64,000 nt of DNA from a virus. Shown one piece after another: positions 1 to 64,000 of this stretch. Positions within the stretch are counted from its first letter, which is position 1. Each line of letters opens with the position of its first letter. The position numbers and the translations under genes are program-made. The notes beneath the pieces are model-generated. The model made no database searches. It saw nothing but the letters and a program-made list of their open reading frames with translations, and was not told the origin of the DNA. Where the stretch lies: positions 5,713 through 69,712 of the IMG/VR virus record IMGVR_UViG_3300030098_000945; one strand, written 5' to 3'.

Positions 1-1
1 T

Positions 2-1459
2 GTACCGCTAGATCAAAGAGACAAAGCATTAGAAGAAGCAAAAAAAGATCCAAGATTACAACCAGATGATGTTCAAAAATTAATAACTTCTTTTAATGTT
101 AAAAAAACATCCATAGATCATAAGAATAGATCTAATGTTACTACTATGGTAGAAAATGTTAAAAAAGGATTTCCTTTAAGTCAAGCTGATTATGAGAATG
201 CTGTTAATATTGCAATCAATACAGAAGATCAAATAACTTTAAATAAATTAGAACAACTTGCAAAAGATGCAAATATTTACGCTCAGTTAGCAACCATGAG
301 TGTTGGCGAAATTGAAAATAGAAAAAATATTTTACTTGAATTTCAAAAAACAAAGGGATCTTTAAGTTTAGATGATACAAATAATTTAAGAATTACAACT
401 GAATATTTATCAAAATTAACAAGTGATTTAAACAAAGATCAACTAATGACAGCCAATGAAAGAAATATTGGTGTATCTATTCAAGATATTGGATTTGAAA
501 AATTATTAACAGGAGAATTAAAGCCAGAAGATTTTACAGAAAAAGTAAAACAAAGAATTGGAAATGCTTATGCCGTAGCAAATCATTATAAAAGGGATGT
601 TGTTTTTTTTACTAATAATGAAAAAAAAGCAATCCAAGCAGCATATCAACAAGCAGATACACCAGGTCAAATCATTAAATTAACAACGGCATTAGTTCAA
701 TCTTTTGGTATGGAAAGCGATAAGGCTTTTGCACAATTTAGTAAAGAAGATAGTTTTTTTGCACATATTGGAGGATTGGTTATGCAAACAGGCGGAGCTG
801 GAGATAATGTTAAGTTAGCTGTTGAAGGATTTTTATTAATGCAAGGTGAAGAAAATAAAAAAATATATTCTGTTAAAAACGAAGATAGAGCAAGTGTTGT
901 CGATGAATACAGCTCTGCTTTTTTAATGAACCGAGATACTCAAAATTCAACAATAGAGGCTGCAAATTATATTTATGCAGCTCAATTAAAAAATGCTGGT
1001 AAATCTGGTTTTGATAGTTTTGACAAATTTGCTTATGAGAAAGCATTTAAAATGGCAGCGGGTGCAACTTATGTAGCTGGAGTTATGGGATCTAAAAATT
1101 TTGATGCTTTTTACGGTGGCTTTGATGAACATAACGATAATAAAGTTTATATTCCAGGATGGTTACAAGAAGGTAAATTTGATGATGTTGTTAAAACATT
1201 AAAAGATCATCCAGAATTAATAGATATGGGTTCAACCAATGGTAAGGCTCCTGTTGCTATTAATGGAGAACTAATAGATGTATTTGCGGGTGATGCTCCA
1301 TATTTTATTAGTGTAGGTGATGGAGTTTATTTAATAGGTGTTGGTGATAATCCCAAAGATGTTACTGGTGAACCAAAGTATTTATTAAATAGTGATGGTG
1401 GATATTTCAAACTTGATCTCAATAAAATTAAAGGGGATCTACAACCTTATATACAATAA
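2..1459 (+). CDS. Internal virion (ejection) protein, 5'-truncated by window
   Basis: Frame is open from base 2 (the ATG at 146 is internal); large helical protein in the same position as 38478-40670. Confidence 0.65.
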   Translation, partial: VPLDQRDKALEEAKKDPRLQPDDVQKLITSFNVKKTSIDHKNRSNVTTMVENVKKGFPLSQADYENAVNIAINTEDQITLNKLEQLAKDANIYAQLATMSVGEIENRKNILLEFQKTKGSLSLDDTNNLRITTEYLSKLTSDLNKDQLMTANERNIGVSIQDIGFEKLLTGELKPEDFTEKVKQRIGNAYAVANHYKRDVVFFTNNEKKAIQAAYQQADTPGQIIKLTTALVQSFGMESDKAFAQFSKEDSFFAHIGGLVMQTGGAGDNVKLAVEGFLLMQGEENKKIYSVKNEDRASVVDEYSSAFLMNRDTQNSTIEAANYIYAAQLKNAGKSGFDSFDKFAYEKAFKMAAGATYVAGVMGSKNFDAFYGGFDEHNDNKVYIPGWLQEGKFDDVVKTLKDHPELIDMGSTNGKAPVAINGELIDVFAGDAPYFISVGDGVYLIGVGDNPKDVTGEPKYLLNSDGGYFKLDLNKIKGDLQPYIQ

Positions 1460-3972
1460 TGAGTATATTTTACGATACAAAAAACACAGAAACAATACAA
1501 CCATACGAAAGTTTAGCCAAAGGCAAAAGAACAGATTTTAGAGATAACTTTTCATCTGCTTGGGATGCTTTTACAAAAACTGAAATGATCTTATCTGAAA
1601 TAAACAATTTAGATGAGGCTTATGGTAATATGAATGAAATATTAACTAAAGCGGGTCATACTAATTTTATATCTCCAACTGATCCAGATAATTATATGGT
1701 GGATGATACAGAAGTACCACCTTCAAGAAGATCTTTAGAAGAAGCATATTGGAAACAAATTGCTGAAGTTATTGCACAAGATGAAAATTTAAAAAATCTT
1801 TTAGTTGAAGCTGGTTTAGATACCCAAGAAAATATGCACAAACTTATTGCAGAACAAAGTCATAGTGCTTGGAAAAATTTTGCAGATATTTCTGAAAGAG
1901 CTACAACAATGGGTAAAGTCGGTGGATTTACTGGTATAGCCTCTGGAGCATTTACAGATCCAGTAATGCTTGCAACGCTACCAATATCTATGATGTATTC
2001 TGTTCCAGCTAATTTTAGTAAAGCTGCTTGGAAAGTTGCAAAAATAGAAACAGTATTAGCTGGTATTGCCGAGACTGCTATACAATTAAAATCTCAACCT
2101 TATAGAAAAGAACTTGGTTTTGAAGATGCTGGTTTAGAAACTGGATTAAAAAATATTGCAATGGTTTCTCTTGCAGCTGGTACAATTTCACCAGCTTTGT
2201 TAGGAGTATTTAAAGCATTTGGTAAAGGTATTGAGGTTGGTAAAAAACATTTATTTAAACTATCTGATGAAGAGTTAAATACTGTTTCAAAAGAAATGGG
2301 AGAAATTAATCCTAAATTTAAAGATGAAACTTTAGATAATCATAAATTACCAGAAAAAGATAATCCTTTTCCAGACAATAGAGCTGGCAGAACAGAACAT
2401 AACGAAAGATTAAACGATACTTTAAAAGCAATTCAAAATGGAGAAGATGTAAATTTAGCAGCTCCTAGAAACCAAACAGTTCCAGATAATTTAGTTCCTC
2501 CAGGAAAAATTAAACCTGGAGAATTTTTTGATATTTTTGATAATGATGGAAATATTGTTAATGTTCAAGCTGTTGCAATAAGTAAAAAAACAGGAAGTAT
2601 TAAAATAAAATTAGCCGATGGTTCTGAAAGAGTTATATCTATAGATCCAAAATCTTCTGCTTTTCAAAGTATAAGAAATCCTAATTATGTAATTAGATCT
2701 GCTGGTTTAAATGCACAAGGTAAGACAGTTTCTCAATTAAAAAAAAAAGAATTAACACAATTAAGAAAAAAATTACAAGATAGAAAAAATCAAATGGAAA
2801 CTGAAGGCACGACTAATCAAGGTGCTTATAGAGATACATTGGAAGATTTAAACTCTATAGATTTTAACATCAATAAAGCTACAAACGAAACAAACTCTCC
2901 AAATATTAATAAAGCTAATTTTAATAAAAATGAAAGTAAGTTAGCTGAAGATTTAGAAAATGTTAAAGATTTTGATGTACCAAGTGAAGCAGCTTACAGA
3001 AATCAAGCCTTAAATAATGAAGTATCTATGTTTGACACATCTACTTCTTCTTCCATTAAAAGTGGAGCCGAGGCTGGTGCTGCTGCCAAAACATCGCCAA
3101 CAGTATTATCTGATAAACTCCAAGATTTAACTAAAGGATCCCAAAAAACAGACGCAACTCCAGTATCAGTTTTAGCCAAAGCTAATACTGTTCCACCACT
3201 ATTTCGTGGTTCTAAAACTAATAAAGTTGGTGATAAAAGTGCCATAACTAAAAAGGTAATATATCATAAATCCGATGATTTCAATACGATCTACAATACA
3301 TTATCTAAAAAAATTGAGGATGTTAAGAAAGAATTACAACCTATAGCAACAAAATATAATGGCGATTTAAAGGCAAGAGTAAAAGAGTTAAAAGAGTTAA
3401 ATAAAAAAACAAATAAAGGAATAAAAGCAGTGCATATTTCTGATTATTTGGGTGCTAGAATATCAACAGATACAATATTAGAGGCTAAACTAGCAGTAGC
3501 AGAAATTAATAAAAAATATAAAATTATTGGTGGTATTGATGATTTTTTAACTGATGCTGGCAGAGCTGGTAGTGAGTATAGAGCTATTCATATCCAGGCT
3601 TTAACTAATGATGGTTTTACATTTGAAATACAAATTAGAGTAAAAGATTTAGACCCATTAACAGAACAATCTCACACTATTTATAAAAAGAAAACATGGG
3701 CGGAAAAAGAATACACAGACGCAGAATATAATAAAATTGTAAAAGAAGAGGCGGAAATAAATAAAAAATTAAAAGCTAAATATTTTGAAATAAAAGATAA
3801 AGAATTTATTAAATTAAATAGCGATGATCCTTTAGATTTTCCAATACCTATCGGTCAAAGAGTAGATGAGGCTACAGGCGAAAAAGTAGCTCTAACTAAA
3901 ACAGCAAGAGAATTATTTGAAGAAGAAGGCAAAACTAAAACAATGTTAGAAAGATTGAAAGATTGCGTATGA
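1459..3972 (+). CDS. Internal virion (ejection) protein with C-terminal RelA/SpoT-family nucleotidyltransferase domain
   Basis: Hydrophobic GxxxG-rich N-terminal region (AFTDP) like 40670-41956; motifs RVK (~3376), DYLGAR (3442), YRAIH (3577), EIQIR (3625), SHTIYK (3670). Confidence 0.85.
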   Translation: MSIFYDTKNTETIQPYESLAKGKRTDFRDNFSSAWDAFTKTEMILSEINNLDEAYGNMNEILTKAGHTNFISPTDPDNYMVDDTEVPPSRRSLEEAYWKQIAEVIAQDENLKNLLVEAGLDTQENMHKLIAEQSHSAWKNFADISERATTMGKVGGFTGIASGAFTDPVMLATLPISMMYSVPANFSKAAWKVAKIETVLAGIAETAIQLKSQPYRKELGFEDAGLETGLKNIAMVSLAAGTISPALLGVFKAFGKGIEVGKKHLFKLSDEELNTVSKEMGEINPKFKDETLDNHKLPEKDNPFPDNRAGRTEHNERLNDTLKAIQNGEDVNLAAPRNQTVPDNLVPPGKIKPGEFFDIFDNDGNIVNVQAVAISKKTGSIKIKLADGSERVISIDPKSSAFQSIRNPNYVIRSAGLNAQGKTVSQLKKKELTQLRKKLQDRKNQMETEGTTNQGAYRDTLEDLNSIDFNINKATNETNSPNINKANFNKNESKLAEDLENVKDFDVPSEAAYRNQALNNEVSMFDTSTSSSIKSGAEAGAAAKTSPTVLSDKLQDLTKGSQKTDATPVSVLAKANTVPPLFRGSKTNKVGDKSAITKKVIYHKSDDFNTIYNTLSKKIEDVKKELQPIATKYNGDLKARVKELKELNKKTNKGIKAVHISDYLGARISTDTILEAKLAVAEINKKYKIIGGIDDFLTDAGRAGSEYRAIHIQALTNDGFTFEIQIRVKDLDPLTEQSHTIYKKKTWAEKEYTDAEYNKIVKEEAEINKKLKAKYFEIKDKEFIKLNSDDPLDFPIPIGQRVDEATGEKVALTKTARELFEEEGKTKTMLERLKDCV
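3003..3245 (-). CDS. Nested antisense 80-aa protein, candidate immunity/antitoxin for the RelA/SpoT domain
   Basis: Globular acidic sequence (VFWDPLVKSW...LMEEEV) while the sense frame here is an S/T/A/P/K linker; TTGAAA...TGATATATT promoter-like sequence just upstream. Confidence 0.65.
   Translation of the reverse strand: MALLSPTLLVLEPRNSGGTVLALAKTDTGVASVFWDPLVKSWSLSDNTVGDVLAAAPASAPLLMEEEVDVSNIDTSLFKA
3258..3284 (-). promoter_or_regulatory. Putative promoter of the nested antisense ORF
   Basis: Minus strand TTGAAA-tcatcggattta-TG-a-TATATT, 12 nt before the ATG at 3245. Confidence 0.45.
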
Positions 3973-6506
3973 GTAGTTTTAAACAATGTATTATTAATGG
4001 TTTTAAAGAAGGTTTAATTAGTGCTGAACAAGCTGATAAATTAAATAAAAATTTAGACGAAGTTACCGAATTTTATCAATTTAGAAAAGGGTTAAGCAAA
4101 TCAGAGGCGGAAAGAGCAGCTGCTAAAAAAACATACGATGAATTAAAAATAGAAGAAGCTAACAAATTAAGAATTACCTTATTACAAAAAGCAAAGATTG
4201 ATGAAATAACTACTTTATTTGCAACCTATAGAAATGCAAATGGTGAAATAGACATGGCTAATGCTTATAGATCTCTTTATGCCGTAGATCAACACGCTTT
4301 AACTCCAAATATAGAAAATCAAATTATTAATGAGGGAAATAAAGCAAATAAATTTATGGTAAATGTTTTAGAGCAAATGAGATATAAATTAGGTGGTAGG
4401 CAAACCAAACTTCAAAAAGCTACTTTAAGATTAGTGGTTAAAGAGCTAATGGGAGAAAATACTGGAAATGTAAATGCTAAACAATTAGCGGATGCCTGGA
4501 GACAAACAGCTGAACATTTAAGAAAAAGAGCCAATAGTTTTGGTATGAAAATATTATCAAGAAAAGATTGGGGATTACCACAATTACACGACACATTATT
4601 AGTTAAATCCGTTTCTAAAGAAGATTGGATTGATTTTATTTTACCTAAATTAGATTTAGATAAAATGGTTAATGAAACAACTGGTTTACCTTTTAATGAT
4701 AAAACAATTAGACAAGCATTAAGTGGAGTTTATGATAATATTTCAACAGAAGGAATGGCAACCTTTAAACCAGGAACATCTGCTTATGGTAGAGCTTTAC
4801 ATAATAGAAGATTAGATCATAGATTTTTAGCTTTTAAAAGTGCTGACGATTGGATGGAATACCAAACAAGATTTGGTTCTCCAGATCCATTTAAAACAAT
4901 GCTAGAGCATATCAACGGTATGTCGAGAGATATTGCTATGCTTAAAATACTTGGACCAAACCCAGACGCAACGCATACTTGGGCGTTAGGTATGATTAAA
5001 AAACAAATGAAAATTGATGCAGCTGCGGAGGCACAAGGTAAATTTAAAAGAAAAAAATTAAATAAATTTAGAAATGAAGAAGATAGAACTAATTGGATTA
5101 TAGAAAATATAAATAATTTATACGCACACCATAAAGGAACTTTACACAAACCTATTGATGGATTTTTTGGAAGAACTTTTGCGGCTTTAAGGCAGTTATT
5201 AACTTCTGCACAATTAGGAGGTGCTGCAATTATGGCAATTACTGATTTTCATTGGTCGAGAATGACTGCTAAATTTAACGGTTTACCAGCAACTAAAGCT
5301 AATGCAACAGCCGTAAAATTACTAGCTGAAGGGATTAAAAAAGATAAAGCTCTAGCAAGAACAGCAATTAGACTTGGATTAATAACTGAAAGTTGGAATA
5401 CTATTGCTGGTGTTCAAACTAGATACTTAAATGATGTAGAGGCTCCAGTTTGGTCTAAAAGAGTTTCTGATTTTGTATTAAGAGGATCTGGATTATCACA
5501 CATAACTCAATCTGGTAAATGGGCGTTTGGTATGACAGTAATGGGAGAGCTTGCAGAACAAAGCGGAAAATCATTTAATAAATTAGATCCAAAATTATCA
5601 GCACAATTAAAAAAATATGGCATAGGAGCTGATGAATGGGAAATTATTAGAACAACAAAATTATATGATGCTGGTGCAGATGAACCAACAATGATTGGTA
5701 AAGGTGCTACTTTTTTAAGACCAGACGATATTCATGCTAGAGCTGATTTAGATGAGGCAACAAGAGAATTTTTAACTACAAGGTTAATGACTTATGTTAC
5801 TAATGAAACTAACTTTGCTGTACCATCATCATCTGCAAAAGGTAGAGTAACTTTAGCTGGATCTTCTCAACCAGGTACATTTAAAGGGGAATTAATGAAC
5901 TCTGTTTTAATGTATAAAAACTTTCCAATAACATTAGGAATGACACATTTGAATAGAGGGTTTCAACAAAAAGGATTAATTGGTAAAGCCAAATATTTAG
6001 TACCTATGATTATTGGTGGTACTGTAATGGGATCTTTAGCTTATGAAATAAAACAAGTTGCAGCTGGTAAAAAACCAACTTCTCCAGAAAATATGAATAC
6101 TAGATATTGGATGAATGCTATGGTTTATGGTGGTGGATTAGGAATATTTGGTGATTTCTTATTTTCAGATCAAAATAGATATGGTGGATCTTTTAGTAAA
6201 ACATTAGCTGGACCAGTAGCATCTTTTATTGGGGATGCTATCATGTTAACATTTGGTAATCTTCAACAAGCATTAACTGGAGAAAAAACTAATGCTGGTA
6301 AAGAGCTTGCAGCATTTATTCAAAGATATACTCCTGGATCATCCCTTTGGTATACAAGATTAGCTTATGAAAGACTTATAATGGATACACTTGAAAAGTT
6401 AATAAATCCTAATTTTGACAAAGATAATAGAAGAAATATTAAAAAATTAAAGTCTCGAACTGGACAAGAATATTGGTGGAAACCAGGAGAAATAACACCA
6501 AATTAA
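3969..6506 (+). CDS. Large internal virion (ejection) protein
   Basis: Position before the tail fibre; C-terminal hydrophobic GGGLGIFGDF motif shared with 41956-44442. Confidence 0.75.
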   Translation: MSSFKQCIINGFKEGLISAEQADKLNKNLDEVTEFYQFRKGLSKSEAERAAAKKTYDELKIEEANKLRITLLQKAKIDEITTLFATYRNANGEIDMANAYRSLYAVDQHALTPNIENQIINEGNKANKFMVNVLEQMRYKLGGRQTKLQKATLRLVVKELMGENTGNVNAKQLADAWRQTAEHLRKRANSFGMKILSRKDWGLPQLHDTLLVKSVSKEDWIDFILPKLDLDKMVNETTGLPFNDKTIRQALSGVYDNISTEGMATFKPGTSAYGRALHNRRLDHRFLAFKSADDWMEYQTRFGSPDPFKTMLEHINGMSRDIAMLKILGPNPDATHTWALGMIKKQMKIDAAAEAQGKFKRKKLNKFRNEEDRTNWIIENINNLYAHHKGTLHKPIDGFFGRTFAALRQLLTSAQLGGAAIMAITDFHWSRMTAKFNGLPATKANATAVKLLAEGIKKDKALARTAIRLGLITESWNTIAGVQTRYLNDVEAPVWSKRVSDFVLRGSGLSHITQSGKWAFGMTVMGELAEQSGKSFNKLDPKLSAQLKKYGIGADEWEIIRTTKLYDAGADEPTMIGKGATFLRPDDIHARADLDEATREFLTTRLMTYVTNETNFAVPSSSAKGRVTLAGSSQPGTFKGELMNSVLMYKNFPITLGMTHLNRGFQQKGLIGKAKYLVPMIIGGTVMGSLAYEIKQVAAGKKPTSPENMNTRYWMNAMVYGGGLGIFGDFLFSDQNRYGGSFSKTLAGPVASFIGDAIMLTFGNLQQALTGEKTNAGKELAAFIQRYTPGSSLWYTRLAYERLIMDTLEKLINPNFDKDNRRNIKKLKSRTGQEYWWKPGEITPN

Positions 6507-6509
6507 TTA

Positions 6510-6580
6510 TAGACACTATGGATAAATTTTAATAAAGAGAAACATAGTGTAGGATTTTAATGCCTACAAATCACTTTCTC
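6510..6580 (+). promoter_or_regulatory. Conserved tail-fibre leader: TAGACA-N17-TAAAGA promoter plus GAGAAA..GTAGG/CCTAC..TTTCTC inverted repeat
   Basis: Same layout at 44450-44521 despite divergent upstream genes. Confidence 0.55.
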
Positions 6581-6600
6581 ACAACCTAAATATAAAAATT

Positions 6601-9195
6601 ATGACAATATCAAGTACAACTTTACGTAACTCATATAGTGGTAACGGATCCACGACTGAGTTTTCGTACACATTTCCGATTAATTCAACTTCAGAAATTT
6701 CTGTAATTGAAAGATCGGCTACTGGAACAGAAACAGTTAAATCAGAAGGATCTGGTTCTACTAACTATTCAATAGTTGACAATGGAGCTAGCGGTGGAAC
6801 GGTAACTATGGTTACAGCTCCCGCATCGGGAACTACTTTGGTTCTTTTAAGAAACACAACTTTAACGCAAGAAACAGATTATGTTGCAAATGATCCTTTT
6901 GGAGCTGAAACGCATGAAGATGCTTTGGATAAACTCCAAATGCAAAACCAAGAATTACAAGAAGAATTAGATAGATCATTTAAAGTTTCAAAAACAAATA
7001 CTATTACTTCAGCTGAATTTACAACATCTGCAACAGACAGAGCTAGTAAAACTTTAGGATTTGATAGTTCAGGAAACTTAACAACTGTTGCTGATTTCCT
7101 TCCAGCTGGAGGAGACAGCGCACAATTTACTTATTCAACAACTACAACAGATAGTGATCCGGGTTCAGGATATATTCGTTTTAACAACGCAACTCTTTCT
7201 TCTGCGACTATTGCTTATGTGGATGACAATGAAGCAAATGGAACTGATGTTTCAGCTTGGGTTCAAAGTTTTGATGATGTAACTGGTAATGCGACTAACA
7301 GAGGAAGAATTAGATTATCAAAAGCAAATACCTTAGATGTATGGCATGTTTGGAAAGTTTCAGGAGCTGTTACAGATGCTAGTGGTTATACAAAATTAGC
7401 TTTAACTTATATTGATGGAGCTGGTGCTTTAGCAGCAGATGATAAAGTATTTTTATCATTTACTGCATCTGGAGAAGATGGAGCAATTCCGGGTTACTAT
7501 TATAAATTTGATACTGGAACAAGTGATGCTGATCCGGGAGCTGGAGAGATTTCTTTTAACAACGGAACCTACGCATCTGTAACCGCAATTTATATTGACG
7601 ATGCTGATGCAAATGGAGTTACTACTCAAACCGATACGATTACTTGGGATGATAGCACTTCAACAATTAAAGGCTATATTCATATAGTTGATATTAACGA
7701 CAGCACTACATACGCAAGATTTTCTATAACTGGTAGTTCAACCGATGCTTCTGGCTATAATAAATTAGCTGTTACTCATTTGGTTTCAAATAATACTTTT
7801 TCTGCTGACGATGAGCTTTCAGTTCACTTTACAAGACAAGGAGATAAAGGAGATACTGGTGCAACTGGTTCTACTGGAAGCACAGGATCAACTGGCTCAA
7901 CTGGAGCAAGTGGAACTAACTCACAACTTTCAATGACTTGGAGTAGCTCAACTTCTGATGCTGATCCAGGTAGTGGTAAAATAGCTTTTAATCATGCAAC
8001 ACTTTCAAGCGTTTCAATTTTATATGTAGATGATGCAGACGATGCCTCTGCTGATATTTCTGGTTATGTTCAATCTTGGGATGATGTTTCAAACTCAACA
8101 GCAAGAGGAATTGTAACTATAACTAAAGAAGGAACTGCATCAACTTATGCAATCTTTAAAGTAAGTGGTGCTGTAACCGATGCTTCTGGTTATACAAAAG
8201 TTCCAGTAACTCATGTTGTATCCAATGGTTCATTTTCTAATACAGATGGAGTTGGAGTTCATTTTGGTTTTTCTGGTGCTGATACTTCTTTAGCTTATAA
8301 ATTAGAAGGTACTAATTTTAGTAATTCTTTATTAATTGGTCATTCAACAACAGGAACTTTAAGCTCTGCTGAAAAAAATACAGGAGTTGGTCTAGCCGCT
8401 TTAGATGCAATAACACAAGGTGATAAAAATGTAGCAGTTGGTTATTCATCTGGTTCATCCATAACTACAGGTAATAGAAATATGGTGTTTGGTAATGAAG
8501 CTGGTGATGGTTTAACAACTGGTAGTGATAATGTTAATATTGGAGATAGTGCTGCTTATTATAATGTTTCTGGTAGCGAAAATGTTGCTATAGGTAAAAG
8601 TGCTATGCAAGGTGCATCTGGTCAAAGTAATTCTTATAATATTGCTTTAGGAGTAGATGCTTTAAAAAATATAACTACTGGTGGTCGTAATATTGGAATT
8701 GGTTATCAATCTGGAGATAATATAACTTCTGGTTCTGGTAATGTAATGATTGGTGCTGGTATAGATTTAGGTTCTGCAACAGGAGCAAGACAATTAAAAA
8801 TTGCTGGTAATGATGGTTCAACAACTACGACTTGGATTGAAGGCAGTAGTGCTGGAGTAGTAACTTTTAATGCTGCTAATGTAACTCAACAAGCAATTAC
8901 ATCTTCATCAAATGCTGTAGCTTGGGATGCTTCTGCTAAACCAAATGCTTATCATCAAACAACTGAAAATACGACTTTTTCTGCACCAAGTAATGCAGTT
9001 GAAGGTGCATTTATTTGTTTAGAAATTAATTACAACGGATCGCATACGATTGGCTGGAATACAGTTTTTGAATTTGCAGCAAGTACAGAACCAACTGAAA
9101 CTGCAACAGATGGTAAAACCGATCTTCATGTCTTTAGATATAATGGCGCTGTTTGGCAAGAAGTAGGAAGAACATTAAATTTAAGTGAAAGTTAA
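6601..9195 (+). CDS. Tail fibre protein (three DPGxG repeats, short GXX repeat, YadA-like NxAxG head repeats)
   Basis: T7-fibre-like N-terminus (YSGNGSTTEFSYTF); homologue at 44541. Confidence 0.85.
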   Translation: MTISSTTLRNSYSGNGSTTEFSYTFPINSTSEISVIERSATGTETVKSEGSGSTNYSIVDNGASGGTVTMVTAPASGTTLVLLRNTTLTQETDYVANDPFGAETHEDALDKLQMQNQELQEELDRSFKVSKTNTITSAEFTTSATDRASKTLGFDSSGNLTTVADFLPAGGDSAQFTYSTTTTDSDPGSGYIRFNNATLSSATIAYVDDNEANGTDVSAWVQSFDDVTGNATNRGRIRLSKANTLDVWHVWKVSGAVTDASGYTKLALTYIDGAGALAADDKVFLSFTASGEDGAIPGYYYKFDTGTSDADPGAGEISFNNGTYASVTAIYIDDADANGVTTQTDTITWDDSTSTIKGYIHIVDINDSTTYARFSITGSSTDASGYNKLAVTHLVSNNTFSADDELSVHFTRQGDKGDTGATGSTGSTGSTGSTGASGTNSQLSMTWSSSTSDADPGSGKIAFNHATLSSVSILYVDDADDASADISGYVQSWDDVSNSTARGIVTITKEGTASTYAIFKVSGAVTDASGYTKVPVTHVVSNGSFSNTDGVGVHFGFSGADTSLAYKLEGTNFSNSLLIGHSTTGTLSSAEKNTGVGLAALDAITQGDKNVAVGYSSGSSITTGNRNMVFGNEAGDGLTTGSDNVNIGDSAAYYNVSGSENVAIGKSAMQGASGQSNSYNIALGVDALKNITTGGRNIGIGYQSGDNITSGSGNVMIGAGIDLGSATGARQLKIAGNDGSTTTTWIEGSSAGVVTFNAANVTQQAITSSSNAVAWDASAKPNAYHQTTENTTFSAPSNAVEGAFICLEINYNGSHTIGWNTVFEFAASTEPTETATDGKTDLHVFRYNGAVWQEVGRTLNLSES

Positions 9196-9210
9196 TAGGA
9201 GTTAAAATAT

Positions 9211-9831
9211 ATGTGGGGATTAGTACAAGATGGATCAATTACAAAATTTATAAATAAACCAAAAGGTTTAGTTATTGGCGATGTTCGTCATTCAAGAAAA
9301 ATATTTGAATTATGGAGTAAAGCAGAACTAGAAGCTATTGGAATTTATGAAGTAGAATTTGATAATTCTAATAAAAAAGATGAGCAATGGTATATTAACA
9401 CCAATCAATCTTTTGCTTTTGCTGATGGAAAAATTACAGCAAGTTATGGTTCAGCTACAGCTAAAGCTCATGCTGATATTTTATGGACAGAACAAGACAA
9501 AACAGATGGTTTAATACCAGATGATAAAGATGTAGGCGATGTTGCTGTCAAAGGATTAAAAACAGTTTTAATTGAAAATATAAAAAAACAAGCTGCTGGA
9601 ATATTACAAGATACAGATTGGTACATAACTAGAAAAGCAGATGCTGGAACAGCAGTACCAAGTTCAATCACTACTCATAGAGCAGCGGTTAGAACAAAAG
9701 CCGCTGAACAAGAAACTCAAATTACAAACGCAGCAGATACACCAGCTCTTGAAACTTTATATACTTATACAAGACAAGAAGATGGATCAGTTACTAGACC
9801 ATTAGGCGAACTACCAACATTGGAGAGTTAA
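9211..9831 (+). CDS. Tail fibre assembly/chaperone-like protein
   Basis: LQDTDWYITRKA...R motif typical of tail assembly chaperones; homologue at 46883. Confidence 0.65.
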   Translation: MWGLVQDGSITKFINKPKGLVIGDVRHSRKIFELWSKAELEAIGIYEVEFDNSNKKDEQWYINTNQSFAFADGKITASYGSATAKAHADILWTEQDKTDGLIPDDKDVGDVAVKGLKTVLIENIKKQAAGILQDTDWYITRKADAGTAVPSSITTHRAAVRTKAAEQETQITNAADTPALETLYTYTRQEDGSVTRPLGELPTLES

Positions 9832-11282
9832 TGCCTTTAATTATACCAGCTAATACTTTATCTGGCGGATATGAAGTAGCCAACTCATGTAGGTTTAATG
9901 ATGGTGATAGTGCCAGTATGACTAAAACACCTGGCTCAAATGGTAGTCAAACAACATTTACATTTAGTTGTTGGGTAAAAAGAAGTGCTTTAGGATCAGC
10001 TCAAAATATTATAACAGCTAGATATTCTGGTGGAACATCAGGTAGTAGATATTCTTATCTGCAATTTGATGGAGATGATAAAATAGTTGTTTTTGGTGGA
10101 GTTTATTCAACAAGTTCCACATCTCAATCTTTTCAAAAGCAATCTCCTGGTGTTTATAGAGATTGTTCTGCCTGGTATAACATTTGTTGGATTCATGATA
10201 CAACAGAAGATTCTGCTATTAATAGAGATAAACTTTTTGTAAATGGAACCCAAGTTACTTGGAATACTGGTTATACTTATGATGGAGATGCCGCAGAAGA
10301 TGCTGCAACATTTTTTAATGTAACAACCTCTCCAATATATATTGGTCAATATGATAGCTCTAATTATTTTGATGGATATATGGCAGAAGTTTGTTTCATT
10401 GATGGTTCAGCTTTAGCTGCAACTTCTTTTGGAGAATTTGACGAAGATAGTCCGACAATTTGGAAACCGAAAGATGTATCAGGATTAACTTTTGGTACTA
10501 ATGGTTTTTATTTAGATTTTGAAGATAGTAGTAATTTAGGTAATGATGCAAATGGTGGAACAGATTTTACAGAATCTAATCTAGCAGCAACAGATCAAGC
10601 TACAGATACACCGACTAATAATTTTGCAACTTGGAATCCTTTAGCACAAACACCACAAAAAGGAACAATAGCAGAAGGAAATTTAGAATATGATAGATCA
10701 GGATCAAGTGATAATTGGGTAACCATTGCTTCAACAATAGCTGCTACAGCTGGAAAATGGTATTATGAATATAAAATTATTGATGGTGGAAGTAGTGCTG
10801 GTAATGGTTCATTAGTAGGATTTTTAGATTACAATACATCTGCTTTTCAACATACAGCTAATGATGCTATAACAAATGCAGGAGAATATGCTTGGTATGG
10901 TGCTTCTGGAAATCTTTACATAAATGGCACAGATGTTGCACAAGTAGATAGTTACACCGATGATGATATAGTTATGGTAGCAATGGATTTAGATAATTCA
11001 AAGGCGTATTGGGGTAAAAATGGCACATGGATAGATTCAGGAGATCCAACATCAGGAGCAACAGGAACTGGTGCTAGGGATATTGCAAATGTTTCTTCTG
11101 GTACTTTTGCTTTTGCAGTTTCACATAGAGAAGGTGGTAATGGTCAAGCAAACTTTGGCAATCCACCATTTAGTATCTCATCAGGAAACGCAGATGATAA
11201 TGGATATGGAAATTTTGAATATGATGTTCCTACTGGTTATCTTGCGTTATGTACGAAGAATTTAGGAAGTGATGGAGGATAA
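9831..11282 (+). CDS. Concanavalin A/LamG + SPRY-like lectin tail protein
   Basis: TFSCWVKR, WYNICW, FDGYMAEV and GKWYYE motifs. Confidence 0.8.
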   Translation: MPLIIPANTLSGGYEVANSCRFNDGDSASMTKTPGSNGSQTTFTFSCWVKRSALGSAQNIITARYSGGTSGSRYSYLQFDGDDKIVVFGGVYSTSSTSQSFQKQSPGVYRDCSAWYNICWIHDTTEDSAINRDKLFVNGTQVTWNTGYTYDGDAAEDAATFFNVTTSPIYIGQYDSSNYFDGYMAEVCFIDGSALAATSFGEFDEDSPTIWKPKDVSGLTFGTNGFYLDFEDSSNLGNDANGGTDFTESNLAATDQATDTPTNNFATWNPLAQTPQKGTIAEGNLEYDRSGSSDNWVTIASTIAATAGKWYYEYKIIDGGSSAGNGSLVGFLDYNTSAFQHTANDAITNAGEYAWYGASGNLYINGTDVAQVDSYTDDDIVMVAMDLDNSKAYWGKNGTWIDSGDPTSGATGTGARDIANVSSGTFAFAVSHREGGNGQANFGNPPFSISSGNADDNGYGNFEYDVPTGYLALCTKNLGSDGG

Positions 11283-12347
11283 ATGGCAGTTTATACATCA
11301 ATAGACAATCCAGAATTATATTTTCAGTGTAAGCTCTATACTGGAAATGGAAGCACAAATGCTATTACTTTAGATGGCGATGAAAATATGCAACCAGATT
11401 TAGTTTGGGTTAAACGAAGAAATGGTGCTACTAAATCAATGTTATTTGATAATGCAAGATCAGCTAATTTTTTACAAACAGAATCAAGTGATGCTGAACA
11501 AGATGGTGCAGATTATTTTGTTTCATTAGATAGTGATGGTTTTACTTTTGAGGGTTCAGATAACTCTAATAATGCAAGTTCACAAACGTATGTAGCTTGG
11601 TGCTGGAAAATGGCTAATGGAACAGCTTCAAATTCTAATGGAACAAATATTACTTCAACTGTTTCTGCCAATACAACTGCTGGACAATCTATCGTTTCTT
11701 ATAGTGGATCTGGAACAACATCAGATACAGTTGGACATGGTTTAAGTTCATTGGATTTTTTAATTGTAAAAAGTAGAGGTGAAAATGATAGTTGGTTTGT
11801 AAAACATAAAGATTTAGCTTCAAGTAAAAATTTGAATTTAAACCAAACTGTAGCAGAAACAGATGTTACTTCAGCTTATAGCGAAGGTGGTTTATCTAAT
11901 TTATCTGGTAATACTTTTGGATTTTTAGATGGAACTTCAGATGCAAATGCTGTTAATGAAAGTTCCGAAGCGCATATCGCATATTGCTTTAAAAGTGTTC
12001 AAGGTTATTCAAAATTTGGCTCATTCACAGGAAATGGAAATGCTTCAGGAACATTTGTTTTCTGTGGCTTTCGACCAGCTTGGATACTTATAAAAAATTC
12101 GTCAAGTGTTACTTCATGGACTTTGTACGATAATAAAAGACCAGGCTTTAATGAAGATAATGCTTATTTATTGCCTGATGCTAGTGATAATGAATTAAGT
12201 GATAAAGATATTGATTTACTTTCTAATGGTTTTAAACCAAGAACAAGTAATAGTGCTTTGAACACATCAGGAGATACATATATCTTTATGGCGTTTGCAG
12301 AAGCACCATTTGTCAACTCTAAAGGCGTTCCAGCCAATTCTCGTTGA
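11283..12347 (+). CDS. Tail-associated beta-rich structural protein
   Basis: YTGNG repeats, PDLVWVK, YVAWCW, GFRPAWILIK, MAFAEAPF; homologue at 48948. Confidence 0.7.
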   Translation: MAVYTSIDNPELYFQCKLYTGNGSTNAITLDGDENMQPDLVWVKRRNGATKSMLFDNARSANFLQTESSDAEQDGADYFVSLDSDGFTFEGSDNSNNASSQTYVAWCWKMANGTASNSNGTNITSTVSANTTAGQSIVSYSGSGTTSDTVGHGLSSLDFLIVKSRGENDSWFVKHKDLASSKNLNLNQTVAETDVTSAYSEGGLSNLSGNTFGFLDGTSDANAVNESSEAHIAYCFKSVQGYSKFGSFTGNGNASGTFVFCGFRPAWILIKNSSSVTSWTLYDNKRPGFNEDNAYLLPDASDNELSDKDIDLLSNGFKPRTSNSALNTSGDTYIFMAFAEAPFVNSKGVPANSR

Positions 12348-12387
12348 TTAAATAAAATAACAAAATTAATAAGAGGAGAAGTACACT

Positions 12388-12600
12388 ATGAAGGTGCTAC
12401 TAATTATGATTATGTGTAGCGCAGTTCAGAATGAGTGTCTACCTCCACATCAAATGCCAACAACTTATGACAGCTACTATGATTGTTTACAAGCTGGCTA
12501 CCAGGAGGCAATTTTAAAACAAACTGAAATAGGAAAAGCGGATACTAATGAACATAAAATATTCATTAGGTTCACTTGTAAGGGAACTTATGAAACGTAA
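12388..12600 (+). CDS. Small Cys-containing exported protein
   Basis: Good SD (GAGGAG); conserved at 50148. Confidence 0.7.
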   Translation: MKVLLIMIMCSAVQNECLPPHQMPTTYDSYYDCLQAGYQEAILKQTEIGKADTNEHKIFIRFTCKGTYET

Positions 12601-12826
12601 AAAAAAATCAATTTTATCTAATCTTGAAGAAACAAATGGAATAAGAATATCTTATCATGAAAAGGTTTGTGCAGAGAGGATGAAAACTTTGTTTAAAGCA
12701 ATAGATGAAATGAGAAAAGATATTAAAGAATTAAAAACTTTTATGAATGTAGGAAAAGGTGCTGCCGCAATAATAATCTTTATTGGGGGTTTACTTGGCT
12801 CGATTTTCTACTTCTTCACGAAATAG
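12590..12826 (+). CDS. Coiled-coil + C-terminal TM protein (HEKVCAER family, lysis region)
   Basis: Conserved at 50350; start reassigned to ATG 12590. Confidence 0.65.
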   Translation: MKRKKKSILSNLEETNGIRISYHEKVCAERMKTLFKAIDEMRKDIKELKTFMNVGKGAAAIIIFIGGLLGSIFYFFTK

Positions 12827-13088
12827 AACTACAGCTGCTAAAGGTTTAAGTAGTGAACTATTAGCTGCCGCAAAGTTTGCCAAAGATCCAAACTTAATTG
12901 TGTTCACACCAGTTGGTGCTGGACCCATAGATATATTAACTTTGAATATTAAAACGGGGGAGTACCAAGGTTATGATGTCAAGACAAGAAATTACCGTAA
13001 AGATGGTTCTAAAATTAATAGACCAAGAACCAGGGAACAAAAAAGACTAGGTGTTAAAATTTTTAATTTTGACCCAGAAAAGGATTGA
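12783..13088 (+). CDS. PD-(D/E)XK-like endonuclease
   Basis: E...GPIDIL...DVKT pattern; conserved at 50546; start uncertain. Confidence 0.55.
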   Translation: MGVYLARFSTSSRNRTTAAKGLSSELLAAAKFAKDPNLIVFTPVGAGPIDILTLNIKTGEYQGYDVKTRNYRKDGSKINRPRTREQKRLGVKIFNFDPEKD

Positions 13089-13094
13089 AGAGTT

Positions 13095-13532
13095 ATGGAT
13101 ACATATAACGAGCTTAAACAAGACATTAAAACCCACGAAGGTTACAGAGATCATATATACAAAGATAGCCTGGGTATTCCTACTATCTTTTGGGGTCATA
13201 TGGTTTTACCTACCGATGATTATGTTGAAGGTGTTAATTACAGTATTGAAGATGCTGAGAAGTGTTTTAATAAAGATTTTAATATTGCTCTACAAGCTGC
13301 TGAGAAGTTAATTGGCGATATAGAAGTTAATCATATTCAGAAATGCGTAATCATTGAATGCGTGTATCAACTTGGTGGACCAAGGTTTTCAAAATTTAAA
13401 AAGTTTTGGCAAGCTATGAAAGATGGTGATATGGAAAAAGCTGCCGATGAAATGATAGATAGCAGATGGCACAAACAAACACCTAGTAGATGTGAGAAAG
13501 CTGCTGCTAAAATGAGGAGCAGTAATAAATGA
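13095..13532 (+). CDS. Endolysin, T4-lysozyme/GH24 family
   Basis: HEG-x-YKDSLGIPTIFWGH (E-x8-D-x5-T triad), MIDSRWHKQTP. Confidence 0.9.
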   Translation: MDTYNELKQDIKTHEGYRDHIYKDSLGIPTIFWGHMVLPTDDYVEGVNYSIEDAEKCFNKDFNIALQAAEKLIGDIEVNHIQKCVIIECVYQLGGPRFSKFKKFWQAMKDGDMEKAADEMIDSRWHKQTPSRCEKAAAKMRSSNK

Positions 13533-13912
13533 TACAATTTTTAGGTTTCTTAAAAAATCCTCTGGTTAAATTTGTAGCAAATAAAACCATGGGTGCAATT
13601 ACTCATAAGCTAGAAAAAGATAAAATTATTAAAGCCAAAGAATTAGAAGCTGCTAATAACCTGGATGTTAAAAAGGTTGAGGTGCAGCTTGAACAAGTAA
13701 GACAACAACAAAATTCGTGGAAAGACGAATGGCTCGTATTATTTTTTTCCATAATCTTTGGATTACATTTTACACCTTGGACAGTCTCCTGGTGTGATAG
13801 AGCTTGGGATGCTCTTCAAAAAGCAGATCCAATGTTTTGGTATATAATTTTAACAATGGTAGGAGCGAGCTTTGGTGTAACTACCATGAACAAGTTAGGT
13901 AAAAAGAAATGA
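13529..13912 (+). CDS. Putative holin
   Basis: Follows endolysin; SWKDEW motif plus two TM segments and a basic C-terminus. Confidence 0.7.
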   Translation: MIQFLGFLKNPLVKFVANKTMGAITHKLEKDKIIKAKELEAANNLDVKKVEVQLEQVRQQQNSWKDEWLVLFFSIIFGLHFTPWTVSWCDRAWDALQKADPMFWYIILTMVGASFGVTTMNKLGKKK

Positions 13913-14196
13913 CAATAACTAAATCAGACTTTGATCCGCATTGCTTTGGCGGTCATTATCAAGAACCACCAGATACTTTACACTTTCAGTTTGAAGGTGC
14001 TAGATGCGATAACTATGTTTACAGATACATATTAGTTGACAAGTTTAGACCCAATAAGATTGATGCAAGAAGTAAAAAGACAGAGGAAGAAAAAGATAAA
14101 TCTGGAAAAGAGATAGCTGCTAGTTACTTACCTTTGGTTTTAACAGAGGAAGTAAAACCAACTTTAATAGATAAGATAAAAAATATTTTTTTTTAA
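13909..14196 (+). CDS. Hypothetical protein (YRYxLVDKF family)
   Basis: Conserved at 51674; paralogue at 34028. Confidence 0.7.
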   Translation: MTITKSDFDPHCFGGHYQEPPDTLHFQFEGARCDNYVYRYILVDKFRPNKIDARSKKTEEEKDKSGKEIAASYLPLVLTEEVKPTLIDKIKNIFF

Positions 14197-14696
14197 TGAT
14201 TGACCCAAAAGAAGATGAGTTATCTCATTTTGCACATTGGTATTTAAACTCTGGAGAAGTTGATAAAGTTTATACACCTATAAAAAATGGTTTATTATTT
14301 ATAGAAGGTGTAAGTGGAATTGTTTTATATAGAAATAAACCTTTTCAAGTTGAGCTTTTTATTTGTCAACCTAATCTGGTTATACCAGAACATACACATC
14401 CAGACGTAGATAGTTACGAATGTTTTTTGTATGGAATGAAATTTACTCATTCTGGTAATACAGCTATTGATATTGAACAAGCATTAGAGGAACAAAATGG
14501 TTATCCAATTAATGCTTATCAAACCATAAGAGTTAAACCAAACGATCTTCATGGTGGAACTGCATCAAAATATGGTGGAGCTTTTATATCAATTCAGCAT
14601 TGGTTAAATGACGTAGATCCAACTCATGTTAGTTCAAATTGGGATGGAAAATCTATGGGTAAAAATCATTCGGAACAAGCGGGATTGAATGGCTAG
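14196..14696 (+). CDS. Cupin-fold protein (unit A only)
   Basis: IPEHTHPDVDSYE...LHGG metal-binding cupin motifs. Confidence 0.65.
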   Translation: MIDPKEDELSHFAHWYLNSGEVDKVYTPIKNGLLFIEGVSGIVLYRNKPFQVELFICQPNLVIPEHTHPDVDSYECFLYGMKFTHSGNTAIDIEQALEEQNGYPINAYQTIRVKPNDLHGGTASKYGGAFISIQHWLNDVDPTHVSSNWDGKSMGKNHSEQAGLNG

Positions 14697-14823
14697 AGTT
14701 AAGTTTACTCACTTTGTACCAAGGGATAAACCACCTAAAAGACCAGGGGTACATAAAAAAAATTTAAACAAATCTGAAAAGAGAAACAAAAAACTTACTA
14801 GATATAAGGGTCAAGGCAGATGA
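14689..14823 (+). CDS. 44-aa basic peptide ending YKGQGR
   Basis: Translated by hand; stop overlaps next start; counterpart at 51960. Confidence 0.7.
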   Translation: MARVKFTHFVPRDKPPKRPGVHKKNLNKSEKRNKKLTRYKGQGR

Positions 14824-15182
14824 AGATAAACGAGAATACAAATATTTCTTTACCAGTTAGAAATCTTTTAGCTTTGTGTGCGGCTGTAGCTTTGGGAATT
14901 TTCGCATATACAGAAATAACAGCCAGGATTACGAGCTTAGAAACATCAAGAGAATTACACCAAGCAGATTTATTAAAGAAGAGCGAGCAGTTACCAACAG
15001 ATCAAGAACAGTTTATGCTGCTTGAACACATAGCGGGTCAAGTAGAAAATATAGAAAAAGAGATGGAGGGTATGAGAAACAATACTGTAAATCTTAATAG
15101 AGCTATGGAAGATATAAAACAAATTGAACAAACTTTAGAAATTTTAAAAGACAAAGTAAGAGATAATGGTAACCACCAATGA
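14820..15182 (+). CDS. TM + coiled-coil protein
   Basis: Conserved at 52088. Confidence 0.7.
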   Translation: MKINENTNISLPVRNLLALCAAVALGIFAYTEITARITSLETSRELHQADLLKKSEQLPTDQEQFMLLEHIAGQVENIEKEMEGMRNNTVNLNRAMEDIKQIEQTLEILKDKVRDNGNHQ

Positions 15183-15430
15183 TGGAAAAAATATTAACAT
15201 TATTGGTTGGATTATTAATTGCTTTAGGAGGCTGGTCGCTTTCCAGAACATTTGAACTATCTACGGGTCAAGCAGTTCTTGAAGATAAAGTTGAAAGATT
15301 AGAAATGCAGCTAACATTAATAGATCAGAAGATGGATGAAATGTTTGATATGGATGAAGAAATTATGAAACAACACGAACAATTATTTAAAAAATTAGAA
15401 AATTCAAACACAGGGTATAGTTATAACTAA
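15179..15430 (+). CDS. TM + coiled-coil protein
   Basis: ORF coupled to both neighbours. Confidence 0.6.
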   Translation: MMEKILTLLVGLLIALGGWSLSRTFELSTGQAVLEDKVERLEMQLTLIDQKMDEMFDMDEEIMKQHEQLFKKLENSNTGYSYN

Positions 15431-15645
15431 TGATAGAAACAGTAATAGCTCTTTTATTAATTGTAGATCACGAAATAAAAGAACACAGAATACAAGATAG
15501 TTTAAGTAAATGCTTAAAAGGGAAGAGGGTAGCCGAGAGGCAATTAAAATCTGGAGATAGAGTTCAATATAAATGTATTAAATCTAAAGCAGAGATAGAA
15601 GTTTATATGGGAGAAAAAAAAATAACTAAATTAATAATGGAATAA
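15430..15645 (+). CDS. Hypothetical protein (CLKGKR motif)
   Basis: Conserved at 52447. Confidence 0.7.
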   Translation: MIETVIALLLIVDHEIKEHRIQDSLSKCLKGKRVAERQLKSGDRVQYKCIKSKAEIEVYMGEKKITKLIME

Positions 15646-15821
15646 TGGATATAAAAGATAAAATAGTTGGATTAGCTTTAGTAGCTTTGGTTTCACTTAT
15701 TGGTTGGAACCTTCACGCTACTTGGGATTTAAAATCTGAATTAATGAAAATTCAACAAGATCAAAAAGTCTTACACAAGAAAATGAATAAAGTTTTAAAA
15801 AAAGTTAAAAAGAAAAAATGA
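15645..15821 (+). CDS. 58-aa TM + coiled-coil protein (i-spanin-like candidate)
   Basis: Translated by hand, MDIKDKIVGLALVALVSLIGW...; TAATG/ATGA coupling. Confidence 0.55.
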   Translation: MDIKDKIVGLALVALVSLIGWNLHATWDLKSELMKIQQDQKVLHKKMNKVLKKVKKKK

Positions 15822-15982
15822 AGTATTGGATAATAGTTATAGTCTATACTTTATTATTTTTAACAGCTTGTGTTTATAAGTTAGAGCCAAATCAAACTAC
15901 TGTTGAATATGGTACTTCTGAAAATGGTAAAGATAAAACAAGTAAAAGTATTAAACAAACTTTTAAATGGAATAAGCAATGA
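15818..15982 (+). CDS. 54-aa lipoprotein (o-spanin or exclusion candidate)
   Basis: MKYWIIVIVYTLLFLTA-C lipobox. Confidence 0.6.
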   Translation: MKYWIIVIVYTLLFLTACVYKLEPNQTTVEYGTSENGKDKTSKSIKQTFKWNKQ

Positions 15983-16095
15983 TTGATAAAATTTTATTAA
16001 AATTTTTTGGCGGTATAGATAAAGTAACCGAATGGCTCTTTGCCTGGCAAGCTCCTAGATGCAAATGCAAAAACAGAAAAAAAAGACGTGGGTAA
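15979..16095 (+). CDS. 38-aa peptide (MIDK..FFGGID..RCKC)
   Basis: Conserved at 52670-52783. Confidence 0.6.
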   Translation: MIDKILLKFFGGIDKVTEWLFAWQAPRCKCKNRKKRRG

Positions 16096-16256
16096 AACCA
16101 GTTCAATATGTAATGAATATTGGACCATGTAGGTATTGCAAAAAGGAAATGGAAAATACTGAAAGTTTTGTAGCTTTTTTAGATAAAACTAAAGCTCATT
16201 ATCAATGTATGAAAGAAGATGATAACCAGAGAGCTTTGGATAAGACTTTTGAATAA
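16059..16256 (+). CDS. Small zinc-finger protein (CxxC...HxxC)
   Basis: CRYC and HYQC; conserved at 55135. Confidence 0.7.
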   Translation: MQMQKQKKKTWVKPVQYVMNIGPCRYCKKEMENTESFVAFLDKTKAHYQCMKEDDNQRALDKTFE

Positions 16257-16412
16257 TTAATTTAATTTTATTTTAGGGTCTTTTTTTAATAAAATAAAAG
16301 CAGTATTTCTTATTTGTAATGCTTTTAATTTAGATCTTTCTTCTACATCTTTTTTCATTCTTTGGTGTATTTCTCTTACTTGTTCAGCAGTATAAATTTT
16401 TTTTTTCTTCAT
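16257..16412 (-). CDS. 51-aa basic protein downstream of tRNA-Pro (unit A only)
   Basis: Translated by hand, MKKKKIYTAEQVREIHQRM...; TTGATC..TATATT upstream. Confidence 0.5.
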   Translation of the reverse strand: MKKKKIYTAEQVREIHQRMKKDVEERSKLKALQIRNTAFILLKKDPKIKLN

Positions 16413-16450
16413 AAATTAATAATAATATAAAAATTATAAAGATCAAATAG

Positions 16451-16527
16451 TGGTCTGGGTGGGAGGATTTGAACCTCCGATCCTCTGCTCCCAAAGCAGA
16501 TGCGATACCAGGCTTCGCTACACCCAG
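16451..16527 (-). tRNA. trnP: tRNA-Pro(TGG), complete with encoded CCA
   Basis: Acceptor CTGGGTG/CACCCAG-A-CCA, anticodon arm TCTGC-TT-TGG-GA-GCAGA, T arm GGAGG-TTCAAAT-CCTCC. Confidence 0.95.
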
Positions 16528-16539
16528 ACAATTTTAAAT

Positions 16540-16766
16540 TGGGGAGTATATGGGGAGTAAAAGATGGTATCAAATAGAAACTTCACTATTTTAAAAGGTT
16601 ATTTTATAGGTATATTTGTCAACTATTTTTTTACAATTTAAGAAAGAAACTGTTATATAACAATACAAATCGGAGATTTTAACGGTAGGTTCAAATGCTA
16701 TCGCTCCTCTAAAAAAAGTGTTGATAATTAATATTTTTTTTTAAGTGGGGAGTAAAGTGGGGAGTG
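16540..16766. other. attP of unit A: arm repeats TGGGGAGT x4 around core AGGTTCAAAT (16687)
   Basis: Downstream of the integrase operon; geometry identical to the unit B site. Confidence 0.75.
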
Positions 16767-16776
16767 AATTATTATA

Positions 16777-16799
16777 GGCGGGGAGTATGGATCCCCGCC
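16777..16799. terminator. GC-rich hairpin GGCGGGGA/TCCCCGCC
   Basis: Perfect 8-bp stem at the end of the leftward operon. Confidence 0.6.
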
Positions 16800-16819
16800 A
16801 ATCTTTCTTAACTTATTAT

Positions 16820-16987
16820 TTATTTACCTCCTTTAATATATTGTTTAGCTTCTTCTTTATTCACAAAGAATTTTTTAGTAAATAATTCAAGATTAAGAGT
16901 ATTAATTAATTTTTTTAATTTAATTTTTTTTGGTCTATTAGAACCATTTTTTACTACCCAAACATAAAGATCTTTTTTAATTGTCAT
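16820..16987 (-). CDS. 55-aa hypothetical protein (unit A only)
   Basis: Translated by hand, MTIKKDLYVWVVKNG... Confidence 0.5.
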   Translation of the reverse strand: MTIKKDLYVWVVKNGSNRPKKIKLKKLINTLNLELFTKKFFVNKEEAKQYIKGGK

Positions 16988-16995
16988 ATTTTAAA

Positions 16996-17013
16996 GTGGG
17001 GATTTCTCCCCAC
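16996..17013 (-). terminator. Hairpin GTGGGGA/TCCCCAC after the XRE gene
   Basis: Stem-loop followed by TTT on the minus strand. Confidence 0.5.
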
Positions 17014-17029
17014 CTTTGTTTTAAACATA

Positions 17030-17461
17030 TTATCCTTTATATGTTGATTGATATGCAAGCTCCCGTTCTAACTTTGGGAGCATTGGTCTATATTTTGCTT
17101 GGAGTTTCCTTTCTTGTTCTATATTTTTATCTACTCTAGCAAAATTCTCTAATACTTTTTTGTGGTATTTCTTATCTATCTTTGCCAATACCTCTTCTGG
17201 ATTAGTATTAAACATTAAGTTAATGTCGTAACCTTCCTTTTTTAATAATAAAAACAAATCATGTGCTGGTATTCCGTTTTGACCCTTTTCTTGTTTTTGT
17301 ACTTGCTGAAAAGTTTTACCTTGTGCTTTAGCATGAACTGTTTGGTTTTTATGTTTTGGCAATCTTGATTGTGAACCATTGCCATTATCTATAACTTTAT
17401 CTAGGAACCTAAAGGCAAAGAGAAACTTTGCAATTCTTCCTTTATAGTGTAGTGCATCCAT
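17030..17461 (-). CDS. XRE-family HTH protein co-transcribed with integrase
   Basis: TFQQVQKQEKG motif of alphaproteobacterial XRE regulators; homologue at 55594. Confidence 0.7.
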   Translation of the reverse strand: MDALHYKGRIAKFLFAFRFLDKVIDNGNGSQSRLPKHKNQTVHAKAQGKTFQQVQKQEKGQNGIPAHDLFLLLKKEGYDINLMFNTNPEEVLAKIDKKYHKKVLENFARVDKNIEQERKLQAKYRPMLPKLERELAYQSTYKG

Positions 17462-17464
17462 ATT

Positions 17465-18631
17465 TTATCCTTTTATTAGATTGTTTATGGCAGCTAGTCT
17501 TTTTGTCTTATTCATATTAAGATCCTTTTGATAAAACTTTCCAAATGTTTTTAGATTGGTCCAGCCATATCTATCTTGGAATTGTTTATCAGTAAGAATT
17601 TTCATGTCTCTAACTAAAGAACTATTGAACGGTCTAAACACAGCAAATCCTTCTTGCCAATCAATACCCAGTTTTTTAGTAGATTGTTTAATTTTTTTAT
17701 AAGCTGTTCCTTTAGTAATATTAAATACTCTTTTTAATAAACCTTCTTTTTTAGGAAAAATCTGGTTCTGCATATGTAATTTTAATATATTTAAACAAAG
17801 ATCTGACACCTCAACGGATCTTCTGGAGCTGTCGGTCTTTAAAAAGTTTTCTCTAAAATTACTTTTTTTATCTAAAGAATGTCTAAAGTGAATTAATCCT
17901 TTATCAAAATCTACATCATTATAACAGATTGCAACAACTTCATTTGGTCTAGCACCTGTCTCAGCTGCCAATCTATAAAGAGCTTTCATTTTTATATCGT
18001 GTTCTTCATTACATAATCTAACAACATTTGCATATTGTGGGATCCAATAATCTTTTGGAACCTGTTGAAAGAAATTTTTGTGGAATTGAAAGTCTAAGAT
18101 ACTTTCGTCTATATGCCATTTATTTGCTTTGCAGTATTTTAAAAATAACTTAAATTCTGCAACAGCATATTTAATAGTTTTTTTACCAATGGTTTTATTT
18201 AATTGAATTAAAGTTCCTTTATTTCTATTAACCCATTTTTTACTGCTATTAACTCTTGGAAGGGTATACTTTAAAAAATCTGCTAAGATATACTCATTAA
18301 CCCAAACTTTGTTAATATACGGCTGGATATGGAGCTTTAACAGGCTAATTTTAACATGGTTACTCTCTTCCTGGTTAAGTTTATCGTTTTTTAAATACTT
18401 AAAATAATCTGAAAAAGCATTTTCAAATTTAACTCTTCCACCAGGTAAACTAATTTCTTCTGGTTTTAAACTATCTTTATATATATTAGCTTGTCTTTTT
18501 TGATTTGGTTGAAACTTAACTGTTTCTCCATTTTCTTTAACGGTAATTTTTTGTTTACCTTCATAACCAACAACCTTCCAATAAATAAGATGACCCTTGG
18601 AGTTATTAACTCTTTGAACTTGAAATTTCAA
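17465..18631 (-). CDS. int: Tyrosine integrase
   Basis: TGARPNE, LKT, AVFR, YGW, FY catalytic positions; adjacent att site. Confidence 0.9.
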   Translation of the reverse strand: MKFQVQRVNNSKGHLIYWKVVGYEGKQKITVKENGETVKFQPNQKRQANIYKDSLKPEEISLPGGRVKFENAFSDYFKYLKNDKLNQEESNHVKISLLKLHIQPYINKVWVNEYILADFLKYTLPRVNSSKKWVNRNKGTLIQLNKTIGKKTIKYAVAEFKLFLKYCKANKWHIDESILDFQFHKNFFQQVPKDYWIPQYANVVRLCNEEHDIKMKALYRLAAETGARPNEVVAICYNDVDFDKGLIHFRHSLDKKSNFRENFLKTDSSRRSVEVSDLCLNILKLHMQNQIFPKKEGLLKRVFNITKGTAYKKIKQSTKKLGIDWQEGFAVFRPFNSSLVRDMKILTDKQFQDRYGWTNLKTFGKFYQKDLNMNKTKRLAAINNLIKG

Positions 18632-19195
18632 TTAAACAGCTCCTTGTTGTTTTTGTTTTTCTTTTTCTGCATATTCTTTTTTCTTCTGCTCCCAATATGG
18701 CTCATAGTCTTTGCTGCCATATTTTGGATTACTGTTGAAAGTTACCCAAGCTCCAGAAGAAACTTTTACTGCCTGCTCAACTGGTTTTGGATAATCATAA
18801 CCTTGAACGGAACCACCAGTAACAGCTCCACCTCCATTGTTATCTGCAGCAGCAACAGATCCATCTGGCATTAACCAAATATCTTCATAGTATTTGTAAT
18901 CAACCATGCCATCAAAACCTGCACCAGAATAAGTATCTACAAACTTTTGCATCTCATCTGTTTGTTCTTTGGTAACTCCTTTTTTCCAACCATCCTGTAA
19001 ATAAATATCTACAGAGCAGCCTCCTGCAAAATACTTACTGCTTTTTGCAAACTTGTATTGAGGATATTTCTTTTTAATACCTTCAAGAATTAAAGTTGCT
19101 AACTCTGTAGCAGAAATTGAAACATAGGGATTTTTATTTCCCTGGGAAACTTCTGCATCATATTTAGCTTTGCATTTTTGATATAGTTTATTCAT
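18632..19195 (-). CDS. LPD29-like protein
   Basis: ELATLI...YPQYKF...AGGCSVDI...DG...FDGMVDY pattern recalled for the LPD29 domain. Confidence 0.6.
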   Translation of the reverse strand: MNKLYQKCKAKYDAEVSQGNKNPYVSISATELATLILEGIKKKYPQYKFAKSSKYFAGGCSVDIYLQDGWKKGVTKEQTDEMQKFVDTYSGAGFDGMVDYKYYEDIWLMPDGSVAAADNNGGGAVTGGSVQGYDYPKPVEQAVKVSSGAWVTFNSNPKYGSKDYEPYWEQKKKEYAEKEKQKQQGAV

Positions 19196-19494
19196 TAAGC
19201 AGCCTCCTTATTTAATTGTTTGTGATTTTCTAAGATAGCATCCATGTTTAACTTGCCGTTGCCAACTTCAATATTAAGCTCTTTTAAAAGTTTTTTTCCA
19301 GCAGCGTTTTTTACTAATCTTGCAGCAACTAAAAAGCCATGAAAAAACTTATCAAATTTTTTCCAACTTTTAGTATCAACTTTATTTGCAAGATCTGCTG
19401 CTCCAAGAGCAGCTAGTAAATCATAAAGAGTAATAACTCTTATAGATCCATCTTTTCTTTTTATTTTATCTCCAACTTTATAACCTTTATACAT
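19195..19494 (-). CDS. Hypothetical early protein (ends KEAA)
   Basis: ORF bounded by the SD/stop junction repeat. Confidence 0.65.
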   Translation of the reverse strand: MYKGYKVGDKIKRKDGSIRVITLYDLLAALGAADLANKVDTKSWKKFDKFFHGFLVAARLVKNAAGKKLLKELNIEVGNGKLNMDAILENHKQLNKEAA

Positions 19495-19820
19495 TAAGCA
19501 GCCTCCTTTAAATTGTTTCTGTATAATTGAGCCTTAAAAACTTCTCCAACAAACTGATCTTGTTTAAGTTTTTTTAAATTCTTAAACCACGCTACCATCA
19601 CAGATAAATCGTTATTCATTTTGAATTGAGTAGTTTTTAATTTTACATGGATCTTGCCATCAAAGTTATAGTTATGAGATCCAGTAAAAAATTTACCAAC
19701 AAAAGAATTTAACCATTTACCCTTGTCGGTATTGTTAGAGATCTTAGGAACCTTATATGAAACATCTTTTTTCATCCAGGTTCTCCATGGATCAGTTTGT
19801 TTTACATAGTGAATTATCAA
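19494..19820 (-). CDS. Hypothetical early protein (ends KEAA)
   Basis: ORF bounded by the junction repeat. Confidence 0.65.
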   Translation of the reverse strand: MIIHYVKQTDPWRTWMKKDVSYKVPKISNNTDKGKWLNSFVGKFFTGSHNYNFDGKIHVKLKTTQFKMNNDLSVMVAWFKNLKKLKQDQFVGEVFKAQLYRNNLKEAA

Positions 19821-19969
19821 GCAGCCTCCTTTTTTGTTTTATCCCACACAAGCAAAACCTTACCGATAACCTTTGAAGATTTATTTTTTTGTGGAAGGAT
19901 TATTTTAGTAAAGTATTTCTCTAAAGCAGAGAAGGTAGCGAACTTGTATCTTTTTAAGTTTTTTACCAT
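19817..19969 (-). CDS. 50-aa early protein (ends KEAA)
   Basis: Translated by hand, MVKNLKRYKF...KKEAA. Confidence 0.6.
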   Translation of the reverse strand: MVKNLKRYKFATFSALEKYFTKIILPQKNKSSKVIGKVLLVWDKTKKEAA

Positions 19970-19977
19970 ACATTATT

Positions 19978-20046
19978 TATATAAGTGTTAGTTGCTAGTT
20001 TGTCAACACTTATGGATAAATAAATATTAAATTGACAAATAAGCAA
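19978..20046 (-). promoter_or_regulatory. Leftward early promoter TTGACA-N17-TATATA with two 15-bp operators
   Basis: Operators 19992-20006 and 20032-20046; equivalent at 58141-58211. Confidence 0.7.
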
Positions 20047-20088
20047 ATTTATCAAGGCAAAATGAGGGTATTACTAATATTCAATTAG

Positions 20089-20105
20089 TTTAGAATAGTT
20101 ATAAA
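20089..20105. promoter_or_regulatory. ICE/Irr-box-like palindrome TTTAGAA-TAG-TTATAAA
   Basis: One mismatch to TTTAGAA-N3-TTCTAAA; conserved at 58252. Confidence 0.4.
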
Positions 20106-20113
20106 GTACCAGT

Positions 20114-20311
20114 TTAACCTGGTAATTTACTTTGTTCGTCTTTCAAAGTAATTATATCAATCAGCTTTGAATGACTTTGTTTAGAAAGAGCAGCAATAGC
20201 TGGATGAACAGTATCGTCTTTTAACAACTTATTTATTTTTCTGTTCAACTTTTTTCTCTCCTTTTCTTTCTCCTGGATTTCTTTTCCCAGGTGTTGGTAG
20301 TGTGTTATCAT
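20114..20311 (-). CDS. Small coiled-coil protein
   Basis: Conserved at 58277. Confidence 0.6.
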   Translation of the reverse strand: MITHYQHLGKEIQEKEKERKKLNRKINKLLKDDTVHPAIAALSKQSHSKLIDIITLKDEQSKLPG

Positions 20312-20486
20312 TTGGATTACTAACCTCCTTCATCCTATTGAAATCGTAACTGATAGTTTTTTCATCAATTACTATTTTAGCTGCGGTAGTTGGCACACTA
20401 GCTTTAACCGCAGTATCCAGATCTTTAAAGGTTTCTGTAGCTGTAAATGAAACAGAACCAGACCAGAATTTTTCAACTTTACCCAT
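20229..20486 (-). CDS. Hypothetical protein (KFWSGSVSF)
   Basis: Conserved at 58380. Confidence 0.65.
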   Translation of the reverse strand: MGKVEKFWSGSVSFTATETFKDLDTAVKASVPTTAAKIVIDEKTISYDFNRMKEVSNPNDNTLPTPGKRNPGERKGEKKVEQKNK

Positions 20487-20724
20487 TTGGGTAATCTCTT
20501 TCTTTAATCATTTGTAAATAGTGAATGGCTTTATTGATGTCTTGAATTTTGCCTTTTTTTGAATGTCTACAGGTGTATTTTATAACATTTCCTTCAGCAA
20601 ATGGAAGTTTATTTTCGTTTATAAATTGTGCTGGCTGGATCTTCATTCCTTTATAATGATTGCCGTCTACCTGGGTTTCTAAACTATCGTAAATCATTGG
20701 TTTAAACATATCCGCATTTGTCAT
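20479..20724 (-). CDS. DUF3310 (SaV-like) protein
   Basis: QVDGNHY..IQP..F...GNVIKY..R..KG..QD..KA.HYL. Confidence 0.8.
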   Translation of the reverse strand: MTNADMFKPMIYDSLETQVDGNHYKGMKIQPAQFINENKLPFAEGNVIKYTCRHSKKGKIQDINKAIHYLQMIKERDYPNG

Positions 20725-20936
20725 TTTATTACTTGGATACTTCTTGCTTTTCCTGGTAGTTTTTTTATCCATCCTCTTTCCTCTAATTGTTTAATTCTAG
20801 CATAAATTCCACATTTGGATTTTGCACCTATCGCCACCTTCATTTCATCGTAAGATGGCGATATGTTTTTTTTAGAAATATAGCTTTTAATAAACTTAAA
20901 AAGTTTTAGTTGCTTTTCAGTTAAGCCATATTGCAT
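20721..20936 (-). CDS. LexA-like DNA-binding-domain-only protein
   Basis: LTEKQ...SPSYDEM...SK.GI...LEERGWI...GKARSI; no peptidase domain. Confidence 0.8.
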   Translation of the reverse strand: MQYGLTEKQLKLFKFIKSYISKKNISPSYDEMKVAIGAKSKCGIYARIKQLEERGWIKKLPGKARSIQVIK

Positions 20937-20944
20937 TGTTTCCC

Positions 20945-21232
20945 CTAAAATTGATCGTCAAATCCATCATTAGAAGCTGGCTTATCTCCACCAGTTTTCT
21001 TAATGGTAATTTTTAGATCCTTATTTTCTTGGATATAACAAGCTGCCTCGCACCAGGTACCATTAATCGTAAAGTTCTTACGATAAGGTTTCCCAGATTT
21101 TTGATTTATCTTTTCACTATCCACCAAAACTAGATCTGGTTTATTATCGCCAGGTTTTTTATCTGGGTTCCTCTTCAATGAAAAGGTACACATCCAGTTT
21201 GGGTCTTTTGGTTTATTTTTAAAATCAGCCAT
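20945..21232 (-). CDS. Putative single-stranded DNA-binding protein
   Basis: NxxK..DNKPD motif, acidic-aromatic C-terminal tail (FDDQF); follows the annealing gene. Confidence 0.55.
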   Translation of the reverse strand: MADFKNKPKDPNWMCTFSLKRNPDKKPGDNKPDLVLVDSEKINQKSGKPYRKNFTINGTWCEAACYIQENKDLKITIKKTGGDKPASNDGFDDQF

Positions 21233-21237
21233 ATATA

Positions 21238-21822
21238 TTATCCTCCTATGAATTGCTGGTTTCTATTTAAAAAGGCTTGTTTTAATTTTTCGTACCTTTT
21301 TAAATCTTGTTTCTTTAGCTCTGTTAAGAAATCTTTATTTTGACTTTTAATTTGTTCCAAGTTTGCTTGATGACTTGCGTTTTTAATTCTTTCTAAAATG
21401 ATTGTTTCCTGGTTTAAATCTATACCGGTATTTTGATTATTATTATTTTTTATATTTGATAATTCTTCTGAACTATAAATATTACCATGAATACCAAGAG
21501 CTTTAAGAATAGCTCGATCCGCAGCTCTCTTTTCTGCTACAGCTACAGGAAATATAAAATCATTATTAAGAGGGGAAACTTCTCCAAGTGTATAAAAGTT
21601 TTTACCGTTAAATGTTGCAACAGCTTTAACTACTGCACAACCTTTTTCTAAATTACAATGTTTTATTTCTACATTGGTTTCAATATTATAAGTGTTGGCT
21701 AATTTTTCTAATTCTAAATGTTTGATAGCAAATTTACCATTGCCAATCTCCCACATACCGCCATTAGCTTTTAACTTTGTTATTTCATTTTCAATTTTAT
21801 TAATATTAATAACTTTACCCAT
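21238..21822 (-). CDS. Putative single-strand annealing recombinase (Rad52/Sak-like)
   Basis: AVAEKRAADRAILKAL motif; lies between exonuclease and SSB-like genes. Confidence 0.6.
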   Translation of the reverse strand: MGKVININKIENEITKLKANGGMWEIGNGKFAIKHLELEKLANTYNIETNVEIKHCNLEKGCAVVKAVATFNGKNFYTLGEVSPLNNDFIFPVAVAEKRAADRAILKALGIHGNIYSSEELSNIKNNNNQNTGIDLNQETIILERIKNASHQANLEQIKSQNKDFLTELKKQDLKRYEKLKQAFLNRNQQFIGG

Positions 21823-22069
21823 AATCCCTTTCTGATAGCCAGATGAATGAAACTGGGGAAAGATAACTGCCTGTTATAAAACCCAGGTTTAACCTCTCGA
21901 TCAAACGCATCTGGCTACCGTTATTAGTAAAGAGATGACTTATAACTATGAGGGAGATAAGAAAAACAATCAATATAAGGAGCATACCTTTTGATTTGTT
22001 TTTTTTCTTTACTAATTCTTTTTTCAGCAGCCAAGATTGAGGATTAATCATTGAGTTATCTTCTCTCAT
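21815..22069 (-). CDS. Small TM protein overlapping a structured RNA
   Basis: Conserved at 60015-60269. Confidence 0.55.
   Translation of the reverse strand: MREDNSMINPQSWLLKKELVKKKNKSKGMLLILIVFLISLIVISHLFTNNGSQMRLIERLNLGFITGSYLSPVSFIWLSERDYG
21834..21919 (-). ncRNA. Conserved three-way-junction RNA element
   Basis: Compensatory changes relative to 60034-60119; GAGA tetraloop; G-U pairs fix the minus strand. Confidence 0.7.
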
Positions 22070-22998
22070 AGTAAACCCCATAGTTTCATTGCTGCTTGTT
22101 TGTGATCTCCTAAACCGTTCCAAAAGAAGTGGTCGAAATCACATGGAATATCTTGGAACCAAGTAGTTTTACCAGCATGGTTTTCCATTACTCTTTCTCT
22201 ACGTTTGGCAACTATTGCCATTTTATTTAATTGAAGTTCTAAATTTTCTGGTTTTAAATCATCGCAATTATCTGGAGTAAAAACATTATAATCTTTTTCA
22301 TTAATTACTAATAAGTGAGGTTTCTTTTTTTTATTGCAAGCTAACCAATAGAAAGCAACTTGGAGAATGTGATCTTGCCAACCTAAATAACCTTCATCTA
22401 TTTTAGGTAAAGAATAATTAGATGTACCATCTTTTTTGGGTCTGTTTTTCTTTCGCCATTTTGTTTTAATTTCAACAAAATTATTTTCATCTTCTATATC
22501 TATTCTACCGATACAAGGTAATAAGCAATTAGGTAATTCTAAACTAACGGATCTCTCGCAATCTATTGGATTTTTTAATTTAATTTCTCTTAATCCATAT
22601 TTTAATTGTTGGAATGTTAAAGCTAAACCTTGTCTATTTATATCGTGTTGCTCTCTGTCTTTATCATCTGCGGGATCATATAAATTAAATTTTTCTATAA
22701 TTTTTTCAAAAACTTTTCTTTGCGGTGGTATTTCTTTTCTGGTTAATCCTGTACCTTTAACATATTCCCAAACATAATTGCCAAATTGTAATTGCGCCAT
22801 ATCGCCAATACAAACTCCAGAAAACATTTTAGAATTAATAGGCAGCTCTCGTCTCTCTTCTTGGGATAAGTATAAATATTTGTAACTCCAAATATCATCA
22901 TTGGAATTTATTTGAGATGGGGAGTGATGGTTGATGCCGTATAGCTCAACCCATTTAGGTAATTCTTTTATATTGTCTAAAAATTCGTCTTTTTCCAT
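22066..22998 (-). CDS. PD-(D/E)XK exonuclease (recombination)
   Basis: HHSPSQ, GRIDIE...VEIKT, QVAFY motifs. Confidence 0.8.
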   Translation of the reverse strand: MEKDEFLDNIKELPKWVELYGINHHSPSQINSNDDIWSYKYLYLSQEERRELPINSKMFSGVCIGDMAQLQFGNYVWEYVKGTGLTRKEIPPQRKVFEKIIEKFNLYDPADDKDREQHDINRQGLALTFQQLKYGLREIKLKNPIDCERSVSLELPNCLLPCIGRIDIEDENNFVEIKTKWRKKNRPKKDGTSNYSLPKIDEGYLGWQDHILQVAFYWLACNKKKKPHLLVINEKDYNVFTPDNCDDLKPENLELQLNKMAIVAKRRERVMENHAGKTTWFQDIPCDFDHFFWNGLGDHKQAAMKLWGLL

Positions 22999-23023
22999 AA
23001 AGCAAATCAATAGATACTTTTAT

Positions 23024-23038
23024 GAACATTATGAGAAC
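23024..23038. promoter_or_regulatory. Alphaproteobacterial LexA (SOS) box GAAC-N7-GAAC within the TTGACA promoter of the recombination operon
   Basis: GAAC-ATTATGA-GAAC; conserved with a different spacer at 61218. Confidence 0.7.
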
Positions 23039-23098
23039 TTTGTCAATACGGAATATGTATATATCCATATTATTATGGATATTAGGAATTACGAATAT

Positions 23099-23773
23099 TT
23101 AACACAAATCTGGGTTGTATTTAACTTTGACGGGTACGCAAATATCTATATCTTTTATATTAACTTTTACACAATCTTGATTTACTGGTTCTCTGGTTAA
23201 AGGATTAATAATAACCATTGAGCCATCCTCGTTAGCTCTTACAACACCCATAGTTTCATTGATTTTACCAGTTTTACTACTCCAAGATTTAGAGCAAGTA
23301 ACATAACATAGATTAGGAACAGAAAATTTTGAAAATTTATCTGCTTTTTTTATAGGCATATCAAATAAAAATATTTCTCTGTGTAAAAAATTACCTGGTA
23401 TATTTACTTGAATAGCTTTAACATTAGGTTTGTAAAACTCAAAAGGAATTGGAACCTCAAATATTTCTTCCTTTGGAAAAGTTTTTACTAAAAAATTATT
23501 ATCAATATATTTATCTAATATTATTTCTTGTCTAGGTTGGAATACTTCTACTGGATGAACATTTAAAACTTTAGCAATCTTAATAGCATTATCCCAAGTG
23601 ATCTCACGACTATTTTTCGACCACCGATTAATCGTAGTCTTGTCTCTTTTAAGTGCAGATCCTAACTGCGCTTGTGTCATTTGTTTAGAATCTAATAATT
23701 TTTTTAATTCTGCCATAGTATCTTGTTGATGCGTATTATTTATAATATGCAGCTCTGGTTTCTTTATTGTCAT
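23099..23773 (-). CDS. cI: CI-like repressor (HTH + degenerate S24-like domain)
   Basis: MTQAQLGSALKRDKTTINRW helix-turn-helix; divergent from the cro-like gene. Confidence 0.8.
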   Translation of the reverse strand: MTIKKPELHIINNTHQQDTMAELKKLLDSKQMTQAQLGSALKRDKTTINRWSKNSREITWDNAIKIAKVLNVHPVEVFQPRQEIILDKYIDNNFLVKTFPKEEIFEVPIPFEFYKPNVKAIQVNIPGNFLHREIFLFDMPIKKADKFSKFSVPNLCYVTCSKSWSSKTGKINETMGVVRANEDGSMVIINPLTREPVNQDCVKVNIKDIDICVPVKVKYNPDLC

Positions 23774-23903
23774 ATTGTCAATTTAATGCAATAAGTATAT
23801 TTATGCAAGAACTATTTGCAAATACGTCTCAAAGTTGCATAAATATTTAGTTTTACAGCATATATCCACAATAAATATGTATGAATAGTTGCCAAATTGG
23901 TAA
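23767..23903. promoter_or_regulatory. cI/cro control region with 15-bp operators
   Basis: TTGTCATATTGTCAA (23767) and TTGCCAAATTGGTAA (23889). Confidence 0.65.
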
Positions 23904-23922
23904 ATATCCATATAAGCAAATC

Positions 23923-24120
23923 ATGCAATTAGAGCAATTTAGAAAATCAAAAAATTTATCACATAAAAAGCTAGCAGAATTTTTAGGAATTAAAGGCACA
24001 TCTCCTGGATCAACTGTATTTCGTTGGTGCAATAAAGAGAGAATACCTCGACCAGAATTTATGAAACTGATCTCCGAAAAAACCAAAGGAAAAGTCAAAC
24101 CTTCTAGCTTTTATGAATAG
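23923..24120 (+). CDS. cro: Cro-like HTH protein
   Basis: LSHKKLAEFLG...TVFRW...RIPR; nearly identical at 62119. Confidence 0.8.
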   Translation: MQLEQFRKSKNLSHKKLAEFLGIKGTSPGSTVFRWCNKERIPRPEFMKLISEKTKGKVKPSSFYE

Positions 24121-24406
24121 AAAAAAAGAAAATAAAATAACTGGCAATATAGAAGATTATCCATTTGTTGAAGTTAGGTGGTTCGACACCTTGGCGGACA
24201 ATTCCTGGATGTCAGTTGAAAAAGCTAAAAAGTTAAAACCCGCAGTTTGTATTTCAAAGGGTCATAAATTAATTCAAACAAAAGAACTACTTACAATTTT
24301 TGCAGACTATTCAATAGATGCAGAGGATGGATCTTTAACTGTTGGTAATACAAACACTATTCCTGGAGCTTGGGTACAGGAGGTTACGGAGATAGTGATT
24401 AAATGA
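24113..24406 (+). CDS. Conserved phage protein (VEVRWxD...W...C.SKG)
   Basis: Conserved at 62309. Confidence 0.7.
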   Translation: MNRKKENKITGNIEDYPFVEVRWFDTLADNSWMSVEKAKKLKPAVCISKGHKLIQTKELLTIFADYSIDAEDGSLTVGNTNTIPGAWVQEVTEIVIK

Positions 24407-24651
24407 AAATATTATTTTTATTTATTGTTGCAGCTCTAATTTTATTTCCAAAAGAAACACAAAATCAAATAGTAGAGGATCCTTATAAATTAGAATGGGA
24501 ACGATTTTGTAAAGTTTGGATGCGTTATGTAAATAAATATCCAAAAGCAATGCACGCTGGATGTTGCGAAATAGATCATCCATCAAATGATATTTTAAAA
24601 CAAGGTTGGGAAGGAGAAAGTTTATTATTATGTCAAACGGAGACGATTTAA
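24403..24651 (+). CDS. Small exported protein
   Basis: Signal-like N-terminus; conserved at 63126. Confidence 0.6.
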   Translation: MKILFLFIVAALILFPKETQNQIVEDPYKLEWERFCKVWMRYVNKYPKAMHAGCCEIDHPSNDILKQGWEGESLLLCQTETI

Positions 24652-24953
24652 CTTACGAAAATGAGATCAGAAAGATAAGAGTTTCTTTAACTGATGTTGA
24701 GGATGCCAAAAAGGTAGCTGATAACCTAATGATTAAAAAGGTTGAGAAATATGAGGCTCAAATCAAAGATCTTAAAAATGAAATCAACAGGCTACAAGAA
24801 AGCTATAATAACTTAAAGGTTATAGACGAGGGTCATCAAAAGTTAAATGGAGAACTCCAGGTTAGAGTTAATAAATTAGAAAAAGATAATAAAATTTTAG
24901 AAGTAAAGTTAGAGAAACAATTAAAGGAATTTAGAAATAAGGGAGATCTTTAA
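24630..24953 (+). CDS. Coiled-coil protein
   Basis: C-terminus shared with 63379-63603. Confidence 0.6.
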   Translation: MSNGDDLTYENEIRKIRVSLTDVEDAKKVADNLMIKKVEKYEAQIKDLKNEINRLQESYNNLKVIDEGHQKLNGELQVRVNKLEKDNKILEVKLEKQLKEFRNKGDL

Positions 24954-25340
24954 TTGGCTAGAGATATTTATTATAAGGATGTAAAGTTTACAGCTTATTC
25001 TTTATGGCATAGAGCATTACCTCAAAAGCTCGGAATGATAGATATTGATGCAACGGGTATTTGTTTAAAATGTAAAACTCCTTTGTATCTAGCTGAAACT
25101 GCTTTTGATGTGGGTCAACCTTGGAAGGCAACTACAACTACAAAGAAATTAGCCGAATTAGCTGGTCTGCCAAGTTTCCTGGTTTTTTATAAGGTGGATG
25201 GGGAGAGTATTACATCCTTTAGAATTAAGCAACTAACACCATGGAGATCTGATGAGATGTATATGTTGCCAGATGGTTGGTTGCAAGTGATGCAATTACT
25301 CCAGGAACGGCACGATTTAATTTGTGAGGGGAAGAGATGA
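24954..25340 (+). CDS. Conserved protein, possible nuclease fold (DID..CxxC..LAET)
   Basis: Conserved at 63679 onward. Confidence 0.65.
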   Translation: MARDIYYKDVKFTAYSLWHRALPQKLGMIDIDATGICLKCKTPLYLAETAFDVGQPWKATTTTKKLAELAGLPSFLVFYKVDGESITSFRIKQLTPWRSDEMYMLPDGWLQVMQLLQERHDLICEGKR

Positions 25341-25948
25341 GTTTATTCTTTGTAGGCGATAGAAATATCATATTTAATAAAAAGCTATCAGCTATTGATA
25401 AGATAGTTTATTTTGCGCTGGTTTGTTATATGGGTAAAAAGGATGGGAAAGCCTATCCTCGATATGCGACATTGAAGAAGGAAACGGGGTTATCTCGTAG
25501 TAGTATTCATCGAGCCATTCACAACCTTGCCAAGCACAAATTGATAACAATAAAACGCTTAACTTCGACTAATTTGTATTTATTAACACAACAGTTGGAG
25601 TTAGAGAAATTAAGGCTAAATAGAGTGAAGTCTCTCACAGAGACCAGTGAGGTGTCTAAAAGAGACTTATTAATAAAACCATTAGTATATAACCAGTATA
25701 GATCTAATAATAGGAATACCTATGATAGAGCATTCTCGAACAGGGGGGTTGCTAAACAATCTATAGAATATGAAGGGGAAACATATATAGAATGTGGTCG
25801 TGAGGGTCATTATGTCGAATATAGAAGTAAAAAAGGGAATTTAATCCGCAAACATACATTTAAGAAGGATGAACCTATTAAAATAGTTTCATCACCTAAC
25901 GGGGATAAACCTATAAAAAAGTTTAATGCCATCGAAGAGGTGGCATGA
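25337..25948 (+). CDS. Replication initiator-like winged-HTH protein
   Basis: AYPRYATLKKETGLSRSSIHRAIHNL...NLY pattern. Confidence 0.7.
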   Translation: MSLFFVGDRNIIFNKKLSAIDKIVYFALVCYMGKKDGKAYPRYATLKKETGLSRSSIHRAIHNLAKHKLITIKRLTSTNLYLLTQQLELEKLRLNRVKSLTETSEVSKRDLLIKPLVYNQYRSNNRNTYDRAFSNRGVAKQSIEYEGETYIECGREGHYVEYRSKKGNLIRKHTFKKDEPIKIVSSPNGDKPIKKFNAIEEVA

Positions 25949-26352
25949 AATTAAGAGCTGCTAAAATAATTGATATTTTAGATACTGCTGGCACGGCAGA
26001 ACGGTTTATGCCAGGTTTACCAAGACCCACAAATCCCTCAATGTATAAAATATTACGAGATATTACTTATGAGCCAAAGGATTATGGCTACTGGAATACG
26101 ACTAAAAAGCTAAAATTACGAGCTAATAGTAAACAAATTGATTGCTGGCTATTAGCCATTGATTTACTGCCTAAAGTTGAATTAAAGGATAGAAAGCTAG
26201 TTTGGTCCAGAGCAAGAAAGTATTCCTGGGTAGATTTGGCTAAAATGTATTCTTGTCATCGAGTTACGATTAAGAGGAGATATATAAAAGCAATAATTAA
26301 TTTAGAATTTAGTTTGGATAAATCTATACTAGACAGAATCGATAAAATTTAA
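25945..26352 (+). CDS. Putative late transcription regulator with C-terminal HTH
   Basis: RKLVWSRA..SW..LA....HR.T..RRY; sits just before the packaging genes. Confidence 0.5.
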   Translation: MKLRAAKIIDILDTAGTAERFMPGLPRPTNPSMYKILRDITYEPKDYGYWNTTKKLKLRANSKQIDCWLLAIDLLPKVELKDRKLVWSRARKYSWVDLAKMYSCHRVTIKRRYIKAIINLEFSLDKSILDRIDKI

Positions 26353-26358
26353 TAATAG
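26330..26358 (+). promoter_or_regulatory. Putative late promoter TAGACA-N17-TAATAG
   Basis: Matches the motif at 6510 and 44450. Confidence 0.5.
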
Positions 26359-26370
26359 GAACTATATACT

Positions 26371-26631
26371 GTGGTTGGTAGACCGTTACAGAAAATCCCT
26401 TGCGAAAGTTATACTAGATCAAGCAATTATACTGTTCAATGTAAGTGTAAAGGCAAGCTAATGAAGTCTGGTAAGTTCCGTTGCAAGTTCCATGGAGGAG
26501 CTTCTACCGGAGCAACATCGCTTGAAGGAAAGATAAAAGCATATAAGAATTTAAGACAGTTTAAAAATTATACAGACGAACAATTATTACAATGGATCAA
26601 AAACAAATTAGAGAAATCATCAAGCAGCTAG
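26371..26631 (+). CDS. HGGxSTG-motif protein
   Basis: RCKFHGGASTG. Confidence 0.8.
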   Translation: MVGRPLQKIPCESYTRSSNYTVQCKCKGKLMKSGKFRCKFHGGASTGATSLEGKIKAYKNLRQFKNYTDEQLLQWIKNKLEKSSSS

Positions 26632-27032
26632 AACTTGGCAAACCATTATCAACCATTTGTAAATCAAAAAATATGCCAGATGTATCAACAGTTTATAAAT
26701 GGTGTAGAACTGATGATGAAGTACAAAAGAAAGTTATGGATGCAAGACAAATGGGTGTCTGGACTTTATTAGATAAAATTGCAGAGGATATGGATGTACC
26801 TAAAACACCGCAAGAAGTTCATTGGATGCGTGAGAGGTATAATCATATTAGATGGTTAGCGAGTAGATTATTGTCGACAACATTTGGCGACAAACAAAAG
26901 ATTGAACAAAAGACAGATACAACATTAACTATTAGTTGGGGTAGACCAGATGATAAGAAGGATTTGTTACCAGCTCAGAAGATTGTTGAGAGCATATCAA
27001 GCGAGACTGTTAAAGAGTTACCGACAACTTAA
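26592..27032 (+). CDS. terS: Terminase small subunit (Sf6-like)
   Basis: G.PLSTIC...MP..STVYKW HTH and RW.AS.L....FGDK. Confidence 0.75.
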   Translation: MDQKQIREIIKQLELGKPLSTICKSKNMPDVSTVYKWCRTDDEVQKKVMDARQMGVWTLLDKIAEDMDVPKTPQEVHWMRERYNHIRWLASRLLSTTFGDKQKIEQKTDTTLTISWGRPDDKKDLLPAQKIVESISSETVKELPTT

Positions 27033-27319
27033 CAACTGAATGGCTGGTTAAACTCCGTTCTTTCATGCCAGCGCCAGAGCTGGAGGCTCGCACATTATGG
27101 AGTTCGATTGTGGTTCTACTCCCGACTTACTCCCGTTTGGTTAAATTAATATTGAAAAATGTAGTAAGAGCGACAGGTTATCAACCTAAAGCCTACTTAA
27201 TCTGCATATAAAAAGCTAGATTTTGAAAGAACAAACCAGGGGTATAGACCAAAAACAAGCCGCAACTTTTAAGAATATATAAATCGGGACTTTGACACAC
27301 AGACACAGACAGACACACT

Positions 27320-27508
27320 ATGGATATAAAAAACAAATTAATAACAGCAATGGTATTTACTGCCGAAGATACGGGGGGTTTAATTATTCACTTAAACGGT
27401 TTTGAAGATCAAACCCATGCTAACAAATTTTTAAAAAGATTAATGAAGAACAGCGGCATTGAATACAAGTCGGTTAAAGAGTTATTTGATTTACCAACAA
27501 TTCACTAG
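27320..27508 (+). CDS. Hypothetical protein
   Basis: ORF track; TIH C-terminus. Confidence 0.6.
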   Translation: MDIKNKLITAMVFTAEDTGGLIIHLNGFEDQTHANKFLKRLMKNSGIEYKSVKELFDLPTIH

Positions 27509-27517
27509 GGAGGGATT

Positions 27518-27616
27518 ATGGATTTATTTATTCACGAAGTGAAACACTACTGGAACGACCATAAAAAAGTTGTACTTGGTGTTGCAGCTTTGATTATTAT
27601 ATTAGCGATTTTATAA
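27518..27616 (+). CDS. 32-aa membrane peptide
   Basis: GGAGG SD; TAATG coupling to terL. Confidence 0.55.
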   Translation: MDLFIHEVKHYWNDHKKVVLGVAALIIILAIL

Positions 27617-28893
27617 TGCACATACAAATACCTTATGTTCCAAGACCCCTACAGGCAAAACTGCATAATGATTTAGATAATCATAGATTTGCGGTGTTAA
27701 ACTGCCACAGGAGGTTTGGCAAGACTATACTGATTATTTTACATTTGATTAAGAAAGCTCTTACAAATGATAAAAAGAACCCAAGGTATTATCTTATTGG
27801 ACCAACATTCGTATCTATTAAAAGGGTATGCTGGGATTATTTAAAACAGTACGCAAGCTGTATACCAGGAACTACTTTTAACGAAACTGAATTAAGGTGC
27901 GATTTACCTAATGGTGCTAGGATAACTTTACTGTCAAGTGAAGATCCAGATAAGATTAGAGGAATTTATGCTGACGGGGTTTGTATTGACGAATGCAGCC
28001 AAATGAACCCGATATTGTGGAATGAAATTATTAGACCCGCTCTATCAGATAGAAAAGGTTTTTGTTACTTCATTTCAACACCAGCTGGAATGAGTAATAT
28101 ATTTTATGATTTATACCAGCACGCACAATCTGATCCAACCTGGTTAGCCTACACGGCAAAAGCCAGCGAGACAGGAATTATCGACCAAGAGGAATTAGAT
28201 GCTGCTAAAGCTCAAATGGGAGATGCAAAGTATAAGCAAGAATTTGAGTGCGATTGGATTGCAAATATCGAAGGAGCAGTATATGGAGAAATTATAAAAT
28301 CTTTAGAAGAAAAAAAACAAATAACTAGAATTGCATACGACCCAGCTTTAGAAGTTCATACAGCCTGGGATCTTGGAGTTGACGATAGTACAGCAATAGT
28401 TTTCTATCAATTACTGGGGAACCAGATTTTAATAATTGATTATTATGAAAACAACCGAGAAGGGTTGCCGCATTATGTTCAAGTCGTAAAAGATAAAGAT
28501 TATGTCTATGGGGAACACTTTGCGCCACATGACATAGAAGTAACAGAATTTTCAACTGGTAAGACCAGAAGAGAGGTAGCTTACCAATTAGGAATAAGGT
28601 TTAAGATTTTACCTAAAATAAATTTAGAAGATGGTATCCACAGCTTAAAGATGGTTTTACCTAAGTGTTGGTTTGACGGAGAAAACACAAAACCATTAGT
28701 AGATGCTTTAAGACACCATCATCGAAAATATAACGAGAAGATGAAAATGTTTAGTAATAAACCAGTAAAGGATTGGAGTAGTCATGCAGCAGATGCCGCA
28801 AGATATATGGCTCTGTCGATTACTGATTTACCTAGACAAAAAGCAACAGCACAAAGTTTAGCAGTAAACGAATATAGAATACACGGAGAATAA
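27616..28893 (+). CDS. terL: Terminase large subunit
   Basis: HRRFGKT Walker A, CIDE Walker B, AWDLG nuclease, H..DA.RY. Confidence 0.95.
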   Translation: MHIQIPYVPRPLQAKLHNDLDNHRFAVLNCHRRFGKTILIILHLIKKALTNDKKNPRYYLIGPTFVSIKRVCWDYLKQYASCIPGTTFNETELRCDLPNGARITLLSSEDPDKIRGIYADGVCIDECSQMNPILWNEIIRPALSDRKGFCYFISTPAGMSNIFYDLYQHAQSDPTWLAYTAKASETGIIDQEELDAAKAQMGDAKYKQEFECDWIANIEGAVYGEIIKSLEEKKQITRIAYDPALEVHTAWDLGVDDSTAIVFYQLLGNQILIIDYYENNREGLPHYVQVVKDKDYVYGEHFAPHDIEVTEFSTGKTRREVAYQLGIRFKILPKINLEDGIHSLKMVLPKCWFDGENTKPLVDALRHHHRKYNEKMKMFSNKPVKDWSSHAADAARYMALSITDLPRQKATAQSLAVNEYRIHGE

Positions 28894-28895
28894 TT

Positions 28896-29120
28896 ATGGG
28901 AGCAATATTTAGAACACCAAAAATGCCAGCTATACCAGAGCCGAAACCTTTACCAGAGCCACCAAGCTACGATGATGAGGCAAGAAGAAAAGAGATTGAA
29001 GAAAAAAGAGCCAAAGTAAGAAGAAATAGAAAAGGCAGAAAACAAACAATATTAACTGGAGCTGACGGTTTAGAAGATGACGATAGCTTATTAGTTAAAA
29101 AGAAAAAGTTAGGAGGATAA
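28896..29120 (+). CDS. Small virion protein upstream of portal
   Basis: RKGR..TILT..GL..K.LG motif. Confidence 0.65.
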   Translation: MGAIFRTPKMPAIPEPKPLPEPPSYDDEARRKEIEEKRAKVRRNRKGRKQTILTGADGLEDDDSLLVKKKKLGG

Positions 29121-29804
29121 ATGGGAGGAGCAAGTAGTAGTGGCGGAAATGATAATGATGTATCTGGAGCAGAAGCAGTAGTTACTGGTGGAACAACTTA
29201 TTCATCAAGAAAAATAAATACTAAAAAAAAACCAGCAGACTATAATCCAGAAAAAGACGATACAGAAGCTAAACTATCTTTATTTCATAATCAAGGTGCA
29301 ACTGATATAAAAAATAAAGCAAGCAAAGTTCCATCTCCAGCATTAGCAATTTTATCTGGACCATTACAAGCGGGTTCTAAAATGACTAGAGAATTTTTTA
29401 CTAATAAAGTTTTAACTTCAGAAAGAGGAATGAAAAATCTTGGTTATACTAAAGATGAATTTTCAAGATTAAGCAGAACAAAACAAGAAGAAGTTTATAA
29501 AAGTTATTTAACTGGTAGACAAAGTGGCACAACAGATGCTTATGGAAATGTTAAACCTGGTGGTGGAAATGATAACCAGCCTATTTTATCAAAACCAAAA
29601 ACTACTTATGTTGAAGGAGTGGGTGCATCTGCGGTTACAGCATCTCCAACAAAAGCAGAAATGGATCAAGCAACAGCTACCACAATGTCTGCTGATGAAA
29701 CTTTACTTGCAACAAATAAAAAAGGTAGATCGGAAAATATTTTAACTTCTGCAAAAGGGTTAGGAGATACAAATTTAACAATTAAAAGAAAAACATTAGG
29801 ATAA
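29121..29804 (+). CDS. Virion protein with the same C-terminal motif as the preceding gene
   Basis: KKGR..ILT..GL..KTLG. Confidence 0.6.
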   Translation: MGGASSSGGNDNDVSGAEAVVTGGTTYSSRKINTKKKPADYNPEKDDTEAKLSLFHNQGATDIKNKASKVPSPALAILSGPLQAGSKMTREFFTNKVLTSERGMKNLGYTKDEFSRLSRTKQEEVYKSYLTGRQSGTTDAYGNVKPGGGNDNQPILSKPKTTYVEGVGASAVTASPTKAEMDQATATTMSADETLLATNKKGRSENILTSAKGLGDTNLTIKRKTLG

Positions 29805-29807
29805 AAA

Positions 29808-31403
29808 ATGGCAGTAGAAAAAAAAGCACAAAAAATTATTGACAAATATAATACTTTAAAAAATCAAAGAGTTACTTGGGAAGAACATTGGCAAGAGATT
29901 GCAGATTATTTTTTACCAAGAAAATCTAATATAACTATTAAAAGAACTAAAGGCGATAAACGACACGACCAGATATATGATGGTACGGCTACTCACGCAT
30001 TAGAATTATTATCCGCTAGCTTAAATGGTATGCTAACCAATACGATTTCTCCGTGGTTCGTTTTAAAATTTAGAAATGAGGCAACTAACCAAGATGATAC
30101 AGCAGTAGAATGGTTAGAGAGCTGCGCTAAAATTATGCAGCAAGTATTTGCTCGTTCAAATTTTCAACAAGAAGTTTTTGAACTTTACCATGAACTATTA
30201 GCTTTTGGAACATCGGCTATGTTTATTACTGACGATGTTAAAGATGATTTACGTTTTAAAACTTTACATATTTCAGAAATATTTATTACTGAAAATGAAA
30301 AAGGTTTTGTTGACAGCTTATTAAGAAGATTTCATCTTAAAAATAAAAATATTCCTTTAATGTATCCAGATGTGGTGTTACCAAAATCTTTACAGGATGC
30401 AGTTAAAAATAAACCTTTTGAAGATAGTGTTATACTTCATTCAGTACATAAATCTGATACTCCAATGGGTTATCAGAATAAAGATAATATGGATTATATA
30501 TCATGCCATATTCATCAAGAGACAGGAGCCATTTTAAGAGAAAGTGGATTTAGAGAATTTCCTTATGTAGTACCAAGATATTTAAAATCTTCATCTAATG
30601 AAATCTATGGCAGATCGCCAGCGATGAATGCTTTACCAGATACTAAGATGTTAAACACAATGTCTAAAACATCTATTAAAGCTGCACAAAAACAAATTGA
30701 CCCACCTTTAATGGTTCCCGATGATGGTTTTATTTTACCAATTAGAACTGTACCAGGTGGATTAAATTTCTATAGATCTGGAACCAGAGATAGAATTGAA
30801 CCATTGCAAATTGGATCGAATGCGCCTGTGGGTATTCAAATGGAAGAGCAAAGAAGAAAAGCAATTAGAGAAAATTTCTTTGTCGACCAACTAATGATGA
30901 TACAGGGTCAAAACATGACAGCAACAGAAGTCATGCAAAGAACTGAAGAGAAGATGAGATTGTTGGGTCCAGTATTAGGAAGATTACAAAGTGAATTACT
31001 ACAACCATTAATTACAAGAGCTTTTAATTTATTATTAAAAAATAATAAACTTCCACCAATACCAGAAGAGATTGGCGACCAAGATGTTGAGATAGAATAT
31101 GTATCTCCATTAGCCAAAGCTCAAAAGACACAAGAGCTATCATCTGTTATGAGAGGAATAGAAATATTTGGCTCAATGCAAAATATTGCACCGGTATTTG
31201 ATTATATAGATATAGATGGTTTAGTCGATCACATTAAAAATGTTTTAGGTTTACCAGCTAAAATTATGAGATCAAAAGCAGAGGTTCAACAAATCCAACA
31301 ACAAAAACAACAAGCCGAAATGCAGATGCAACAATTACAACAAGCGCAAGCAGTTGCAGAGAGTGCTGGTAAAATAGCACCAGCTTTAAAGGCGGTTGAG
31401 TAA
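29808..31403 (+). CDS. Portal (head-to-tail connector, T7-type)
   Basis: YGRSP, MTATEV..R.EE....LGP, EYVSPLA. Confidence 0.95.
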   Translation: MAVEKKAQKIIDKYNTLKNQRVTWEEHWQEIADYFLPRKSNITIKRTKGDKRHDQIYDGTATHALELLSASLNGMLTNTISPWFVLKFRNEATNQDDTAVEWLESCAKIMQQVFARSNFQQEVFELYHELLAFGTSAMFITDDVKDDLRFKTLHISEIFITENEKGFVDSLLRRFHLKNKNIPLMYPDVVLPKSLQDAVKNKPFEDSVILHSVHKSDTPMGYQNKDNMDYISCHIHQETGAILRESGFREFPYVVPRYLKSSSNEIYGRSPAMNALPDTKMLNTMSKTSIKAAQKQIDPPLMVPDDGFILPIRTVPGGLNFYRSGTRDRIEPLQIGSNAPVGIQMEEQRRKAIRENFFVDQLMMIQGQNMTATEVMQRTEEKMRLLGPVLGRLQSELLQPLITRAFNLLLKNNKLPPIPEEIGDQDVEIEYVSPLAKAQKTQELSSVMRGIEIFGSMQNIAPVFDYIDIDGLVDHIKNVLGLPAKIMRSKAEVQQIQQQKQQAEMQMQQLQQAQAVAESAGKIAPALKAVE

Positions 31404-31615
31404 TGGATCAAAAAGAACTTAAACAATTAGGAATAGATTATAAAACAGTTTTTAAATCGGAAGCGGGAGAACGAGTGCTTTCTGATTTGGAAAAAAGATG
31501 CAGCTTTCACGCAACTACTCACGTTAAAGGAGACAGCCACGAAAGCGCATTTTTAGAAGGTTCAAGAGCAGTAGTCTTGTTCATTAAAAATATGCTTAAC
31601 AAAAAAGGAGAATAA
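31403..31615 (+). CDS. Small head-associated protein (Bbp19-like)
   Basis: F....G..VL.DL...AF.EG.R.V. Confidence 0.65.
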   Translation: MDQKELKQLGIDYKTVFKSEAGERVLSDLEKRCSFHATTHVKGDSHESAFLEGSRAVVLFIKNMLNKKGE

Positions 31616-31617
31616 AA

Positions 31618-32457
31618 ATGTCAAGCGAAAATCAAGAGGTAGTAACACCAGAAGTTCAAACTGAAAATTCTGTGTTATCTGGAGATCCTAAAACAGAAAC
31701 TCCAACAAGTACAGATTGGAAAGCAAATCTTTCCGATGAAATAAAAGCAGATAAATCTTTAGAAAATATTAAAGATATTGAAAGCCTAGCAAAAAGTTAT
31801 GTCCACGCACAAAAGCTAGTAGGTGCAGATAAAATTCCTGTACCTAATAAATTTGCAACAGAAAAAGATTGGGATGCAGTTTATGAAAAACTAGGTAGAC
31901 CAAAGGATGCAACTGGATATAAATATGAGTTAGGAGAAAATACCAAAATTAATGAAGAGGCTTTAAAAACTTTTTCAGACCAAGCGCATAAGTTGGGACT
32001 ATTACCAACACAAGCTAATGGTGTTGTAAAATGGTATAATGATATGGCAGCTCAACAACAACAAGATGCAGACACAGTAGCCATGGGTGCTAGAGAGCAA
32101 AGCGAAACAGCTCTTAAAAAAGAGTGGGGTCAAGCATACGACCAGCAAATTAATAAAGCGGCAACTGTTGCTAAACAAGTTTTAGATGCTGATTTTTTAA
32201 ATTCAAATTTAGCAGATGGAACTAAAATTGGCGACCATCCAAGTTTTATTAAAGCATTTGCAAATTTAGCAGATAAGATGGGAGAAGATACTATAACACA
32301 AGCATCTGGACCAGCTTATCAAACGCCAGCTCAAATAGAAAAACAAATTGGAGAATTAACACAACAAGGTTCAGCTTATTGGGATAAAAGACATCCTAAC
32401 CATGAACTAGCTGTTAAAGAAGTTTTGGCTTTACGAGAACAAAAAAATCAAGTATAG
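31618..32457 (+). CDS. Capsid scaffolding protein
   Basis: Between portal and capsid; LAKSY, LGRP, LKKEWG. Confidence 0.8.
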   Translation: MSSENQEVVTPEVQTENSVLSGDPKTETPTSTDWKANLSDEIKADKSLENIKDIESLAKSYVHAQKLVGADKIPVPNKFATEKDWDAVYEKLGRPKDATGYKYELGENTKINEEALKTFSDQAHKLGLLPTQANGVVKWYNDMAAQQQQDADTVAMGAREQSETALKKEWGQAYDQQINKAATVAKQVLDADFLNSNLADGTKIGDHPSFIKAFANLADKMGEDTITQASGPAYQTPAQIEKQIGELTQQGSAYWDKRHPNHELAVKEVLALREQKNQV

Positions 32458-32469
32458 CCGAAATATATT

Positions 32470-32559
32470 GGGATAATCGAAAGACCCTAGTTGACACTAT
32501 GAAAGTATAGGTTCCAGGAGAACTAAAATCGAGGTTTCGACCCGTAAGGATAATCAGCC
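32470..32559 (+). ncRNA. Structured leader RNA upstream of the major capsid gene
   Basis: Two GNRA-capped copies of the GG-AUAA-UC/GA-C-CC loop plus a central multi-stem. Confidence 0.55.
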
Positions 32560-32595
32560 GCTTAACATTAACAACAACCCAAGGAGGAACTTATT

Positions 32596-33471
32596 ATGAG
32601 TTCACAAATAACTACTTCTTTCGTTGAACAGTATAGCTCTAATGTTGCTATGCTTTCTCAACAAATGGGAAGTAAACTTAGAGGTTCTGTTGATGTGGAA
32701 ACTGTTAGAGGTAAAAACGCATTCTTCGATCAAGTCGGAGTAACAGCTGCTCAATTAAGAACGAGCAGACATGGCGATACACCTCAAATAGACACGCCTC
32801 ACAGCAGAAGAAGATTGAGCTTGGCTGACTACGAATGGGCTGACTTAGTTGACGATGTCGACAAAGTTAGAATGCTTGTAGACCCGACAAGTTCATACGC
32901 AAGAGCAGCGGCAGCAGCTATGAACAGAGCAATGGATGATGTTATTATAACAGCGTTCAACGCATCTGCGAATACTGGTGTTGCTGGTGGTACATCTACG
33001 GCTCTACCTTCTGGACAAAAAACAGCAACTTCAGACCAATCAGATGGTTTGACGATTGCTAAACTTTTGGCTGCGAAGAAAATCCTAGATAACAACGATG
33101 TTGACCCTTCATTGAAGAGATATATCGTTTGTGGACCACAACAGATCTCGGATCTATTAGGAACTACACAAGTAACTAGCTCTGACTATAACACAGTTAA
33201 AGCTCTTGCTGAAGGTAGTATCAATTCCTACTTAGGATTTGAGTTTATAATGTCAACAAGATTGAACAAGGATGCAACTAACACTACTGACAGATTAGTT
33301 TTTGCATATACTGAAGATGCTATCAAGTTAGGTATCGGTAAGGATATTTCTGCAAAAATTTCTGAAAGAGCTGATAAAAGCTACAGTACACAAGTATATT
33401 ACTGTATGTCGCTTGGAGCAGTTCGTATGGAAGAAGAGAAAGTTGTTCAAATTCCTTGTCATGAAGCATAA
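32596..33471 (+). CDS. Major capsid protein
   Basis: Position, strong SD, QQMGSKLR, DTPHSRR, GAVRMEE. Confidence 0.9.
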   Translation: MSSQITTSFVEQYSSNVAMLSQQMGSKLRGSVDVETVRGKNAFFDQVGVTAAQLRTSRHGDTPQIDTPHSRRRLSLADYEWADLVDDVDKVRMLVDPTSSYARAAAAAMNRAMDDVIITAFNASANTGVAGGTSTALPSGQKTATSDQSDGLTIAKLLAAKKILDNNDVDPSLKRYIVCGPQQISDLLGTTQVTSSDYNTVKALAEGSINSYLGFEFIMSTRLNKDATNTTDRLVFAYTEDAIKLGIGKDISAKISERADKSYSTQVYYCMSLGAVRMEEEKVVQIPCHEA

Positions 33472-33495
33472 TCAATAGAATAGGAGAAAATCACA

Positions 33496-33975
33496 ATGGG
33501 AACTAAAAACTCAGACTTAGTAGCAAATTTTGAAGCTACGCCACCAGTTCTTACAGATAGTGGTCTTTTACACGGAGTTCTTCGTGTTGCACAAGGCACT
33601 ATAGTTGTAGCAGCTGGCGATAGTGATGATGACGATATTGTTATGCTTGCACCGATACCAAGTAATGCGATTGTACCTCAAATATGGGTAGGATCAGATA
33701 CATTTGGCGGTTCATGTACTTTCAATGTTGGAATTTATCAAAGTAATGGAACAGTAGTAGACGAAGATTACTTCGCAACTGCGGTAGCTGATGCTGCTGC
33801 AATGGCAGATGTAAGACACGAAGCTGCTGACATTAATACTGCTGGTAAAGCAATGTGGGAAATGGCTGGAGCAAGTTCAGATCCTGGAGGTTTCTACTAC
33901 ATAGCGGCTACTATGGCTGCTGCGGGTGGAACTGAAGGCGATATGTCTTTCTGCATACACTACGTTGTTAACTAG
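33496..33975 (+). CDS. Capsid decoration/minor capsid protein
   Basis: Follows capsid gene; beta-rich; strong SD. Confidence 0.6.
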   Translation: MGTKNSDLVANFEATPPVLTDSGLLHGVLRVAQGTIVVAAGDSDDDDIVMLAPIPSNAIVPQIWVGSDTFGGSCTFNVGIYQSNGTVVDEDYFATAVADAAAMADVRHEAADINTAGKAMWEMAGASSDPGGFYYIAATMAAAGGTEGDMSFCIHYVVN

Positions 33976-33988
33976 AAAAAAAGAATTT

Positions 33989-34020
33989 TAGGCGGGGAAA
34001 GCGAGAGTGGAACCCGCCTA
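33989..34020 (+). other. Stem-loop TAGGCGGG-GAAA-GC-GAGA-GT-GGAA-CCCGCCTA
   Basis: 8-bp stem, purine internal loop, GNRA cap; no U-tract on +. Confidence 0.6.
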
Positions 34021-34027
34021 GGATGCA

Positions 34028-34234
34028 ATGATAAAAAAGTTAGATAAACCAAAACTTGTCTTACATTTTAAAAGTGGAAATCATATTTATAGATACGTTT
34101 TGGTAGACAGATTTAAAAACGATAACAAGTATCATTATGGTTTTGATACTAAAGAAGAATTAACAGAAGCAGAAATATTTGCTTTAACAAAACCAAGAAC
34201 ATTAAGAAGAAAATATATAATTAAAAAGGATTAA
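34028..34234 (+). CDS. Hypothetical protein (YRYVLVDRF family)
   Basis: Paralogue of 13909 and 51674. Confidence 0.6.
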   Translation: MIKKLDKPKLVLHFKSGNHIYRYVLVDRFKNDNKYHYGFDTKEELTEAEIFALTKPRTLRRKYIIKKD

Positions 34235-34235
34235 T

Positions 34236-34817
34236 ATGGCATCAGTAGTACAAATTTGTAATTCAGCATTAAATCAATTAGGAGCTAGTTCTATTACAGC
34301 TCTTACTGAAAATTCTAAAAATGCAAGAATATGCAACGAAAGATATGAAACAGTTAGAGATGCGGTTTATAGATCTCATCCTTGGAACTGTTTAGTTAAG
34401 AGAGTTCAATTAGCGCAAGACAGCGATACTCCAGCTTGGGGTTTTTCTTATCAATATACTTTACCAAGTGATTGCTTGCGTGTTTTACAAATTAAAGATT
34501 ACAATTCAGATTACAAAATTGAGGGTAGAAAATTATTAATAGAAGAAAGTGAAGTCTATTTAATTTATCTAGCCATGGAATCAGATGTTAATCAATTAGA
34601 TGTTTTATTAAGAGAAACTATATCAGCTTGTTTAGCACAAGATATAGCTTATGCCATAACATCAAATCTGCAAGTTGCAAAACTTATGGCAGAAAAATAC
34701 CAAGCAAAATTATCTGAAGCAAGACATACAGACGCAAGTGAAGGATATAATACTGATCCTAATCTTGCACCAACAGATCAAATAATAACAGAAGATTTTA
34801 TAAACAGTAGATACTAA
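34236..34817 (+). CDS. Tail tubular protein A (adaptor)
   Basis: ICNSAL..LG, HPWN, YTLPSDCLRV. Confidence 0.85.
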   Translation: MASVVQICNSALNQLGASSITALTENSKNARICNERYETVRDAVYRSHPWNCLVKRVQLAQDSDTPAWGFSYQYTLPSDCLRVLQIKDYNSDYKIEGRKLLIEESEVYLIYLAMESDVNQLDVLLRETISACLAQDIAYAITSNLQVAKLMAEKYQAKLSEARHTDASEGYNTDPNLAPTDQIITEDFINSRY

Positions 34818-34819
34818 AT

Positions 34820-37588
34820 ATGCCTAAACAACTTTTAAGCATACCGAGCTTTACGGCTGGGGAGCTTTCATCCTCTATGGAGGGTAGAACAGATTTTGCC
34901 AAATACTTTAATGGCGCAAGCAACATTGAAAATTTTGTTGTATTACCACATGGTCCAGTAACGAGACGACCAGGTACTTATTTTGTTTCTGAAGTTAAAA
35001 CATCTGCTAATTCAACAAGATTAATTCCATTTTCATTTTCAACTGAACAAACTTACGTTTTAGAATTTGGTAATCAATATATTCGTTTCTTTAAAGACAA
35101 CGGACAAATTACAGAAGGTAATAAAACTATTACTGCAATAACTTCTGCTAATCCAGCCGTGGTTACATCTAGCTCGCATGGTTATTCTAATGGAGATTTT
35201 GTAAATATTTCTGGCGTTGTAGGAATGACGGAAGTAAATGGTAAAACATTTAAAGTAGCTGACAAAACTACTAACACCTTTGAATTACAAGACGTTGATG
35301 GTAATGATATTAATTCATCTGGCTACACATCTTATTCATCTGGTGGAGTTGCCAATAAAATTTATCAAATAACAACTGAATATACGACAGCTCAACTTTT
35401 CGATTTAAAATTCGCACAATCCGCAGACGTTATGTATATCTGCCACAACTCTCACGAAGTAATGAAACTTTCAAGAACGGGTCATACTTCCTGGACATTA
35501 ACAGAAGTAGATTTTGGAACTAAGGGACCCTACATGGATGCCAATACTACGGCAACTACTTTAACTCCAGCATCATCAGGTACGGGAACGGGTGTTAATA
35601 TTACAGCTAGTGCTATAGTTGGTATTAATGGTGGTACAGGATTTCAAACTACAGATGTTGGCAGAATAATAAAATTTAATGGTGGCGAAGCAAAGATAAC
35701 GGCTAGAACAAATACTACAGTTGTAGTCTGTACGATTACAGATGCTTTTACCAATACCGATGCCACAGCATCTTTTCAACTTGGTTCCTTTTCAGATACC
35801 ACGGGTCATCCAGCTTGCGTTTCTTTCTTTGAACAAAGATTAGTATTTGCTGCAACAACCGATCAACCCCAAACAATGTTTTTCTCAAAATCTGGAGATT
35901 ATGAGAATATGACATCTGGTACAGACGCTGACGATGCTATGGTTTATACTATTGCATCAAATCAAGTTAATGCGATTAAATCTTTAAAAGCAACAAGAAC
36001 TTTAATTTGTATGACAACCGGTGGCGAATATGCCGTTAGTTCTGGTTCTTCACAAGATGCTATTACTCCAACAAATATAAATATTAGAAAACAATCAAAC
36101 TATGGTTCAGCGGGAGTGGATGCTTTATCTATTGGTAACGCAACTATTTTCTTACAACGTGCTAAAAGGAAAGTGAGAGAGCTTGCTTATAACTTTGATA
36201 CTGATGGTTATGTTGCACCAGACTTAACAATTTTGGCGGATCATATAACAGAAAGTGGCGTTGTGCAAATGGATTATCAACAAGAACCATATTCTGTTGT
36301 TTGGGGAGTTAGAACAGATGGAGTATTATCTGGTTTAACTTATAATAGATTAGAAAATGTTGTTGCCTGGCACAGACATATTATTGGTGGTAAATCAGAC
36401 ACAACAAAAAACATTATTCATCAACAAATTTCTTTTACATCAAATACAACAATAGTTAATACAACTAACAACACCATAACTTTAACATCACACGGATTAT
36501 CTACTGGCGATCCAGTTTATTATTACGCAGCTAGTAATGCGATTGGTGGTTTAAATAATTCAACATTATATTTTGCTATCGCATCTGATAGTAATACAAT
36601 CAAATTAGCAACAACCGCATCTAACGCTACTGCGGGAACTGCCATATCTTTTACATCTGCTCCTAGTTCAGACACAACTCAATACATTTATCAAGGTGTT
36701 AATATTTCATCTAATTTTATTTATTCAGCTTCTCATGGTTTTACTACTGGGGATATTTTTTATTATGATAACACGGGAACTGCTATTGGTGGTTTGTCTG
36801 AAAATACAAAATACTACATTGAAAAAATAGACGACAATCAATTTAAACTTTATACAAATAAAACTTTATCTACTGTTGTTAGTTTAACTTCAGCTCATAC
36901 ATCAGAGCAAACAGATAATATTTTAACTCATGCTAAAGTAGAAAGTGTTGCTGTTATTGATGGCGATGCAGATGAAGATCAAGTTTGGGTTATTGTTAAA
37001 AGATGGATTAATGGTGCTGTAAGAAGATATGTGGAATATTTTACACCATTTGATTTCAATGAAGATTTAACTGCATTTCATTATTTAGATAGTGGTTTAA
37101 GTTATACGGGAGATTTAACTTCAAGTCTTTCTGGTTTAGATCATTTAGAAGGAGAAGTAGTTGACATCATTGGCGAAGGTTCAGCACAAAACTCAAAAAC
37201 AGTTTCAAGTGGAGCCATTACAATAACCAATGCTACTGAACAAGCTAAAGTTGGATTGTTATATACATCTGATTTACAAACAATGAGATTAGACGAAGGT
37301 TATACAGAAACAACTCAAACTAAGACTAAAAGAATTTACGACTTATCAGTTAGATTTCAAAATACAGTTGGCGCAAGCGTTGGACCCAATGCTGCCAATC
37401 TAACTTCTATAGATTTCAGATCTAGTGGATCTCCTATGGATTTACCCATTCCATTATTTACTGGAGATAAATCTGTTGAATTTGATACCGGATATGGAAC
37501 TGAAGGATTAGTTTATATCCAACAACCACAAGCATTACCTATGACGATCCTAGGAATATATCCAAGATTGGAGACAGAAAGTGTCTAA
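34820..37588 (+). CDS. Tail tubular protein B (nozzle) with inserted FCCH-like domains
   Basis: FTAGELS, RRPGT, FFEQRL, AWHRH; inserts HGYSNGD, HGLSTGD, HGFTTGD. Confidence 0.88.
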   Translation: MPKQLLSIPSFTAGELSSSMEGRTDFAKYFNGASNIENFVVLPHGPVTRRPGTYFVSEVKTSANSTRLIPFSFSTEQTYVLEFGNQYIRFFKDNGQITEGNKTITAITSANPAVVTSSSHGYSNGDFVNISGVVGMTEVNGKTFKVADKTTNTFELQDVDGNDINSSGYTSYSSGGVANKIYQITTEYTTAQLFDLKFAQSADVMYICHNSHEVMKLSRTGHTSWTLTEVDFGTKGPYMDANTTATTLTPASSGTGTGVNITASAIVGINGGTGFQTTDVGRIIKFNGGEAKITARTNTTVVVCTITDAFTNTDATASFQLGSFSDTTGHPACVSFFEQRLVFAATTDQPQTMFFSKSGDYENMTSGTDADDAMVYTIASNQVNAIKSLKATRTLICMTTGGEYAVSSGSSQDAITPTNINIRKQSNYGSAGVDALSIGNATIFLQRAKRKVRELAYNFDTDGYVAPDLTILADHITESGVVQMDYQQEPYSVVWGVRTDGVLSGLTYNRLENVVAWHRHIIGGKSDTTKNIIHQQISFTSNTTIVNTTNNTITLTSHGLSTGDPVYYYAASNAIGGLNNSTLYFAIASDSNTIKLATTASNATAGTAISFTSAPSSDTTQYIYQGVNISSNFIYSASHGFTTGDIFYYDNTGTAIGGLSENTKYYIEKIDDNQFKLYTNKTLSTVVSLTSAHTSEQTDNILTHAKVESVAVIDGDADEDQVWVIVKRWINGAVRRYVEYFTPFDFNEDLTAFHYLDSGLSYTGDLTSSLSGLDHLEGEVVDIIGEGSAQNSKTVSSGAITITNATEQAKVGLLYTSDLQTMRLDEGYTETTQTKTKRIYDLSVRFQNTVGASVGPNAANLTSIDFRSSGSPMDLPIPLFTGDKSVEFDTGYGTEGLVYIQQPQALPMTILGIYPRLETESV

Positions 37589-38033
37589 AGTTGAGATAAT
37601 TCCTTTTGAAAATGAACACGCACATTACATTTTAAGTCAACCCTTAAATAGTAAGTTTTTAGAATTAAGACCAGAACATAAAAAGTATGGTTATTTTTTA
37701 AAAGAAGTTGGGATGTCGTTCACGGGTATTGTCAATAACAAACCCATAGCGGCTGGAGGAGTGTTTCCACTCTGGGATGGCGTTGCCGAAGGGTGGGTCT
37801 TGGCAACAGAAGAAATAAATAACTATCCAATAACGTTTGCAAGAGTTATGAAGCAAAGAACTGACATGATGATAAAAAATAATTTAATTAAAAGATTACA
37901 AACTAGCGTTAAAGCAGATTGCGATTTGGCAATCCGTTTTGCTAAGTGGTTAGGTTTAAAAGAAGAAGGTTTAATGAAAGGTTATGGTCCAGACGGATCG
38001 GACTTTTATAGATTTGCGAGGATTATAGTATGA
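37581..38033 (+). CDS. GNAT-fold virion protein (T7 gp13-like)
   Basis: AGG...W.GV.EGW, RFAKWLG..EG. Confidence 0.75.
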   Translation: MSKVEIIPFENEHAHYILSQPLNSKFLELRPEHKKYGYFLKEVGMSFTGIVNNKPIAAGGVFPLWDGVAEGWVLATEEINNYPITFARVMKQRTDMMIKNNLIKRLQTSVKADCDLAIRFAKWLGLKEEGLMKGYGPDGSDFYRFARIIV

Positions 38034-38470
38034 GTTTTTTTGGTGCATTAATTGGTGGAAAAGCTGCTCAAGCAGCAGCAAATTATAATGCAGCTCTTAT
38101 GGAAAGAGATGCACAGATTAAAGAACAAGAAGCAAAAGCTGGTTATGCTGTTTATACCAAATTTGATTTACCAAGATTTAACGATAACGCAGAAAAATTA
38201 AGGGGTCAAATCGTTACAAATTATGCAACATCTGGCGTTGCTTATTCTGGTTCTGTTTTAGAAACTTTAATGGAGAATGAATTAAATTTAGAAAGAGACA
38301 GAGACATGATGAAATATAATGCTGAAGTTGCTAGAGATCAAAAATACAACGAAGCAATTAATCAAAGAGCAGAAGCAAACATAGAAAGATACAGAGGTGC
38401 TGTTGCAAGAAAAGTATCTTACTACCAAGCTGGACAAAGTTTATTATCAACTGCTGGAATGTTCGTATAG
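38030..38470 (+). CDS. Small internal virion protein (gp14-like)
   Basis: Ala-rich helical, A.SGV..SGS. Confidence 0.7.
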   Translation: MSFFGALIGGKAAQAAANYNAALMERDAQIKEQEAKAGYAVYTKFDLPRFNDNAEKLRGQIVTNYATSGVAYSGSVLETLMENELNLERDRDMMKYNAEVARDQKYNEAINQRAEANIERYRGAVARKVSYYQAGQSLLSTAGMFV

Positions 38471-38477
38471 GAGAAAC

Positions 38478-40670
38478 ATGGCAATAAAAATATATCAAAC
38501 ACAAATTAGACCAACAACTGAAGTTAAGGAAAGAGCATCAACTCCTGGTATGAAAATATCATTAGATACTGCTGCCGCTCCTGGCAGAGCTTTTGGTAAT
38601 ATGATGGCTGCTGGCGAAAAACTTTATGTAAAATACGAACAACAAAAATCTGAAAATGAAGTTATTGAAGCTGGTAAAAATATAGATGAAAATATTATTT
38701 CAGATCATCCAACTGGAGGATCTTCTTATTCTAAAAAAGGATTAGGTACTACTGTTAATGAATTGTCTGAAAGTACAAAACCTGATGAAGCATTAACATC
38801 ATATAAATTAGCTTGGCAAGCAGAATACGATAGAATTTTACCAACTCTTAAAGGTAAATTTTCTAAACAATTATTTAAAAATTATATGAATAAAAGATTT
38901 ATTAGTGAATCTGGTTCCATAAGAGATAAGACTTTTGTTAATTTTAGAAATGAATCAAGAGTTTTAAAAATAAATGAATTAGATAATATTACAAAAAGAT
39001 TATCAAATAATGAAAAAGGCACATTACCTCATAATCAAGCATTAATTGACTTTAATGCTTTTTTTTCATCACAAAGTAATTATGATTTATTTGGCGATAA
39101 ATTTAAACAATTAGAATTTCAAACTTTAAATAATATTGATGTTTTAAAAATTCAAGCTGATTTAAGTAAAGATGCTAAAGCAACTTTAAAAAAATTTAAT
39201 GCTGGAGAATATAAAAATTTAGATACAGAAAATCATACAAGGTTAAAAAATAAAATTACTTTAGCTGCACAACAACAAGCTTTAGGAGAAATAGGTAGTG
39301 ATGAAGAAAGAGCTAAATTAGGATTGGAAAGTAAAGTTGATTTATCAGAAAATTTAAAATTATTTGAGGGATATGAAACTTATAAAGATGTTAAATTAGC
39401 TGTTGATGTAAATAATTATGTTAGAGGAGCAGTATCACAAGTACATACCTCAAAACAATCTGATTTAGCACAAATTAAATTATACGAATTAAAGGGTACT
39501 GGAGACGAAATTGCAGCAAAAAGAAAAGCTAATGTAGTTATACAAAATGCTATTTCAGAAAGAATAAAAGCAGTTAAAGAAAATGATATAGTTGGTTATA
39601 TAAATAAGATTGATCCAGAATTAGCAGACTTAGATAATAGAATCCAAAATTCAAATGACGAAGAAACTATAAAATCTTTAATCAAAGAAAAAAAATTATT
39701 ATTAGATCAAAAATTTATTGAACTTGATATAGAAGAAAGCAAACAATTTTATTTAAGTAAATCAGAAGTTCAAGCAGCTGTCTTAACAATTACATCTCCA
39801 GACAAAATATGGCAAGAAAAGAAAGCAACCTTATTAAATTTTGGAGAATTGTATGGCAAGGAGAACTTACCTCAAATTATGAAACAAATGGCTGGAGAAA
39901 ACTTACCAGAGCATTTTGTTATAGCAATGAGTACCAATAGTTCTGCTTTAAACCAGGATATTTTACAATCTCATGACATTAAAGATTTAGAAAAAAATGC
40001 TTTAAATGAAACATCTGCATCAAAAAAAGATATTACAAAAAGAATAGCAAACAATCTTGAAAAATGGGAAGAGGTTATTGAAAATCAAAATTTAGGAACT
40101 GAGGATGCTATTAAATATAAAGCAATGGTAGAAAAAACTTTATATAGAGTAGCTCTTTTAAGAATAGATAATGATAAAAATAATGATTGGAATAAAGCAG
40201 TTGATAGTGCAACAGATCAATTTTTAAGTGATTATTCAATAGCTCCAGAAAAAACTTATTTTATTCCCCAAGATGTAAATGGAAAATTTGTTAATCAAGG
40301 AATTGTTCAAACAAAATCTGAAGCAATTAAATTAGATGTTGAAGAAGGAAGTTATTTAGATAATTTTATGGGAAAAGATGGTTATCAACATTATGCAAGT
40401 AATAGCGATATTGATGGAGTATCAAAAGAAGATATAGATATTAGAGTTAAAAGTGCAATTCAAAATAATAATATGTGGTTATTAAATGATACTTCTACTG
40501 GTTTAGTTTTACATTTTACTTGGTTTGATGGAACTAAAGTTCCAGTAGTAAATAGCTCTGGACAAAAAATTGAATTTAATTTTTTAGATACAGATTACAA
40601 TGCACCAGGTACAAAAACTCCTTTAACTGTCATTGAAACTTACGATGTATTTGAGGAGCCAAGCGCATAA
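38478..40670 (+). CDS. Internal virion (ejection) protein
   Basis: SD GGAG then MAIKIY; position in the module. Confidence 0.7.
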   Translation: MAIKIYQTQIRPTTEVKERASTPGMKISLDTAAAPGRAFGNMMAAGEKLYVKYEQQKSENEVIEAGKNIDENIISDHPTGGSSYSKKGLGTTVNELSESTKPDEALTSYKLAWQAEYDRILPTLKGKFSKQLFKNYMNKRFISESGSIRDKTFVNFRNESRVLKINELDNITKRLSNNEKGTLPHNQALIDFNAFFSSQSNYDLFGDKFKQLEFQTLNNIDVLKIQADLSKDAKATLKKFNAGEYKNLDTENHTRLKNKITLAAQQQALGEIGSDEERAKLGLESKVDLSENLKLFEGYETYKDVKLAVDVNNYVRGAVSQVHTSKQSDLAQIKLYELKGTGDEIAAKRKANVVIQNAISERIKAVKENDIVGYINKIDPELADLDNRIQNSNDEETIKSLIKEKKLLLDQKFIELDIEESKQFYLSKSEVQAAVLTITSPDKIWQEKKATLLNFGELYGKENLPQIMKQMAGENLPEHFVIAMSTNSSALNQDILQSHDIKDLEKNALNETSASKKDITKRIANNLEKWEEVIENQNLGTEDAIKYKAMVEKTLYRVALLRIDNDKNNDWNKAVDSATDQFLSDYSIAPEKTYFIPQDVNGKFVNQGIVQTKSEAIKLDVEEGSYLDNFMGKDGYQHYASNSDIDGVSKEDIDIRVKSAIQNNNMWLLNDTSTGLVLHFTWFDGTKVPVVNSSGQKIEFNFLDTDYNAPGTKTPLTVIETYDVFEEPSA

Positions 40671-41956
40671 TGATTAATGTTGGTTTCGGACAATTTGAAA
40701 AATCAAAAGAAGAGATAGGAGCTACATTTAATAATTTATCTGTAGGTTTTTTTGAGGCACAAAAATCAAATATAGTTAATACTTGGAATTACAATCCTAC
40801 TTATTCTTTATGGAGAAAAGGAGAAGAGTTATCAGCTTATAATCAAGATAACACTTTAGTTGATAGAAATGAATTAAACGAAAAATATGGAAAACTTGGT
40901 TTAAATTTTAAAGAAGATACTAGACAATCTGTTGTTGATTATTTAGTTAAAAGAAAAGAATTAGAAATAGAAAGAGCTAATAAAGTTGCTAGGGGACCAC
41001 AAAATTTGTGGGCTAAAGGTTCTTATTTTTTAACTTCTTTAGCAACAAGTTTTGCAGATCCCATTAACATTGGTGCATCTTTCGTTCCTGTAATCGGTCA
41101 AGGAAAATTTGCAGCTATGGTTGCAAAATCTGGAAAAAATATAGCAAGATTAAAAAAAGGTGCAGTAGAGGGTTTCGTTGGAAACTTAGCTGTTGAGCCA
41201 ATAGTTTATGGAGTACATAGATCTCAACAATCCGATTACGATCAATACGATGCTTTTATAAATGTTGCAGCTGGTGGATTAATTGGTGCTAAATTTCATT
41301 TTGCCTTTGGTAGATTAGGAGATTATATGGCAAAAGTACAAGGTAAGCCAAATATTTACCAAAGATTAGCTGCAATTTCTCCAGAGCATCAACAAGCTTT
41401 ATTAAAATATACTGTTGGCAAACATATTAGAGGAGAAAAAGTAGATACTGGAGATTTAATTGTAAATAAATCAAGAACAGGAGATAAACAATTAAATCAA
41501 TTAGACGATCAAATTTCAGAATTTAAAACTTTATATGCAAATGCTATTAAAAAAGGAGATAGAAAATCTGCTAAAATTTATTTACAAAATTTAAGAAATT
41601 TACAAAGAACAGAAAGACAAATATTTGAAGCTAAGAAAAAAGCAAACGATCAAGCATTAGAAAAAGAAAGAGCAAATTTAAAAGTTAGAGATGATACAAC
41701 AAACATAGCAAGGGAAGAGTTAAACCTTAAAGAAAAAAATACTACTGAACTTGAAGCAGAAGCAGAAAATTTAAATCAAAGACAAAAATTACATCAAAAA
41801 CAATTAGACGTTAAAGATGAAGATTTAGACGAAATAGATATTGGTTTAAAAAGTGATAGAGCGGAAATAGATAAAATAGATAATAACATTAAAAATAAAA
41901 CAACAATTAGAAACGCAATAAAAGCTGGAGCTAATTGTGTCAAAAGAGGAACTTAA
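40670..41956 (+). CDS. Internal virion protein lacking the RelA/SpoT domain
   Basis: Hydrophobic DP.N region and C-terminal C-V like 1459-3972, but half the length. Confidence 0.7.
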   Translation: MINVGFGQFEKSKEEIGATFNNLSVGFFEAQKSNIVNTWNYNPTYSLWRKGEELSAYNQDNTLVDRNELNEKYGKLGLNFKEDTRQSVVDYLVKRKELEIERANKVARGPQNLWAKGSYFLTSLATSFADPINIGASFVPVIGQGKFAAMVAKSGKNIARLKKGAVEGFVGNLAVEPIVYGVHRSQQSDYDQYDAFINVAAGGLIGAKFHFAFGRLGDYMAKVQGKPNIYQRLAAISPEHQQALLKYTVGKHIRGEKVDTGDLIVNKSRTGDKQLNQLDDQISEFKTLYANAIKKGDRKSAKIYLQNLRNLQRTERQIFEAKKKANDQALEKERANLKVRDDTTNIAREELNLKEKNTTELEAEAENLNQRQKLHQKQLDVKDEDLDEIDIGLKSDRAEIDKIDNNIKNKTTIRNAIKAGANCVKRGT

Positions 41957-44442
41957 TGGCTAAAAAAAATCCTACAGTTAAAACAATAAGCAAATGTTTT
42001 AAAGAAGTTAAAAGATTAACTGGAGATTTATTACCAGATGAACAAATAAATAATATTCTTGATGAAGTTAAAATTAAAATTAACGAAAGAAAATTTCAAA
42101 GTTTAGAAGAGCAAACGGAAGATTTAATTGCCGATGGTGTAGCAAGTAAATTAGAATATGAACAAGCTCTTAAAAAAAGAAATTTAGCTGAAAATAATAT
42201 TAAAGCTTTAGAGATTGCAGAAAAAGTAATTGATGCAGTAGCATTATCAGAGGGAAAATTAACACCTAAAAAAGCATTAATGGGAATACTTGTTGGTATT
42301 CAAGAATTTTCTACTTTAGCCAGAAATTCCATTGGTTCAAAACAAGATACTATCGAGGTAGTTGAATTAACAAGATTATATCAAGCCATAAAAGATTTAG
42401 GCGATAATGTGTGGGATGATTTTACCGATGGAATTTTTGATTTAGAGATAAAACAAGCAATGTTAGGAGAAACAGTTGTAAATGAAAATGCTTTAGTAAT
42501 TTCTAAAATTTTAAAAAAATTTCAAAATGATTGGCGAACAAGGTTAAATGATTTAGGAGCCAACATTGCAGAGCTTGACGATTGGATTACGAGACAATGG
42601 CATAATACAGAAAAAATGGCTAATGCAAGCAAACGTCTAAAAACTGTAGGGGAAAACAGAGTAGCTTGGAGAGAATATATTAAACCAAGATTAGATATTG
42701 AAAGAACTTTTCCCGATGTTGGAGATCCAGGAAAAGTAGATGAAATTTTAGATGGTATCTATAACAGTTTAATGGCTAACGATCATTTAAAACATGGAGG
42801 AACTAACAGTATTTATGGAACTAGAAATGTTGCAAATAGATTAAACGCATCAAGAGTTTTACATTTTAAAGATGCAACGGCTAGACACGAATACGATTTA
42901 GAATTTGGAGAACCATCATTAAAAGAAAGCGTAATGGCAGTTTTAAGTAATTCTGCAAGAAACATAGCTTTAATGCAAGAGCTTGGAACTAACCCACAAG
43001 CTACTTTTGAAAAAGCTTTAGCAATTTTAAGAAAAACATACAAAAATCAAGATCATAAAATAACTAAAGATTTAAATTTTCATATTTTTAAAAATGAATT
43101 TTCAGAAATTGATGGTTCAATTAATGGTGTAGGAAATGCTGTTATGGCAAAAGTCGGTATGACAGTTAGAGCTATACAAACAATGGGTAAATTAGGTTTT
43201 GCGGCTCCAACATCTATAGCAGATTTGGGTCAGTATATGAGTACCTCTAATTTCCAAGGTAGAGGTTTTTTACATGGTTTATTTGAAGCAATGGGTGCTT
43301 TATTTAAAACACAAGATAAAGCTGCAATGGAATCTTTAGGAGTTATGAGTAATTCCATACACTCTTTTATGGGTAATAAATTTGGTTCAAGTAGCGATAC
43401 CTGGGGAGCGATGGGAAAACTACAAAATATGTTTTTTAAATACAATAGTTTGAACAGATGGATTTCAAGTTTAAAATCTGGAATGACGATTGGTTTAGCT
43501 CGTCATTATGGAATGTTAGCTGATACTAAATGGGGTAGTTTAAAAGTTAGAGAAAGAAATTTATTAAAACTTTATGGTTTTGATGAGGGTAAATGGGATA
43601 TGTTGCGTTCCATTAAAACTTTAGATGTTGAAGATAGAAGATATATGACAGCTGAAATGGTTAATGAAATTTCAGATGAATCAATTATTAATTATACTGG
43701 AAAAAAATTAAGTCAAAGAGAAATTAGAAATTTTAAAAGAGATTTAGAAATGACTTGGCGTAATGTTTTAGTAGATCAAGCTATGCACGGAACACCAGAA
43801 CCAGATACAGCAGTTAGATCTATTATGAACCAAGGATTAAGAAAAGGAACTGGAATGGGAGAGGTAATAAGATTTATCGGTCAATTTAAAGCTTTTCCAG
43901 TTTCTATTTGGAAAAAGGTAGTGGGTAGAGAATTAAAATCTTATGGTCCCGATGATAGCGGTTTATCAAGATTTACTGGTCTAGGTGCTAATTTAATTTT
44001 AGCAACCATGTTTGGTTATATTGCAATGTCAGTTAAAGATATGCTTAAAGGAAGATCCCCAAGAGATCCATCAAATCCAGGCGTTGTTAAACAAGCTTTA
44101 TTGCAAGGTGGAGGTTTAGGTATTTATGGAGATTTTATTGTTGGAAATTTAAAAAATGAGTATGGCGGTGGAAAATGGGATAGTATTATGGGACCCACAG
44201 CTGGAGATATTTCTAAAATTATAGGAATTGTAGAAAATGTAAATAAACCACAAAAAGCTGGTAAGAAATTTTTGCAATTTGCCGAAGGAAATATACCTTT
44301 TTTAAATATGTATTATTCGAAAGCTGCCTACGACTACTTAATAGGTTACCAAATCAAAGAAATGCTAGATCCTGGTTTCTTTGAGAGAATGAGGGATAGA
44401 CATGAGGAACAACGGGGTCAAACTTATTATTTTAAACCATAA
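41956..44442 (+). CDS. Large internal virion (ejection) protein
   Basis: RVLHFK and GGGLGIYGDF; distant homologue of 3969-6506. Confidence 0.75.
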   Translation: MAKKNPTVKTISKCFKEVKRLTGDLLPDEQINNILDEVKIKINERKFQSLEEQTEDLIADGVASKLEYEQALKKRNLAENNIKALEIAEKVIDAVALSEGKLTPKKALMGILVGIQEFSTLARNSIGSKQDTIEVVELTRLYQAIKDLGDNVWDDFTDGIFDLEIKQAMLGETVVNENALVISKILKKFQNDWRTRLNDLGANIAELDDWITRQWHNTEKMANASKRLKTVGENRVAWREYIKPRLDIERTFPDVGDPGKVDEILDGIYNSLMANDHLKHGGTNSIYGTRNVANRLNASRVLHFKDATARHEYDLEFGEPSLKESVMAVLSNSARNIALMQELGTNPQATFEKALAILRKTYKNQDHKITKDLNFHIFKNEFSEIDGSINGVGNAVMAKVGMTVRAIQTMGKLGFAAPTSIADLGQYMSTSNFQGRGFLHGLFEAMGALFKTQDKAAMESLGVMSNSIHSFMGNKFGSSSDTWGAMGKLQNMFFKYNSLNRWISSLKSGMTIGLARHYGMLADTKWGSLKVRERNLLKLYGFDEGKWDMLRSIKTLDVEDRRYMTAEMVNEISDESIINYTGKKLSQREIRNFKRDLEMTWRNVLVDQAMHGTPEPDTAVRSIMNQGLRKGTGMGEVIRFIGQFKAFPVSIWKKVVGRELKSYGPDDSGLSRFTGLGANLILATMFGYIAMSVKDMLKGRSPRDPSNPGVVKQALLQGGGLGIYGDFIVGNLKNEYGGGKWDSIMGPTAGDISKIIGIVENVNKPQKAGKKFLQFAEGNIPFLNMYYSKAAYDYLIGYQIKEMLDPGFFERMRDRHEEQRGQTYYFKP

Positions 44443-44449
44443 AAAAGGA

Positions 44450-44521
44450 TAGACAGTATAGACATTTTTAAATATAGAGAAACATATAGTAGGATTATAA
44501 CGCCTACAAAATACATTTCTC
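44450..44521 (+). promoter_or_regulatory. Tail-fibre leader: TAGACA-N17-TATAGA plus inverted repeat
   Basis: Counterpart of 6510-6580. Confidence 0.55.
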
Positions 44522-44540
44522 ACAACAACTTATAAAAATT

Positions 44541-46871
44541 ATGACAGTAACAACAACAACAATTAAGAATAGTTATTCGGGTAATGGCTCTACTACAGAG
44601 TTTGCTTATACATTTCCTATTAATTCTACATCTGAAATAACAGTAATTGAAAGATCGGCTACTGGAACTGAAACAGTTAAATCTGAAGGTTCTGGTTCTA
44701 CTAATTATTCTATTTCTGATAACGGAGCTAGTGGTGGAACTGTAACTATGGTTACGGCTCCGGCATCAGGTACAACTTTAGTTATAAGACGTAATACTGC
44801 TTTAACGCAAGAAACAGATTATGTAGCAAACGATCCGTTTCCAGCTGAAACGCATGAAGACGCTCTTGATAAACTTAATATGCAGACACAAGAGCTGCAA
44901 GAAGAATTAGATAGATCATTTAAAGTTTCAAGAACAAATACAATTACTTCAGCTGAATTTACTACGTCTGCAACAGACAGAGCTAGTAAAACTTTAGGAT
45001 TTGACAGCGATGGCAATCTAACGACAGTAAGTGATTTCTTACCGGCTGGTGGAGATGCAGCACAATTTACTTATTCAACAACTACAAGTGATGCAGATCC
45101 AGGAAGTGGATTTATAAGATTTAATAACGCAACTCTTTCATCTGCAACCATTGCTTATGTGGATGATGATGAAGCTAATGGAACTGATGTTTCTGCTTGG
45201 GTGCAAAGTTTTGATGATGTAACTGGTAATGCGACTAACAGAGGAAGAATAAGAGTTACAAAATCTAATACCTTAGATGTTTGGCACGTCTGGAAAATTT
45301 CGGGAGCTGTTACTGACGCATCTGGTTATACTAAATTAGCTTTAACTTATATTGATGGTGCTGGAGCTTTAGCAAATAATGATAAGGTATTTTTATCTTT
45401 TGTTCCTTCTGGAGAAGATGGTGCAATTCCTGGTTATTATTATAAATTTGCAACATCAACAACGGATAGTGATCCTGGAGGCGGATATTTAAGATTTAAT
45501 AATGGTACTTATGCAAGTGCTACAGCAATCTATATTGATGATGATGATGCTAATGGAGCAACTGTTTCTACAGATGTTTTGGCTTGGGATGATAGCACAT
45601 CAACAATTAGAGGATTTGTTCATATCGTAGATATTAATGACAGTACCACTTATGCAAGATTTAAAATAACTGGAGCTTCAACAGATGCTTCGGGTTATAA
45701 TAAGTTAGCAGTAGCTCACTTATCATCTAATAATACTTTTTCTGCTGATGATGAACTTTCAGTTCATTTCACAATGACTGGTTTAAAAGGAGATACTGGA
45801 GCAACTGGTTCTACTGGTAGTACGGGTTCAACAGGAAGTACGGGAGCTTCGGGAACGAACTCTCAACTTTCAATGACTTGGAGTTCATCAACTTCTGATG
45901 CTGATCCAGGTGCTGGAAAAATTGCTTTTAATAATGGTACTGTTGGTTCAGTTTCAATTTTATATGTAGATGATGCTGATGACGCATCTGCTGATATTTC
46001 TGGTTTTGTTCAATCTTGGGATGATGTATCTAATTCAACAGCAAGAGGATATGTTTCTGTTACCAAAGAAGGAACTGCATCAACTTATGCTATTTTTAAA
46101 GTTACTGGTGCTGTAACGGATGCTTCTGGTTATACTAAAGTTCCAGTTACACACATTGTTTCAAATGGTTCATTTTCAAATACTGATGGAGTAGGAGTTC
46201 ACTTTACACCTTCTGGAGCTGATGGAACTGGAGATATGTCTGATCTTACAGATGATAGTTCTCCTCAACTTGCTGGAGATTTAGATGTTGTTACTTATGA
46301 TATAGTTTCAACTTCAAACAGAGATATTGACATTATTCCAAATGGAACTGGAGATGTAAATCTTGGAGCAGATACAGTTCAAGTTGGCGATAATAATGCT
46401 GATGCTACAATTACCACACAAGGAACTGGAGACTTAACATTAAATACAAATAATGGAACAAACTCTGGCTCTATTGTAATTGCAGACGGAGCAAACGGTC
46501 ATATAGACATTACCACAAATGGAACAGGAACAATTAAATTTAATGATTTAGCTTATATTCCACAACAAGCAATTACTTCATCATCGAATGCTGTTGCCTG
46601 GGATGCACAAGCTAAACCAAACGCATATCATCAGACATCAGAAAATACTACTTTCTCTGCACCAAGTAATGCAACAGAAGGTGCGTTTATTTGTTTAGAA
46701 TTAAATTATAATGGTTCTCATACTATTGGTTGGAATACAGTATTTGAATTTTCAGCATCAACAGAACCAACTGAAACTGCAACGGATGGAAAAACTGACA
46801 TCCATATCTTTAGATACAACGGAGCAGTTTGGCAAGAAGTTGGTAGAACAATGAATTTAAGTGAAAGTTAA
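44541..46871 (+). CDS. Tail fibre protein with an alternative distal module
   Basis: Close homologue of 6601 except 46224-46562. Confidence 0.85.
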   Translation: MTVTTTTIKNSYSGNGSTTEFAYTFPINSTSEITVIERSATGTETVKSEGSGSTNYSISDNGASGGTVTMVTAPASGTTLVIRRNTALTQETDYVANDPFPAETHEDALDKLNMQTQELQEELDRSFKVSRTNTITSAEFTTSATDRASKTLGFDSDGNLTTVSDFLPAGGDAAQFTYSTTTSDADPGSGFIRFNNATLSSATIAYVDDDEANGTDVSAWVQSFDDVTGNATNRGRIRVTKSNTLDVWHVWKISGAVTDASGYTKLALTYIDGAGALANNDKVFLSFVPSGEDGAIPGYYYKFATSTTDSDPGGGYLRFNNGTYASATAIYIDDDDANGATVSTDVLAWDDSTSTIRGFVHIVDINDSTTYARFKITGASTDASGYNKLAVAHLSSNNTFSADDELSVHFTMTGLKGDTGATGSTGSTGSTGSTGASGTNSQLSMTWSSSTSDADPGAGKIAFNNGTVGSVSILYVDDADDASADISGFVQSWDDVSNSTARGYVSVTKEGTASTYAIFKVTGAVTDASGYTKVPVTHIVSNGSFSNTDGVGVHFTPSGADGTGDMSDLTDDSSPQLAGDLDVVTYDIVSTSNRDIDIIPNGTGDVNLGADTVQVGDNNADATITTQGTGDLTLNTNNGTNSGSIVIADGANGHIDITTNGTGTIKFNDLAYIPQQAITSSSNAVAWDAQAKPNAYHQTSENTTFSAPSNATEGAFICLELNYNGSHTIGWNTVFEFSASTEPTETATDGKTDIHIFRYNGAVWQEVGRTMNLSES

Positions 46872-46882
46872 TAGGAGATAAT

Positions 46883-47515
46883 ATGTGGGGATTAGTAGAA
46901 TCAGGATCAATTACAAAAATAATAAATAAACCAAAAGGTATGGTTATTGGCGATGTTCGTTATTCAAGAAAAATATTTGAATTATGGAGCAAGTCTGAAC
47001 TAGAAGCTAAAGGTATTTATGAAGTAGAATTTGATAACACTAATAAAAAAGATGAGAAATGGTATATCAATACTAATCAATCATTTGCTTTTGCTGGTGG
47101 AAAAATTACAGCAAGTTATGGCTCAGCTACACCTAAAAAACACGCAGATACTTTATGGACATCACAAGATAAAACAGATGGTAAAATACCAGATGGTAAA
47201 GATGTTGGCGATGTTGCTGTTGAAGGATTAAAAACAAAATTAATTAGAACAGTTAAACAACAAGCTGCTGGAATATTACAAGATACGGATTGGTACATAA
47301 CTAGAAAAGCAGATGCTGGAACAGCAGTACCATCATCAATCACAACTCATAGAGCAGCAGTAAGAACAAAAGCTGCTGAACAAGAAACAGCAATTACAAA
47401 CGCTGCTGATACACCAGCTCTTGAAACTTTATATACTTATGTCAATACAGCGGATGAAGGAGATCCAGTTGTAATGGAAAGACCATTAGGCGAACTGCCA
47501 ACATTGGAGAGTTAA
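46883..47515 (+). CDS. Tail fibre assembly/chaperone-like protein
   Basis: Homologue of 9211. Confidence 0.65.
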   Translation: MWGLVESGSITKIINKPKGMVIGDVRYSRKIFELWSKSELEAKGIYEVEFDNTNKKDEKWYINTNQSFAFAGGKITASYGSATPKKHADTLWTSQDKTDGKIPDGKDVGDVAVEGLKTKLIRTVKQQAAGILQDTDWYITRKADAGTAVPSSITTHRAAVRTKAAEQETAITNAADTPALETLYTYVNTADEGDPVVMERPLGELPTLES

Positions 47516-48948
47516 TGATACCAATTTTATCAGGTAATGTAGCAACAGCTTTAGGTGGTGCTTACGAAGTAGCCAACTCTTGTAGGTTTAATGATGATTC
47601 AACAGATCATTTAACAAGATCACAAACTGCTGGAGATCAAAGACAAGGTACTTTTTCTGCTTGGGTTAAAAGAGCTAATTTAGGTTATCAATATTTAATT
47701 TCATGGAATACTACAACTTCAGGAACATCATTAGGAGATTGGATTAGATTTAATGGAGAAAGATTAGATGTAATAAGATATACAGGCTCTGTTATTTACA
47801 GAAAACAAACAAATAGATTATTTAGAGATAGTTCAGCTTGGTATCATATTTGCGTTGCTTTTGACAGCGATCAAGGAACAGCAGATAATAGAATTAAAAT
47901 TTATGTTAATGGAATACAAGAAACATCTTTTGAAACAAATACTGCACCATCACAAAATTTAGATTTTAATTTTAATAGTAATGGTGTTGTTGCTTGTATA
48001 GGTAGAAATTATGATACTGAAGCAAATTTTGATGGTTATATGTCAGAGGTTTGTTGGATAGATGGCACACAAAACGCAGTTACAGATTTCGGAGAATTTG
48101 ACGAAGATAGTCCGACAATTTGGAAACCAAAAAATGTATCAGGATTAACATTTGGTACAAATGGATTTTATTTAGATTTTGAAAACTCTGGTAGTCTAGG
48201 TGCAGATGTATCTGGAAATGGAAATAACTTTACTGTAAATAATTTAACAAGTGTAGATCAAGCTACAGATACACCGACTAATAATTTTGCAACATTAAAT
48301 TCTTTAGACACATATATAGGTGGAACTCAAGCTACCTTTTCAAATGGTAATACTGAATGGAGTTCAGCTGGTAATTCATCATCAAATGGTGGAACAAGAA
48401 TGACATTTGGTTTATCAACTGGTAAATGGTATTTTGAAGCAAAACTTTTACAAGCAACTGAAACAGTTATTGCCTACTCTTTAGACAGTGTTACTCCTTG
48501 GTTCACTGTTACTGGTTATACATTAGATAGTTCTGCTACTTATGGTTTATATATAAATGGTAGCGATAATTTATATGCTATTGTTGGTGGTACAAATCAA
48601 AATAATAATTTAGGTTCAGTAAGTAATAATGATATTATAGGAGTTGCTTTTGATTTTGATAATGGTAAATTTTATTTTTCTAAAAATGGAAGTTGGTTAA
48701 ATAGTGGCGATCCAACATCAGGCTCAACAGGAACAGGCTCATTTGGTAATTTACCTAGTGGAACTTATCTTCCATCAATAAGTAATGCTAGTTGGTCTAT
48801 TTCTTCAAGCACTTCATTTAATTTCGGCAACCCATCATTTAGTATCTCATCAGGAAACGCAGATGGAGCTGGTTATGGCAATTTTGAATACGCAGTACCT
48901 AGTGGATATTACGCATTATGTTCAAAGAATTTAGCGGAGTTTGGATAA
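47515..48948 (+). CDS. Concanavalin A/LamG + SPRY-like lectin tail protein
   Basis: TFSAWVKR, AWYHIC, GKWYFE. Confidence 0.8.
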   Translation: MIPILSGNVATALGGAYEVANSCRFNDDSTDHLTRSQTAGDQRQGTFSAWVKRANLGYQYLISWNTTTSGTSLGDWIRFNGERLDVIRYTGSVIYRKQTNRLFRDSSAWYHICVAFDSDQGTADNRIKIYVNGIQETSFETNTAPSQNLDFNFNSNGVVACIGRNYDTEANFDGYMSEVCWIDGTQNAVTDFGEFDEDSPTIWKPKNVSGLTFGTNGFYLDFENSGSLGADVSGNGNNFTVNNLTSVDQATDTPTNNFATLNSLDTYIGGTQATFSNGNTEWSSAGNSSSNGGTRMTFGLSTGKWYFEAKLLQATETVIAYSLDSVTPWFTVTGYTLDSSATYGLYINGSDNLYAIVGGTNQNNNLGSVSNNDIIGVAFDFDNGKFYFSKNGSWLNSGDPTSGSTGTGSFGNLPSGTYLPSISNASWSISSSTSFNFGNPSFSISSGNADGAGYGNFEYAVPSGYYALCSKNLAEFG

Positions 48949-50045
48949 TGGCTTATACAACAATAGACAATCCAGAATTATATTTTCAGTCAGTTCTCTG
49001 GACTGGAAATGGCTCAAATCCAAGAACAATAACTTTTGGTGGCGATGAAAATATGCAACCAGATTTACTCTGGTATAAATGCAGATCACATGCTGTTCCA
49101 CATATTCTTTTAGATAGTGTTAGAGGTGCTGGTAATGATAAAGAATTACAACCAGACGACACTACATTAGAAGGTGGAACTTCAGCAGAAACAGATGGTT
49201 ATATTTCTGCATTCACTTCTAATGGTTTTACTCTAGCTGCTGGTAGTTCTGGTGGCGACCATTATACGAATGAAGGTAGCAGAACTTTTGTAGCTTGGTG
49301 CTGGAAAGCTGGTGGTTCAACAGCTTCAAATAGTAGTGGAGATATAACTTCTACTGTAAGTGTAGATACTACAGCTGGTTTTTCAATCACATCTTATACA
49401 GGAAATAACAGTAACGATCAAACAGTTGGTCATTCACTTTCAGCAGTTCCTCATTTAATGATTATTAAAAATAGAGATGATACTAATGGTTGGATTGTTT
49501 ATCATCACAAAAATACATCAGCACCAGAAACAGATTACTTGGGTTTAAATGGTAATAGTGTAACAACAGATGATGATGGTATATTCAATGATACTGCACC
49601 AACAAGCACTCTTTTTACTATTGGAGATGAGAGTGATGTAGGTGCTGGAACTGGTGGTAATACAGAAAAAATAATTGCTTATCTATGGAGTGAAAAACAA
49701 GGTTTCAGCAAGTTTGGCTCATACACAGGAAATGGAAATGCTGATGGTACATTTGTTTATACAGGATTTCGACCAGCTATGATTATTTTAAAAAATACTG
49801 AAACTGCAAAAGATTGGAATATTTGGGATACCAAAAGAGATCCATATAATGGTGCGAACCATTTGTTATATCCTAGTTTAAATAATGCTGAAGGATCAGG
49901 CACAGTCTATCTTGATCTTTTAAGTAATGGTTTTAAATTAAGAAATAGTAATAATAAATGGAACTCAACAGAAACATTTATCTACATAGCCTTCGCAGAA
50001 GCACCATTCGTAAATTCTAATGGAGTACCTTGCAATGCTCGTTAA
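48948..50045 (+). CDS. Tail-associated beta-rich structural protein
   Basis: Homologue of 11283. Confidence 0.7.
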   Translation: MAYTTIDNPELYFQSVLWTGNGSNPRTITFGGDENMQPDLLWYKCRSHAVPHILLDSVRGAGNDKELQPDDTTLEGGTSAETDGYISAFTSNGFTLAAGSSGGDHYTNEGSRTFVAWCWKAGGSTASNSSGDITSTVSVDTTAGFSITSYTGNNSNDQTVGHSLSAVPHLMIIKNRDDTNGWIVYHHKNTSAPETDYLGLNGNSVTTDDDGIFNDTAPTSTLFTIGDESDVGAGTGGNTEKIIAYLWSEKQGFSKFGSYTGNGNADGTFVYTGFRPAMIILKNTETAKDWNIWDTKRDPYNGANHLLYPSLNNAEGSGTVYLDLLSNGFKLRNSNNKWNSTETFIYIAFAEAPFVNSNGVPCNAR

Positions 50046-50147
50046 TAAATTAACGAGAAGCTAACGCAGCTAGGTAACAAGTTACCAGAAGCTACGCAGC
50101 AAGATAATTAAATAAAATAACAAAATTAATAAGAGGAGAAGTACACT

Positions 50148-50360
50148 ATGAAGGTGCTACTAATTATGATTATGTGTAGCGCAGTTCAAGGAGATTGCTT
50201 AACTCCACATCAAATGCCTACTACTTATGACAACTACTATGATTGCTTACAAGCTGGTTATAAGGAGGCAATAAAAAAACAAACTGAAATAGGAAAAGTA
50301 GATACTAATGAACATAAGATATTCATTAGGTTCACTTGTAAGAGTAGTTATGAAACGTAA
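50148..50360 (+). CDS. Small Cys-containing exported protein
   Basis: Homologue of 12388. Confidence 0.7.
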   Translation: MKVLLIMIMCSAVQGDCLTPHQMPTTYDNYYDCLQAGYKEAIKKQTEIGKVDTNEHKIFIRFTCKSSYET

Positions 50361-50589
50361 AAAAAGAAAATCTGTATTATCTAATGTTGAAGATCGTAAT
50401 GGAATAAGAATATCTTACCATGAAAAGGTTTGTGCAGAGAGGATGAAAACAATTTTTAAACTGCTAGACGAAATGAGAAAAGACATTAGAGAATTAAAAA
50501 CTTTTATGAATGTAGGAAAAGGTGCTGCCGCAATAATAATCTTTATTGGGGGTTTGCTTGGCTCAATCTTCTACTTCTTCACGAAATAG
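50350..50589 (+). CDS. Coiled-coil + TM protein
   Basis: Homologue of 12590. Confidence 0.65.
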   Translation: MKRKKRKSVLSNVEDRNGIRISYHEKVCAERMKTIFKLLDEMRKDIRELKTFMNVGKGAAAIIIFIGGLLGSIFYFFTK

Positions 50590-50851
50590 GATTACAGCTG
50601 CTAAAGGTTTATCTAATGAACTATTAGCTGCTGCTAAATTTGCAAAGGATCCAAACTTAATTGTCTTTAAACCAATAGGAGCTGGTCCAGTAGACATATT
50701 AACTTTGAATATAAAAACGGGGGAGTACAGAAGTTATGATGTCAAGACAAGAAACTACCGCAAAGATGGGTCTAAGATTAATAGACCAAGAACTAAAGAA
50801 CAAAAAAGACTAGGTGTTAAAATTATTAATTTTAACCCAGAAAAGGATTGA
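50546..50851 (+). CDS. PD-(D/E)XK-like endonuclease
   Basis: Homologue of 12783. Confidence 0.55.
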   Translation: MGVCLAQSSTSSRNRITAAKGLSNELLAAAKFAKDPNLIVFKPIGAGPVDILTLNIKTGEYRSYDVKTRNYRKDGSKINRPRTKEQKRLGVKIINFNPEKD

Positions 50852-50857
50852 AGAATT

Positions 50858-51295
50858 ATGGCAGATTATACTGAACTCAAAGAAAGCATTAAAGAACACG
50901 AAGGGTATAGAGATCATATTTACAGGGATAGCTTGGGTATTCCTACTATCTTTTGGGGTCATATGGTTTTGGATACCGATGACTATGTTGAAGGTGTTAA
51001 TTATTCCATTGAAGATGCTGAGAAGTGTTTTGATAAAGATTTTAATATTGCTTTACAAAGTGCTGAGAAATTAATTGGCGATATAGAAGTTAATCATATT
51101 CAAAAATGCGTAATCATTGAATGCGTGTATCAACTTGGTGGACCAAGGTTTTCTAAGTTTAAAAAGTTTTGGCAAGCTATGAGAGATGGCGATATGGAAA
51201 AAGCTGCCGATGAAATGATAGATAGCAGATGGCATAAGCAAACACCTGGTAGGTGTGAGAAAGCTGCTGCTAAAATGAGGAGTTCAAATAAATAA
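50858..51295 (+). CDS. Endolysin, GH24 family
   Basis: HEG..YRDSLGIPT. Confidence 0.9.
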   Translation: MADYTELKESIKEHEGYRDHIYRDSLGIPTIFWGHMVLDTDDYVEGVNYSIEDAEKCFDKDFNIALQSAEKLIGDIEVNHIQKCVIIECVYQLGGPRFSKFKKFWQAMRDGDMEKAADEMIDSRWHKQTPGRCEKAAAKMRSSNK

Positions 51296-51296
51296 T

Positions 51297-51677
51297 ATGT
51301 GGTTAAGTGCAATTAAATTAGCGTTGAATGCTGGAACGCATATATACAAAAAGAAACAAGAAACTAAAATGGCTATGGCTGATGCACAGCACATGGCGGC
51401 TCAGAAGATGGCTAAAGGGGAAACTGAGTATCAAGGTAAATTATTAGAAGCTAGACAATCAGACTGGAAAGACGAATTTGTGCTGATCGTGTTGACGCTC
51501 CCAATATTAGTGATTGCTTACGGGGTGTTCTCAGACGATCCTGGTGCAGCAGCAAAGATAAAAGAGTTCTTTGAGCAGTTCCAACAACTTCCATCCTGGT
51601 TCACAAATCTTTGGATTTTAGTAGTGGCTAGTATTTATGGAATTAAAGGAACTCAAATATTTAAGGGGAAAAAATGA
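51297..51677 (+). CDS. Putative holin (divergent from the unit A holin)
   Basis: DWKDEF motif plus two TM segments. Confidence 0.7.
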   Translation: MWLSAIKLALNAGTHIYKKKQETKMAMADAQHMAAQKMAKGETEYQGKLLEARQSDWKDEFVLIVLTLPILVIAYGVFSDDPGAAAKIKEFFEQFQQLPSWFTNLWILVVASIYGIKGTQIFKGKK

Positions 51678-51967
51678 CAATAACTAAATCAGACTTTGAT
51701 CCGCATTGCTTTGGGGGACAATACCAAGATGCACCAGAAACATTACACTTTCAGTTTGAAGGTGTGAGATGCGATAACTATGTGCATCGTTACGTTTTGG
51801 TAGATAAGTTTAGACCAAATAAAATAGATTCAAGAAGTAAAAAGACAGAAGAAGAAAAAGATAAATCTCATAAAGATATAGCTGCCGGTTATTTACCTTT
51901 GGTTTTAAAGCAAGAAACTAAACCAGGGTTAATAGATAAGATTAAAAATATTTTTTCCAATGGCTAA
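51674..51967 (+). CDS. Hypothetical protein (RYVLVDKF family)
   Basis: Homologue of 13909. Confidence 0.7.
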   Translation: MTITKSDFDPHCFGGQYQDAPETLHFQFEGVRCDNYVHRYVLVDKFRPNKIDSRSKKTEEEKDKSHKDIAAGYLPLVLKQETKPGLIDKIKNIFSNG

Positions 51968-52091
51968 AGCTCCTAAGTGGGGAGTAAATACCTACGTTAA
52001 AAGAACCAAGCCAAGTGTAGGTAGGCATAAGAAGAATATGAATAAACAAGAAAAAAAATCTTATAAAAAATATAGGGGTCAAGGAAGATGA
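51960..52091 (+). CDS. 43-aa basic peptide ending YRGQGR
   Basis: Translated by hand; counterpart of 14689. Confidence 0.7.
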   Translation: MAKAPKWGVNTYVKRTKPSVGRHKKNMNKQEKKSYKKYRGQGR

Positions 52092-52447
52092 AGATTAACG
52101 ACAACACAAATATATCTTTACCAGTTAGAAATTTAATAGCTTTACTTGCGGCTGTTGCTTTTGGAATTTTCGCATATACAGAAATTACAAGTAGACTTAC
52201 AAGTTTAGAGAACTCTAGGCATATTATGGAAGCTGATTTAATTACTAAATCAGATCAAAAAATTACAGACCAAGAACAATTTTTGTTGCTTGAAATATTA
52301 AGTACAGCTCAAGAAAATACAGATGAAGAAATGCAGAGCATGAGAAATAATAATGTCAACCTTAACAGAGCTATGAAAGATATTGAAGAGATGAAAGCAA
52401 CAATAGAAATTTTAAAAGATAAAGTAAGAAAGAATGGGAGCCATTAA
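52088..52447 (+). CDS. TM + coiled-coil protein
   Basis: Homologue of 14820. Confidence 0.7.
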   Translation: MKINDNTNISLPVRNLIALLAAVAFGIFAYTEITSRLTSLENSRHIMEADLITKSDQKITDQEQFLLLEILSTAQENTDEEMQSMRNNNVNLNRAMKDIEEMKATIEILKDKVRKNGSH

Positions 52448-52665
52448 TGGAGCAAGTGGTAATAGCTTTATTAATGATGATAAATTCAGAAATTAAAGAA
52501 GCAAGAATACAAACCTCATTAAGCGATTGTCTTAAAGGCAAGCGTTACGCTATGAGGGAGTTGGATAGTAAATCAAAAGTTTCTTATCAATGCGTTAAAT
52601 CTTTAGCTGAACTTGAAACTAATATTGACGGCTCAATATCAATTAAAAAATTAATAATGGAATAA
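52447..52665 (+). CDS. Hypothetical protein (CLKGKR)
   Basis: Homologue of 15430. Confidence 0.7.
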   Translation: MEQVVIALLMMINSEIKEARIQTSLSDCLKGKRYAMRELDSKSKVSYQCVKSLAELETNIDGSISIKKLIME

Positions 52666-52669
52666 CAAA

Positions 52670-52783
52670 ATGATTGACAAAATTATATTAAAATTTTTTG
52701 GGGGTATAGATACATTTACAGAATGGCTCTTTGCCTGGCAAAAACCAAGATGTAAGTGTAAAAAAAAAAATGAAAAGGATTAA
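52670..52783 (+). CDS. 37-aa peptide
   Basis: Homologue of 15979. Confidence 0.6.
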   Translation: MIDKIILKFFGGIDTFTEWLFAWQKPRCKCKKKNEKD

Positions 52784-53381
52784 ACCAATAACTTATGGAA
52801 TATTAATTTTAGTATGGATTTTCTTAATAACTGCAACAACGGGTGCTTATGCTGGTTCTACGCAAACAAACGTATCTGGTTCTAATACAGCTATTGAAGG
52901 AAACTATACTGGAGGTTCTACTACCTATGAAAGTGGATCTTCATCCTCAACTACATCTACAACAAATTCAACTTCAAACATAAGATCTGCACCACCTACA
53001 AGTTCAGCTCCAGGTATGAACACATCTAATAATTGTGCATTAGCTTTATCAGGTGGCGTACAAACTTTTTCTATTGGGGTATCTGGTGGTAAATCTTATC
53101 AAGATGAAACTTGCGAACTAATTGCTTTATCAAAAACTTTAAGTCAAATGGGAATGAAGGTGGCTGCTATCAGTTTGCTTTGTTCTGATGAAAGAGTATT
53201 CCAAGCAATGTTCATGGCAAAAACTTATTGTCCGGTAGATGGTAAGATTGGCGAAGATGCTTACAATTTATTAGTTAATAAATATGATTATGAAATGCCT
53301 ACATATAAAAAATATGTAGAGTTAGAAAAGAAAAAAATAATTTTACCTAAAAAAAAACCAAAAATTAATAAGAAGAAATGA
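52770..53381 (+). CDS. Exported S/T-rich, Cys-containing protein (unit B only)
   Basis: Signal peptide (AYA-G); SAP..C...SGG.Q..G...D..CE..K.S..L..MGMKVAA. Confidence 0.65.
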   Translation: MKRIKPITYGILILVWIFLITATTGAYAGSTQTNVSGSNTAIEGNYTGGSTTYESGSSSSTTSTTNSTSNIRSAPPTSSAPGMNTSNNCALALSGGVQTFSIGVSGGKSYQDETCELIALSKTLSQMGMKVAAISLLCSDERVFQAMFMAKTYCPVDGKIGEDAYNLLVNKYDYEMPTYKKYVELEKKKIILPKKKPKINKKK

Positions 53382-53414
53382 TTTGGTTATTAATTTTTAT
53401 AGGAGTAATGGCTT

Positions 53415-54836
53415 ATGCGGTTTATCGCATCAATACTTTTGCTGATAATATTAACCCTTACAATTTCAGCAGAAGAGATAACGACAGATAACTTATTAAC
53501 TAACGGCAACTTTGAAACGGGTAATGCTAATGGTTGGACTACAAGTGGAAATACACAAGTAGTATCTGATTGCTGCGAATTAAATAATGTAACCAGCAAT
53601 TATGATTTAGAGTTTGGCGATAGCGGATCTATTACACAAGATGTAAATTTAACTACTAATACTATTACCCAAGATATGTTGGATAATGGTATTACCCTTA
53701 CCCAGGTAACTGAAGTTCAAAACGGAGAATGTAATGTATCTGGATGTTGGGGTGGTCAAGGTGCAGCTGATACCTTTACTATTAATCTTAATATAAAGAA
53801 TAGTTCTGGAACAGTTATTGCAACCATGACAACTGTAAGAACGGATGTAACCGGTATCAATGGAGCTAACTTTACAGATACTTTAATATATACCGGTAAT
53901 GGTTCTAACATTGGTAACACTACTATTTCAGCGATAGATGCTAATGCTCCAGCTACTCTTGGTGGACCCAACGTAGATAACATCTCTTTAAGAATGACAT
54001 ATAATAATGTTGTTTTAGAAGTTGAGACACAAGAAGCATTACAAGAATTTGAAGAAACAGTTTTATTTGAAGAAGAAGAAACTTTTTTTACTGAAGAGTT
54101 TGTTGAATTATTTACTGAAGAAATACAAACTATAGCAGCATCTCCATTACCCACAGAAGAAAAAGCGGTAGAGATAACGGCTGCTATCATAGAGTTTGAA
54201 GAAAAGACAGAAACAAAAGTAACCAAAGCTGAAATTCAGACTACTGCTTTATTACCTCCACCAACAATGATGGCAGAGGAAGAAGAAGAAAAACCAGCAG
54301 AGATAGCAATGGCTATTATGGAAGAAACTCAAGAAGAGGAAGCTCCACCAGAACCTAAAGAAGAAATTATTGAAGAAACAAACAATGTTCAAGAAGAAGA
54401 AAAAACAGAGAGCAAATCAGAAGTTAAAACAGAAGAAAAACAGAAGCCGAAAGAGCAAGAAAAGCCGAAGAAAGTAAAGACTAAAGAAACTAAATCAAAG
54501 AATACTAAAGTTGCAAAATTAGAAGCAGCTATGGATAAGGTTGATAAGGTAGTTAAAGATACTGCAAAGAACCTTGAAGTAAAAAATATTATAAAACTAG
54601 ATGCTATGCAAAGCGATATGGTTTTAGCTGAGTATATGAACCAAGAGTTTTATAAGAGTAAAGATATATATTTAAACCAGGTTATTATGTTTGATAATAG
54701 AGACATTTATAACAATGTTAATTTGGTTCAATATACAAGTAATGATCCAATAAACATTAAAGAAAGTATCTTACAAGACATCAACATACAAAAACAAAAA
54801 CTATTAATGGAGATAGAGGTATTAAGAAATGGGTAA
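53415..54836 (+). CDS. Exported protein: carbohydrate-binding-like domain + Glu-rich linker (unit B only)
   Basis: Signal peptide; NLLTNGNFETG..GW...GPNVDNI; long E/K-rich region. Confidence 0.65.
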   Translation: MRFIASILLLIILTLTISAEEITTDNLLTNGNFETGNANGWTTSGNTQVVSDCCELNNVTSNYDLEFGDSGSITQDVNLTTNTITQDMLDNGITLTQVTEVQNGECNVSGCWGGQGAADTFTINLNIKNSSGTVIATMTTVRTDVTGINGANFTDTLIYTGNGSNIGNTTISAIDANAPATLGGPNVDNISLRMTYNNVVLEVETQEALQEFEETVLFEEEETFFTEEFVELFTEEIQTIAASPLPTEEKAVEITAAIIEFEEKTETKVTKAEIQTTALLPPPTMMAEEEEEKPAEIAMAIMEETQEEEAPPEPKEEIIEETNNVQEEEKTESKSEVKTEEKQKPKEQEKPKKVKTKETKSKNTKVAKLEAAMDKVDKVVKDTAKNLEVKNIIKLDAMQSDMVLAEYMNQEFYKSKDIYLNQVIMFDNRDIYNNVNLVQYTSNDPINIKESILQDINIQKQKLLMEIEVLRNG

Positions 54837-55134
54837 ATTAAAAGATCAGTTAGCTGGAATAGCAGCTTTAATTGCTGCTGTTGTTGCCATAGGTGGAGGT
54901 TTTACAAAATATGGAGAACTTACTACTAGACTTAATGAAATAGAAAATAAATCTTCTATAGATCATTCATCACAAATAGCTGTACTTGAAGAAAAGGTTG
55001 CAGCATTAGAAAATAAAAAAGAAGTAGATGTATCTGGTATAGATACTAGATCTAAGATTAATGAAAAATCTATTAAGCTACTTGAATTAAAAATTGAAGA
55101 ATTAAAAGCTGCTGCAAATCCTTTAGGTGGTTAA
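54829..55134 (+). CDS. TM + coiled-coil protein ending NPLGG
   Basis: ORF track. Confidence 0.6.
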   Translation: MGKLKDQLAGIAALIAAVVAIGGGFTKYGELTTRLNEIENKSSIDHSSQIAVLEEKVAALENKKEVDVSGIDTRSKINEKSIKLLELKIEELKAAANPLGG

Positions 55135-55317
55135 ATGCCTAAGAAAACTTGGGTTAGATCTAAAACTATTATTATAGATATTGGTAAATGCCGGTATTGT
55201 AATAAGGATATGACGAATCAAGAAAGTTTTGTAGCGTTTGCAGATAAGACAAAAGCTCATTATCAATGTATGAAAGATGATGATGCTAAGAGATCAGAAG
55301 ATAAAACTTACGAATAA
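55135..55317 (+). CDS. Small zinc-finger protein
   Basis: Homologue of 16059. Confidence 0.7.
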   Translation: MPKKTWVRSKTIIIDIGKCRYCNKDMTNQESFVAFADKTKAHYQCMKDDDAKRSEDKTYE

Positions 55318-55322
55318 TTACA

Positions 55323-55546
55323 AGAGTTTTATTAGAGTGTATGATGGGTCAACTAGACACCACCCAATAAAATAAGGGTTATTTTATACGCATAATTGTC
55401 AACTAAAATTATACAATTTAAGAAAGAAAATGTTATATAACAATAACAATTTAACGAAATGGCGTTAGGTTCAAATCCTGCCGCCCCGACCATTTAAGCG
55501 TTGGTAATCAACACTTATTTTTTTTCTTAGAGTGAAACTGAGAGTG
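55323..55546. other. attP of unit B: AGAGT arm repeats around a tRNA-Pro 3'-end core (55467-55492)
   Basis: AGGTTCAAATCCTGCCGCCCCGACCA is a T arm + acceptor strand + CCA, with no 5' tRNA half. Confidence 0.85.
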
Positions 55547-55556
55547 AATTATTAAA

Positions 55557-55588
55557 GAGGGGAATTAATTTTCCCCTCCTTTTTTTTT
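55557..55588 (+). terminator. Intrinsic terminator GAGGGGAA/TTCCCCTC + T-tract
   Basis: Downstream of the tRNA 3' fragment; would end the reconstituted host tRNA transcript. Confidence 0.75.
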
Positions 55589-55593
55589 GCGTG

Positions 55594-56031
55594 TTATAAA
55601 CCTTTGCCAAAAGTGCTTTCGTATGACAATTCTCTTTCGAGTTTAGGGAGTATTGGTCTATATCTTGCTTGTAGTTTTCTTTCCTCCTCAATGTTTTTAT
55701 CTACTTTAGCAAAATGCTTTAATATCATTTCGTGGTATTGTTTATTAATTTTATCCAACACCTCTTCTGGATTGCTATTAAAGATTATGTTGATGTCATA
55801 ACCTTCCTTTTTTAAAAGTAAAAATAGCTTATCCGATGCAATACCATTGTGCGTTTTTTCAACTTTTTGTATTTGTTGGAACGTGCAGCCAATAGCTTTT
55901 GCGTGTTGTGTTTGGTTCTTCCGTCTTGGCAATTTAGATTGTGTACCATTACCATTATCTACAACTTTATCTAAGAACCTAAATGCAAAGAGAAACTTTG
56001 CAATCTTTCCTTTATAATGTAGCGCATCCAT
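55594..56031 (-). CDS. XRE-family HTH protein
   Basis: IGCTFQQIQKVEK; homologue of 17030. Confidence 0.7.
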   Translation of the reverse strand: MDALHYKGKIAKFLFAFRFLDKVVDNGNGTQSKLPRRKNQTQHAKAIGCTFQQIQKVEKTHNGIASDKLFLLLKKEGYDINIIFNSNPEEVLDKINKQYHEMILKHFAKVDKNIEEERKLQARYRPILPKLERELSYESTFGKGL

Positions 56032-56033
56032 AT

Positions 56034-57179
56034 TTATCCTCTTATTAGATTGTTAATGGCAGCTTTTCTTTTTGGTCTATTCATATCCAAATCCCTCTGA
56101 TACCATCTTCCAAAAGTATTTAAGTTTAACCAGCCATACCTATCCATAAATTGTTTGTCGGTTAGGAATTGCTGATCTCTTACTAGAGAGGAGTTGAATT
56201 TTCTAAATACAGAGAAACCACCTTGCCATTTAATGCCAAGTCTTTTAGTTACCCTGGTTAATCTTTTATAAACTCTGTCTTTGGTTAAATTATTAAATAC
56301 TCTTCTGTGTTGTTTTGTTTTAGTTATGAATCTTGATTTTAAATAAATCTTAAATAGGTTTAATAATTCATCTGATATTTCTACTCTTCTTCTTGATGTT
56401 CTTGTCTTTAAAAAGTTAGCTCTAAAGTTAGACCAACGATCCAATGAGTGTCTAAAGAATACAGTACCCTCATTATAATCAATGTCATCTTCACAAATGG
56501 CTACTGCTTCATTGGTTCTACAACCCGTTTCAGCACCCAATCTATATAAACATTTATCCCTTAAATTTTTTTCGCTTTCTATAAGTTTAACCACATCGGC
56601 ATAAGAGGGTAGAATAATATCTTTAGGTGTATCGCCAAATGTATTTTTATTAAATTCAAAATCTAATATATCTAAGTCAACTTTCCATTTATGTTTCTTG
56701 CAAAACTTTAAAAACTTCTTAAATTCGCCAACGCATTCCTTAACTACCTTTTTACCTATAGTTTCAGTAGATCTACCACCCTCGCTATCAAATATGTATT
56801 TCTTGGAGCGTAGGAGCTTTTTAAGGGTATATCCCTCAAAATCTGATGCGAGGTACTGGTGTAGGTACGTTTTATTAATATACGGCTGGATATGGTGCTT
56901 AATATAGCCAACTTGTACTCTATTATACTCTTCCGTATTTAATTCATTGCTTAATACAGATTTAACATAAAGATCAAAAGCATCATCAAATTTAATCTTA
57001 TCATCTGGACCCACTATATCTTCTGGGTTTAAACTTTTAATATAAACTTTAGCTTGTCTCTTTTGGTTTAGTTCAAACTTAATGGTTTTACCTTTATGTC
57101 TTACAAAAAACTTTTTACCCGTATCGGTAATGGCTTGTATATTATAATGATTATTAATTTTAACTAACCAAAATTTCAT
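56034..57179 (-). CDS. int: Tyrosine integrase
   Basis: TGCRTNE, LKT, SVFR, YGW, WY; start reassigned to MKFWLV. Confidence 0.9.
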   Translation of the reverse strand: MKFWLVKINNHYNIQAITDTGKKFFVRHKGKTIKFELNQKRQAKVYIKSLNPEDIVGPDDKIKFDDAFDLYVKSVLSNELNTEEYNRVQVGYIKHHIQPYINKTYLHQYLASDFEGYTLKKLLRSKKYIFDSEGGRSTETIGKKVVKECVGEFKKFLKFCKKHKWKVDLDILDFEFNKNTFGDTPKDIILPSYADVVKLIESEKNLRDKCLYRLGAETGCRTNEAVAICEDDIDYNEGTVFFRHSLDRWSNFRANFLKTRTSRRRVEISDELLNLFKIYLKSRFITKTKQHRRVFNNLTKDRVYKRLTRVTKRLGIKWQGGFSVFRKFNSSLVRDQQFLTDKQFMDRYGWLNLNTFGRWYQRDLDMNRPKRKAAINNLIRG

Positions 57180-57180
57180 T

Positions 57181-57489
57181 TTAAGTATAGGAACTAAAAT
57201 CATCTACTGAATAAAAATATTTGTTAATATCTTTATATTTTATTTTACAAAGTTGAGACCAATATTGGATTGCTTCAGCTCTACCCCATTCTCCAATTTT
57301 ATTCCATTTACCACAATTTTTAGGTGGAACACGATCTCCGAAACAATAAATATCCATAGTAATTCTAAAAAATTCAAGTACGTTTTTTACATAAAGTTTA
57401 AAAGAATCTTTACCTTTATATTTATGTTTATAGAAAGCAAACATAGCTTTCATATCTTTATCTTTCTTCATTGCTTCTAGTTTTTTCAT
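57181..57489 (-). CDS. Hypothetical early protein
   Basis: ORF track; no counterpart in unit A. Confidence 0.55.
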   Translation of the reverse strand: MKKLEAMKKDKDMKAMFAFYKHKYKGKDSFKLYVKNVLEFFRITMDIYCFGDRVPPKNCGKWNKIGEWGRAEAIQYWSQLCKIKYKDINKYFYSVDDFSSYT

Positions 57490-57701
57490 CTATGCCCCTT
57501 ATAAGTTATGCCTAAATTACTGTAGCCTTGTACTAATTTAGTCCAAGTCTTATTTGATGTAACTCTTTTATGAACTAAATTAGTATGCGCTGCTGGAATA
57601 TCCTTCCATTGAAAACCAAAACCTGGTCCATAGGCATTGTCATAAGTATAAAAAGAAGAGTATTGCTTTTTATTCTTTACTATATCTTTATTTAATTTCA
57701 T
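57486..57701 (-). CDS. Hypothetical early protein
   Basis: Preceded by the junction repeat. Confidence 0.6.
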   Translation of the reverse strand: MKLNKDIVKNKKQYSSFYTYDNAYGPGFGFQWKDIPAAHTNLVHKRVTSNKTWTKLVQGYSNLGITYKGHR

Positions 57702-57934
57702 TACGCAGCTCCTTTACTGAAACCAAGTTTCTTTAATTTATTGATTATTTTTTTATCGGAAGTTTCAATATAAAAATTATGGTAATCGTCATCTTCTCCA
57801 CCATCCTTTTTTACACCTAACTTTTTAAAATCTTTAAATAATTTTTCTAAAGATTTTAAGTGGTTAAAAATATTTGAATATGATTTGCAATGTGTAAATT
57901 CAAATTTAAACCTTATTGTGTTTTCTAACTTCAT
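57701..57934 (-). CDS. Hypothetical early protein (ends KGAA)
   Basis: Junction repeat on both sides. Confidence 0.6.
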   Translation of the reverse strand: MKLENTIRFKFEFTHCKSYSNIFNHLKSLEKLFKDFKKLGVKKDGGEDDDYHNFYIETSDKKIINKLKKLGFSKGAA

Positions 57935-58131
57935 TACGCAGCTCTCTTTCTGTTAGATTTTAAATATTTTTTTAAATCTTTAATCATAAGAGATGCTATT
58001 CCAGCAGTATGATTTCCAGGTATTTTTTTTAAGATTTTATCTTTTTCAATATCTTTCATTAAACGATTAAATCTTAATTCATATTTAGTTATTGTTTTTT
58101 GCATTGTTTCTCCTTTTTTTTTATTTAACAT
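57934..58131 (-). CDS. Hypothetical early protein (ends KRAA)
   Basis: First gene after the leftward promoter. Confidence 0.6.
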   Translation of the reverse strand: MLNKKKGETMQKTITKYELRFNRLMKDIEKDKILKKIPGNHTAGIASLMIKDLKKYLKSNRKRAA

Positions 58132-58140
58132 TATGGAACC

Positions 58141-58211
58141 AGATTATTAAATCGTTGCTAATCTGTCAATAAGAAAAATGGATATAAATAAATTAATTGA
58201 CAATTTGGCTT
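58141..58211 (-). promoter_or_regulatory. Leftward early promoter TTGACA-N17-TAATCT with operators
   Basis: Operators 58155-58169 and 58197-58211. Confidence 0.7.
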
Positions 58212-58251
58212 TTTATCAAAAGAGCGTAGGGATACTGTACTACTTTCGTAG

Positions 58252-58268
58252 TTTAGAAAGATTATAAA
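58252..58268. promoter_or_regulatory. ICE/Irr-box-like palindrome TTTAGAA-AGA-TTATAAA
   Basis: Counterpart of 20089. Confidence 0.4.
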
Positions 58269-58276
58269 CTGCTAGA

Positions 58277-58474
58277 TTATAATTCTAGCTGTTTCTTCTC
58301 GTCTTTTAACAATAGTATATCTACTAAAGTTAAATGACTTTGTTTAGAAAGAGCAGAAATACCAGGATGGGTACTATCATCATTTAGAAGTCTCGTTATC
58401 TTTTGGTTTAGAGACTTTCTCTCTTTCTTTTTTATCTGGATTTTTTGCTCCAGATGTTGGTAGTGTGTTTGCAT
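58277..58474 (-). CDS. Small coiled-coil protein
   Basis: Homologue of 20114. Confidence 0.6.
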   Translation of the reverse strand: MQTHYQHLEQKIQIKKKERKSLNQKITRLLNDDSTHPGISALSKQSHLTLVDILLLKDEKKQLEL

Positions 58475-58655
58475 TGGTGTCTACCTCCTTTATCCTTTGA
58501 AAATCGTAACTTAAAGTCTTGTTATCTATTACGATCTTAGCAGCTTCACTTGGCACACTAGCTTGGGAAGCCGTGTCTAAATCTTTAAATGTTTCAGTTG
58601 CTGAAAACGAAACAGATCCAGACCAGAATTTTTCAAACTTTTTACGGATGATCAT
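58380..58655 (-). CDS. Hypothetical protein
   Basis: Homologue of 20229. Confidence 0.65.
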   Translation of the reverse strand: MIIRKKFEKFWSGSVSFSATETFKDLDTASQASVPSEAAKIVIDNKTLSYDFQRIKEVDTNANTLPTSGAKNPDKKEREKVSKPKDNETSK

Positions 58656-58977
58656 ATAACATCCTATTATGTTCTTTTAATTCTTTGTTTTCTTTAAGAA
58701 GTTTTTTGTATTTTTCGTTGAGGAGATTGTAAGAAATTACTGAATTTATTAAATATCTTGATAAATCTATACTCTCTTCTAATGCTTCTTGCAACCAATA
58801 CTTTGCATTGGTCGGATCCTTCAACATCTTGTCTCGCATGGTAATTTTAAATTTATCCATACCTTCTTTATCCCTATCTAATATGCGAGAAATTAACTCG
58901 TTGGTATTAGCATCTGGAGATAAGTCTATTTGATTATCTGGATACTTCTTGCTTTGCCTGGTATTCTTTTCAGCCAT
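58642..58977 (-). CDS. All-alpha NTP-pyrophosphatase (MazG-like) candidate
   Basis: R...G..KF...WLQEALEESID...YL (EExxD); replaces DUF3310. Confidence 0.55.
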   Translation of the reverse strand: MAEKNTRQSKKYPDNQIDLSPDANTNELISRILDRDKEGMDKFKITMRDKMLKDPTNAKYWLQEALEESIDLSRYLINSVISYNLLNEKYKKLLKENKELKEHNRMLYDHP

Positions 58978-59144
58978 CCTCTTTCCTCTAAGTTATTAAT
59001 ATAAACATTAACAGAATTTTTTGATTTTAAACCTACCGCCATCTTAATCTCATCGTAAGATGGCGATATGGTTTTCTTTGCAATATAACTTTTAATAAAC
59101 TTAAAAAGTTTTAGTTGCTTTTCAGTTAAGCCATATTGCTGCAT
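58926..59144 (-). CDS. LexA-like DNA-binding-domain-only protein
   Basis: Homologue of 20721. Confidence 0.8.
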   Translation of the reverse strand: MQQYGLTEKQLKLFKFIKSYIAKKTISPSYDEIKMAVGLKSKNSVNVYINNLEERGWLKRIPGKARSIQIIK

Positions 59145-59152
59145 TGTTTCCC

Positions 59153-59434
59153 CTAAAATTGATTTGCAAATCCATCATCTGCTGGCTTATCTCCGCCAGT
59201 TTTCTTGATGGTAATTTTCAAATCCTTATTTTCCTGGATGTAACAAGATGCTTCACACCAAACACCATTAATCGTAAAGTTCTTACGATAAGGTTTGCCT
59301 GATTTTTGATTTATCTTATCACTATCCACCAACACCAAGTCTGGTCTTTTATCTCCAGCTTGTTTGTCAGGGTTCCTTTTCATTGAAAAGGTTGCGATCC
59401 AATTAGGATCTTTTGGTTTTTGAAAGTCAGCCAT
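59153..59434 (-). CDS. Putative single-stranded DNA-binding protein
   Basis: Homologue of 20945. Confidence 0.55.
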   Translation of the reverse strand: MADFQKPKDPNWIATFSMKRNPDKQAGDKRPDLVLVDSDKINQKSGKPYRKNFTINGVWCEASCYIQENKDLKITIKKTGGDKPADDGFANQF

Positions 59435-59437
59435 ATA

Positions 59438-60022
59438 TTATCCTCCGTTAAATTGCTGTTTTCTATCTAAAAAGGATTTCACTAATGTTTGATACCTTTT
59501 TAAATCTTGTTTCTTTAGCTCTGCTAAAAAATTCTTATTTTGACTTGCTATCTGATCTAAGTTTGCTTGATGACTAGCGTTTTTAATTCTTTCTTCAATG
59601 ATGGTTGCTTGGTTTAAATCAACACCATTATTTTCATTATAATTTTGTTTCTTATTATCTAGTTCTACGTCTGAATAAACCTCTCCGTGAATACCAAGAG
59701 CTTTTAATATGGCTCTATCAACGCTGCGCTTTTCAGCTACTGCTACCGGATAGGGGAAATCGTTATTTAAAGGAGACACTTCTCCAAGTGAATAAAATGT
59801 TTTAGCATTATATTTAGCTCCAGCTTTAACTACTGCACAACCTTTTTCTAAATTACAATGTATTAAATTAATATCAGTTTCAATTCCGTATAAATTTGCT
59901 AACTTTTCTACCTCTAAATGTTTGATTGCATATTTATTCTTATCAATTTTCCACATTCCACCATTAACTTTTAATTTTTCAAGATAAGGTTTGAGCGTGT
60001 TTAAATGTATTACTTTAGACAT
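59438..60022 (-). CDS. Putative single-strand annealing recombinase
   Basis: Homologue of 21238. Confidence 0.6.
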   Translation of the reverse strand: MSKVIHLNTLKPYLEKLKVNGGMWKIDKNKYAIKHLEVEKLANLYGIETDINLIHCNLEKGCAVVKAGAKYNAKTFYSLGEVSPLNNDFPYPVAVAEKRSVDRAILKALGIHGEVYSDVELDNKKQNYNENNGVDLNQATIIEERIKNASHQANLDQIASQNKNFLAELKKQDLKRYQTLVKSFLDRKQQFNGG

Positions 60023-60269
60023 AAAACCTTTCTGATAGCCAGATGTATGAATGAAGGGAAAGATTACTGCCGTAATAAAAACCCTTGTCTAACATCTCTG
60101 TCAAACGCATCTGGCTACCATCATTAGTAAAGAGATGACTTATAACTAAGAGGGAGATAAGAAAAACAATCAATATAAGGAGCAAACCTTTTGATTTGTT
60201 TTTTTCCTTCACTAATTTTTTTTTAAGCAGCCACATTTGAGGATTAATCATTGAGTTATCTTCTCTCAT
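60015..60269 (-). CDS. Small TM protein overlapping a structured RNA
   Basis: Homologue of 21815. Confidence 0.55.
   Translation of the reverse strand: MREDNSMINPQMWLLKKKLVKEKNKSKGLLLILIVFLISLLVISHLFTNDGSQMRLTEMLDKGFYYGSNLSLHSYIWLSERFYV
60034..60119 (-). ncRNA. Conserved three-way-junction RNA element
   Basis: Covaries with 21834-21919; GAGA and GGCA tetraloops. Confidence 0.7.
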
Positions 60270-61192
60270 ACCAAACCCCATAGTTTCATTGCTGCTTGCT
60301 TGTGATCCCCTAAACCATTCCAAAAGAAATGTTCAAAATCACACGGAATATCTTGATGCCAGGTAGTTTTGCCAGCGTGGTTTTCCATAACTCTTTCTCT
60401 ACGTTTAGCAGTAAGAGCCATTTGATTTAATTTTAGTTTTAAATTTTCTGGTTTTAAATCATCGCAGTTATCAGGTGTAAAAACATTATAACCTTTTTCA
60501 GAAAGAACTAATAAGTGTGGTTTCTTTTTTGTGGCTAACCAATAAAAAGCAACTTGTAAAATATGATCTTGCCAACCTAAATAACCTTCATCTATTTTAG
60601 GTAAAGAATAATTAGATGTACCATCTTTTTTGGGTCTATTCTTTTTTCGCCATTTAGTTTTAATTTCAACAAAATTATTTTTATCTTCTATGTCTATTCT
60701 GCCAATGCAAGGTAAAATACAATTAGGTAATTCTAAGCTAACCGATCTTTCGCATTCAGTTGGTTCCTTTAAACCAATTTCTTTTAAAGCATATTTTAAT
60801 TGTTGAAATGTTAATGCTAAACCATGTCTATTTATATCGTGTTGTTCTTTATCTTTGTCATCTACCGGATCATATAAATTAAATTTTTCTATAACTTTAT
60901 CAAAAACTTTTCTTTGAGGTGGAATTTCTTTTTTAACTAAACCTTTTCCTTTAACATAATCCCAAATATAATTACCAAATTGTAGTTGCGCCATATCGCC
61001 AATACAAACTCCACTAAACATTTTAGAATTTATAGGCAGCTCACGTCTTTCTTCTTGGGATAGGTATAAATATTTATAACCCCAAATATCATCATTGGAA
61101 TTTAATTGGGATGGTGAGTGATGATTAATGCCGTAAAGCTCAACCCATTTAGGTAATTCTTTTATATTGTCTAAAAAATCGTCTTTTTCCAT
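60266..61192 (-). CDS. PD-(D/E)XK exonuclease
   Basis: Homologue of 22066. Confidence 0.8.
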   Translation of the reverse strand: MEKDDFLDNIKELPKWVELYGINHHSPSQLNSNDDIWGYKYLYLSQEERRELPINSKMFSGVCIGDMAQLQFGNYIWDYVKGKGLVKKEIPPQRKVFDKVIEKFNLYDPVDDKDKEQHDINRHGLALTFQQLKYALKEIGLKEPTECERSVSLELPNCILPCIGRIDIEDKNNFVEIKTKWRKKNRPKKDGTSNYSLPKIDEGYLGWQDHILQVAFYWLATKKKPHLLVLSEKGYNVFTPDNCDDLKPENLKLKLNQMALTAKRRERVMENHAGKTTWHQDIPCDFEHFFWNGLGDHKQAAMKLWGLV

Positions 61193-61217
61193 AAACCGAA
61201 TCAATAGATTCTTTTTG

Positions 61218-61232
61218 GAACATTATATGAAC
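61218..61232. promoter_or_regulatory. LexA box GAAC-ATTATAT-GAAC
   Basis: Same position as 23024. Confidence 0.7.
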
Positions 61233-61292
61233 TTTGTCAATACAAAATATGGATATATCCATAGAGGTATGGATATTGGGAATTATGGATAT

Positions 61293-61967
61293 TTATAACA
61301 AATCTGGGTTGTATTTAGCTTTGACGGGTACGCAAATATCTATGTCTTTAATATTAACTTTTTTACAATTTTCATTTACTGGTTCTTTAGTTAAAGGATT
61401 TATAATAACCATTGAGCCATCTTCGTTAGCTCTTACAATTCCAATAGTTTCATTATTTTTACCAGTTTGTTTTTTCCAAGATTTTGAGCAAGTTACATAA
61501 CAAAGATTATGTACTGAAAACTTTGAAAATCTATCTGCTTTTTTTTTAGGAAAATCAAATAAAAATATTTCTCTATGTAAAAAATTACCTGGTATATTTA
61601 CTTGAACGGCTTTAACATTGGTTTTATAAAACTCAAAAGGAATAGGAACCTCAAATTGTTCTTCCTTTGAAAGAGTTTTAACTATAAATTTATTATCAAT
61701 ATATTTATCCAATACTATTTCTTGTCTTGGCTGAAATACCTCTACTGGATGAACATTTAAAACTTTAGCAATCTTAATAGCATTATCCCAAGTAATCTCA
61801 CGGCTATTCTTGGACCAACGATTGATTGTAGTTTTATCACGTTTTAACGCAGTACCCAATTCTGCTTGGGTCATGTGTTTAGAATCTAATAATCTTTTTA
61901 ATTCAGCCATAGTTTCTTGTTGATGTGTATTATTTATAATACGCAGTTCTGGTTTATTTATTGTCAT
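61293..61967 (-). CDS. cI: CI-like repressor
   Basis: Recognition helix identical to 23099; start reassigned. Confidence 0.8.
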   Translation of the reverse strand: MTINKPELRIINNTHQQETMAELKRLLDSKHMTQAELGTALKRDKTTINRWSKNSREITWDNAIKIAKVLNVHPVEVFQPRQEIVLDKYIDNKFIVKTLSKEEQFEVPIPFEFYKTNVKAVQVNIPGNFLHREIFLFDFPKKKADRFSKFSVHNLCYVTCSKSWKKQTGKNNETIGIVRANEDGSMVIINPLTKEPVNENCKKVNIKDIDICVPVKAKYNPDLL

Positions 61968-62118
61968 ATTGTCAATTAATAGTATATAGGGAAATAAAAG
62001 CAAGAACTATTTATAAGTTCTTATCAAAGTTGCATAAATCTTAGGTTTTATACCACAATATCCACATCAAATATGGATATTTACTTGTCAAATTGGTAAT
62101 TATCCATATAAGGAAATC

Positions 62119-62316
62119 ATGCAATTAGAAACATTTAGAAAATCAAAAAATCTATCACATAAAAAGCTAGCTGAATTTTTAGGAATTAAAGGCACATCTC
62201 CTGGATCAACAGTATTTCGTTGGTGCAATAAGGAGAGAATACCTAGACCAGAGTTTATGAAACTGATCTCCCAAAAGACAAAAGGAAAAGTCAAACCTTC
62301 TAGCTTTTATGAGTAG
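62119..62316 (+). CDS. cro: Cro-like HTH protein
   Basis: Homologue of 23923. Confidence 0.8.
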   Translation: MQLETFRKSKNLSHKKLAEFLGIKGTSPGSTVFRWCNKERIPRPEFMKLISQKTKGKVKPSSFYE

Positions 62317-62596
62317 AAAGAAAAAGAAACTAACAGGAACCATTGATGATTATCCGTTTGTTGAAGTTAAGTGGCTTGATTGTTTGGCTAGCAACGAGTG
62401 GATGTCAATCTCTAAAGCAATACGAATTAAACCCGCTGTCTGCTATAGTAAAGGTTATCAATTACTCAAAACAAGAGAAAAAATCACAATCTTTGCCGAC
62501 TATTCCATAGATGATGATGGAACGCTTGAAGTAGGAAATCTAAATACAATTCCTGGTGCTTGGGTTCAAGAGGTTACGGAGATAGTGATTAAATGA
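62309..62596 (+). CDS. Conserved phage protein
   Basis: Homologue of 24113. Confidence 0.7.
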   Translation: MSRKKKKLTGTIDDYPFVEVKWLDCLASNEWMSISKAIRIKPAVCYSKGYQLLKTREKITIFADYSIDDDGTLEVGNLNTIPGAWVQEVTEIVIK

Positions 62597-63129
62597 AAAC
62601 AAGCTCTGCTTTAGCTTATGTTGGACACAACTCAAAAGGAAATAGGGTAAAAAATGACTTTTATCCAACTCCTCCAGAGGCGACTCAATCTTTATTAGAT
62701 AGAGAAAATTTTAATGGAAATATTTGGGAATGCGCTTGCGGGGATGGCTCTATGTCTAAAGTTATGATTGATAAAGGTTATGAAGTTTATAGCTCTGATT
62801 TAATAGATAGAGGTTATGGGGAAACTGGTATTGATTTTTTAAAATCTGATAAAAAGTTTGATAACATTATTACAAATCCACCATTTAATCTTTCAACTGA
62901 ATTTACAATAAGAGCGTTAAAACAAGCCAATAATCAAGTGGCTATGCTTAATAAATTATCTTTTTTAGAAGGATTAAAAAGAAAAGAATTGGTTTTTTTT
63001 CAAAAAAAATTAAAAAAAATTTGGATATTTTCTAGAAGAATTAAATTTGGTGGAAATGGATTAATGGCTTTTGCCTGGTTTATTTTTGATAAAAATTATA
63101 ACGGATTACCCGAGGTTGATTGGATATGA
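62593..63129 (+). CDS. Orphan DNA amino-methyltransferase (unit B only)
   Basis: DFYPTP, WECACGDG (SAM-binding), ITNPPF (catalytic). Confidence 0.85.
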   Translation: MKTSSALAYVGHNSKGNRVKNDFYPTPPEATQSLLDRENFNGNIWECACGDGSMSKVMIDKGYEVYSSDLIDRGYGETGIDFLKSDKKFDNIITNPPFNLSTEFTIRALKQANNQVAMLNKLSFLEGLKRKELVFFQKKLKKIWIFSRRIKFGGNGLMAFAWFIFDKNYNGLPEVDWI

Positions 63130-63386
63130 AATATTTATTTTTATTTATTGTTGTAGCTTTAATTTTATTTCCAAAGGAAACACAAAATCAAACAATAGAT
63201 ATTTATAAGGTTGAGTGGGATAAATTTTGTAAAACTTATATGAAGTGGGTTAATAAATATCCAAAAGCTCTAAGTGCTGGTTGTTGCGATATAGATCATC
63301 CAAGTAATGATATTTTAAAGGAAGGTTGGGAAGGAGAGAGTTTATTGCTTTGTGGTTATTGCGATGGGGAGTTTTGTTATGGCTGA
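63126..63386 (+). CDS. Small exported protein
   Basis: Homologue of 24403. Confidence 0.6.
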   Translation: MKYLFLFIVVALILFPKETQNQTIDIYKVEWDKFCKTYMKWVNKYPKALSAGCCDIDHPSNDILKEGWEGESLLLCGYCDGEFCYG

Positions 63387-63603
63387 TATTTTAGATAAAA
63401 AAGATCAAGAAATTAAAAAACTTAATGAAGCTAATAAAAGATTAGTTGAAGAAAACTCTAACTTTCAAATAATTAGCAAGTCTCATAAGGAACTAAATGG
63501 GGATTTGCAAAAGAAGTTATCTGCTGCCGAATTTAGAATTAAGGAATTAGAAGTTAAATTAAAAGAACAACTTAATCAATTTAGGAATAAGGGAGAGCTT
63601 TAA
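63379..63603 (+). CDS. Coiled-coil protein
   Basis: Homologue of the 24630 C-terminus. Confidence 0.6.
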   Translation: MADILDKKDQEIKKLNEANKRLVEENSNFQIISKSHKELNGDLQKKLSAAEFRIKELEVKLKEQLNQFRNKGEL

Positions 63604-63678
63604 TGGATAAAATTTTTATCATTATCTTTTCTGGTTTATCTTTCATAGTTTTTTTATCAATTTATATGCTGGTGGTTA

Positions 63679-64000
63679 ATGGCTAGGGATATTTATTATA
63701 AGGATGTAAAGTTTTCAGCTTATTCTTTATGGCATAGAGCTTTACCGCAAAAGCTCGGAATGATTGACATTGATGGATGCGGAACTTGTTTAAAATGTAA
63801 AACTCCTTTGTATCTAGCTGAAACTGCTTTTGACGTTGGACAAACTTATAAAACAACTACAACTACAAAGAAATTAGCCGAATTAGCTGGTCTGCCAAGT
63901 TTCCTGGTTTTTTATAAGGTTGATGGCTCGTCTATTACGTCATTTAGAATTAAGCAGCTAACACCTTATAAGTCTGAGGAAATGTTTATGATGCCGGATG
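63679..64000 (+). CDS. Homologue of 24954-25340, truncated by window end
   Basis: MARDIYYKDVKFSAYSLWHRALPQKLG. Confidence 0.75.
   Translation, partial: MARDIYYKDVKFSAYSLWHRALPQKLGMIDIDGCGTCLKCKTPLYLAETAFDVGQTYKTTTTTKKLAELAGLPSFLVFYKVDGSSITSFRIKQLTPYKSEEMFMMPD

Follow-up and report, generated by a model that had tools for sequence, protein, structure and literature searches.

The arrangement considered here resembles several known systems, among them the MuF-Apk2 polymorphic toxins of temperate phages, for which IapK and Aph1 are reported as immunity proteins (PMC12226406). As at the present locus, a RelA/SpoT-type pyrophosphokinase domain forms the C-terminal part of a temperate-phage particle-associated protein and the enzyme is reported to be blocked by a small cognate binder, such a partner being in our case a proposal; iapK and aph1, however, are described there as separate genes following apk2, whereas our candidate lies on the opposite strand, within the same open reading frame (ORF) and upstream of the domain (PMC12226406). 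Likewise, the reports on Tas1-Tis1 of Pseudomonas aeruginosa and on toxSAS enzymes describe alarmone-synthetase-like toxins neutralised by small cognate proteins, the two partners being encoded by adjacent separate genes (PMC10083569, PMC7229694), whereas here the putative partner is nested. The phage protein analyzed below differs further from MuF-Apk2 in that a Pfam search at E ≤ 1 found no MuF-type domain in it, and from Tas1-Tis1 and toxSAS in that its enzyme domain aligns best to long Rel enzymes.

In pore-forming colicin operons, the immunity gene runs opposite to the toxin gene and has its own constitutive promoter, which gives protection while the toxin is repressed; that gene lies between genes, whereas the present candidate lies inside a coding sequence, and neither sequence nor mode of delivery relates the two systems. 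The antidote of type I toxin-antitoxin systems is an RNA that is antisense to the toxin gene and overlaps it, whereas here the antidote would be a folded protein. To our knowledge, well-supported DNA that codes for protein on both strands is confined to few cases, mostly young, lineage-specific ORFs. Embedded antisense overlapping genes have been described in E. coli O157:H7 and in P. aeruginosa and, according to the abstracts, they likewise lie wholly inside annotated genes and are under purifying selection, the Pseudomonas genes being evolutionarily novel and both sets being accompanied by expression data (PMC9927249, PMC8850804). The antisense ORF described here, unlike them, is part of an older family that also includes stand-alone proteins, is conserved in deeply diverged phages and is known from sequence alone.

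Host Gene and Its Enzyme Domain

The window, i.e., the whole stretch of viral DNA that was analyzed (64,000 nucleotides), contains near its beginning a long gene with a C-terminal enzyme domain:

1459-3972, plus strand: gene of an 837-aa protein, presumed internal virion (ejection) protein (ORF list)
3376-3693, plus strand: RelA/SpoT-type nucleotide pyrophosphokinase (alarmone-synthetase-like) domain, aa 640-745 of that protein (Pfam PF04607)

Because the 837-aa protein has no match in PHROGs, its virion role is deduced from position, the upstream neighbour being a 485-aa gene that matches phrog_992 ('head protein') and the downstream one an 847-aa virion structural gene (phrog_684). Among cultured phages the protein has only one match, in a Vibrio phage, at 15% coverage. 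The portal of this marine phage is about 56% identical to the portal of HTVC010P-type Pelagibacter phages, and the unit also carries integrase and CI-type HTH (HTH_3, repressor-type) genes.

The RelA/SpoT domain which the original prediction had assigned to this protein was recovered with PF04607 at E 5.8e-9 and 36.7 bits, above the cut-off of 27. The family profile of the domain aligns to solved Rel enzymes in the PDB (best E 1.8e-6), with the motifs D..G.R, Y...H and E.QIR facing the matching Rel-enzyme residues, and the residues D62, R67, Y107, H111, Q113, E123 and Q125 are invariant in eight diverse relatives. Its nearest relatives of solved structure are long Rel enzymes with housekeeping roles rather than known toxins, and the solved structures found at E ≤ 1 included neither Tas1 nor a toxSAS chain. 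As had been stated, the ORF list contains no separate small gene beside the 837-aa gene on either flank. By contrast, the gene at 40670-41956, formerly regarded as its counterpart in Unit B, corresponds to it in position only, showing no BLASTP similarity to the 837-aa protein (best E 2.5); since the two genes are unrelated, the argument from Unit B carries no weight.

Throughout the text below, toxicity of the enzyme domain is an assumption. A packaged and ejected particle protein need not require an antidote.

The Nested Antisense Frame and Its Conservation

The second frame lies wholly within the 837-aa ORF, just upstream of the RelA_SpoT domain:

3003-3245, minus strand: putative nested antisense gene, 80 codons plus a TGA stop, ATG start; small, acidic, beta-rich predicted product
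3004-3246, plus strand: sense 'linker' of the 837-aa protein, aa 516-596, predicted to be disordered

The ORF and its translation were exactly as earlier quoted, and the product is indeed acidic (10 D/E and 4 K/R, counted on the translation). Judged from this single sequence, the ORF is within chance expectation. Its stop-to-stop run comprises 86 codons, other runs in the same gene and frame reach 79 and 77 codons, and at least four ORFs of at least 100 aa in the window overlap longer ORFs of the opposite strand (ORF list); there is a local rise of the GC content to 0.39. The ORF owes its significance only to the comparison with relatives.

Among 28 loci found with the C-terminal region of the sense protein, the 26 that cover the ORF all keep it intact (start, stop and both Trp codons), no linker being interrupted by an antisense stop; the other two run into contig ends and show no interruption over the part that is present. 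All 16 loci retrieved by means of the antisense domain, one of them cut at a contig end, also carry the ORF, in host frames of 1053-1530 aa. The unbiased test is given by more distant loci found by the enzyme domain alone, where the ORF is present in nine of nine, so that the co-occurrence with the RelA domain proposed as a check was encountered in every case. The host proteins range in length from 837 to about 1530 aa and otherwise differ in architecture, and the placement of the antisense ORF directly before the enzyme domain is constant. Variation among the distant relatives includes Arg for the first Trp in one and a start four codons further upstream in three, one of these starts being GTG.

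As a control, 80-codon windows were scanned over the whole gene, in all three antisense frames of 18 sequences. Only seven windows were open in at least nine of the 18 sequences; all seven lie inside 3007-3264, each is open in at least 15 sequences, and two are open in all 18. When each sense protein and its codon usage are taken as given, an antisense frame would be open by chance with a probability of 0.03-0.27 per sequence (mean 0.13); these values are not simply to be multiplied because the sequences are related.

Selection in the Antisense Frame

The most specific signal comes from synonymous positions of the sense frame:

3120, 3141 and 3243, plus strand: three sense wobble C's, which complete the antisense TGG (Trp), TGG (Trp) and ATG start, respectively

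Each of the three is C in 18/18 sequences, while C usage at third positions in the family is 6.9%. Only four of the 807 third-position columns examined inside the gene consist of C by at least 90%, and three of the four make the antisense ATG, TGG and TGG. Outside the overlap, the base before CAx is C in 63 of 649 instances and T in 228 of 649; a wobble C before Gln and Ile is found 18/18 in the overlap versus 6-10% elsewhere. Where the third base of the sense codon is free to vary, 0.83 of the pairs in the overlap retain the antisense residue, compared with 0.69 outside, a modest difference (split-box third-base test, Mann-Whitney p 0.018). The mean BLOSUM62 score of differing positions in the overlap is -0.16 for the sense and -0.03 for the antisense frame, whereas the same measure in eleven control windows ranges from +0.34 to +1.09 for the sense and from -0.42 to -0.77 for the antisense frame.

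The general profile of synonymous conservation has no peak over the overlap (0.57-0.77 versus the gene mean of 0.71), as is expected because the antisense wobble positions coincide with those of the sense frame. Conservation of antisense residues follows for the most part automatically from the sense frame, so the independent signal is limited to a few third positions. Taken together, the wobble C's, the split-box test and the reversal of BLOSUM62 scores, which answer the earlier suggestion to look for selection in the ORF's own frame, indicate that purifying selection acts there, as read from the aligned sequences.

Promoter-like Element

Upstream of the antisense start, a possible promoter is written into the sense codons:

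3258-3284, minus strand: promoter-like element of the antisense ORF, -35 TTGAAA at 3284-3279, extended -10 TGaTATATT at 3266-3258

The spacer is 15 nt long, which is atypical, and 12 nt separate the -10 from the ATG at 3245-3243. The TTGAAA text noticed originally at this distance from the ATG turned out to be conserved, as variants of TTGAAA-N15-TG.TATAAT-N9/12-ATG recur in 18 relatives. The G of the -35 corresponds to a sense Phe codon, which is TTC in 12/12 sequences having Phe there; Phe codons elsewhere in the family are TTT and TTC in the proportion 600 : 41. A consensus promoter scan of the gene gave no excess of promoter-like sites (8 versus 11.3 expected) and missed the element because the scanner requires a spacer of 16-18 nt. 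AT-rich codons yield -10-like text cheaply.

We infer that the element works as a promoter. The antisense gene would then be transcribed from this text, embedded in the sense codons ..IYHKSDDFN.., and given the very short leader its mRNA would be nearly leaderless. With a promoter of its own, the antisense product could appear with the late structural operon switched off, e.g., in a lysogen. Of 20 matching sequencing runs, the sole RNA run (oligo-dT, contigs only, share 0.13) gave nine small contigs on positions 1-8000 and none over 3003-3290.

Predicted Folds and Homologues of the Antisense Protein

AlphaFold models the antisense protein with pLDDT 86.8 and pTM 0.75, whereas the sense peptide read from this DNA, for the same 18 loci, reaches pLDDT 58.8 and pTM 0.12, its model consisting of one 5-residue helix and otherwise coil. 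The reversed asymmetry of the original prediction, with the folded protein on the antisense strand, is thereby upheld; its view of the linker as sense-frame junk has to be corrected, as 24 of 84 columns of the sense linker alignment are invariant. The first ~58 residues of the antisense protein are a small beta-sheet domain, which also occurs in stand-alone proteins.

One such protein, of 145 aa, is encoded at 5001-5438 of locus L070 with no long ORF on the opposite strand, and aligns to the antisense protein with hhalign at 98.3% (36% identity over 56 columns). The gene next to it, downstream of an integrase, matches the Rap1a immunity protein family of Pfam (E 3.4e-8, exceeding the cut-off); an immunity-island setting of this kind was encountered at this one locus. 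A protein from a metagenome-assembled genome (MAG), labelled 'hypothetical' in its source, matches with hhalign at 96%. In total, 145 database proteins match at E ≤ 0.001, including an abundant family of ~106 aa, a member of which is 44% identical to the antisense protein (BLASTP, E 1e-11); several database relatives have a hydrophobic tail or are hydrophobic in an N-terminal stretch. The 106-aa family was not found in cultured phages, and the abundant stand-alone relatives are absent from the 2.9 million viral contigs scanned, where searches with P0083, P0063, P0061 and A10 returned nested copies only, or nothing. Loci of stand-alone relatives were obtained only for the P0063 type; two scans of genome collections for the stand-alone family gave nothing, and a search for longer fused forms among proteins of 255-2000 aa found none at E ≤ 0.001, which is weak evidence of their absence.

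In one branch, the host gene carries the two halves of the stand-alone protein on different strands. Programmed inversion was considered as the source of proteins joining the antisense domain to an 'X' tail and was rejected, as no convincing inverted repeats were detected, nor did visual inspection of the presumed break points reveal any.

Neither the antisense ORF nor its stand-alone relatives matched Pfam, PADLOC or the ESM Atlas. The best PDB hit of the antisense-ORF profile was a Cas7 (E 0.28). Foldseek comparison of the model with the PDB gave a best E of 0.48, and a wide VIA-align comparison returned single beta-propeller blades at a best Z of 3.3, neither of them with a Tis1, IapK or antitoxin chain; against BFVD the best E was 0.14. 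The likeness to IapK, proposed originally from a residue motif, found no match in the PDB by profile or by fold, the presence of IapK in the PDB copy used being unconfirmed. Complex prediction for the enzyme domain (residues 95-329) together with the antisense protein gave no answer (score 0.17, mark 0.32).

Proposed Function and Alternative Explanations

It is very probable that the minus strand of 3003-3245 is a functional protein-coding gene nested in the particle-protein gene. Whether its product, if so, acts on the RelA/SpoT domain is in our estimate an evenly balanced question. The antisense product may be a cognate inhibitor ('immunity protein') of the enzyme domain that the opposite strand encodes a few codons further downstream, and this inhibitor function is the weakest step of the proposal. 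Such an inhibitor would shield from the enzyme either the cell in which the phage resides or is assembled, or a lysogen undergoing superinfection by a kin phage, and enzyme domain and inhibitor would pass on as one block. An immunity role is plausible on circumstantial grounds, namely the linkage to the domain and one Rap1a neighbour, to which may be added that the 837-aa gene has no other small gene beside it and that the unit carries integrase and HTH_3 repressor-type genes. Linkage of the ORF to the enzyme domain is by itself no proof of partnership. The full reading, in which a nested gene with its own promoter encodes a cognate inhibitor of the alarmone-synthetase-like domain, is put forward tentatively, as somewhat less than an even prospect.

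A wider form of the proposal is a both-strand enzyme-inhibitor cassette, in which the particle delivers the enzyme, the antidote is written backwards inside the enzyme's gene and the stand-alone relatives are cellular 'orphan' copies; it appears rather unlikely to hold in all its parts. In such a cassette the own promoter would shield lysogens while the late genes are silent, cells would keep orphan copies against enzymes injected in this way, and the opposite-strand halves seen in one branch would record how the capture happened.

There is a real possibility that the gene is expressed without its product acting on the RelA/SpoT domain, the product serving instead in an envelope superinfection block by the prophage, in some other action on the ejection protein or in a host-directed role, the linker being merely a disordered sense segment able to accommodate a second frame. 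The conservation, selection, fold and homologues that argue for an antisense gene fit such roles equally; the hydrophobic tails or segments of several relatives hint at membrane association, and no likeness to a known immunity protein was found by sequence or by fold. A functional pair, on the other hand, predicts the placement before the enzyme domain, which was found in 9/9 and 26/26 loci and would otherwise be a coincidence, the small putative partner gene immediately preceding the enzyme domain in all relatives analyzed; moreover, the sole stand-alone context found adjoins a gene of an immunity family.

An unlikely explanation is that the ORF is a relic of a stand-alone gene that was read through at a fusion, with selection now acting on an antisense promoter or RNA, or on the sense protein only; for example, an antisense promoter or RNA could damp late-gene expression with no protein made at present. 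The existence of stand-alone homologues makes an origin by capture plausible, as this explanation presupposes, and the promoter-like element is itself conserved. A relic would decay, however, whereas here rare synonymous C's preserve both Trp codons together with the start and the stop among lineages with no more than 37-60% identity between their sense proteins, every sequence has the frame open where ~0.13 per sequence is expected, and substitutions in the antisense frame are unusually conservative.

Finally, a chance by-product of a linker rich in Ser/Thr/Ala/Pro and lacking Tyr and His, in which conservation of the sense frame mimics that of the antisense frame, is very improbable: a stop in this frame requires a Tyr, His or Gln codon on the sense strand and comparable runs do occur in the same frame of this sequence, but the explanation is already contradicted by the wobble C's, by the window control, by BLOSUM62, by the product folding with high confidence where the sense peptide does not, and by the stand-alone homologues.

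Biological Significance

At this locus the nested frame is the folded and older one, and it is the host gene that reads a disordered linker across it, so that the case shows how genes may fuse by reading through a small backwards gene between them. Standard gene callers cannot find nested genes of this kind, and phage annotation consequently misses them. If the antisense product is an inhibitor of the neighbouring domain, the locus would represent a toxin-antidote layout of which no report was found in the literature searched, and, if this is true, the action of a particle-delivered RelA/SpoT enzyme on abundant marine bacteria would become testable.

Genomic context of the 837-aa gene

The window comprises bases 5713-69712 of a 69.7-kb virus record. 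The portal protein encoded in it shares about 56% identity with its counterpart in HTVC010P-type Pelagibacter phages. Two related podovirus-like units stand in tandem in the record (window positions 1-23900 and 24600-62100), each with structural genes and, according to the ORF list, with ORFs of like size at matching positions; the arrangement could stem from prophages in tandem or from two relatives joined during assembly. Unit A, which contains the 837-aa gene, also has genes for a tyrosine integrase and for a repressor-type HTH_3 protein. The features concerned are as follows:

1459..3972, plus strand: 837-aa ORF, between a 485-aa gene and an 847-aa virion structural gene
aa 640-745 of the 837-aa protein: RelA_SpoT domain (Pfam, E 5.8e-9, 36.7 bits, cut-off 27)
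3003..3245, minus strand: antisense ORF of 80 codons (ORF list)
16451-16527: tRNA-Pro gene

The 485-aa neighbour matches a PHROG 'head protein', and from the position of its gene we infer that the 837-aa product is an internal, ejected protein. Solved Rel enzymes were aligned by the profile of the 837-aa family (best E 1.8e-6) with the motifs D..G.R, Y...H and E.QIR in register, and the synthetase motif residues were invariant across eight diverse relatives. The two units differ at this position: where the original prediction had assumed a unit B counterpart devoid of the enzyme domain, an unrelated gene was found, and the profile of the antisense ORF matches a single place in the record, 3003..3245. 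Longer relatives of the host protein (L040 4295-7456, minus strand; L048 1557-4715, plus; L067 4274-7606, minus) carry a mid-protein stretch DGHQRLGLAK, which looks like a possible ParB/sulfiredoxin-type motif; the enzyme domain and the nested gene therefore ride on differently built host proteins.

Conservation of the open antisense frame

The 80-codon ORF is present exactly as originally predicted, and in the window sequence alone it is not more than chance: its open run is 86 codons, and the same antisense frame of the 837-aa gene holds other runs of 79 and 77. In this type of frame the antisense and sense wobble positions coincide and a stop can arise only if a suitable third base precedes a sense codon for Tyr, His or Gln, so that a linker without Tyr or His easily leaves it open. 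Four further ORFs of 110-156 codons lie opposite longer ORFs elsewhere in the window (4817-5149, minus; 18491-18874, plus; 22436-22777, plus; 53756-54226, minus).

Chance openness was weighed against the relatives of the gene. Scans of viral contigs yielded 10 loci with the whole 837-aa protein and 28 with its C-terminal third, at 99% down to 39% sense identity to the window. The antisense frame was intact, with the same ATG, two Trp and stop, in all 26 fully covered loci of the 28; the remaining two end at contig ends, up to which the frame is open. For a control of openness, 21 full-length genes were codon-aligned and reduced to 18 by removal of near-identical rows (L012, L013, L019), and every 80-codon window of the whole gene was examined in all three antisense frames. 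Only seven windows, all inside 3007-3264, were open in at least 9 of the 18 sequences; two of them were open in all 18 and the other five in 15 or more, and the other long antisense runs are therefore not conserved. With the sense protein and codon usage of each sequence taken as given, the expected probability of an open frame was 0.03-0.27 (mean 0.13) per sequence, values that cannot simply be multiplied because the sequences are related, and the aligned relatives comprise at least eight lineages under 70% protein identity.

At each of the 16 loci found with the antisense domain, the ORF is enclosed by a long frame on the opposite strand (1053-1530 aa); one of these loci stops at a contig end. 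Since such a search is biased towards finding the antisense ORF, a second one was performed with the enzyme domain alone, taken from the most distant branch. In the nine loci so found the antisense frame was open without exception (70-124 codons) and recognizable in sequence, the first Trp being replaced by Arg in one.

Selection in the antisense frame

Synonymous conservation was not raised over the overlap (0.57-0.77 vs 0.71), and no general peak is expected, because wobble sits on wobble. The selection signal in the antisense frame is site-specific. Only 6.9% of codons in the family have C at the third position, and of 807 columns only four inside the gene show at least 90% C there; three of these four (nt 3120, 3141 and 3243) complete the opposite-strand TGG, TGG and ATG. 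At two of these C columns the sense residue varies (Leu/Ser/Thr/Phe; Ala/Ser) while the C is kept. Among 649 occurrences of CAx outside the overlap, 63 follow a C and 228 a T, the base that would create an antisense stop. In a split-box test, confined to positions with a free sense third base and a split antisense codon box, the residue of the antisense frame was kept in 0.83 of pairs within the overlap vs 0.69 outside (p 0.018). At differing positions, the sense frame had a mean BLOSUM62 score of +0.34 to +1.09 across 11 control windows and of -0.16 in the overlap; the corresponding values of the antisense frame were -0.42 to -0.77 and -0.03. Within the overlap, the antisense protein therefore tolerates substitutions at least as well as the sense protein. 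By comparative criteria the ORF qualifies as a putative embedded antisense overlapping gene.

Predicted fold of the antisense product

AlphaFold modelling from the 18-row alignment gave the antisense protein a pLDDT of 86.8 and a pTM of 0.75, the model consisting of four beta strands and, after them, short helices. As a matched control, the peptide that this DNA encodes in the sense frame was modelled from the same 18 loci; it was essentially coil (pLDDT 58.8, pTM 0.12), which bears out the reversed asymmetry noticed at the outset, with the antisense frame as the globular one. No convincing match to the model was found among solved or predicted viral structures; the best fold-search rows were single propeller blades (Z 3.3), and the domain is possibly similar to a single beta-propeller blade. 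Many-repeat proteins were weakly matched by the antisense profile, for example P0024 (668 aa with 7 stretches, by eye WD40-like) and, in the PDB, the DOA1 chain.

Stand-alone relatives and rearranged forms

A profile search of 1.84 billion proteins gave 54 matches at E <= 0.001, and a second search 145; many of these represent the nested ORF itself, called on short contigs, but some do not. One stand-alone homologue, on a metagenome contig, is:

L070 5001-5438: 145-aa gene, with no opposite-strand ORF of at least 60 aa across it

Its hhalign probability against the antisense profile is 98.3%, and an alphaproteobacterial MAG protein, hypothetical by source name, matches at 96%. An abundant family of about 106 residues combines the antisense domain with a charged helical tail; it was not found in cultured phages or the viral contig collection. 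One member, P0151, was seen on 11 contigs reaching 16.4 kb in length; it shares 44% identity with the antisense ORF of the window (E 1e-11) and 61% with the nested ORF of a 1052-aa relative.

In relatives of 1050-1110 aa a second overlapping ORF of 83-99 codons, designated X, was observed just upstream of the antisense ORF, on the strand of the host gene and in a different frame:

L048 3466-3717, plus strand: ORF X
L040 5299-5568, minus strand: ORF X
L067 5290-5589, minus strand: ORF X
L052 about 4020-4270, minus strand: ORF X

The last 35 residues of X are 63% identical to the tail of P0151, the head of which is matched by the antisense ORF of these relatives (61%); the host gene thus carries the two halves of a single stand-alone protein on opposite strands. 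The 837-aa gene itself is without X. In the database proteins P0061, P0085, P0089, P0098, P0020, P0031 and P0036 a nested-type antisense domain is joined directly to an X-type tail, as if a segment of about 200 bp were inverted relative to L050/L052; no clear inverted repeats for such an inversion were found in the relatives' DNA examined. In the singleton P0005 (560-bp contig), probably a chimeric contig, the domain is joined to a tail ending GGMPGGMP...EEVD, presumably resembling the end of eukaryotic Hsp70.

Promoter-like element

The antisense ATG is preceded by TTGAAA, 15 nt, TGaTATATT and 12 nt. A consensus scanner listed no promoter at this start, because of the 15-nt spacer, and found no excess of promoter-like sites in the 837-aa gene (8 vs 11.3). 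Throughout the 18 aligned relatives, the pattern TTGAAA-N15-TG.TATAAT-N9 or N12-ATG reappears in variant forms. Common AT-rich codons, those for Leu-Tyr-His, account for much of the -10; the -35 G, by contrast, requires the sense Phe codon TTC, which is used in all 12 sequences with Phe there, the family elsewhere having 600 TTT to 41 TTC. A distant branch has its start, an ATG or in one case a GTG, shifted four codons upstream; as read by eye, TTGACA or TCGACA and a hexamer resembling a -10 stand before it. The element is a putative working promoter.

Proposed function

The linker DNA that precedes the enzyme domain carries, on its antisense strand, a coding sequence that is under selection, is predicted to fold and has stand-alone relatives; it is very probably a functional gene. 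If it is, the chances of an immunity role are roughly even. Such a role is proposed because the ORF is constantly beside the enzyme domain in host proteins of otherwise different architecture, because no other small gene adjoins the 837-aa gene, and because, by general rule, such toxin domains have cognate inhibitors; in one described system, iapK and aph1 follow apk2 (PMC12226406). One genomic context also argues for it, as the stand-alone homologue in L070 adjoins a gene for a Rap1a-family immunity protein (next gene, E 3.4e-8, downstream of an integrase). This region (L070 1383-7322) has a tyrosine integrase and then about 10 small genes, several with signal-peptide-like starts by eye, the homologue and the Rap1a-family protein among them, and looks like an island of immunity genes. 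Counted against immunity are that toxicity of the enzyme domain is assumed, that a packaged, ejected enzyme may need no antidote, and that sequence and fold searches turned up no similarity of the antisense protein to IapK, Tis1 or an antitoxin.

The 837-aa protein differs from MuF toxins in having no MuF domain (Pfam). In the literature searched, we found described neither a protein antidote encoded antisense within its toxin's reading frame nor a pelagiphage internal protein with a RelA/SpoT domain. By inference only, the 837-aa gene and the antisense ORF would work like toxin-immunity pairs: the antisense product would inhibit the neighbouring enzyme domain and, if transcribed from its own promoter almost without a leader, could be made while the late operon is off.

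Follow-up and report, generated by a model that had tools for sequence, protein, structure and literature searches.

The window analyzed here, a stretch of 64,000 nucleotides (positions 5,713 to 69,712 of IMG/VR virus record IMGVR_UViG_3300030098_000945), contains an 837-aa open reading frame in which an enzyme domain is embedded in what appears to be a phage structural protein. This arrangement raises the questions of what the domain is, whether it is likely to be active, and whether it would act in the cell that makes the virion or in the cell that the virion infects. As judged from its sequence, the protein (P0001) is modular: an N module and a linker are followed by a cargo that can be exchanged and by a tail that is conserved. 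Its parts are given below in window coordinates.

1459..3972, + strand: gene of P0001, the putative 837-aa cargo-carrying internal-virion (ejection) protein (ORF list, translation)
1459..2478, + strand: N module, aa 1-340, all-alpha and conserved (recurrence in relatives, AF2 model)
1918..2226, + strand: hydrophobic stretches at aa 154-187 and at aa 230-256, two putative membrane-inserting helices (Kyte-Doolittle)
2485..2676, + strand: SH3/Tudor-like small beta-barrel, aa 343-406
2776..3258, + strand: low-complexity polar linker, aa 440-600, containing the conserved patch FDVP..AAYRNQ (translation, alignment)
3274..3822, + strand: RelA/SpoT-homologue (RSH) synthetase domain, aa 606-788 (model residues 37-219); Pfam match at aa 640-745, nt 3376-3693
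3826..3969, + strand: conserved C-terminal tail of about 48 aa, aa 790-837, a beta-hairpin and helix ending ...DCV

The N module is modeled with a pLDDT of 84-96 at aa 21-80 and 91-170, falling to 54-92 at aa 171-250, and no fold relative of aa 1-420 was found in the PDB. The two hydrophobic stretches within it reach Kyte-Doolittle maxima of 1.19 and 1.89 in 19-residue windows. In the linker, the FDVP..AAYRNQ patch forms nearly invariant alignment columns, while the model pLDDT falls below 50 at the linker end. The protein terminates in ...LKDCV (aa 833-837), and the Cys of the tail is nearly invariant in the family. No family is assigned to P0001 by PHROG, NCBIfam or PADLOC. A protein atlas search with P0001 returned unnamed viral clusters; the rows named LPD22, LPD14 and 'P22 gp16' (0.79-0.85) are leads only.

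Identity and Predicted Activity of the Synthetase Domain

The initial annotation had placed a RelA/SpoT small-alarmone-synthetase domain at 3280-3800, and this identification is borne out by Pfam RelA_SpoT (PF04607), which matches aa 640-745 of P0001 at 36.7 bits (E 5.8e-9) against a curated gathering cut-off of 27, far above chance. The folded domain, at nt 3274-3822, agrees almost exactly with the extent proposed. A six-frame search of the whole record with the same profile finds a single site (42.3 bits, E 4.6e-12). Homologues of P0001 number 214 at E<=1e-3; the best 120 of these share 49-98% identity, almost all of them being full-length, and 119 of the 120 carry a precomputed PF04607 match. 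Besides RelA_SpoT, a Pfam scan of P0001 gave only two sub-threshold chance matches, and no Phage_Mu_F.

All of the synthetase motifs listed in the annotation are present in order: R640-V-K642, D662-Y-L-G-A-R667, Y707-R-A-I-H711, E723-I-Q-I-R727 and S738-H-T-I-Y-K743, with G[AT]R, [AR]IH and I[RS] as variants in the family. From the RSH literature, we take the catalytic residues to lie in the basic pair RxK, the Mg-binding Asp of DxxGxR, YxxxH and ExQ. The full set of R640, K642, D662, R667, Y707, H711, E723 and Q725 is conserved in 118 of 119 members of the family, and 52 of 61 remote domains retain it as well. Because this set is intact in 118 of the 119, the synthetase is predicted to be, very likely, an active enzyme. 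The same counts, in a family that is 49-98% identical overall, make it scarcely credible that the domain has decayed, lost its catalysis and persists only as a spacer in the structure of the core protein, a view for which the low identity to solved enzymes (17-20%) would speak.

The model of the domain has a nucleotidyltransferase-like RSH synthetase fold, and structural comparison prefers RelQ/RelP over Tas1/CapRel by less than 3 Z units. A profile built from 44 remote RSH-bearing relatives retrieves 18 PDB sequences at E<=6e-5, all of which are (p)ppGpp synthetases, and no CapRel, Tas1 or FaRel entry at E<=10. As the annotation had also claimed, a hydrolase (HD) domain is absent from P0001; none was found elsewhere in the record either. 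Taken by sequence and model, the cargo is a hydrolase-less, predicted pyrophosphokinase of the RelA/SpoT type, closest to the (p)ppGpp-making RelQ and RelP and embedded at aa 606-788 rather than forming a single-domain stand-alone SAS of about 200-250 aa. Since the nearest structures and the profile matches are (p)ppGpp synthetases, GDP or GTP would most likely be the acceptor, with tRNA as the pyrophosphate acceptor a slim prospect. The motif letters themselves do not fix specificity, as swapping them failed to convert Apk2 (PMC12226406).

The domain could instead be an adenosine 3'-pyrophosphokinase of the Apk/Tas1 kind, injected likewise but making (p)ppApp and depleting ATP as a toxin against the infected cell or competing phages. 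This appears distinctly unlikely: the syn motifs are RSH-type (GAR, AIH, IR) and not Apk2-type, and the PDB profile search yields (p)ppGpp synthetases only. Furthermore, there is no IapK/Aph1-like immunity gene next to P0001, no small ORF between it and its neighbors, and no HD_4 hydrolase in the record or in five relatives, and unopposed bactericidal ATP depletion would be costly both to the producer and to a temperate phage. A companion MazG or NUDIX gene was likewise not found.

Position of the Gene in the Tail/Core Block

The gene lies in a run of large structural genes, the nearest of which are as follows.

2..1459, + strand: 3' part of a 698-aa structural gene that starts in the record before the window; constant upstream neighbor
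3963..6506, + strand: 847-aa virion structural protein (phrog_684 'virion structural protein', E 3.2e-166), its gene sharing 10 nt with the cargo gene
6601..9195, + strand: tail fiber gene at the end of the block (phrog_13893/1640 tail protein)

The order of the block is tail tube A, tail tube B, a phrog_308 'internal virion protein', a 150-aa protein, the 698-aa protein, P0001, the phrog_684 protein and the fiber. A 437-aa ATG ORF of the upstream gene (window 146-1459) gives a weak match to phrog_992 'head protein' (E 7.6e-11). P0001 is found between the 698-aa and 847-aa genes in 28 of 28 IMG/VR carrier loci, wherever flanks exist, and the same order occurs in a Pelagibacter MAG contig. The gene overlaps its neighbors and is translationally coupled to them, and each of the 28 loci has large structural genes on its flanks. 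The downstream protein is 67-79% identical in 25 of the 28, 98-99% in two (L002 and L027) and 47% in a truncated copy (L051), and only 25% identical to the copy in the second phage unit of the record. PDB sequence searches with the 698-aa and 847-aa neighbors gave nothing relevant. This structural-gene context differs from the antitoxin or defense-island context of the toxSAS enzymes (FaRel, FaRel2, PhRel, CapRel), and PADLOC models are unmatched.

P0001 occupies a T7 gp16-type position, in which tail-tube genes are followed by internal-virion genes and then by the tail fiber. The slot protein of one related locus (L008) carries an SLT transglycosylase and matches phrog_342 'internal virion protein with endolysin domain', and the 428-aa slot protein of the second unit also matches phrog_342. 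The slot protein of another locus (L006) matches aa 96-258 of P0001, which covers the hydrophobic stretches. BLASTP of P0001 with the 428-aa and 757-aa proteins of the second unit yielded no match better than E 0.8. P0001 is best explained as a late structural protein among the internal-core (ejection) proteins, between tail-tube B and the tail fiber, that would be present in the virion.

The initial annotation had described this as a T7-like internal-virion slot. The slot holds, as the gene does lie among internal-virion genes, but the T7 likeness is confined to the order of the tail/core module: the portal is 56% identical to those of HTVC010P-type pelagiphages and the phage has no RNA- or DNA-polymerase-sized ORF, which excludes a T7-like phage overall. 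The phage is an HTVC010P-like, temperate marine podovirus and not a true T7-like autographivirus.

Complex prediction weakly suggests that the tail contacts the downstream virion protein. The pair of tail (aa 774-837) and downstream protein has an ipSAE of 0.37 (median of three runs) against 0.00 for the best control, with a partner pLDDT of 66 and at least 80% of contacts shared between runs. Of 80 solved complexes, 58 attain the ipSAE mark, as do 2 of 110 mismatched pairs; values no higher than 0.60 account for only 7 of the 80 and for both mismatches.

Exchange of the Cargo Domain

Among the 150 best representative matches, the N module is found in 81, of which 58 have this module only and 23 also have the RSH module, while 42 have the RSH module only. 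Nine representatives retain the N module and the tail with RSH absent. Because the tail recurs in relatives without the domain, the annotation was correct in describing a cargo inserted before the conserved ...DCV tail. Scanning of N-module proteins without RSH (n=53) identified 12 with Zeta_toxin and one each with Pesticin lysozyme, SLT and GGDEF. The Zeta-toxin version occupies the same slot in podoviruses of 52-54% GC; in one such protein (L057) the tail is 48% identical to that of P0001 and the N module only 24%. P0001 has one enzymatic domain. Remote RSH-module relatives of 1000-3900 aa combine RSH with ddrB-ParB (in 7 of 44 remote relatives), SLT, LPD38 and a methylase.

These data bear on whether the enzyme is delivered at all. 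It could act in the producer cell late in infection, through host shut-off, nucleotide re-routing or lysis timing, so that the gene position would reflect late co-expression. With no immunity or hydrolase gene, the enzyme would be made unopposed and would be expected to act in the cell producing it; there is no PHROG match for P0001 itself; and the alternative Zeta-toxin cargo could aid lysis from within, Iyer et al. proposing wall weakening. However, conservation of the N module and of the tail does not depend on which cargo is present, both structural neighbors co-vary with the cassette, the genes are overlapping and translationally coupled, and lysozyme or SLT cargo in the same scaffold is sensible only for entry from outside. 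Action confined to the producer cell is considered unlikely.

The Phage, Its Host and Its Distribution

An integrase is present in three of three near-complete carrier records, and the second phage unit of the record is temperate too, yet without a RelA/SpoT domain. Temperate carriers are the sole tie of the domain to lysogeny, and an effect on lysis versus lysogeny is at most a possibility. Assignment to a SAR11 host is based on the pelagiphage-like portal, the low GC and one binned MAG contig. Among 81 genomes from the family to which the Pelagibacter MAG belongs, 37 match the tRNA-Pro of the phage, at 78-87% identity (35 of them at 81-87%), and the MAG itself does not; with identities this low and the MAG unmatched, the host is not pinned.

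At least seven further studies (2017-2025) have seawater metagenomes in which the P0001 gene recurs with hardly any change, and contigs from two independent seawater runs (X10, X12) differ at 1-4 positions across nt 2113-3990. Contigs from RNA libraries cover only 3486-3636 and 3699-3849 (X19) and 2423-2586 (X20) and do not amount to a demonstration of transcription. No read contig from the searched runs settles the junction of the two phage units of the record. The hydrophobic region is the sole part of P0001 with a cultured-phage match (Vibrio phage ZCVPP1, aa 143-267). When 50,697 phage records were searched with P0001 by tblastn, a single one matched, to aa 143-267 only, indicating that the fusion is absent from the cultured phages of that collection.

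Proposed Mechanism of Delivery and Action

The reading we prefer is that P0001 is an ejection-protein delivery platform whose (p)ppGpp-type synthetase cargo is injected and brings about a stringent-like shut-down; a probability of about 0.45 is assigned to it. First, a few copies of P0001 would be packed into the capsid core via the N module and tail. Next, P0001 would be ejected together with the DNA at infection, the hydrophobic N module and the two neighboring proteins helping to form a trans-envelope conduit. The synthetase, tethered by a flexible linker of about 150 aa, would reach the cytoplasm and there transfer pyrophosphate from host ATP to a purine nucleotide, with GDP/GTP the likeliest acceptor. 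Finally, a stringent-response-like shut-down would be imposed before any phage gene expression. Injection of the RelA/SpoT enzyme with the phage DNA is probable. Few molecules could suffice if they are very fast, as is SaEAS, for which a kcat of 95,000-190,000 per min is reported. If the enzyme is injected, the phage rewrites the central starvation signal of its host before any phage gene is read and, if the host assignment is right, does so in a phage group that infects the most abundant bacteria of the ocean.

A more ambitious version, which we hold to be rather doubtful, treats the whole podoviral ejection-protein family as a polymorphic-effector platform in which the N module and docking tail carry one of several cargoes: alarmone synthetase, Zeta-type kinase, GGDEF cyclase or lysozyme. 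Abundant temperate SAR11-type phages would then inject an immunity-less (p)ppGpp synthetase that, the moment infection starts, puts a slow-growing cell of very small size into a stringent-like state, tilting lysis/lysogeny or pre-empting host defenses.

Comparison with Known Systems

RelQ and RelP (SAS1/SAS2) are stand-alone cellular enzymes of about 200-255 aa, in contrast to the P0001 domain, which is embedded in a phage structural protein and shares 17-20% identity with them. In Tas1/Apk1 (T6SS) and the exported EAS, an RSH synthetase passes into or out of cells via a dedicated N-terminal carrier domain, as is proposed for P0001. The carriers of secreted synthetases named in the available portions of that literature are the Sec signal, LXG, XopAD, MuF, DUF4157 and Rhs/PAAR, none of which the P0001 carrier matches. 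The T7 gp16-type protein with an N-terminal lytic transglycosylase (phrog_342) shares with P0001 its tail/core position and its single enzymatic domain. T7 gp16 is ejected into the host. It has no detectable sequence or fold similarity to P0001, and the target of P0001 would be cytoplasmic nucleotides, not peptidoglycan.

That RelA/SpoT domains occur in phage polyvalent and MuF proteins, as the initial annotation stated, agrees with published work (PMC12226406 and the accessible sections of PMC5512222). In those sections, Iyer, Burroughs, Anand, de Souza and Aravind (2017) proposed co-injection with the DNA, listed RelA/SpoT among the domains confined to phages and predicted that its entry would trigger an alarmone-like response (PMC5512222). 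There they named Spirochaetes and epsilon-proteobacterial (pro)phages as well as MuF, with no mention of pelagiphages or of podoviral internal-virion proteins; the main text nowhere uses the terms 'gp16', 'ejection' or 'internal virion', although the supplementary tables might list the fusion. Likewise, SpoT, pyrophosphokinase, zeta and toxin each have 0 occurrences in the main text of the HTVC010P-type paper, the supplementary gene tables of which might list it. In the open-access literature, no report joining an internal virion protein with an alarmone was found, again with the proviso that supplements might already list the fusion, nor any linking phage polyvalent proteins with zeta toxin. 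The accessible sections of open-access work on ejection proteins and polymorphic toxins of phages contain nothing on podoviral RSH, and those of pelagiphage work on ppGpp discuss MazG alone. The polyvalent proteins are large and virion-delivered and combine effector domains, and remote relatives of the RSH module of P0001 co-occur with ddrB-ParB, SLT, LPD38 and a methylase; P0001 differs from them in having a single enzymatic domain in 837 aa.

The MuF-Apk2 toxins of Streptococcus pneumoniae, Mannheimia and Pasteurella prophages, like P0001, place a RelA/SpoT-type pyrophosphokinase C-terminal to a head-internal protein of a temperate phage, and in both a constant carrier bears variable cargo with a Zeta-toxin kinase as an alternative. 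In contrast to MuF-Apk2, the P0001 carrier is encoded in a podoviral ejection block, has hydrophobic helices and continues past the cargo into an additional conserved tail, its motifs are GAR, AIH and IR without the Apk2-type syn2/3/4 RYT, GxN and YH (PMC12226406), it is without IapK/Aph1 immunity genes, and its setting is marine, low-GC and SAR11-phage-like. Even for MuF-Apk2, the physiological role is described as unknown (PMC12226406). Phage MuF and polyvalent proteins with RelA/SpoT domains have already been published, and it is the putative podoviral ejection-protein carrier that appears to be new. If the preferred reading of P0001 as an injected synthetase is true, this carrier would be a second, independent one besides MuF for phage-borne alarmone synthetases, podoviral core proteins would swap toxin-type cargo as polymorphic toxins do, and the family would offer a handle on the role of RSH and Zeta domains in phage head proteins.

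The P0001 gene and its synthetase motifs

The 69,712-bp IMG/VR virus record, of which the window spans bases 5713–69712, contains a single match to Pfam RelA_SpoT. This match lies in P0001, a putative internal-virion (ejection) protein consisting of an N module (aa 1–340), a linker, a RelA/SpoT-homologue (RSH) synthetase domain and a short tail:

1459–3972, + strand, P0001 ORF, 837 aa

The gene starts in a 1-base overlap with the stop of an upstream 698-aa gene and ends in a 10-base overlap with the start of a downstream 847-aa gene. The profile check proposed in the initial annotation gave a match above the cut-off (36.7 vs 27 bits, E 5.8e-9) at aa 640–745 (window nt 3376–3693). The synthetase motifs described there are all present and in order (R640-V-K642, D662-YLGA-R667, Y707-RAI-H711, E723-IQI-R727, S738-HTIY-K743, then the DCV end), and, as it stated, no hydrolase domain was found in P0001 or the record. 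The observation is confirmed, and its interpretation is supported in part: the RSH domain and the ejection-block position stand, and a T7-like character of the phage as a whole does not.

Gene position and the ejection-protein block

The genes around P0001 are, in order:

upstream, first: tail-tube A, phrog_394
upstream, second: tail-tube B, phrog_376
upstream, third: 160-aa protein, phrog_308 'internal virion protein'
upstream, fourth: 150-aa protein
upstream, fifth: 698-aa protein
downstream: 847-aa protein, phrog_684 'virion structural protein', E 3.2e-166
downstream, beyond the 847-aa gene: tail fibre

This order is identical in 28/28 true IMG/VR fusion-encoding loci wherever flanks exist, with no small ORF between these genes, and a 9.5-kb contig in the bin of a Candidatus Pelagibacter MAG shows it as well. 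In distant relatives, located via the phrog_684 neighbour, the protein in the slot between the 698-aa and 847-aa genes has 802, 604, 539, 507 or ~424 aa. The slot protein of the related locus L008 carries an SLT transglycosylase domain and matches phrog_342 'internal virion protein with endolysin domain', and in the second phage unit of the record the slot is filled by a 428-aa phrog_342-like protein in which no similarity to P0001 was found. Judged from sequence, this slot is thus where the ejection-protein block carries its enzymatic cargo.

Modular cargo exchange

A scan of 1.84 billion representatives with P0001 returned 395 matches at E ≤ 1e-3. Among the best 150 of these, 58 cover the N module only, 42 the RSH module only (from ~aa 520–600 onwards) and 23 both, with 27 short fragments. 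In nine proteins of the same 150, the N module and the final 40–66 residues are retained and the RSH domain is missing, in agreement with the earlier proposal that the domain is inserted before a conserved DCV tail. Zeta_toxin lies directly ahead of the tail in 12/53 scanned N-module proteins without RSH (8/9 and 4/44 in two batches); Pesticin lysozyme, SLT and a GGDEF cyclase occur in one protein each. The Zeta_toxin kinase version (1080–1108 aa) occupies the orthologous slot of 52–54% GC podoviruses, as in two related loci with the N module and tail of P0001:

L056 8001–11243, slot protein with Zeta_toxin kinase
L057 8001–11327, slot protein with Zeta_toxin kinase

The 1108-aa version is 24% identical to P0001 in the N module and 48% in the tail, and the downstream neighbour of the Zeta version is 41–42% identical to that of P0001. 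A predicted contact between the P0001 tail and the downstream protein passed weakly (0.37 vs control 0.00).

Evidence for a working synthetase

The AlphaFold model of aa 570–837 (41 aligned sequences) has a pLDDT of 79.6, with the core above 90. Foldseek with the domain model retrieved 68 PDB chains at E ≤ 1e-3, and the matches listed at E ≤ 2.9e-5 are all RSH synthetases; the next-ranked structure-search scores are Tas1 11.9, CapRel 11.9, Rel 11.7 and an exported synthetase 11.2, and FaRel scores 6.4. Pfam RelA_SpoT is passed by 36/44 remote RSH-bearing relatives, and the 18 PDB sequences that a profile built from these 44 matched at E ≤ 6e-5 are without exception (p)ppGpp synthetases (YwaC, E 5.2e-12); up to E 10 it matched no toxSAS entry. 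All eight catalytic residues are retained in 118/119 family domains and 52/61 remote domains. Because of the fold, the profile matches and this conserved set, the predicted domain is very unlikely to be an inactive remnant.

Residues 709 and 727 (window 3583–3585 and 3637–3639) co-vary perfectly, being R709/S727 in 67/119 family members and A709/R727 in 52/119, with no other combination among the 119. An arginine shifted from one to the other of syn3 and syn4 may lie behind this, or just a split of the family into two clades. The motif letters of P0001 are of RSH rather than Apk2 type; swapping these letters does not convert specificity (PMC12226406), and the sequence does not tell which acceptor is used.

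Phage type and lifestyle

The initial annotation placed the gene in a T7-like internal-virion slot. The phage itself is not an autographivirus, and no ORF large enough for a polymerase was found. In the second unit, annotation covers TerS, TerL, portal, a protease-like protein, capsid and tail tubes, with other ORFs interspersed, and the portal is 56% identical to those of the pelagiphages HTVC010P, Greip and Skadi. Genes for an integrase, an HTH repressor and a lysozyme are present in the record, a set that fits subgroup II, the temperate one, of the HTVC010P-type phages (PMC8477408). Integrase is present in 5/10 carrier records and in 3/3 of those at least 90% complete.

Self-matches in the window (6509–25275 vs 44449–64000) indicate ~1.8 head-to-tail units of two related, different phages with a period of ~38 kb; single-unit relatives measure 37.8–39.9 kb. 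Shared parts are 67–89% identical in nucleotides, and the ejection cassettes are wholly different (698+837+847 aa vs 757+428+835 aa). Two prophages in tandem or a chimera made in assembly could each give such a record. Other features are:

16451–16527, − strand, full-length tRNA-Pro(TGG), adjoining the integrase of the second unit
18632–19195, − strand, 187-aa ORF adjoining the integrase, LPD29 (PF18847), E 5.5e-7
11283–12347, + strand, 354-aa protein, full-length DUF7483 match, E 3.7e-101, PHROG tail-fibre/virion families

At the second unit boundary no fragment of the tRNA is repeated, and the tRNA is 78–87% identical to tRNA-Pro genes in 37/81 genomes of the Pelagibacter MAG's family. LPD29, otherwise found in large polyvalent proteins, here stands alone as a gene of the lysogeny module. 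A 483-aa gene precedes that of the 354-aa protein, and the two resemble the halves of one PHROG profile of 1227 positions. Sampled words of the P0001 gene are present at 79–87% in nine seawater/plankton metagenome runs, from at least seven studies dated 2017–2025, beyond possible source samples.

Proposed role

In the best-supported reading, P0001 would be packed in the virion and ejected as a carrier protein into the host, where the tethered RSH domain would make alarmone inside the newly infected cell; we infer packaging, ejection, acceptor and physiological outcome. Action at entry is favoured by two hydrophobic helices in the N module (aa 154–187 and 230–256) and by the lysozyme-type cargo found as an alternative to RSH. 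SAR11 cells are small, and for this reason, together with the turnover published for related enzymes, it is plausible that few enzyme molecules would be enough. The main rival places the action late in infection within the producer cell, since nothing restrains the enzyme there.

Comparison with known systems

As the initial annotation held, RelA/SpoT domains are established in MuF proteins and in polyvalent proteins of phages; PMC5512222 describes them and already raises the idea of their injection. Two homologues carry the JGI label 'ppGpp synthetase/RelA/SpoT-type nucleotidyltransferase'. Main texts of the open-access literature yielded no report of a P0001-type carrier, of a swap of its cargo for Zeta kinase or GGDEF, of its absence of immunity genes or of its occurrence in HTVC010P-type marine phages. 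MuF-Apk2 has been characterised biochemically and has the immunity genes IapK and Aph1 (PMC12226406), whereas searches of this record and of four to five carrier records turned up no HD_4, MazG or NUDIX gene. Extra domains among the 44 remote RSH-bearing proteins are ddrB-ParB (7), SLT (2) and Pesticin, LPD38, GH108 and methylase (1 each), and some representative matches reach 1,800–3,900 aa; these long multi-domain relatives belong to the polyvalent-protein world of Iyer et al.

Follow-up and report, generated by a model that had tools for sequence, protein, structure and literature searches.

How does a phage that integrates into a tRNA gene leave its host with a working tRNA? The question is raised by a 64,000-nucleotide stretch of the IMG/VR record IMGVR_UViG_3300030098_000945 (positions 5,713 to 69,712, one strand; hereafter the window), in which two related SAR11 phages, A and B, are joined within one contig. 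A sequence-only reading of the window had proposed that both phages integrate at tRNA-Pro and solve the problem differently, B by repairing the host gene and A by replacing it with a tRNA of its own. The evidence assembled here indicates that A probably uses tRNA-dependent lysogeny at the SAR11 tRNA-Pro(TGG) gene.

Two temperate pelagiphages in one contig

The major capsid protein is 62–66% identical over 100% of its length to those of HTVC203P, HTVC010P and HTVC028P, and PHROG portal, tail and terminase matches occur in the window. A lysogeny module, made up of an integrase and a regulator, is also present, and an attP derived from a tRNA lies close to int, as in the temperate HTVC010P-type subgroup. 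On capsid identity, PHROG matches and the lysogeny module, phage A is classed as an HTVC010P-type temperate pelagiphage. Subgroup II of this type is temperate, with HTVC028P (tRNA-Asn) and the prophage PNP1 (tRNA-Met) as examples (Du et al. 2021, PMC8477408); A and B share with it early and late genes on opposite strands, an integrase and regulator module, and attP downstream of int. A search for close cultured relatives by DNA yielded nothing beyond short pelagiphage patches and matches to tRNAs of T4-like phages.

The tyrosine integrases of A (17465..18631, minus strand; Pfam PF00589, E 8.9e-08, above cutoff) and B (56034..57203, minus strand; PF00589, E 1.3e-09) are 53% identical. Their family is intact, with 35 invariant columns over 32 homologues, and Int A recurs in independent contigs at 99% identity (L121, L122 and L147) or 98% (the partial L159). 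A candidate CI/Cro-type HTH repressor of A lies at 23099..23773 on the minus strand (Pfam HTH_3, 30.7 bits against a cutoff of 23; PHROG transcriptional repressor families). Pfam and PHROG returned nothing at threshold for the ORFs between int and attP, namely a 143-amino-acid ORF directly downstream of int A (17030..17461, minus strand) and a 55-amino-acid ORF between attP and the integrase operon (16820..16987, minus strand). The latter has no Pfam match, and its position alone prompts the guess that it encodes an excisionase. A similar ORF of 53 amino acids follows int in L215.

Phage B carries an exact tRNA-Pro 3' end

The attP core of B (55467..55492, plus strand) is 26 bases long and reproduces the 3' end of SAR11 tRNA-Pro(TGG), from the T-stem through CCA, without a mismatch in 17 of 17 Pelagibacter- or Pelagibacteraceae-titled loci; in most host loci the identity runs two bases beyond CCA. 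The perfect tRNA-Pro 3' end that had been read from the sequence is therefore real. Directly after CCA comes a hairpin with a run of eight U (55496..55525, plus strand; -6 kcal/mol, z -3.75), a terminator candidate for the rebuilt tRNA. The terminator claimed earlier is thus present in outline, but a simple terminator scan passed over it and flagged a stronger hairpin at 55557-55578. Candidate arm-type repeats of the form (T/G)AGAGTG(A/T) lie within 55333..55547 (plus strand), with a single copy at 55333-55340 on the P side and a pair at 55528-55535 and 55540-55547 on the P' side; three of the five window matches cluster here, with a total count not above chance.

B is incomplete in the contig. 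Neither the 30.5 kb present nor any B-like locus holds a tRNA gene, in agreement with the earlier description. B and L148, the nearest relative of A, are accordingly predicted by their sequences to use the ordinary solution, in which an attP with the exact tRNA 3' end rebuilds the gene and no tRNA gene is carried. Rebuilding the tRNA is also what HTVC028P does.

Phage A pairs a short core with a complete tRNA gene

The stretch common to the attP of A and the host tRNA-Pro is only 10 bases, AGGTTCAAAT (16687..16696, plus strand), and comprises the last three T-stem bases and the T-loop of the host tRNA. It occurs three times in the window against 0.34 expected: in the A core, in the B core and in the T-arm of A's tRNA. 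Downstream of it, the non-tRNA tail GCTATCGCTCCTCT (16697..16712, plus strand) takes the place that in B holds the 3' strands of the T-stem and acceptor stem together with A73 and CCA, and agrees with the host tail in 8 of 16 bases; the core and its decayed continuation were correctly described by the sequence-only reading. Two direct copies of GGGGAGTA on the P arm (16541..16559, plus strand) are candidate arm-type integrase sites, and three direct copies of GGGGAGT(A/G) lie on the P' arm (16747..16787, plus strand), the last of them inside a hairpin at 16777-16799. Five of the nine window matches to GGGGAGTR fall within 16541-16787, with 0.89 expected for the whole window. In both A and B the core is flanked within some 250 bp by direct repeats, candidate arm-type sites that liken these attPs to the lambda type. 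A further likeness is an imperfect inverted repeat, read from the sequence, around a 7-base segment; the putative overlap is placed by the switch position in chromosomal attR junctions (below).

The P-side flank of A is 88% identical over 114 bp to that of L148, which has an intact tail (16/16) and no tRNA within 11 kb. Because of this flank and that intact tail, we regard the attP of A as the homologue of a tRNA-Pro attP.

ARAGORN finds a single tRNA in the 64-kb window, a tRNA-Pro(TGG) of 77 nt with encoded CCA (16451..16527, minus strand), which scores 66.7 bits against Rfam RF00005 (gathering score 29). A alone therefore carries a complete tRNA-Pro(TGG), as had been stated, and the distance given for it also holds: from the tRNA 5' end at 16527 to the core start at 16687 is 160 bp. 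The gene shares 66 of 77 bases with the SAR11 tRNA-Pro. Compensatory changes affect 15 of the 25 stem pairs among 26 distinct phage homologues, all of which (26/26) keep C1:G72, G53:C61, A73, CCA and the anticodon loop unchanged, a pattern that indicates selection on these genes as tRNAs. The phage anticodon equals that of the host's only tRNA-Pro gene, so the phage tRNA adds no decoding capacity. Phages whose integrases share no more than 41–48% identity with Int A carry an identical tRNA.

A weak promoter-like site (TTGATA, 17-nt spacer, TATACT; 10/12 matches; 16545..16573, minus strand) lies on the core's P side and stops 17 nt short of the tRNA 5' end. Such sites are not above chance (three in the region against 5.3 expected), and 10–15 of 200 shuffles of A-type upstream sequences matched the promoter score equally well. 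Consensus scores upstream of phage tRNAs were not above shuffles in most lineages, and we keep the promoter only as a hint. Some 45 nt upstream of phage tRNAs there is a recurring TTGAYA-like hexamer. On the other side of the tRNA, between it and the last late gene, A has a 194-bp insert (16252..16445) that holds a 51-amino-acid ORF (16257-16412, minus strand) and is absent from close relatives: it is missing in L121, and contigs of runs X11 and X19 skip from 16251 to 16446.

tRNA carriage tracks the state of the tail

We collected 103 integrase loci from IMG/VR and JGI metagenomes, and 82 rows were scorable for both traits, many of them near-copies and some the same contig fetched twice. A tRNA-Pro(TGG) gene accompanies a degenerate tail in 53 rows, and no tRNA accompanies an intact tail in 28. 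The remaining row (L203) has a degenerate core from beside which the tRNA has been precisely deleted; the combination of a tRNA with an intact tail was found in 0 of the 82. The integrase tree yields five independent contrasts, four concordant, none discordant and one a tie (sign test, p 0.125). The expected correlation of tRNA carriage with a degenerate core is thus seen both in the rows and in four of five contrasts, although phylogenetically independent support of this size is thin. All lineages retain the 10-base core, with tails that vary, and the phage tRNA always adjoins attP. That B represents the ancestral state, as had been suggested, is plausible for the A/B pair, but the family as a whole is unrootable and the tRNA-carrying state is the commoner one in it.

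The host gene and its junctions

Each of the SAR11 genomes G002 and G144 has one tRNA-Pro gene among 32 tRNAs, and this single copy suggests that the gene that integration would disrupt is essential. In three SAR11 chromosomes (G282, G384 and G396), tRNA-Pro is followed by an insert of 1.2–2.6 kb and then by the tRNA 3' end once more. In front of this repeated end, about 185 bp can be aligned to the P arms of the phages A, L148, B and L140, at a mean column identity of 71%. In these three chromosomal attR junctions, all of the repairing type, the switch from phage to host falls at the start of the T-loop. ORFs of the G282 island (220 and 531 amino acids) had no tblastn match to the contig or to family loci.

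For A, the case for an attB at tRNA-Pro consists of the 10-base match and P-arm homology to attPs with exact tRNA-Pro tails. Because a 10-bp core of this sequence occurs in many tRNAs, the assignment rests on attP homology and on the isotype of the carried tRNA; together these suggest that A itself integrates at tRNA-Pro.

The search for attL or attR, proposed earlier as a check, gave no junction of A or of any tRNA-carrying relative in contigs, the viral scan or the SAR11 genome samples. All 24-mer matches and all integrase loci were in attP form, and a viral scan with A's 24-mer, which would also match attL, returned one contig, again in attP form. Contigs of runs X10, X11, X18 and X19 cross the A core with no loose end at 16687-16712, although all 24 runs were Logan contigs, which drop rare forms and are weak evidence on junctions. 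In the 401 Pelagibacteraceae genomes of the family sample and the 401 genomes of the genus sample, the integrase profile A2 detected no family integrase apart from a weak 59.8-bit match in G246 with no adjoining tRNA. Because no attL or attR of A or of a replacing-type relative was found, we infer rather than observe the integration of A.

Proposed replacement and its alternatives

In the mechanism we favour, the tyrosine integrase of A would recombine attP with the host tRNA gene within the ~10-bp common core. Because the attP of A has non-tRNA sequence downstream of this core, the hybrid at attL would lack CCA and the A73 discriminator as well as two base pairs, 1:72 and the one that closes the T-stem, and would not be a working tRNA. 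As the host has one tRNA-Pro gene, the lysogen would survive only through the phage's own tRNA-Pro(TGG), which, lying on the P side 160 bp from the core, would stay linked to its promoter-like site after integration. The hybrid is thus expected to be inactive, and the phage tRNA to be expressed, charged and required. The proposal that B repairs and A replaces finds partial support in the comparative test and in the single SAR11 tRNA-Pro, but the searches gave no A-type attL or attR junctions and ARAGORN still recognises a tRNA in the hybrid. The claim that the prophage would become essential was too strong, since precise Int-mediated excision would restore the host gene; what stands is that the phage tRNA would be essential while the phage is integrated.

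The ARAGORN result raises the alternative that the hybrid works well enough and that the phage tRNA is an accessory, for extra dosage or insurance. On the simulated attL of A the program calls a 74-base tRNA-Pro, with six of seven acceptor pairs (one of them G-U) and three of five T-stem pairs, and the tail of A keeps more host bases (8/16) than those of most relatives. The check for a functional tRNA on the simulated attL accordingly gives an ambiguous answer. Against a working hybrid, G53:C61, C1:G72, A73 and CCA are all lost (position 73 is C), each of them invariant in 17/17 host and 26/26 phage tRNAs, and the cloverleaf energy falls to -18.0 from -33.2 kcal/mol in the host. G72 and A73 are identity elements of bacterial ProRS. 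Across 27 degenerate tail classes, A73 or CCA is kept in none; ARAGORN calls a tRNA on the simulated attL of A and four others and finds none for the remaining 22, yet those phages carry the same cassette. We consider a sufficient hybrid unlikely. It is also rather improbable that the attP of A is a decaying relic, with integration lost or rare and the tRNA serving lytic growth, for example by supplying translation or by replacing a host tRNA attacked by a defence system. The failure to find an integrated form of A anywhere searched would fit a relic, and other roles have been proposed for phage tRNAs (PMC10865867). Decay is hard to reconcile with a 10-base core kept in every lineage though the tail differs, with arm repeats persisting on both sides of the A core, and with an intact integrase that is 98–99% identical in four independent contigs. 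A lytic role, for its part, does not predict that the tRNA tracks the tail state; the tRNA also always sits beside attP, its isotype is that of attB, and its anticodon is that of the host's only tRNA-Pro.

A different host target for the A core is very unlikely. The one candidate is a 22-base site in G045, between glycosyltransferase-like genes, with two mismatches to the A core and tail. It occurs in 1 of 401 genomes, where about 0.1 such matches would be expected by chance (an estimate under a uniform base model); neither ARAGORN nor Rfam recognises it as a tRNA, one of its mismatches falls in the T-loop segment, and it lacks arm homology, while the attPs homologous to that of A in the P arm have exact tRNA-Pro ends as their tails. 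We set the site aside and leave it unexplained. Hardly credible at all is recombination of the complete phage tRNA gene, rather than the degenerate core, with the host tRNA-Pro by homology. The two genes do share 66/77 bases, AGGTTCAAAT included, but the arm-type repeats flank the degenerate core and not the tRNA, the tRNA lies outside the P arm in the orientation opposite to the core, and the chromosomal attR junctions switch at the core that aligns with the degenerate core of A.

Relation to known systems

tRNA-dependent lysogeny has been described in the actinobacteriophages Fionnbharth (K4), Cluster L, Cain (K6), Gaia (X), BrutonGaster and Mollymur, in which a common core of 8–17 bp does not rebuild the tRNA; this kind of lysogeny is marked by a phage tRNA that stable lysogeny requires, with clear plaques in its absence (Guerrero-Bustamante and Hatfull 2024, PMC10865867). 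These phages resemble A in their tyrosine integrase, a short core and a phage tRNA near int and attP of the isotype of the target, and their attB in a host tRNA gene has a probable counterpart in A. The pairs Cain/Ximenita and Gaia/Omega, in which relatives have long cores and no tRNA, parallel A with L148 and B, and Daredevil, a natural variant without the tRNA, parallels L203. Unlike them, A is an HTVC010P-type podovirus of an alphaproteobacterial host, SAR11, with a single tRNA-Pro, its probable target is tRNA-Pro(TGG), and the system is known here from sequence comparison alone.

The strategy is not new to SAR11 phages. According to Zhao et al. (bioRxiv 10.1101/410191), verified integration of HTVC019P (tRNA-Cys) and HTVC025P (tRNA-Leu) splits the host tRNA gene, and the isotype-matched tRNA of the phage 'is likely used instead'. 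A would thus be a further case of a strategy already described in these and in actinophages. HTVC019P-type phages differ from A in belonging to a T7-like group whose integrases and tRNAs are different, and HTVC019P itself has its core mid-tRNA and its phage tRNA far from attP. The passages of Zhao et al. considered here do not describe a family-wide association of tRNA and core. HTVC010P-type isolate genomes have no tRNA according to Du et al., whose main text does not mention tRNA-Pro (PMC8477408). In literature searches outside supplementary tables, pelagiphages and tRNA-Pro were mentioned together only in a cyanophage preprint.

Taken together, the observations admit a broader reading that we offer as possible though not probable: tRNA replacement may be the majority mode of SAR11 lysogeny in this integrase family, and possibly the older one. 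Lineages would switch repeatedly between repair and replacement, and the tRNA-Pro cassette would move between phage lineages. The right half of the core, freed from tRNA coding, would have settled on a conserved sequence of its own, in near-perfect inverted repeat to the left half. Where the host has just one tRNA-Pro gene, the tRNA of an integrated phage would act as an addiction element, such that loss of the prophage other than by precise excision would be lethal, which could stabilise lysogeny in streamlined genomes. Such phages would be invisible to host assignment by long attP/attB matches. SAR11 bacteria rank with the ocean's most abundant, and the frequency and stability of lysogeny among their phages are debated; if the tRNA-dependent reading is right, a whole group of HTVC010P-type temperate pelagiphages, while integrated, makes the host rely for its only proline tRNA on a copy that the phage carries.

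Current attP finding and host assignment use exact host-tRNA matches of 14–43 bp (Du et al., PMC8477408), a method that would miss or under-call phages with a 10–13-bp core, for which a tRNA gene adjoining attP would be the better predictor of attB. Natural experiments are at hand in A against L148 and B, and in L203 against L205.

Attachment sites of the two phages

Self-comparison of the source, a single virus contig of 69,712 bp (the window being its bases 5713–69712), showed two related, distinct phage genomes arranged head-to-tail with a period of ~39.2 kb; contig bases 1–754 match 39196–39950 at 92.5%, and other blocks match at 67–89%. We refer to the first unit, a full genome, as A and to the second, incomplete unit of 30.5 kb as B. 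They join near window position 33484 (contig 39196). Both attP sites are complete and each carries arm repeats of a single kind to its left and right, so tandem integration through att does not explain the join. The contig looks more like a chimera, its assembly having passed between two co-occurring strains within a conserved region, than like a tandem prophage. Each unit encodes a candidate CI-type repressor, a tyrosine integrase (53% identical between the two) and podovirus structural genes. The major capsid protein is 62–66% identical, over its full length, to those of cultured HTVC010P-type pelagiphages, and G+C content is ~29–35% across most of the window.

The attP of B (55467–55492) is the last 26 bases of a tRNA-Pro(TGG), comprising the T-stem end, T-loop, T-stem, acceptor strand, A73 and CCA. 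A genome scan gave at least 120 matches, 80 of them listed; in all 17 listed loci with Pelagibacter or Pelagibacteraceae in the title, the tRNA-Pro(TGG) end is identical to that of B. A 22-mer from it is also present in many unrelated phyla and therefore does not name the host alone. The attP of A retains AGGTTCAAAT (16687–16696), and the 16 bases that follow this core, its tail, agree with the host at only eight positions. The sole tRNA in the 64 kb is a tRNA-Pro(TGG) on the minus strand (16451–16527; ARAGORN, and 66.7 bits with Rfam), the 5′ end of which lies 160 bp from the core of A. This core has two direct copies of GGGGAGT(A/G) to its left and three to its right; the whole window contains nine versus 0.89 expected. 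The sequence-only reading had described a perfect tRNA-Pro-type 3′ end in B and, in A, a decayed continuation of the same core beside a complete tRNA-Pro(TGG) gene; these observations on both sites and on the tRNA are real.

A 194-bp insert with a 51-aa open reading frame (ORF) (16252–16445) separates the last late gene of A from the tRNA; it is missing in the related locus L121 and in contigs of two public runs. The tRNA also contains the 10-base attP core in inverted orientation (16467–16476, minus, versus 16687–16696, plus), ~210 bp away. In principle the integrase could invert the P arm by recombining this pair; no inverted form was seen among contigs of four public runs aligned to the core of A.

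The nearest relative of A with a differing state is L148, the integrase of which is 69% identical. A and L148 are 88% identical over the 114 bp that end with the core, and the L148 tail is an exact tRNA-Pro end; no tRNA gene was found within the 11 kb of L148. This P-side identity, together with the exact tail, indicates that the site of A is homologous to a tRNA-Pro attP and has changed specifically in the tRNA-encoding tail. The alternative that A targets some other intact host site finds one candidate, with two mismatches, in 1 of 401 genomes, and this candidate is neither a tRNA nor homologous to the arms. The 22-base site (L251, 1501–1522; G045:C2:64749–64770), which differs at two positions from the core plus tail of A, lies between glycosyltransferase-like genes without a tRNA or arm repeats, and could be a chance match, a relic or a secondary site.

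tRNA carriage across the integrase family

We scanned IMG/VR and JGI metagenomes with an alignment of 32 integrase homologues, which yielded 105 loci, 103 with an integrase, and recorded at each the tRNA genes downstream of the integrase gene and the 16 bases following the AGGTTC(A/G)AAT core. The tree comprised 100 integrases of sufficient length and 82 rows were scorable for both traits; 18 rows in which the contig ended short of the tRNA position or core, and five integrases shorter than 330 aa, were left out. A tRNA-Pro(TGG) gene ~160 bp beyond a degenerate core was present in 53 of the 82 and an intact tail without a tRNA in 28; one locus (L203) had a degenerate core and no tRNA, and none of the 82 combined a tRNA with an intact tail. 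The core was read by eye for L161–163, and L215 was scored as intact without a tRNA because its attP module has been swapped for one with the 3′ half of another tRNA. Many of these rows are near-copies, some of them the same contig fetched twice, and the fair count is that of independent contrasts on the integrase tree: four of five were concordant, none was opposite and one was a tie. A sign test on them gives p = 0.125 and, at this number of pairs, is unable to reach 0.05. The proposed association of tRNA carriage with a degenerate core was thus seen across relatives.

The tie is L203, which compared with L205 has lost exactly the tRNA gene. The deletion is precise (L203 ~2380 versus L205 2993–3069) and the degenerate core is kept. 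Loss of the tRNA parallels that in the actinophage Daredevil (PMC10865867), and by this analogy L203 is predicted to be a natural obligately lytic variant. At L215 (2100–3170), integrase DNA is 95.6% identical to that of L206. In place of the entire attP and tRNA-Pro module there is ~1 kb with a 217-aa ORF and the 3′ half of another tRNA, which is flanked by repeats of its own; this looks like the same integrase with another attP. Degenerate tails are non-random: most start ACTA(T/C)(C/G)GA (for example, L141 ~5310–5345), and they and the left flank make up an almost perfect inverted repeat around the T-loop bases. This freed half-site apparently has a conserved form of its own, possibly a core-type integrase site.

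The 55 phage tRNA genes represent 30 distinct sequences. In an alignment of 26 distinct tRNAs, compensatory double changes occur at 15 of 25 stem pairs, two cells are broken, and C1:G72, G53:C61, A73, CCA and the anticodon loop are invariant. The tRNA of A matches the SAR11 tRNA at 66 of 77 positions and is identical (77/77) to those of L140, L145, L195 and L220, the integrases of which are only 41–48% identical to that of A. This hints that the tRNA-Pro cassette moves between phage lineages. Strong selection could instead account for identical tRNAs in distant lineages; the core-to-tRNA segment is ~76% identical overall between A and these loci, a value lowered by the flanking P arm.

Host gene and integration junctions

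Two SAR11 genomes have one tRNA-Pro gene each, with anticodon TGG: G002 (1.2 Mb; 32 Rfam tRNA matches, all typed by ARAGORN), the genome of locus L074, and G144 (one contig of 1,395,018 bp; 33 Rfam matches resolving to 32 ARAGORN tRNAs). The single host gene on which the sequence-only reading had made an essential prophage conditional is present in both. The phage tRNA shares the host anticodon and adds no decoding capacity, which argues against a role in codon supply.

The intact tail of the P0008-like clade, which lacks a tRNA, matches 82 of 401 sampled Pelagibacteraceae genomes with at most one mismatch (one, G224, unpublished), and the match was tRNA-Pro(TGG) in all four loci checked. Three genomes, G282 (L256; G282:C2:140500–146500), G384 (L257; G384:C29) and G396 (L258; G396:C1), have a second copy 1.2–2.6 kb downstream. 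The ~185 bp preceding it align end to end with the P arms of A, L148, B and L140 (71% mean column identity; 73% over 178 bp with L140 alone, E = 6.5e-18). Each insert lies between a rebuilt tRNA and a displaced 3′ end, the latter with a P arm of this phage family before it. Sequence switches from phage type to host type at the first T-loop bases; in G396, where TTCAAAT in the rebuilt tRNA stands against TTCGAAT in the displaced copy, the exchange maps to the 5′ edge of the loop. The sites are attR junctions that belong to small integrated remnants, all of the repairing type. They demonstrate use of SAR11 tRNA-Pro by this attP family and locate its crossover; none is of the replacing type. The three inserts, in which no family integrase was found, may represent remnants or else integrative elements of small size; that of G282 encodes ORFs of 220 aa and 531 aa, the longer one helicase-like. 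The viral scan, the 103 loci, two samples of 401 SAR11 genomes and the contigs of four runs all lacked an attL or attR of A or of any tRNA-carrying relative.

We simulated attL in scripts by joining the host tRNA, through the T-loop, to each phage tail. The hybrid of A forms six of seven acceptor pairs (one G-U) and three of five T-stem pairs, lacks G53:C61, the 1:72 pair and CCA, has C at position 73, and has a cloverleaf energy of −18.0 versus −33.2 kcal/mol for the host. We take G72 and A73 to be identity elements of bacterial ProRS. A functional hybrid would count against inactivation of the host gene, and ARAGORN still calls that of A a tRNA-Pro, yet with these features missing; across the family, it calls the hybrid in five of 27 degenerate tail classes and in none of the other 22, and A73 or CCA is retained in 0 of 27. 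For most of the family, the predicted hybrid is clearly not a tRNA; for A it is less clear-cut, with a working hybrid unlikely.

Discussion

We consider tRNA-dependent lysogeny, in which integration would inactivate the host tRNA and a phage tRNA complement it, the best explanation for A and a probable one; for the family overall, we hold it with greater confidence. The mechanism itself is already known from other phages. It was defined genetically in actinobacteriophages, in which cores are 8–17 bp long, lysogeny depends on a cognate phage tRNA, and the tRNA is rebuilt by paired relatives (PMC10865867). The authors of a Sinorhizobium meliloti prophage paper state that they had described it for prophages resembling a Mesorhizobium phage. 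Among pelagiphages, the host tRNA gene is reported to be split by HTVC019P (tRNA-Cys) and HTVC025P (tRNA-Leu), and the phage tRNA ‘is likely used instead’ (Zhao et al., bioRxiv 10.1101/410191). Du et al. (PMC8477408) describe HTVC010P-type temperate phages with cores of 14–43 bp in eight SAR11 tRNAs, and report finding no tRNA in their isolates; ‘tRNA-Pro’ is absent from the main text of that paper, and our literature search found no published description of tRNA-Pro-carrying pelagiphages. The value of the present case lies in a large, clean comparative pattern and a single-copy host gene.

The sequence-only reading went further in two respects. It held that the prophage would become essential in a host with a single Pro(TGG) tRNA. 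This goes too far: precise excision would restore the host gene, and it is just the phage tRNA that would be needed while integrated. It also took the repairing form for the ancestral state. On the unrooted integrase tree, the clade of A is sister to L148/L149/L150, both together are sister to the clade of B, and tRNAs occur in the clade beyond these and throughout most of the remaining half of the tree, so that one gain in A and two losses are equal by parsimony. The tail of A keeps a likeness to tRNA (8 of 16 bases, six of seven acceptor pairs), and phages of distant lineages have a tRNA identical to that of A; these two features make it more likely that A went over from repair to replacement recently. 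Replacement is the commoner state in the family overall.
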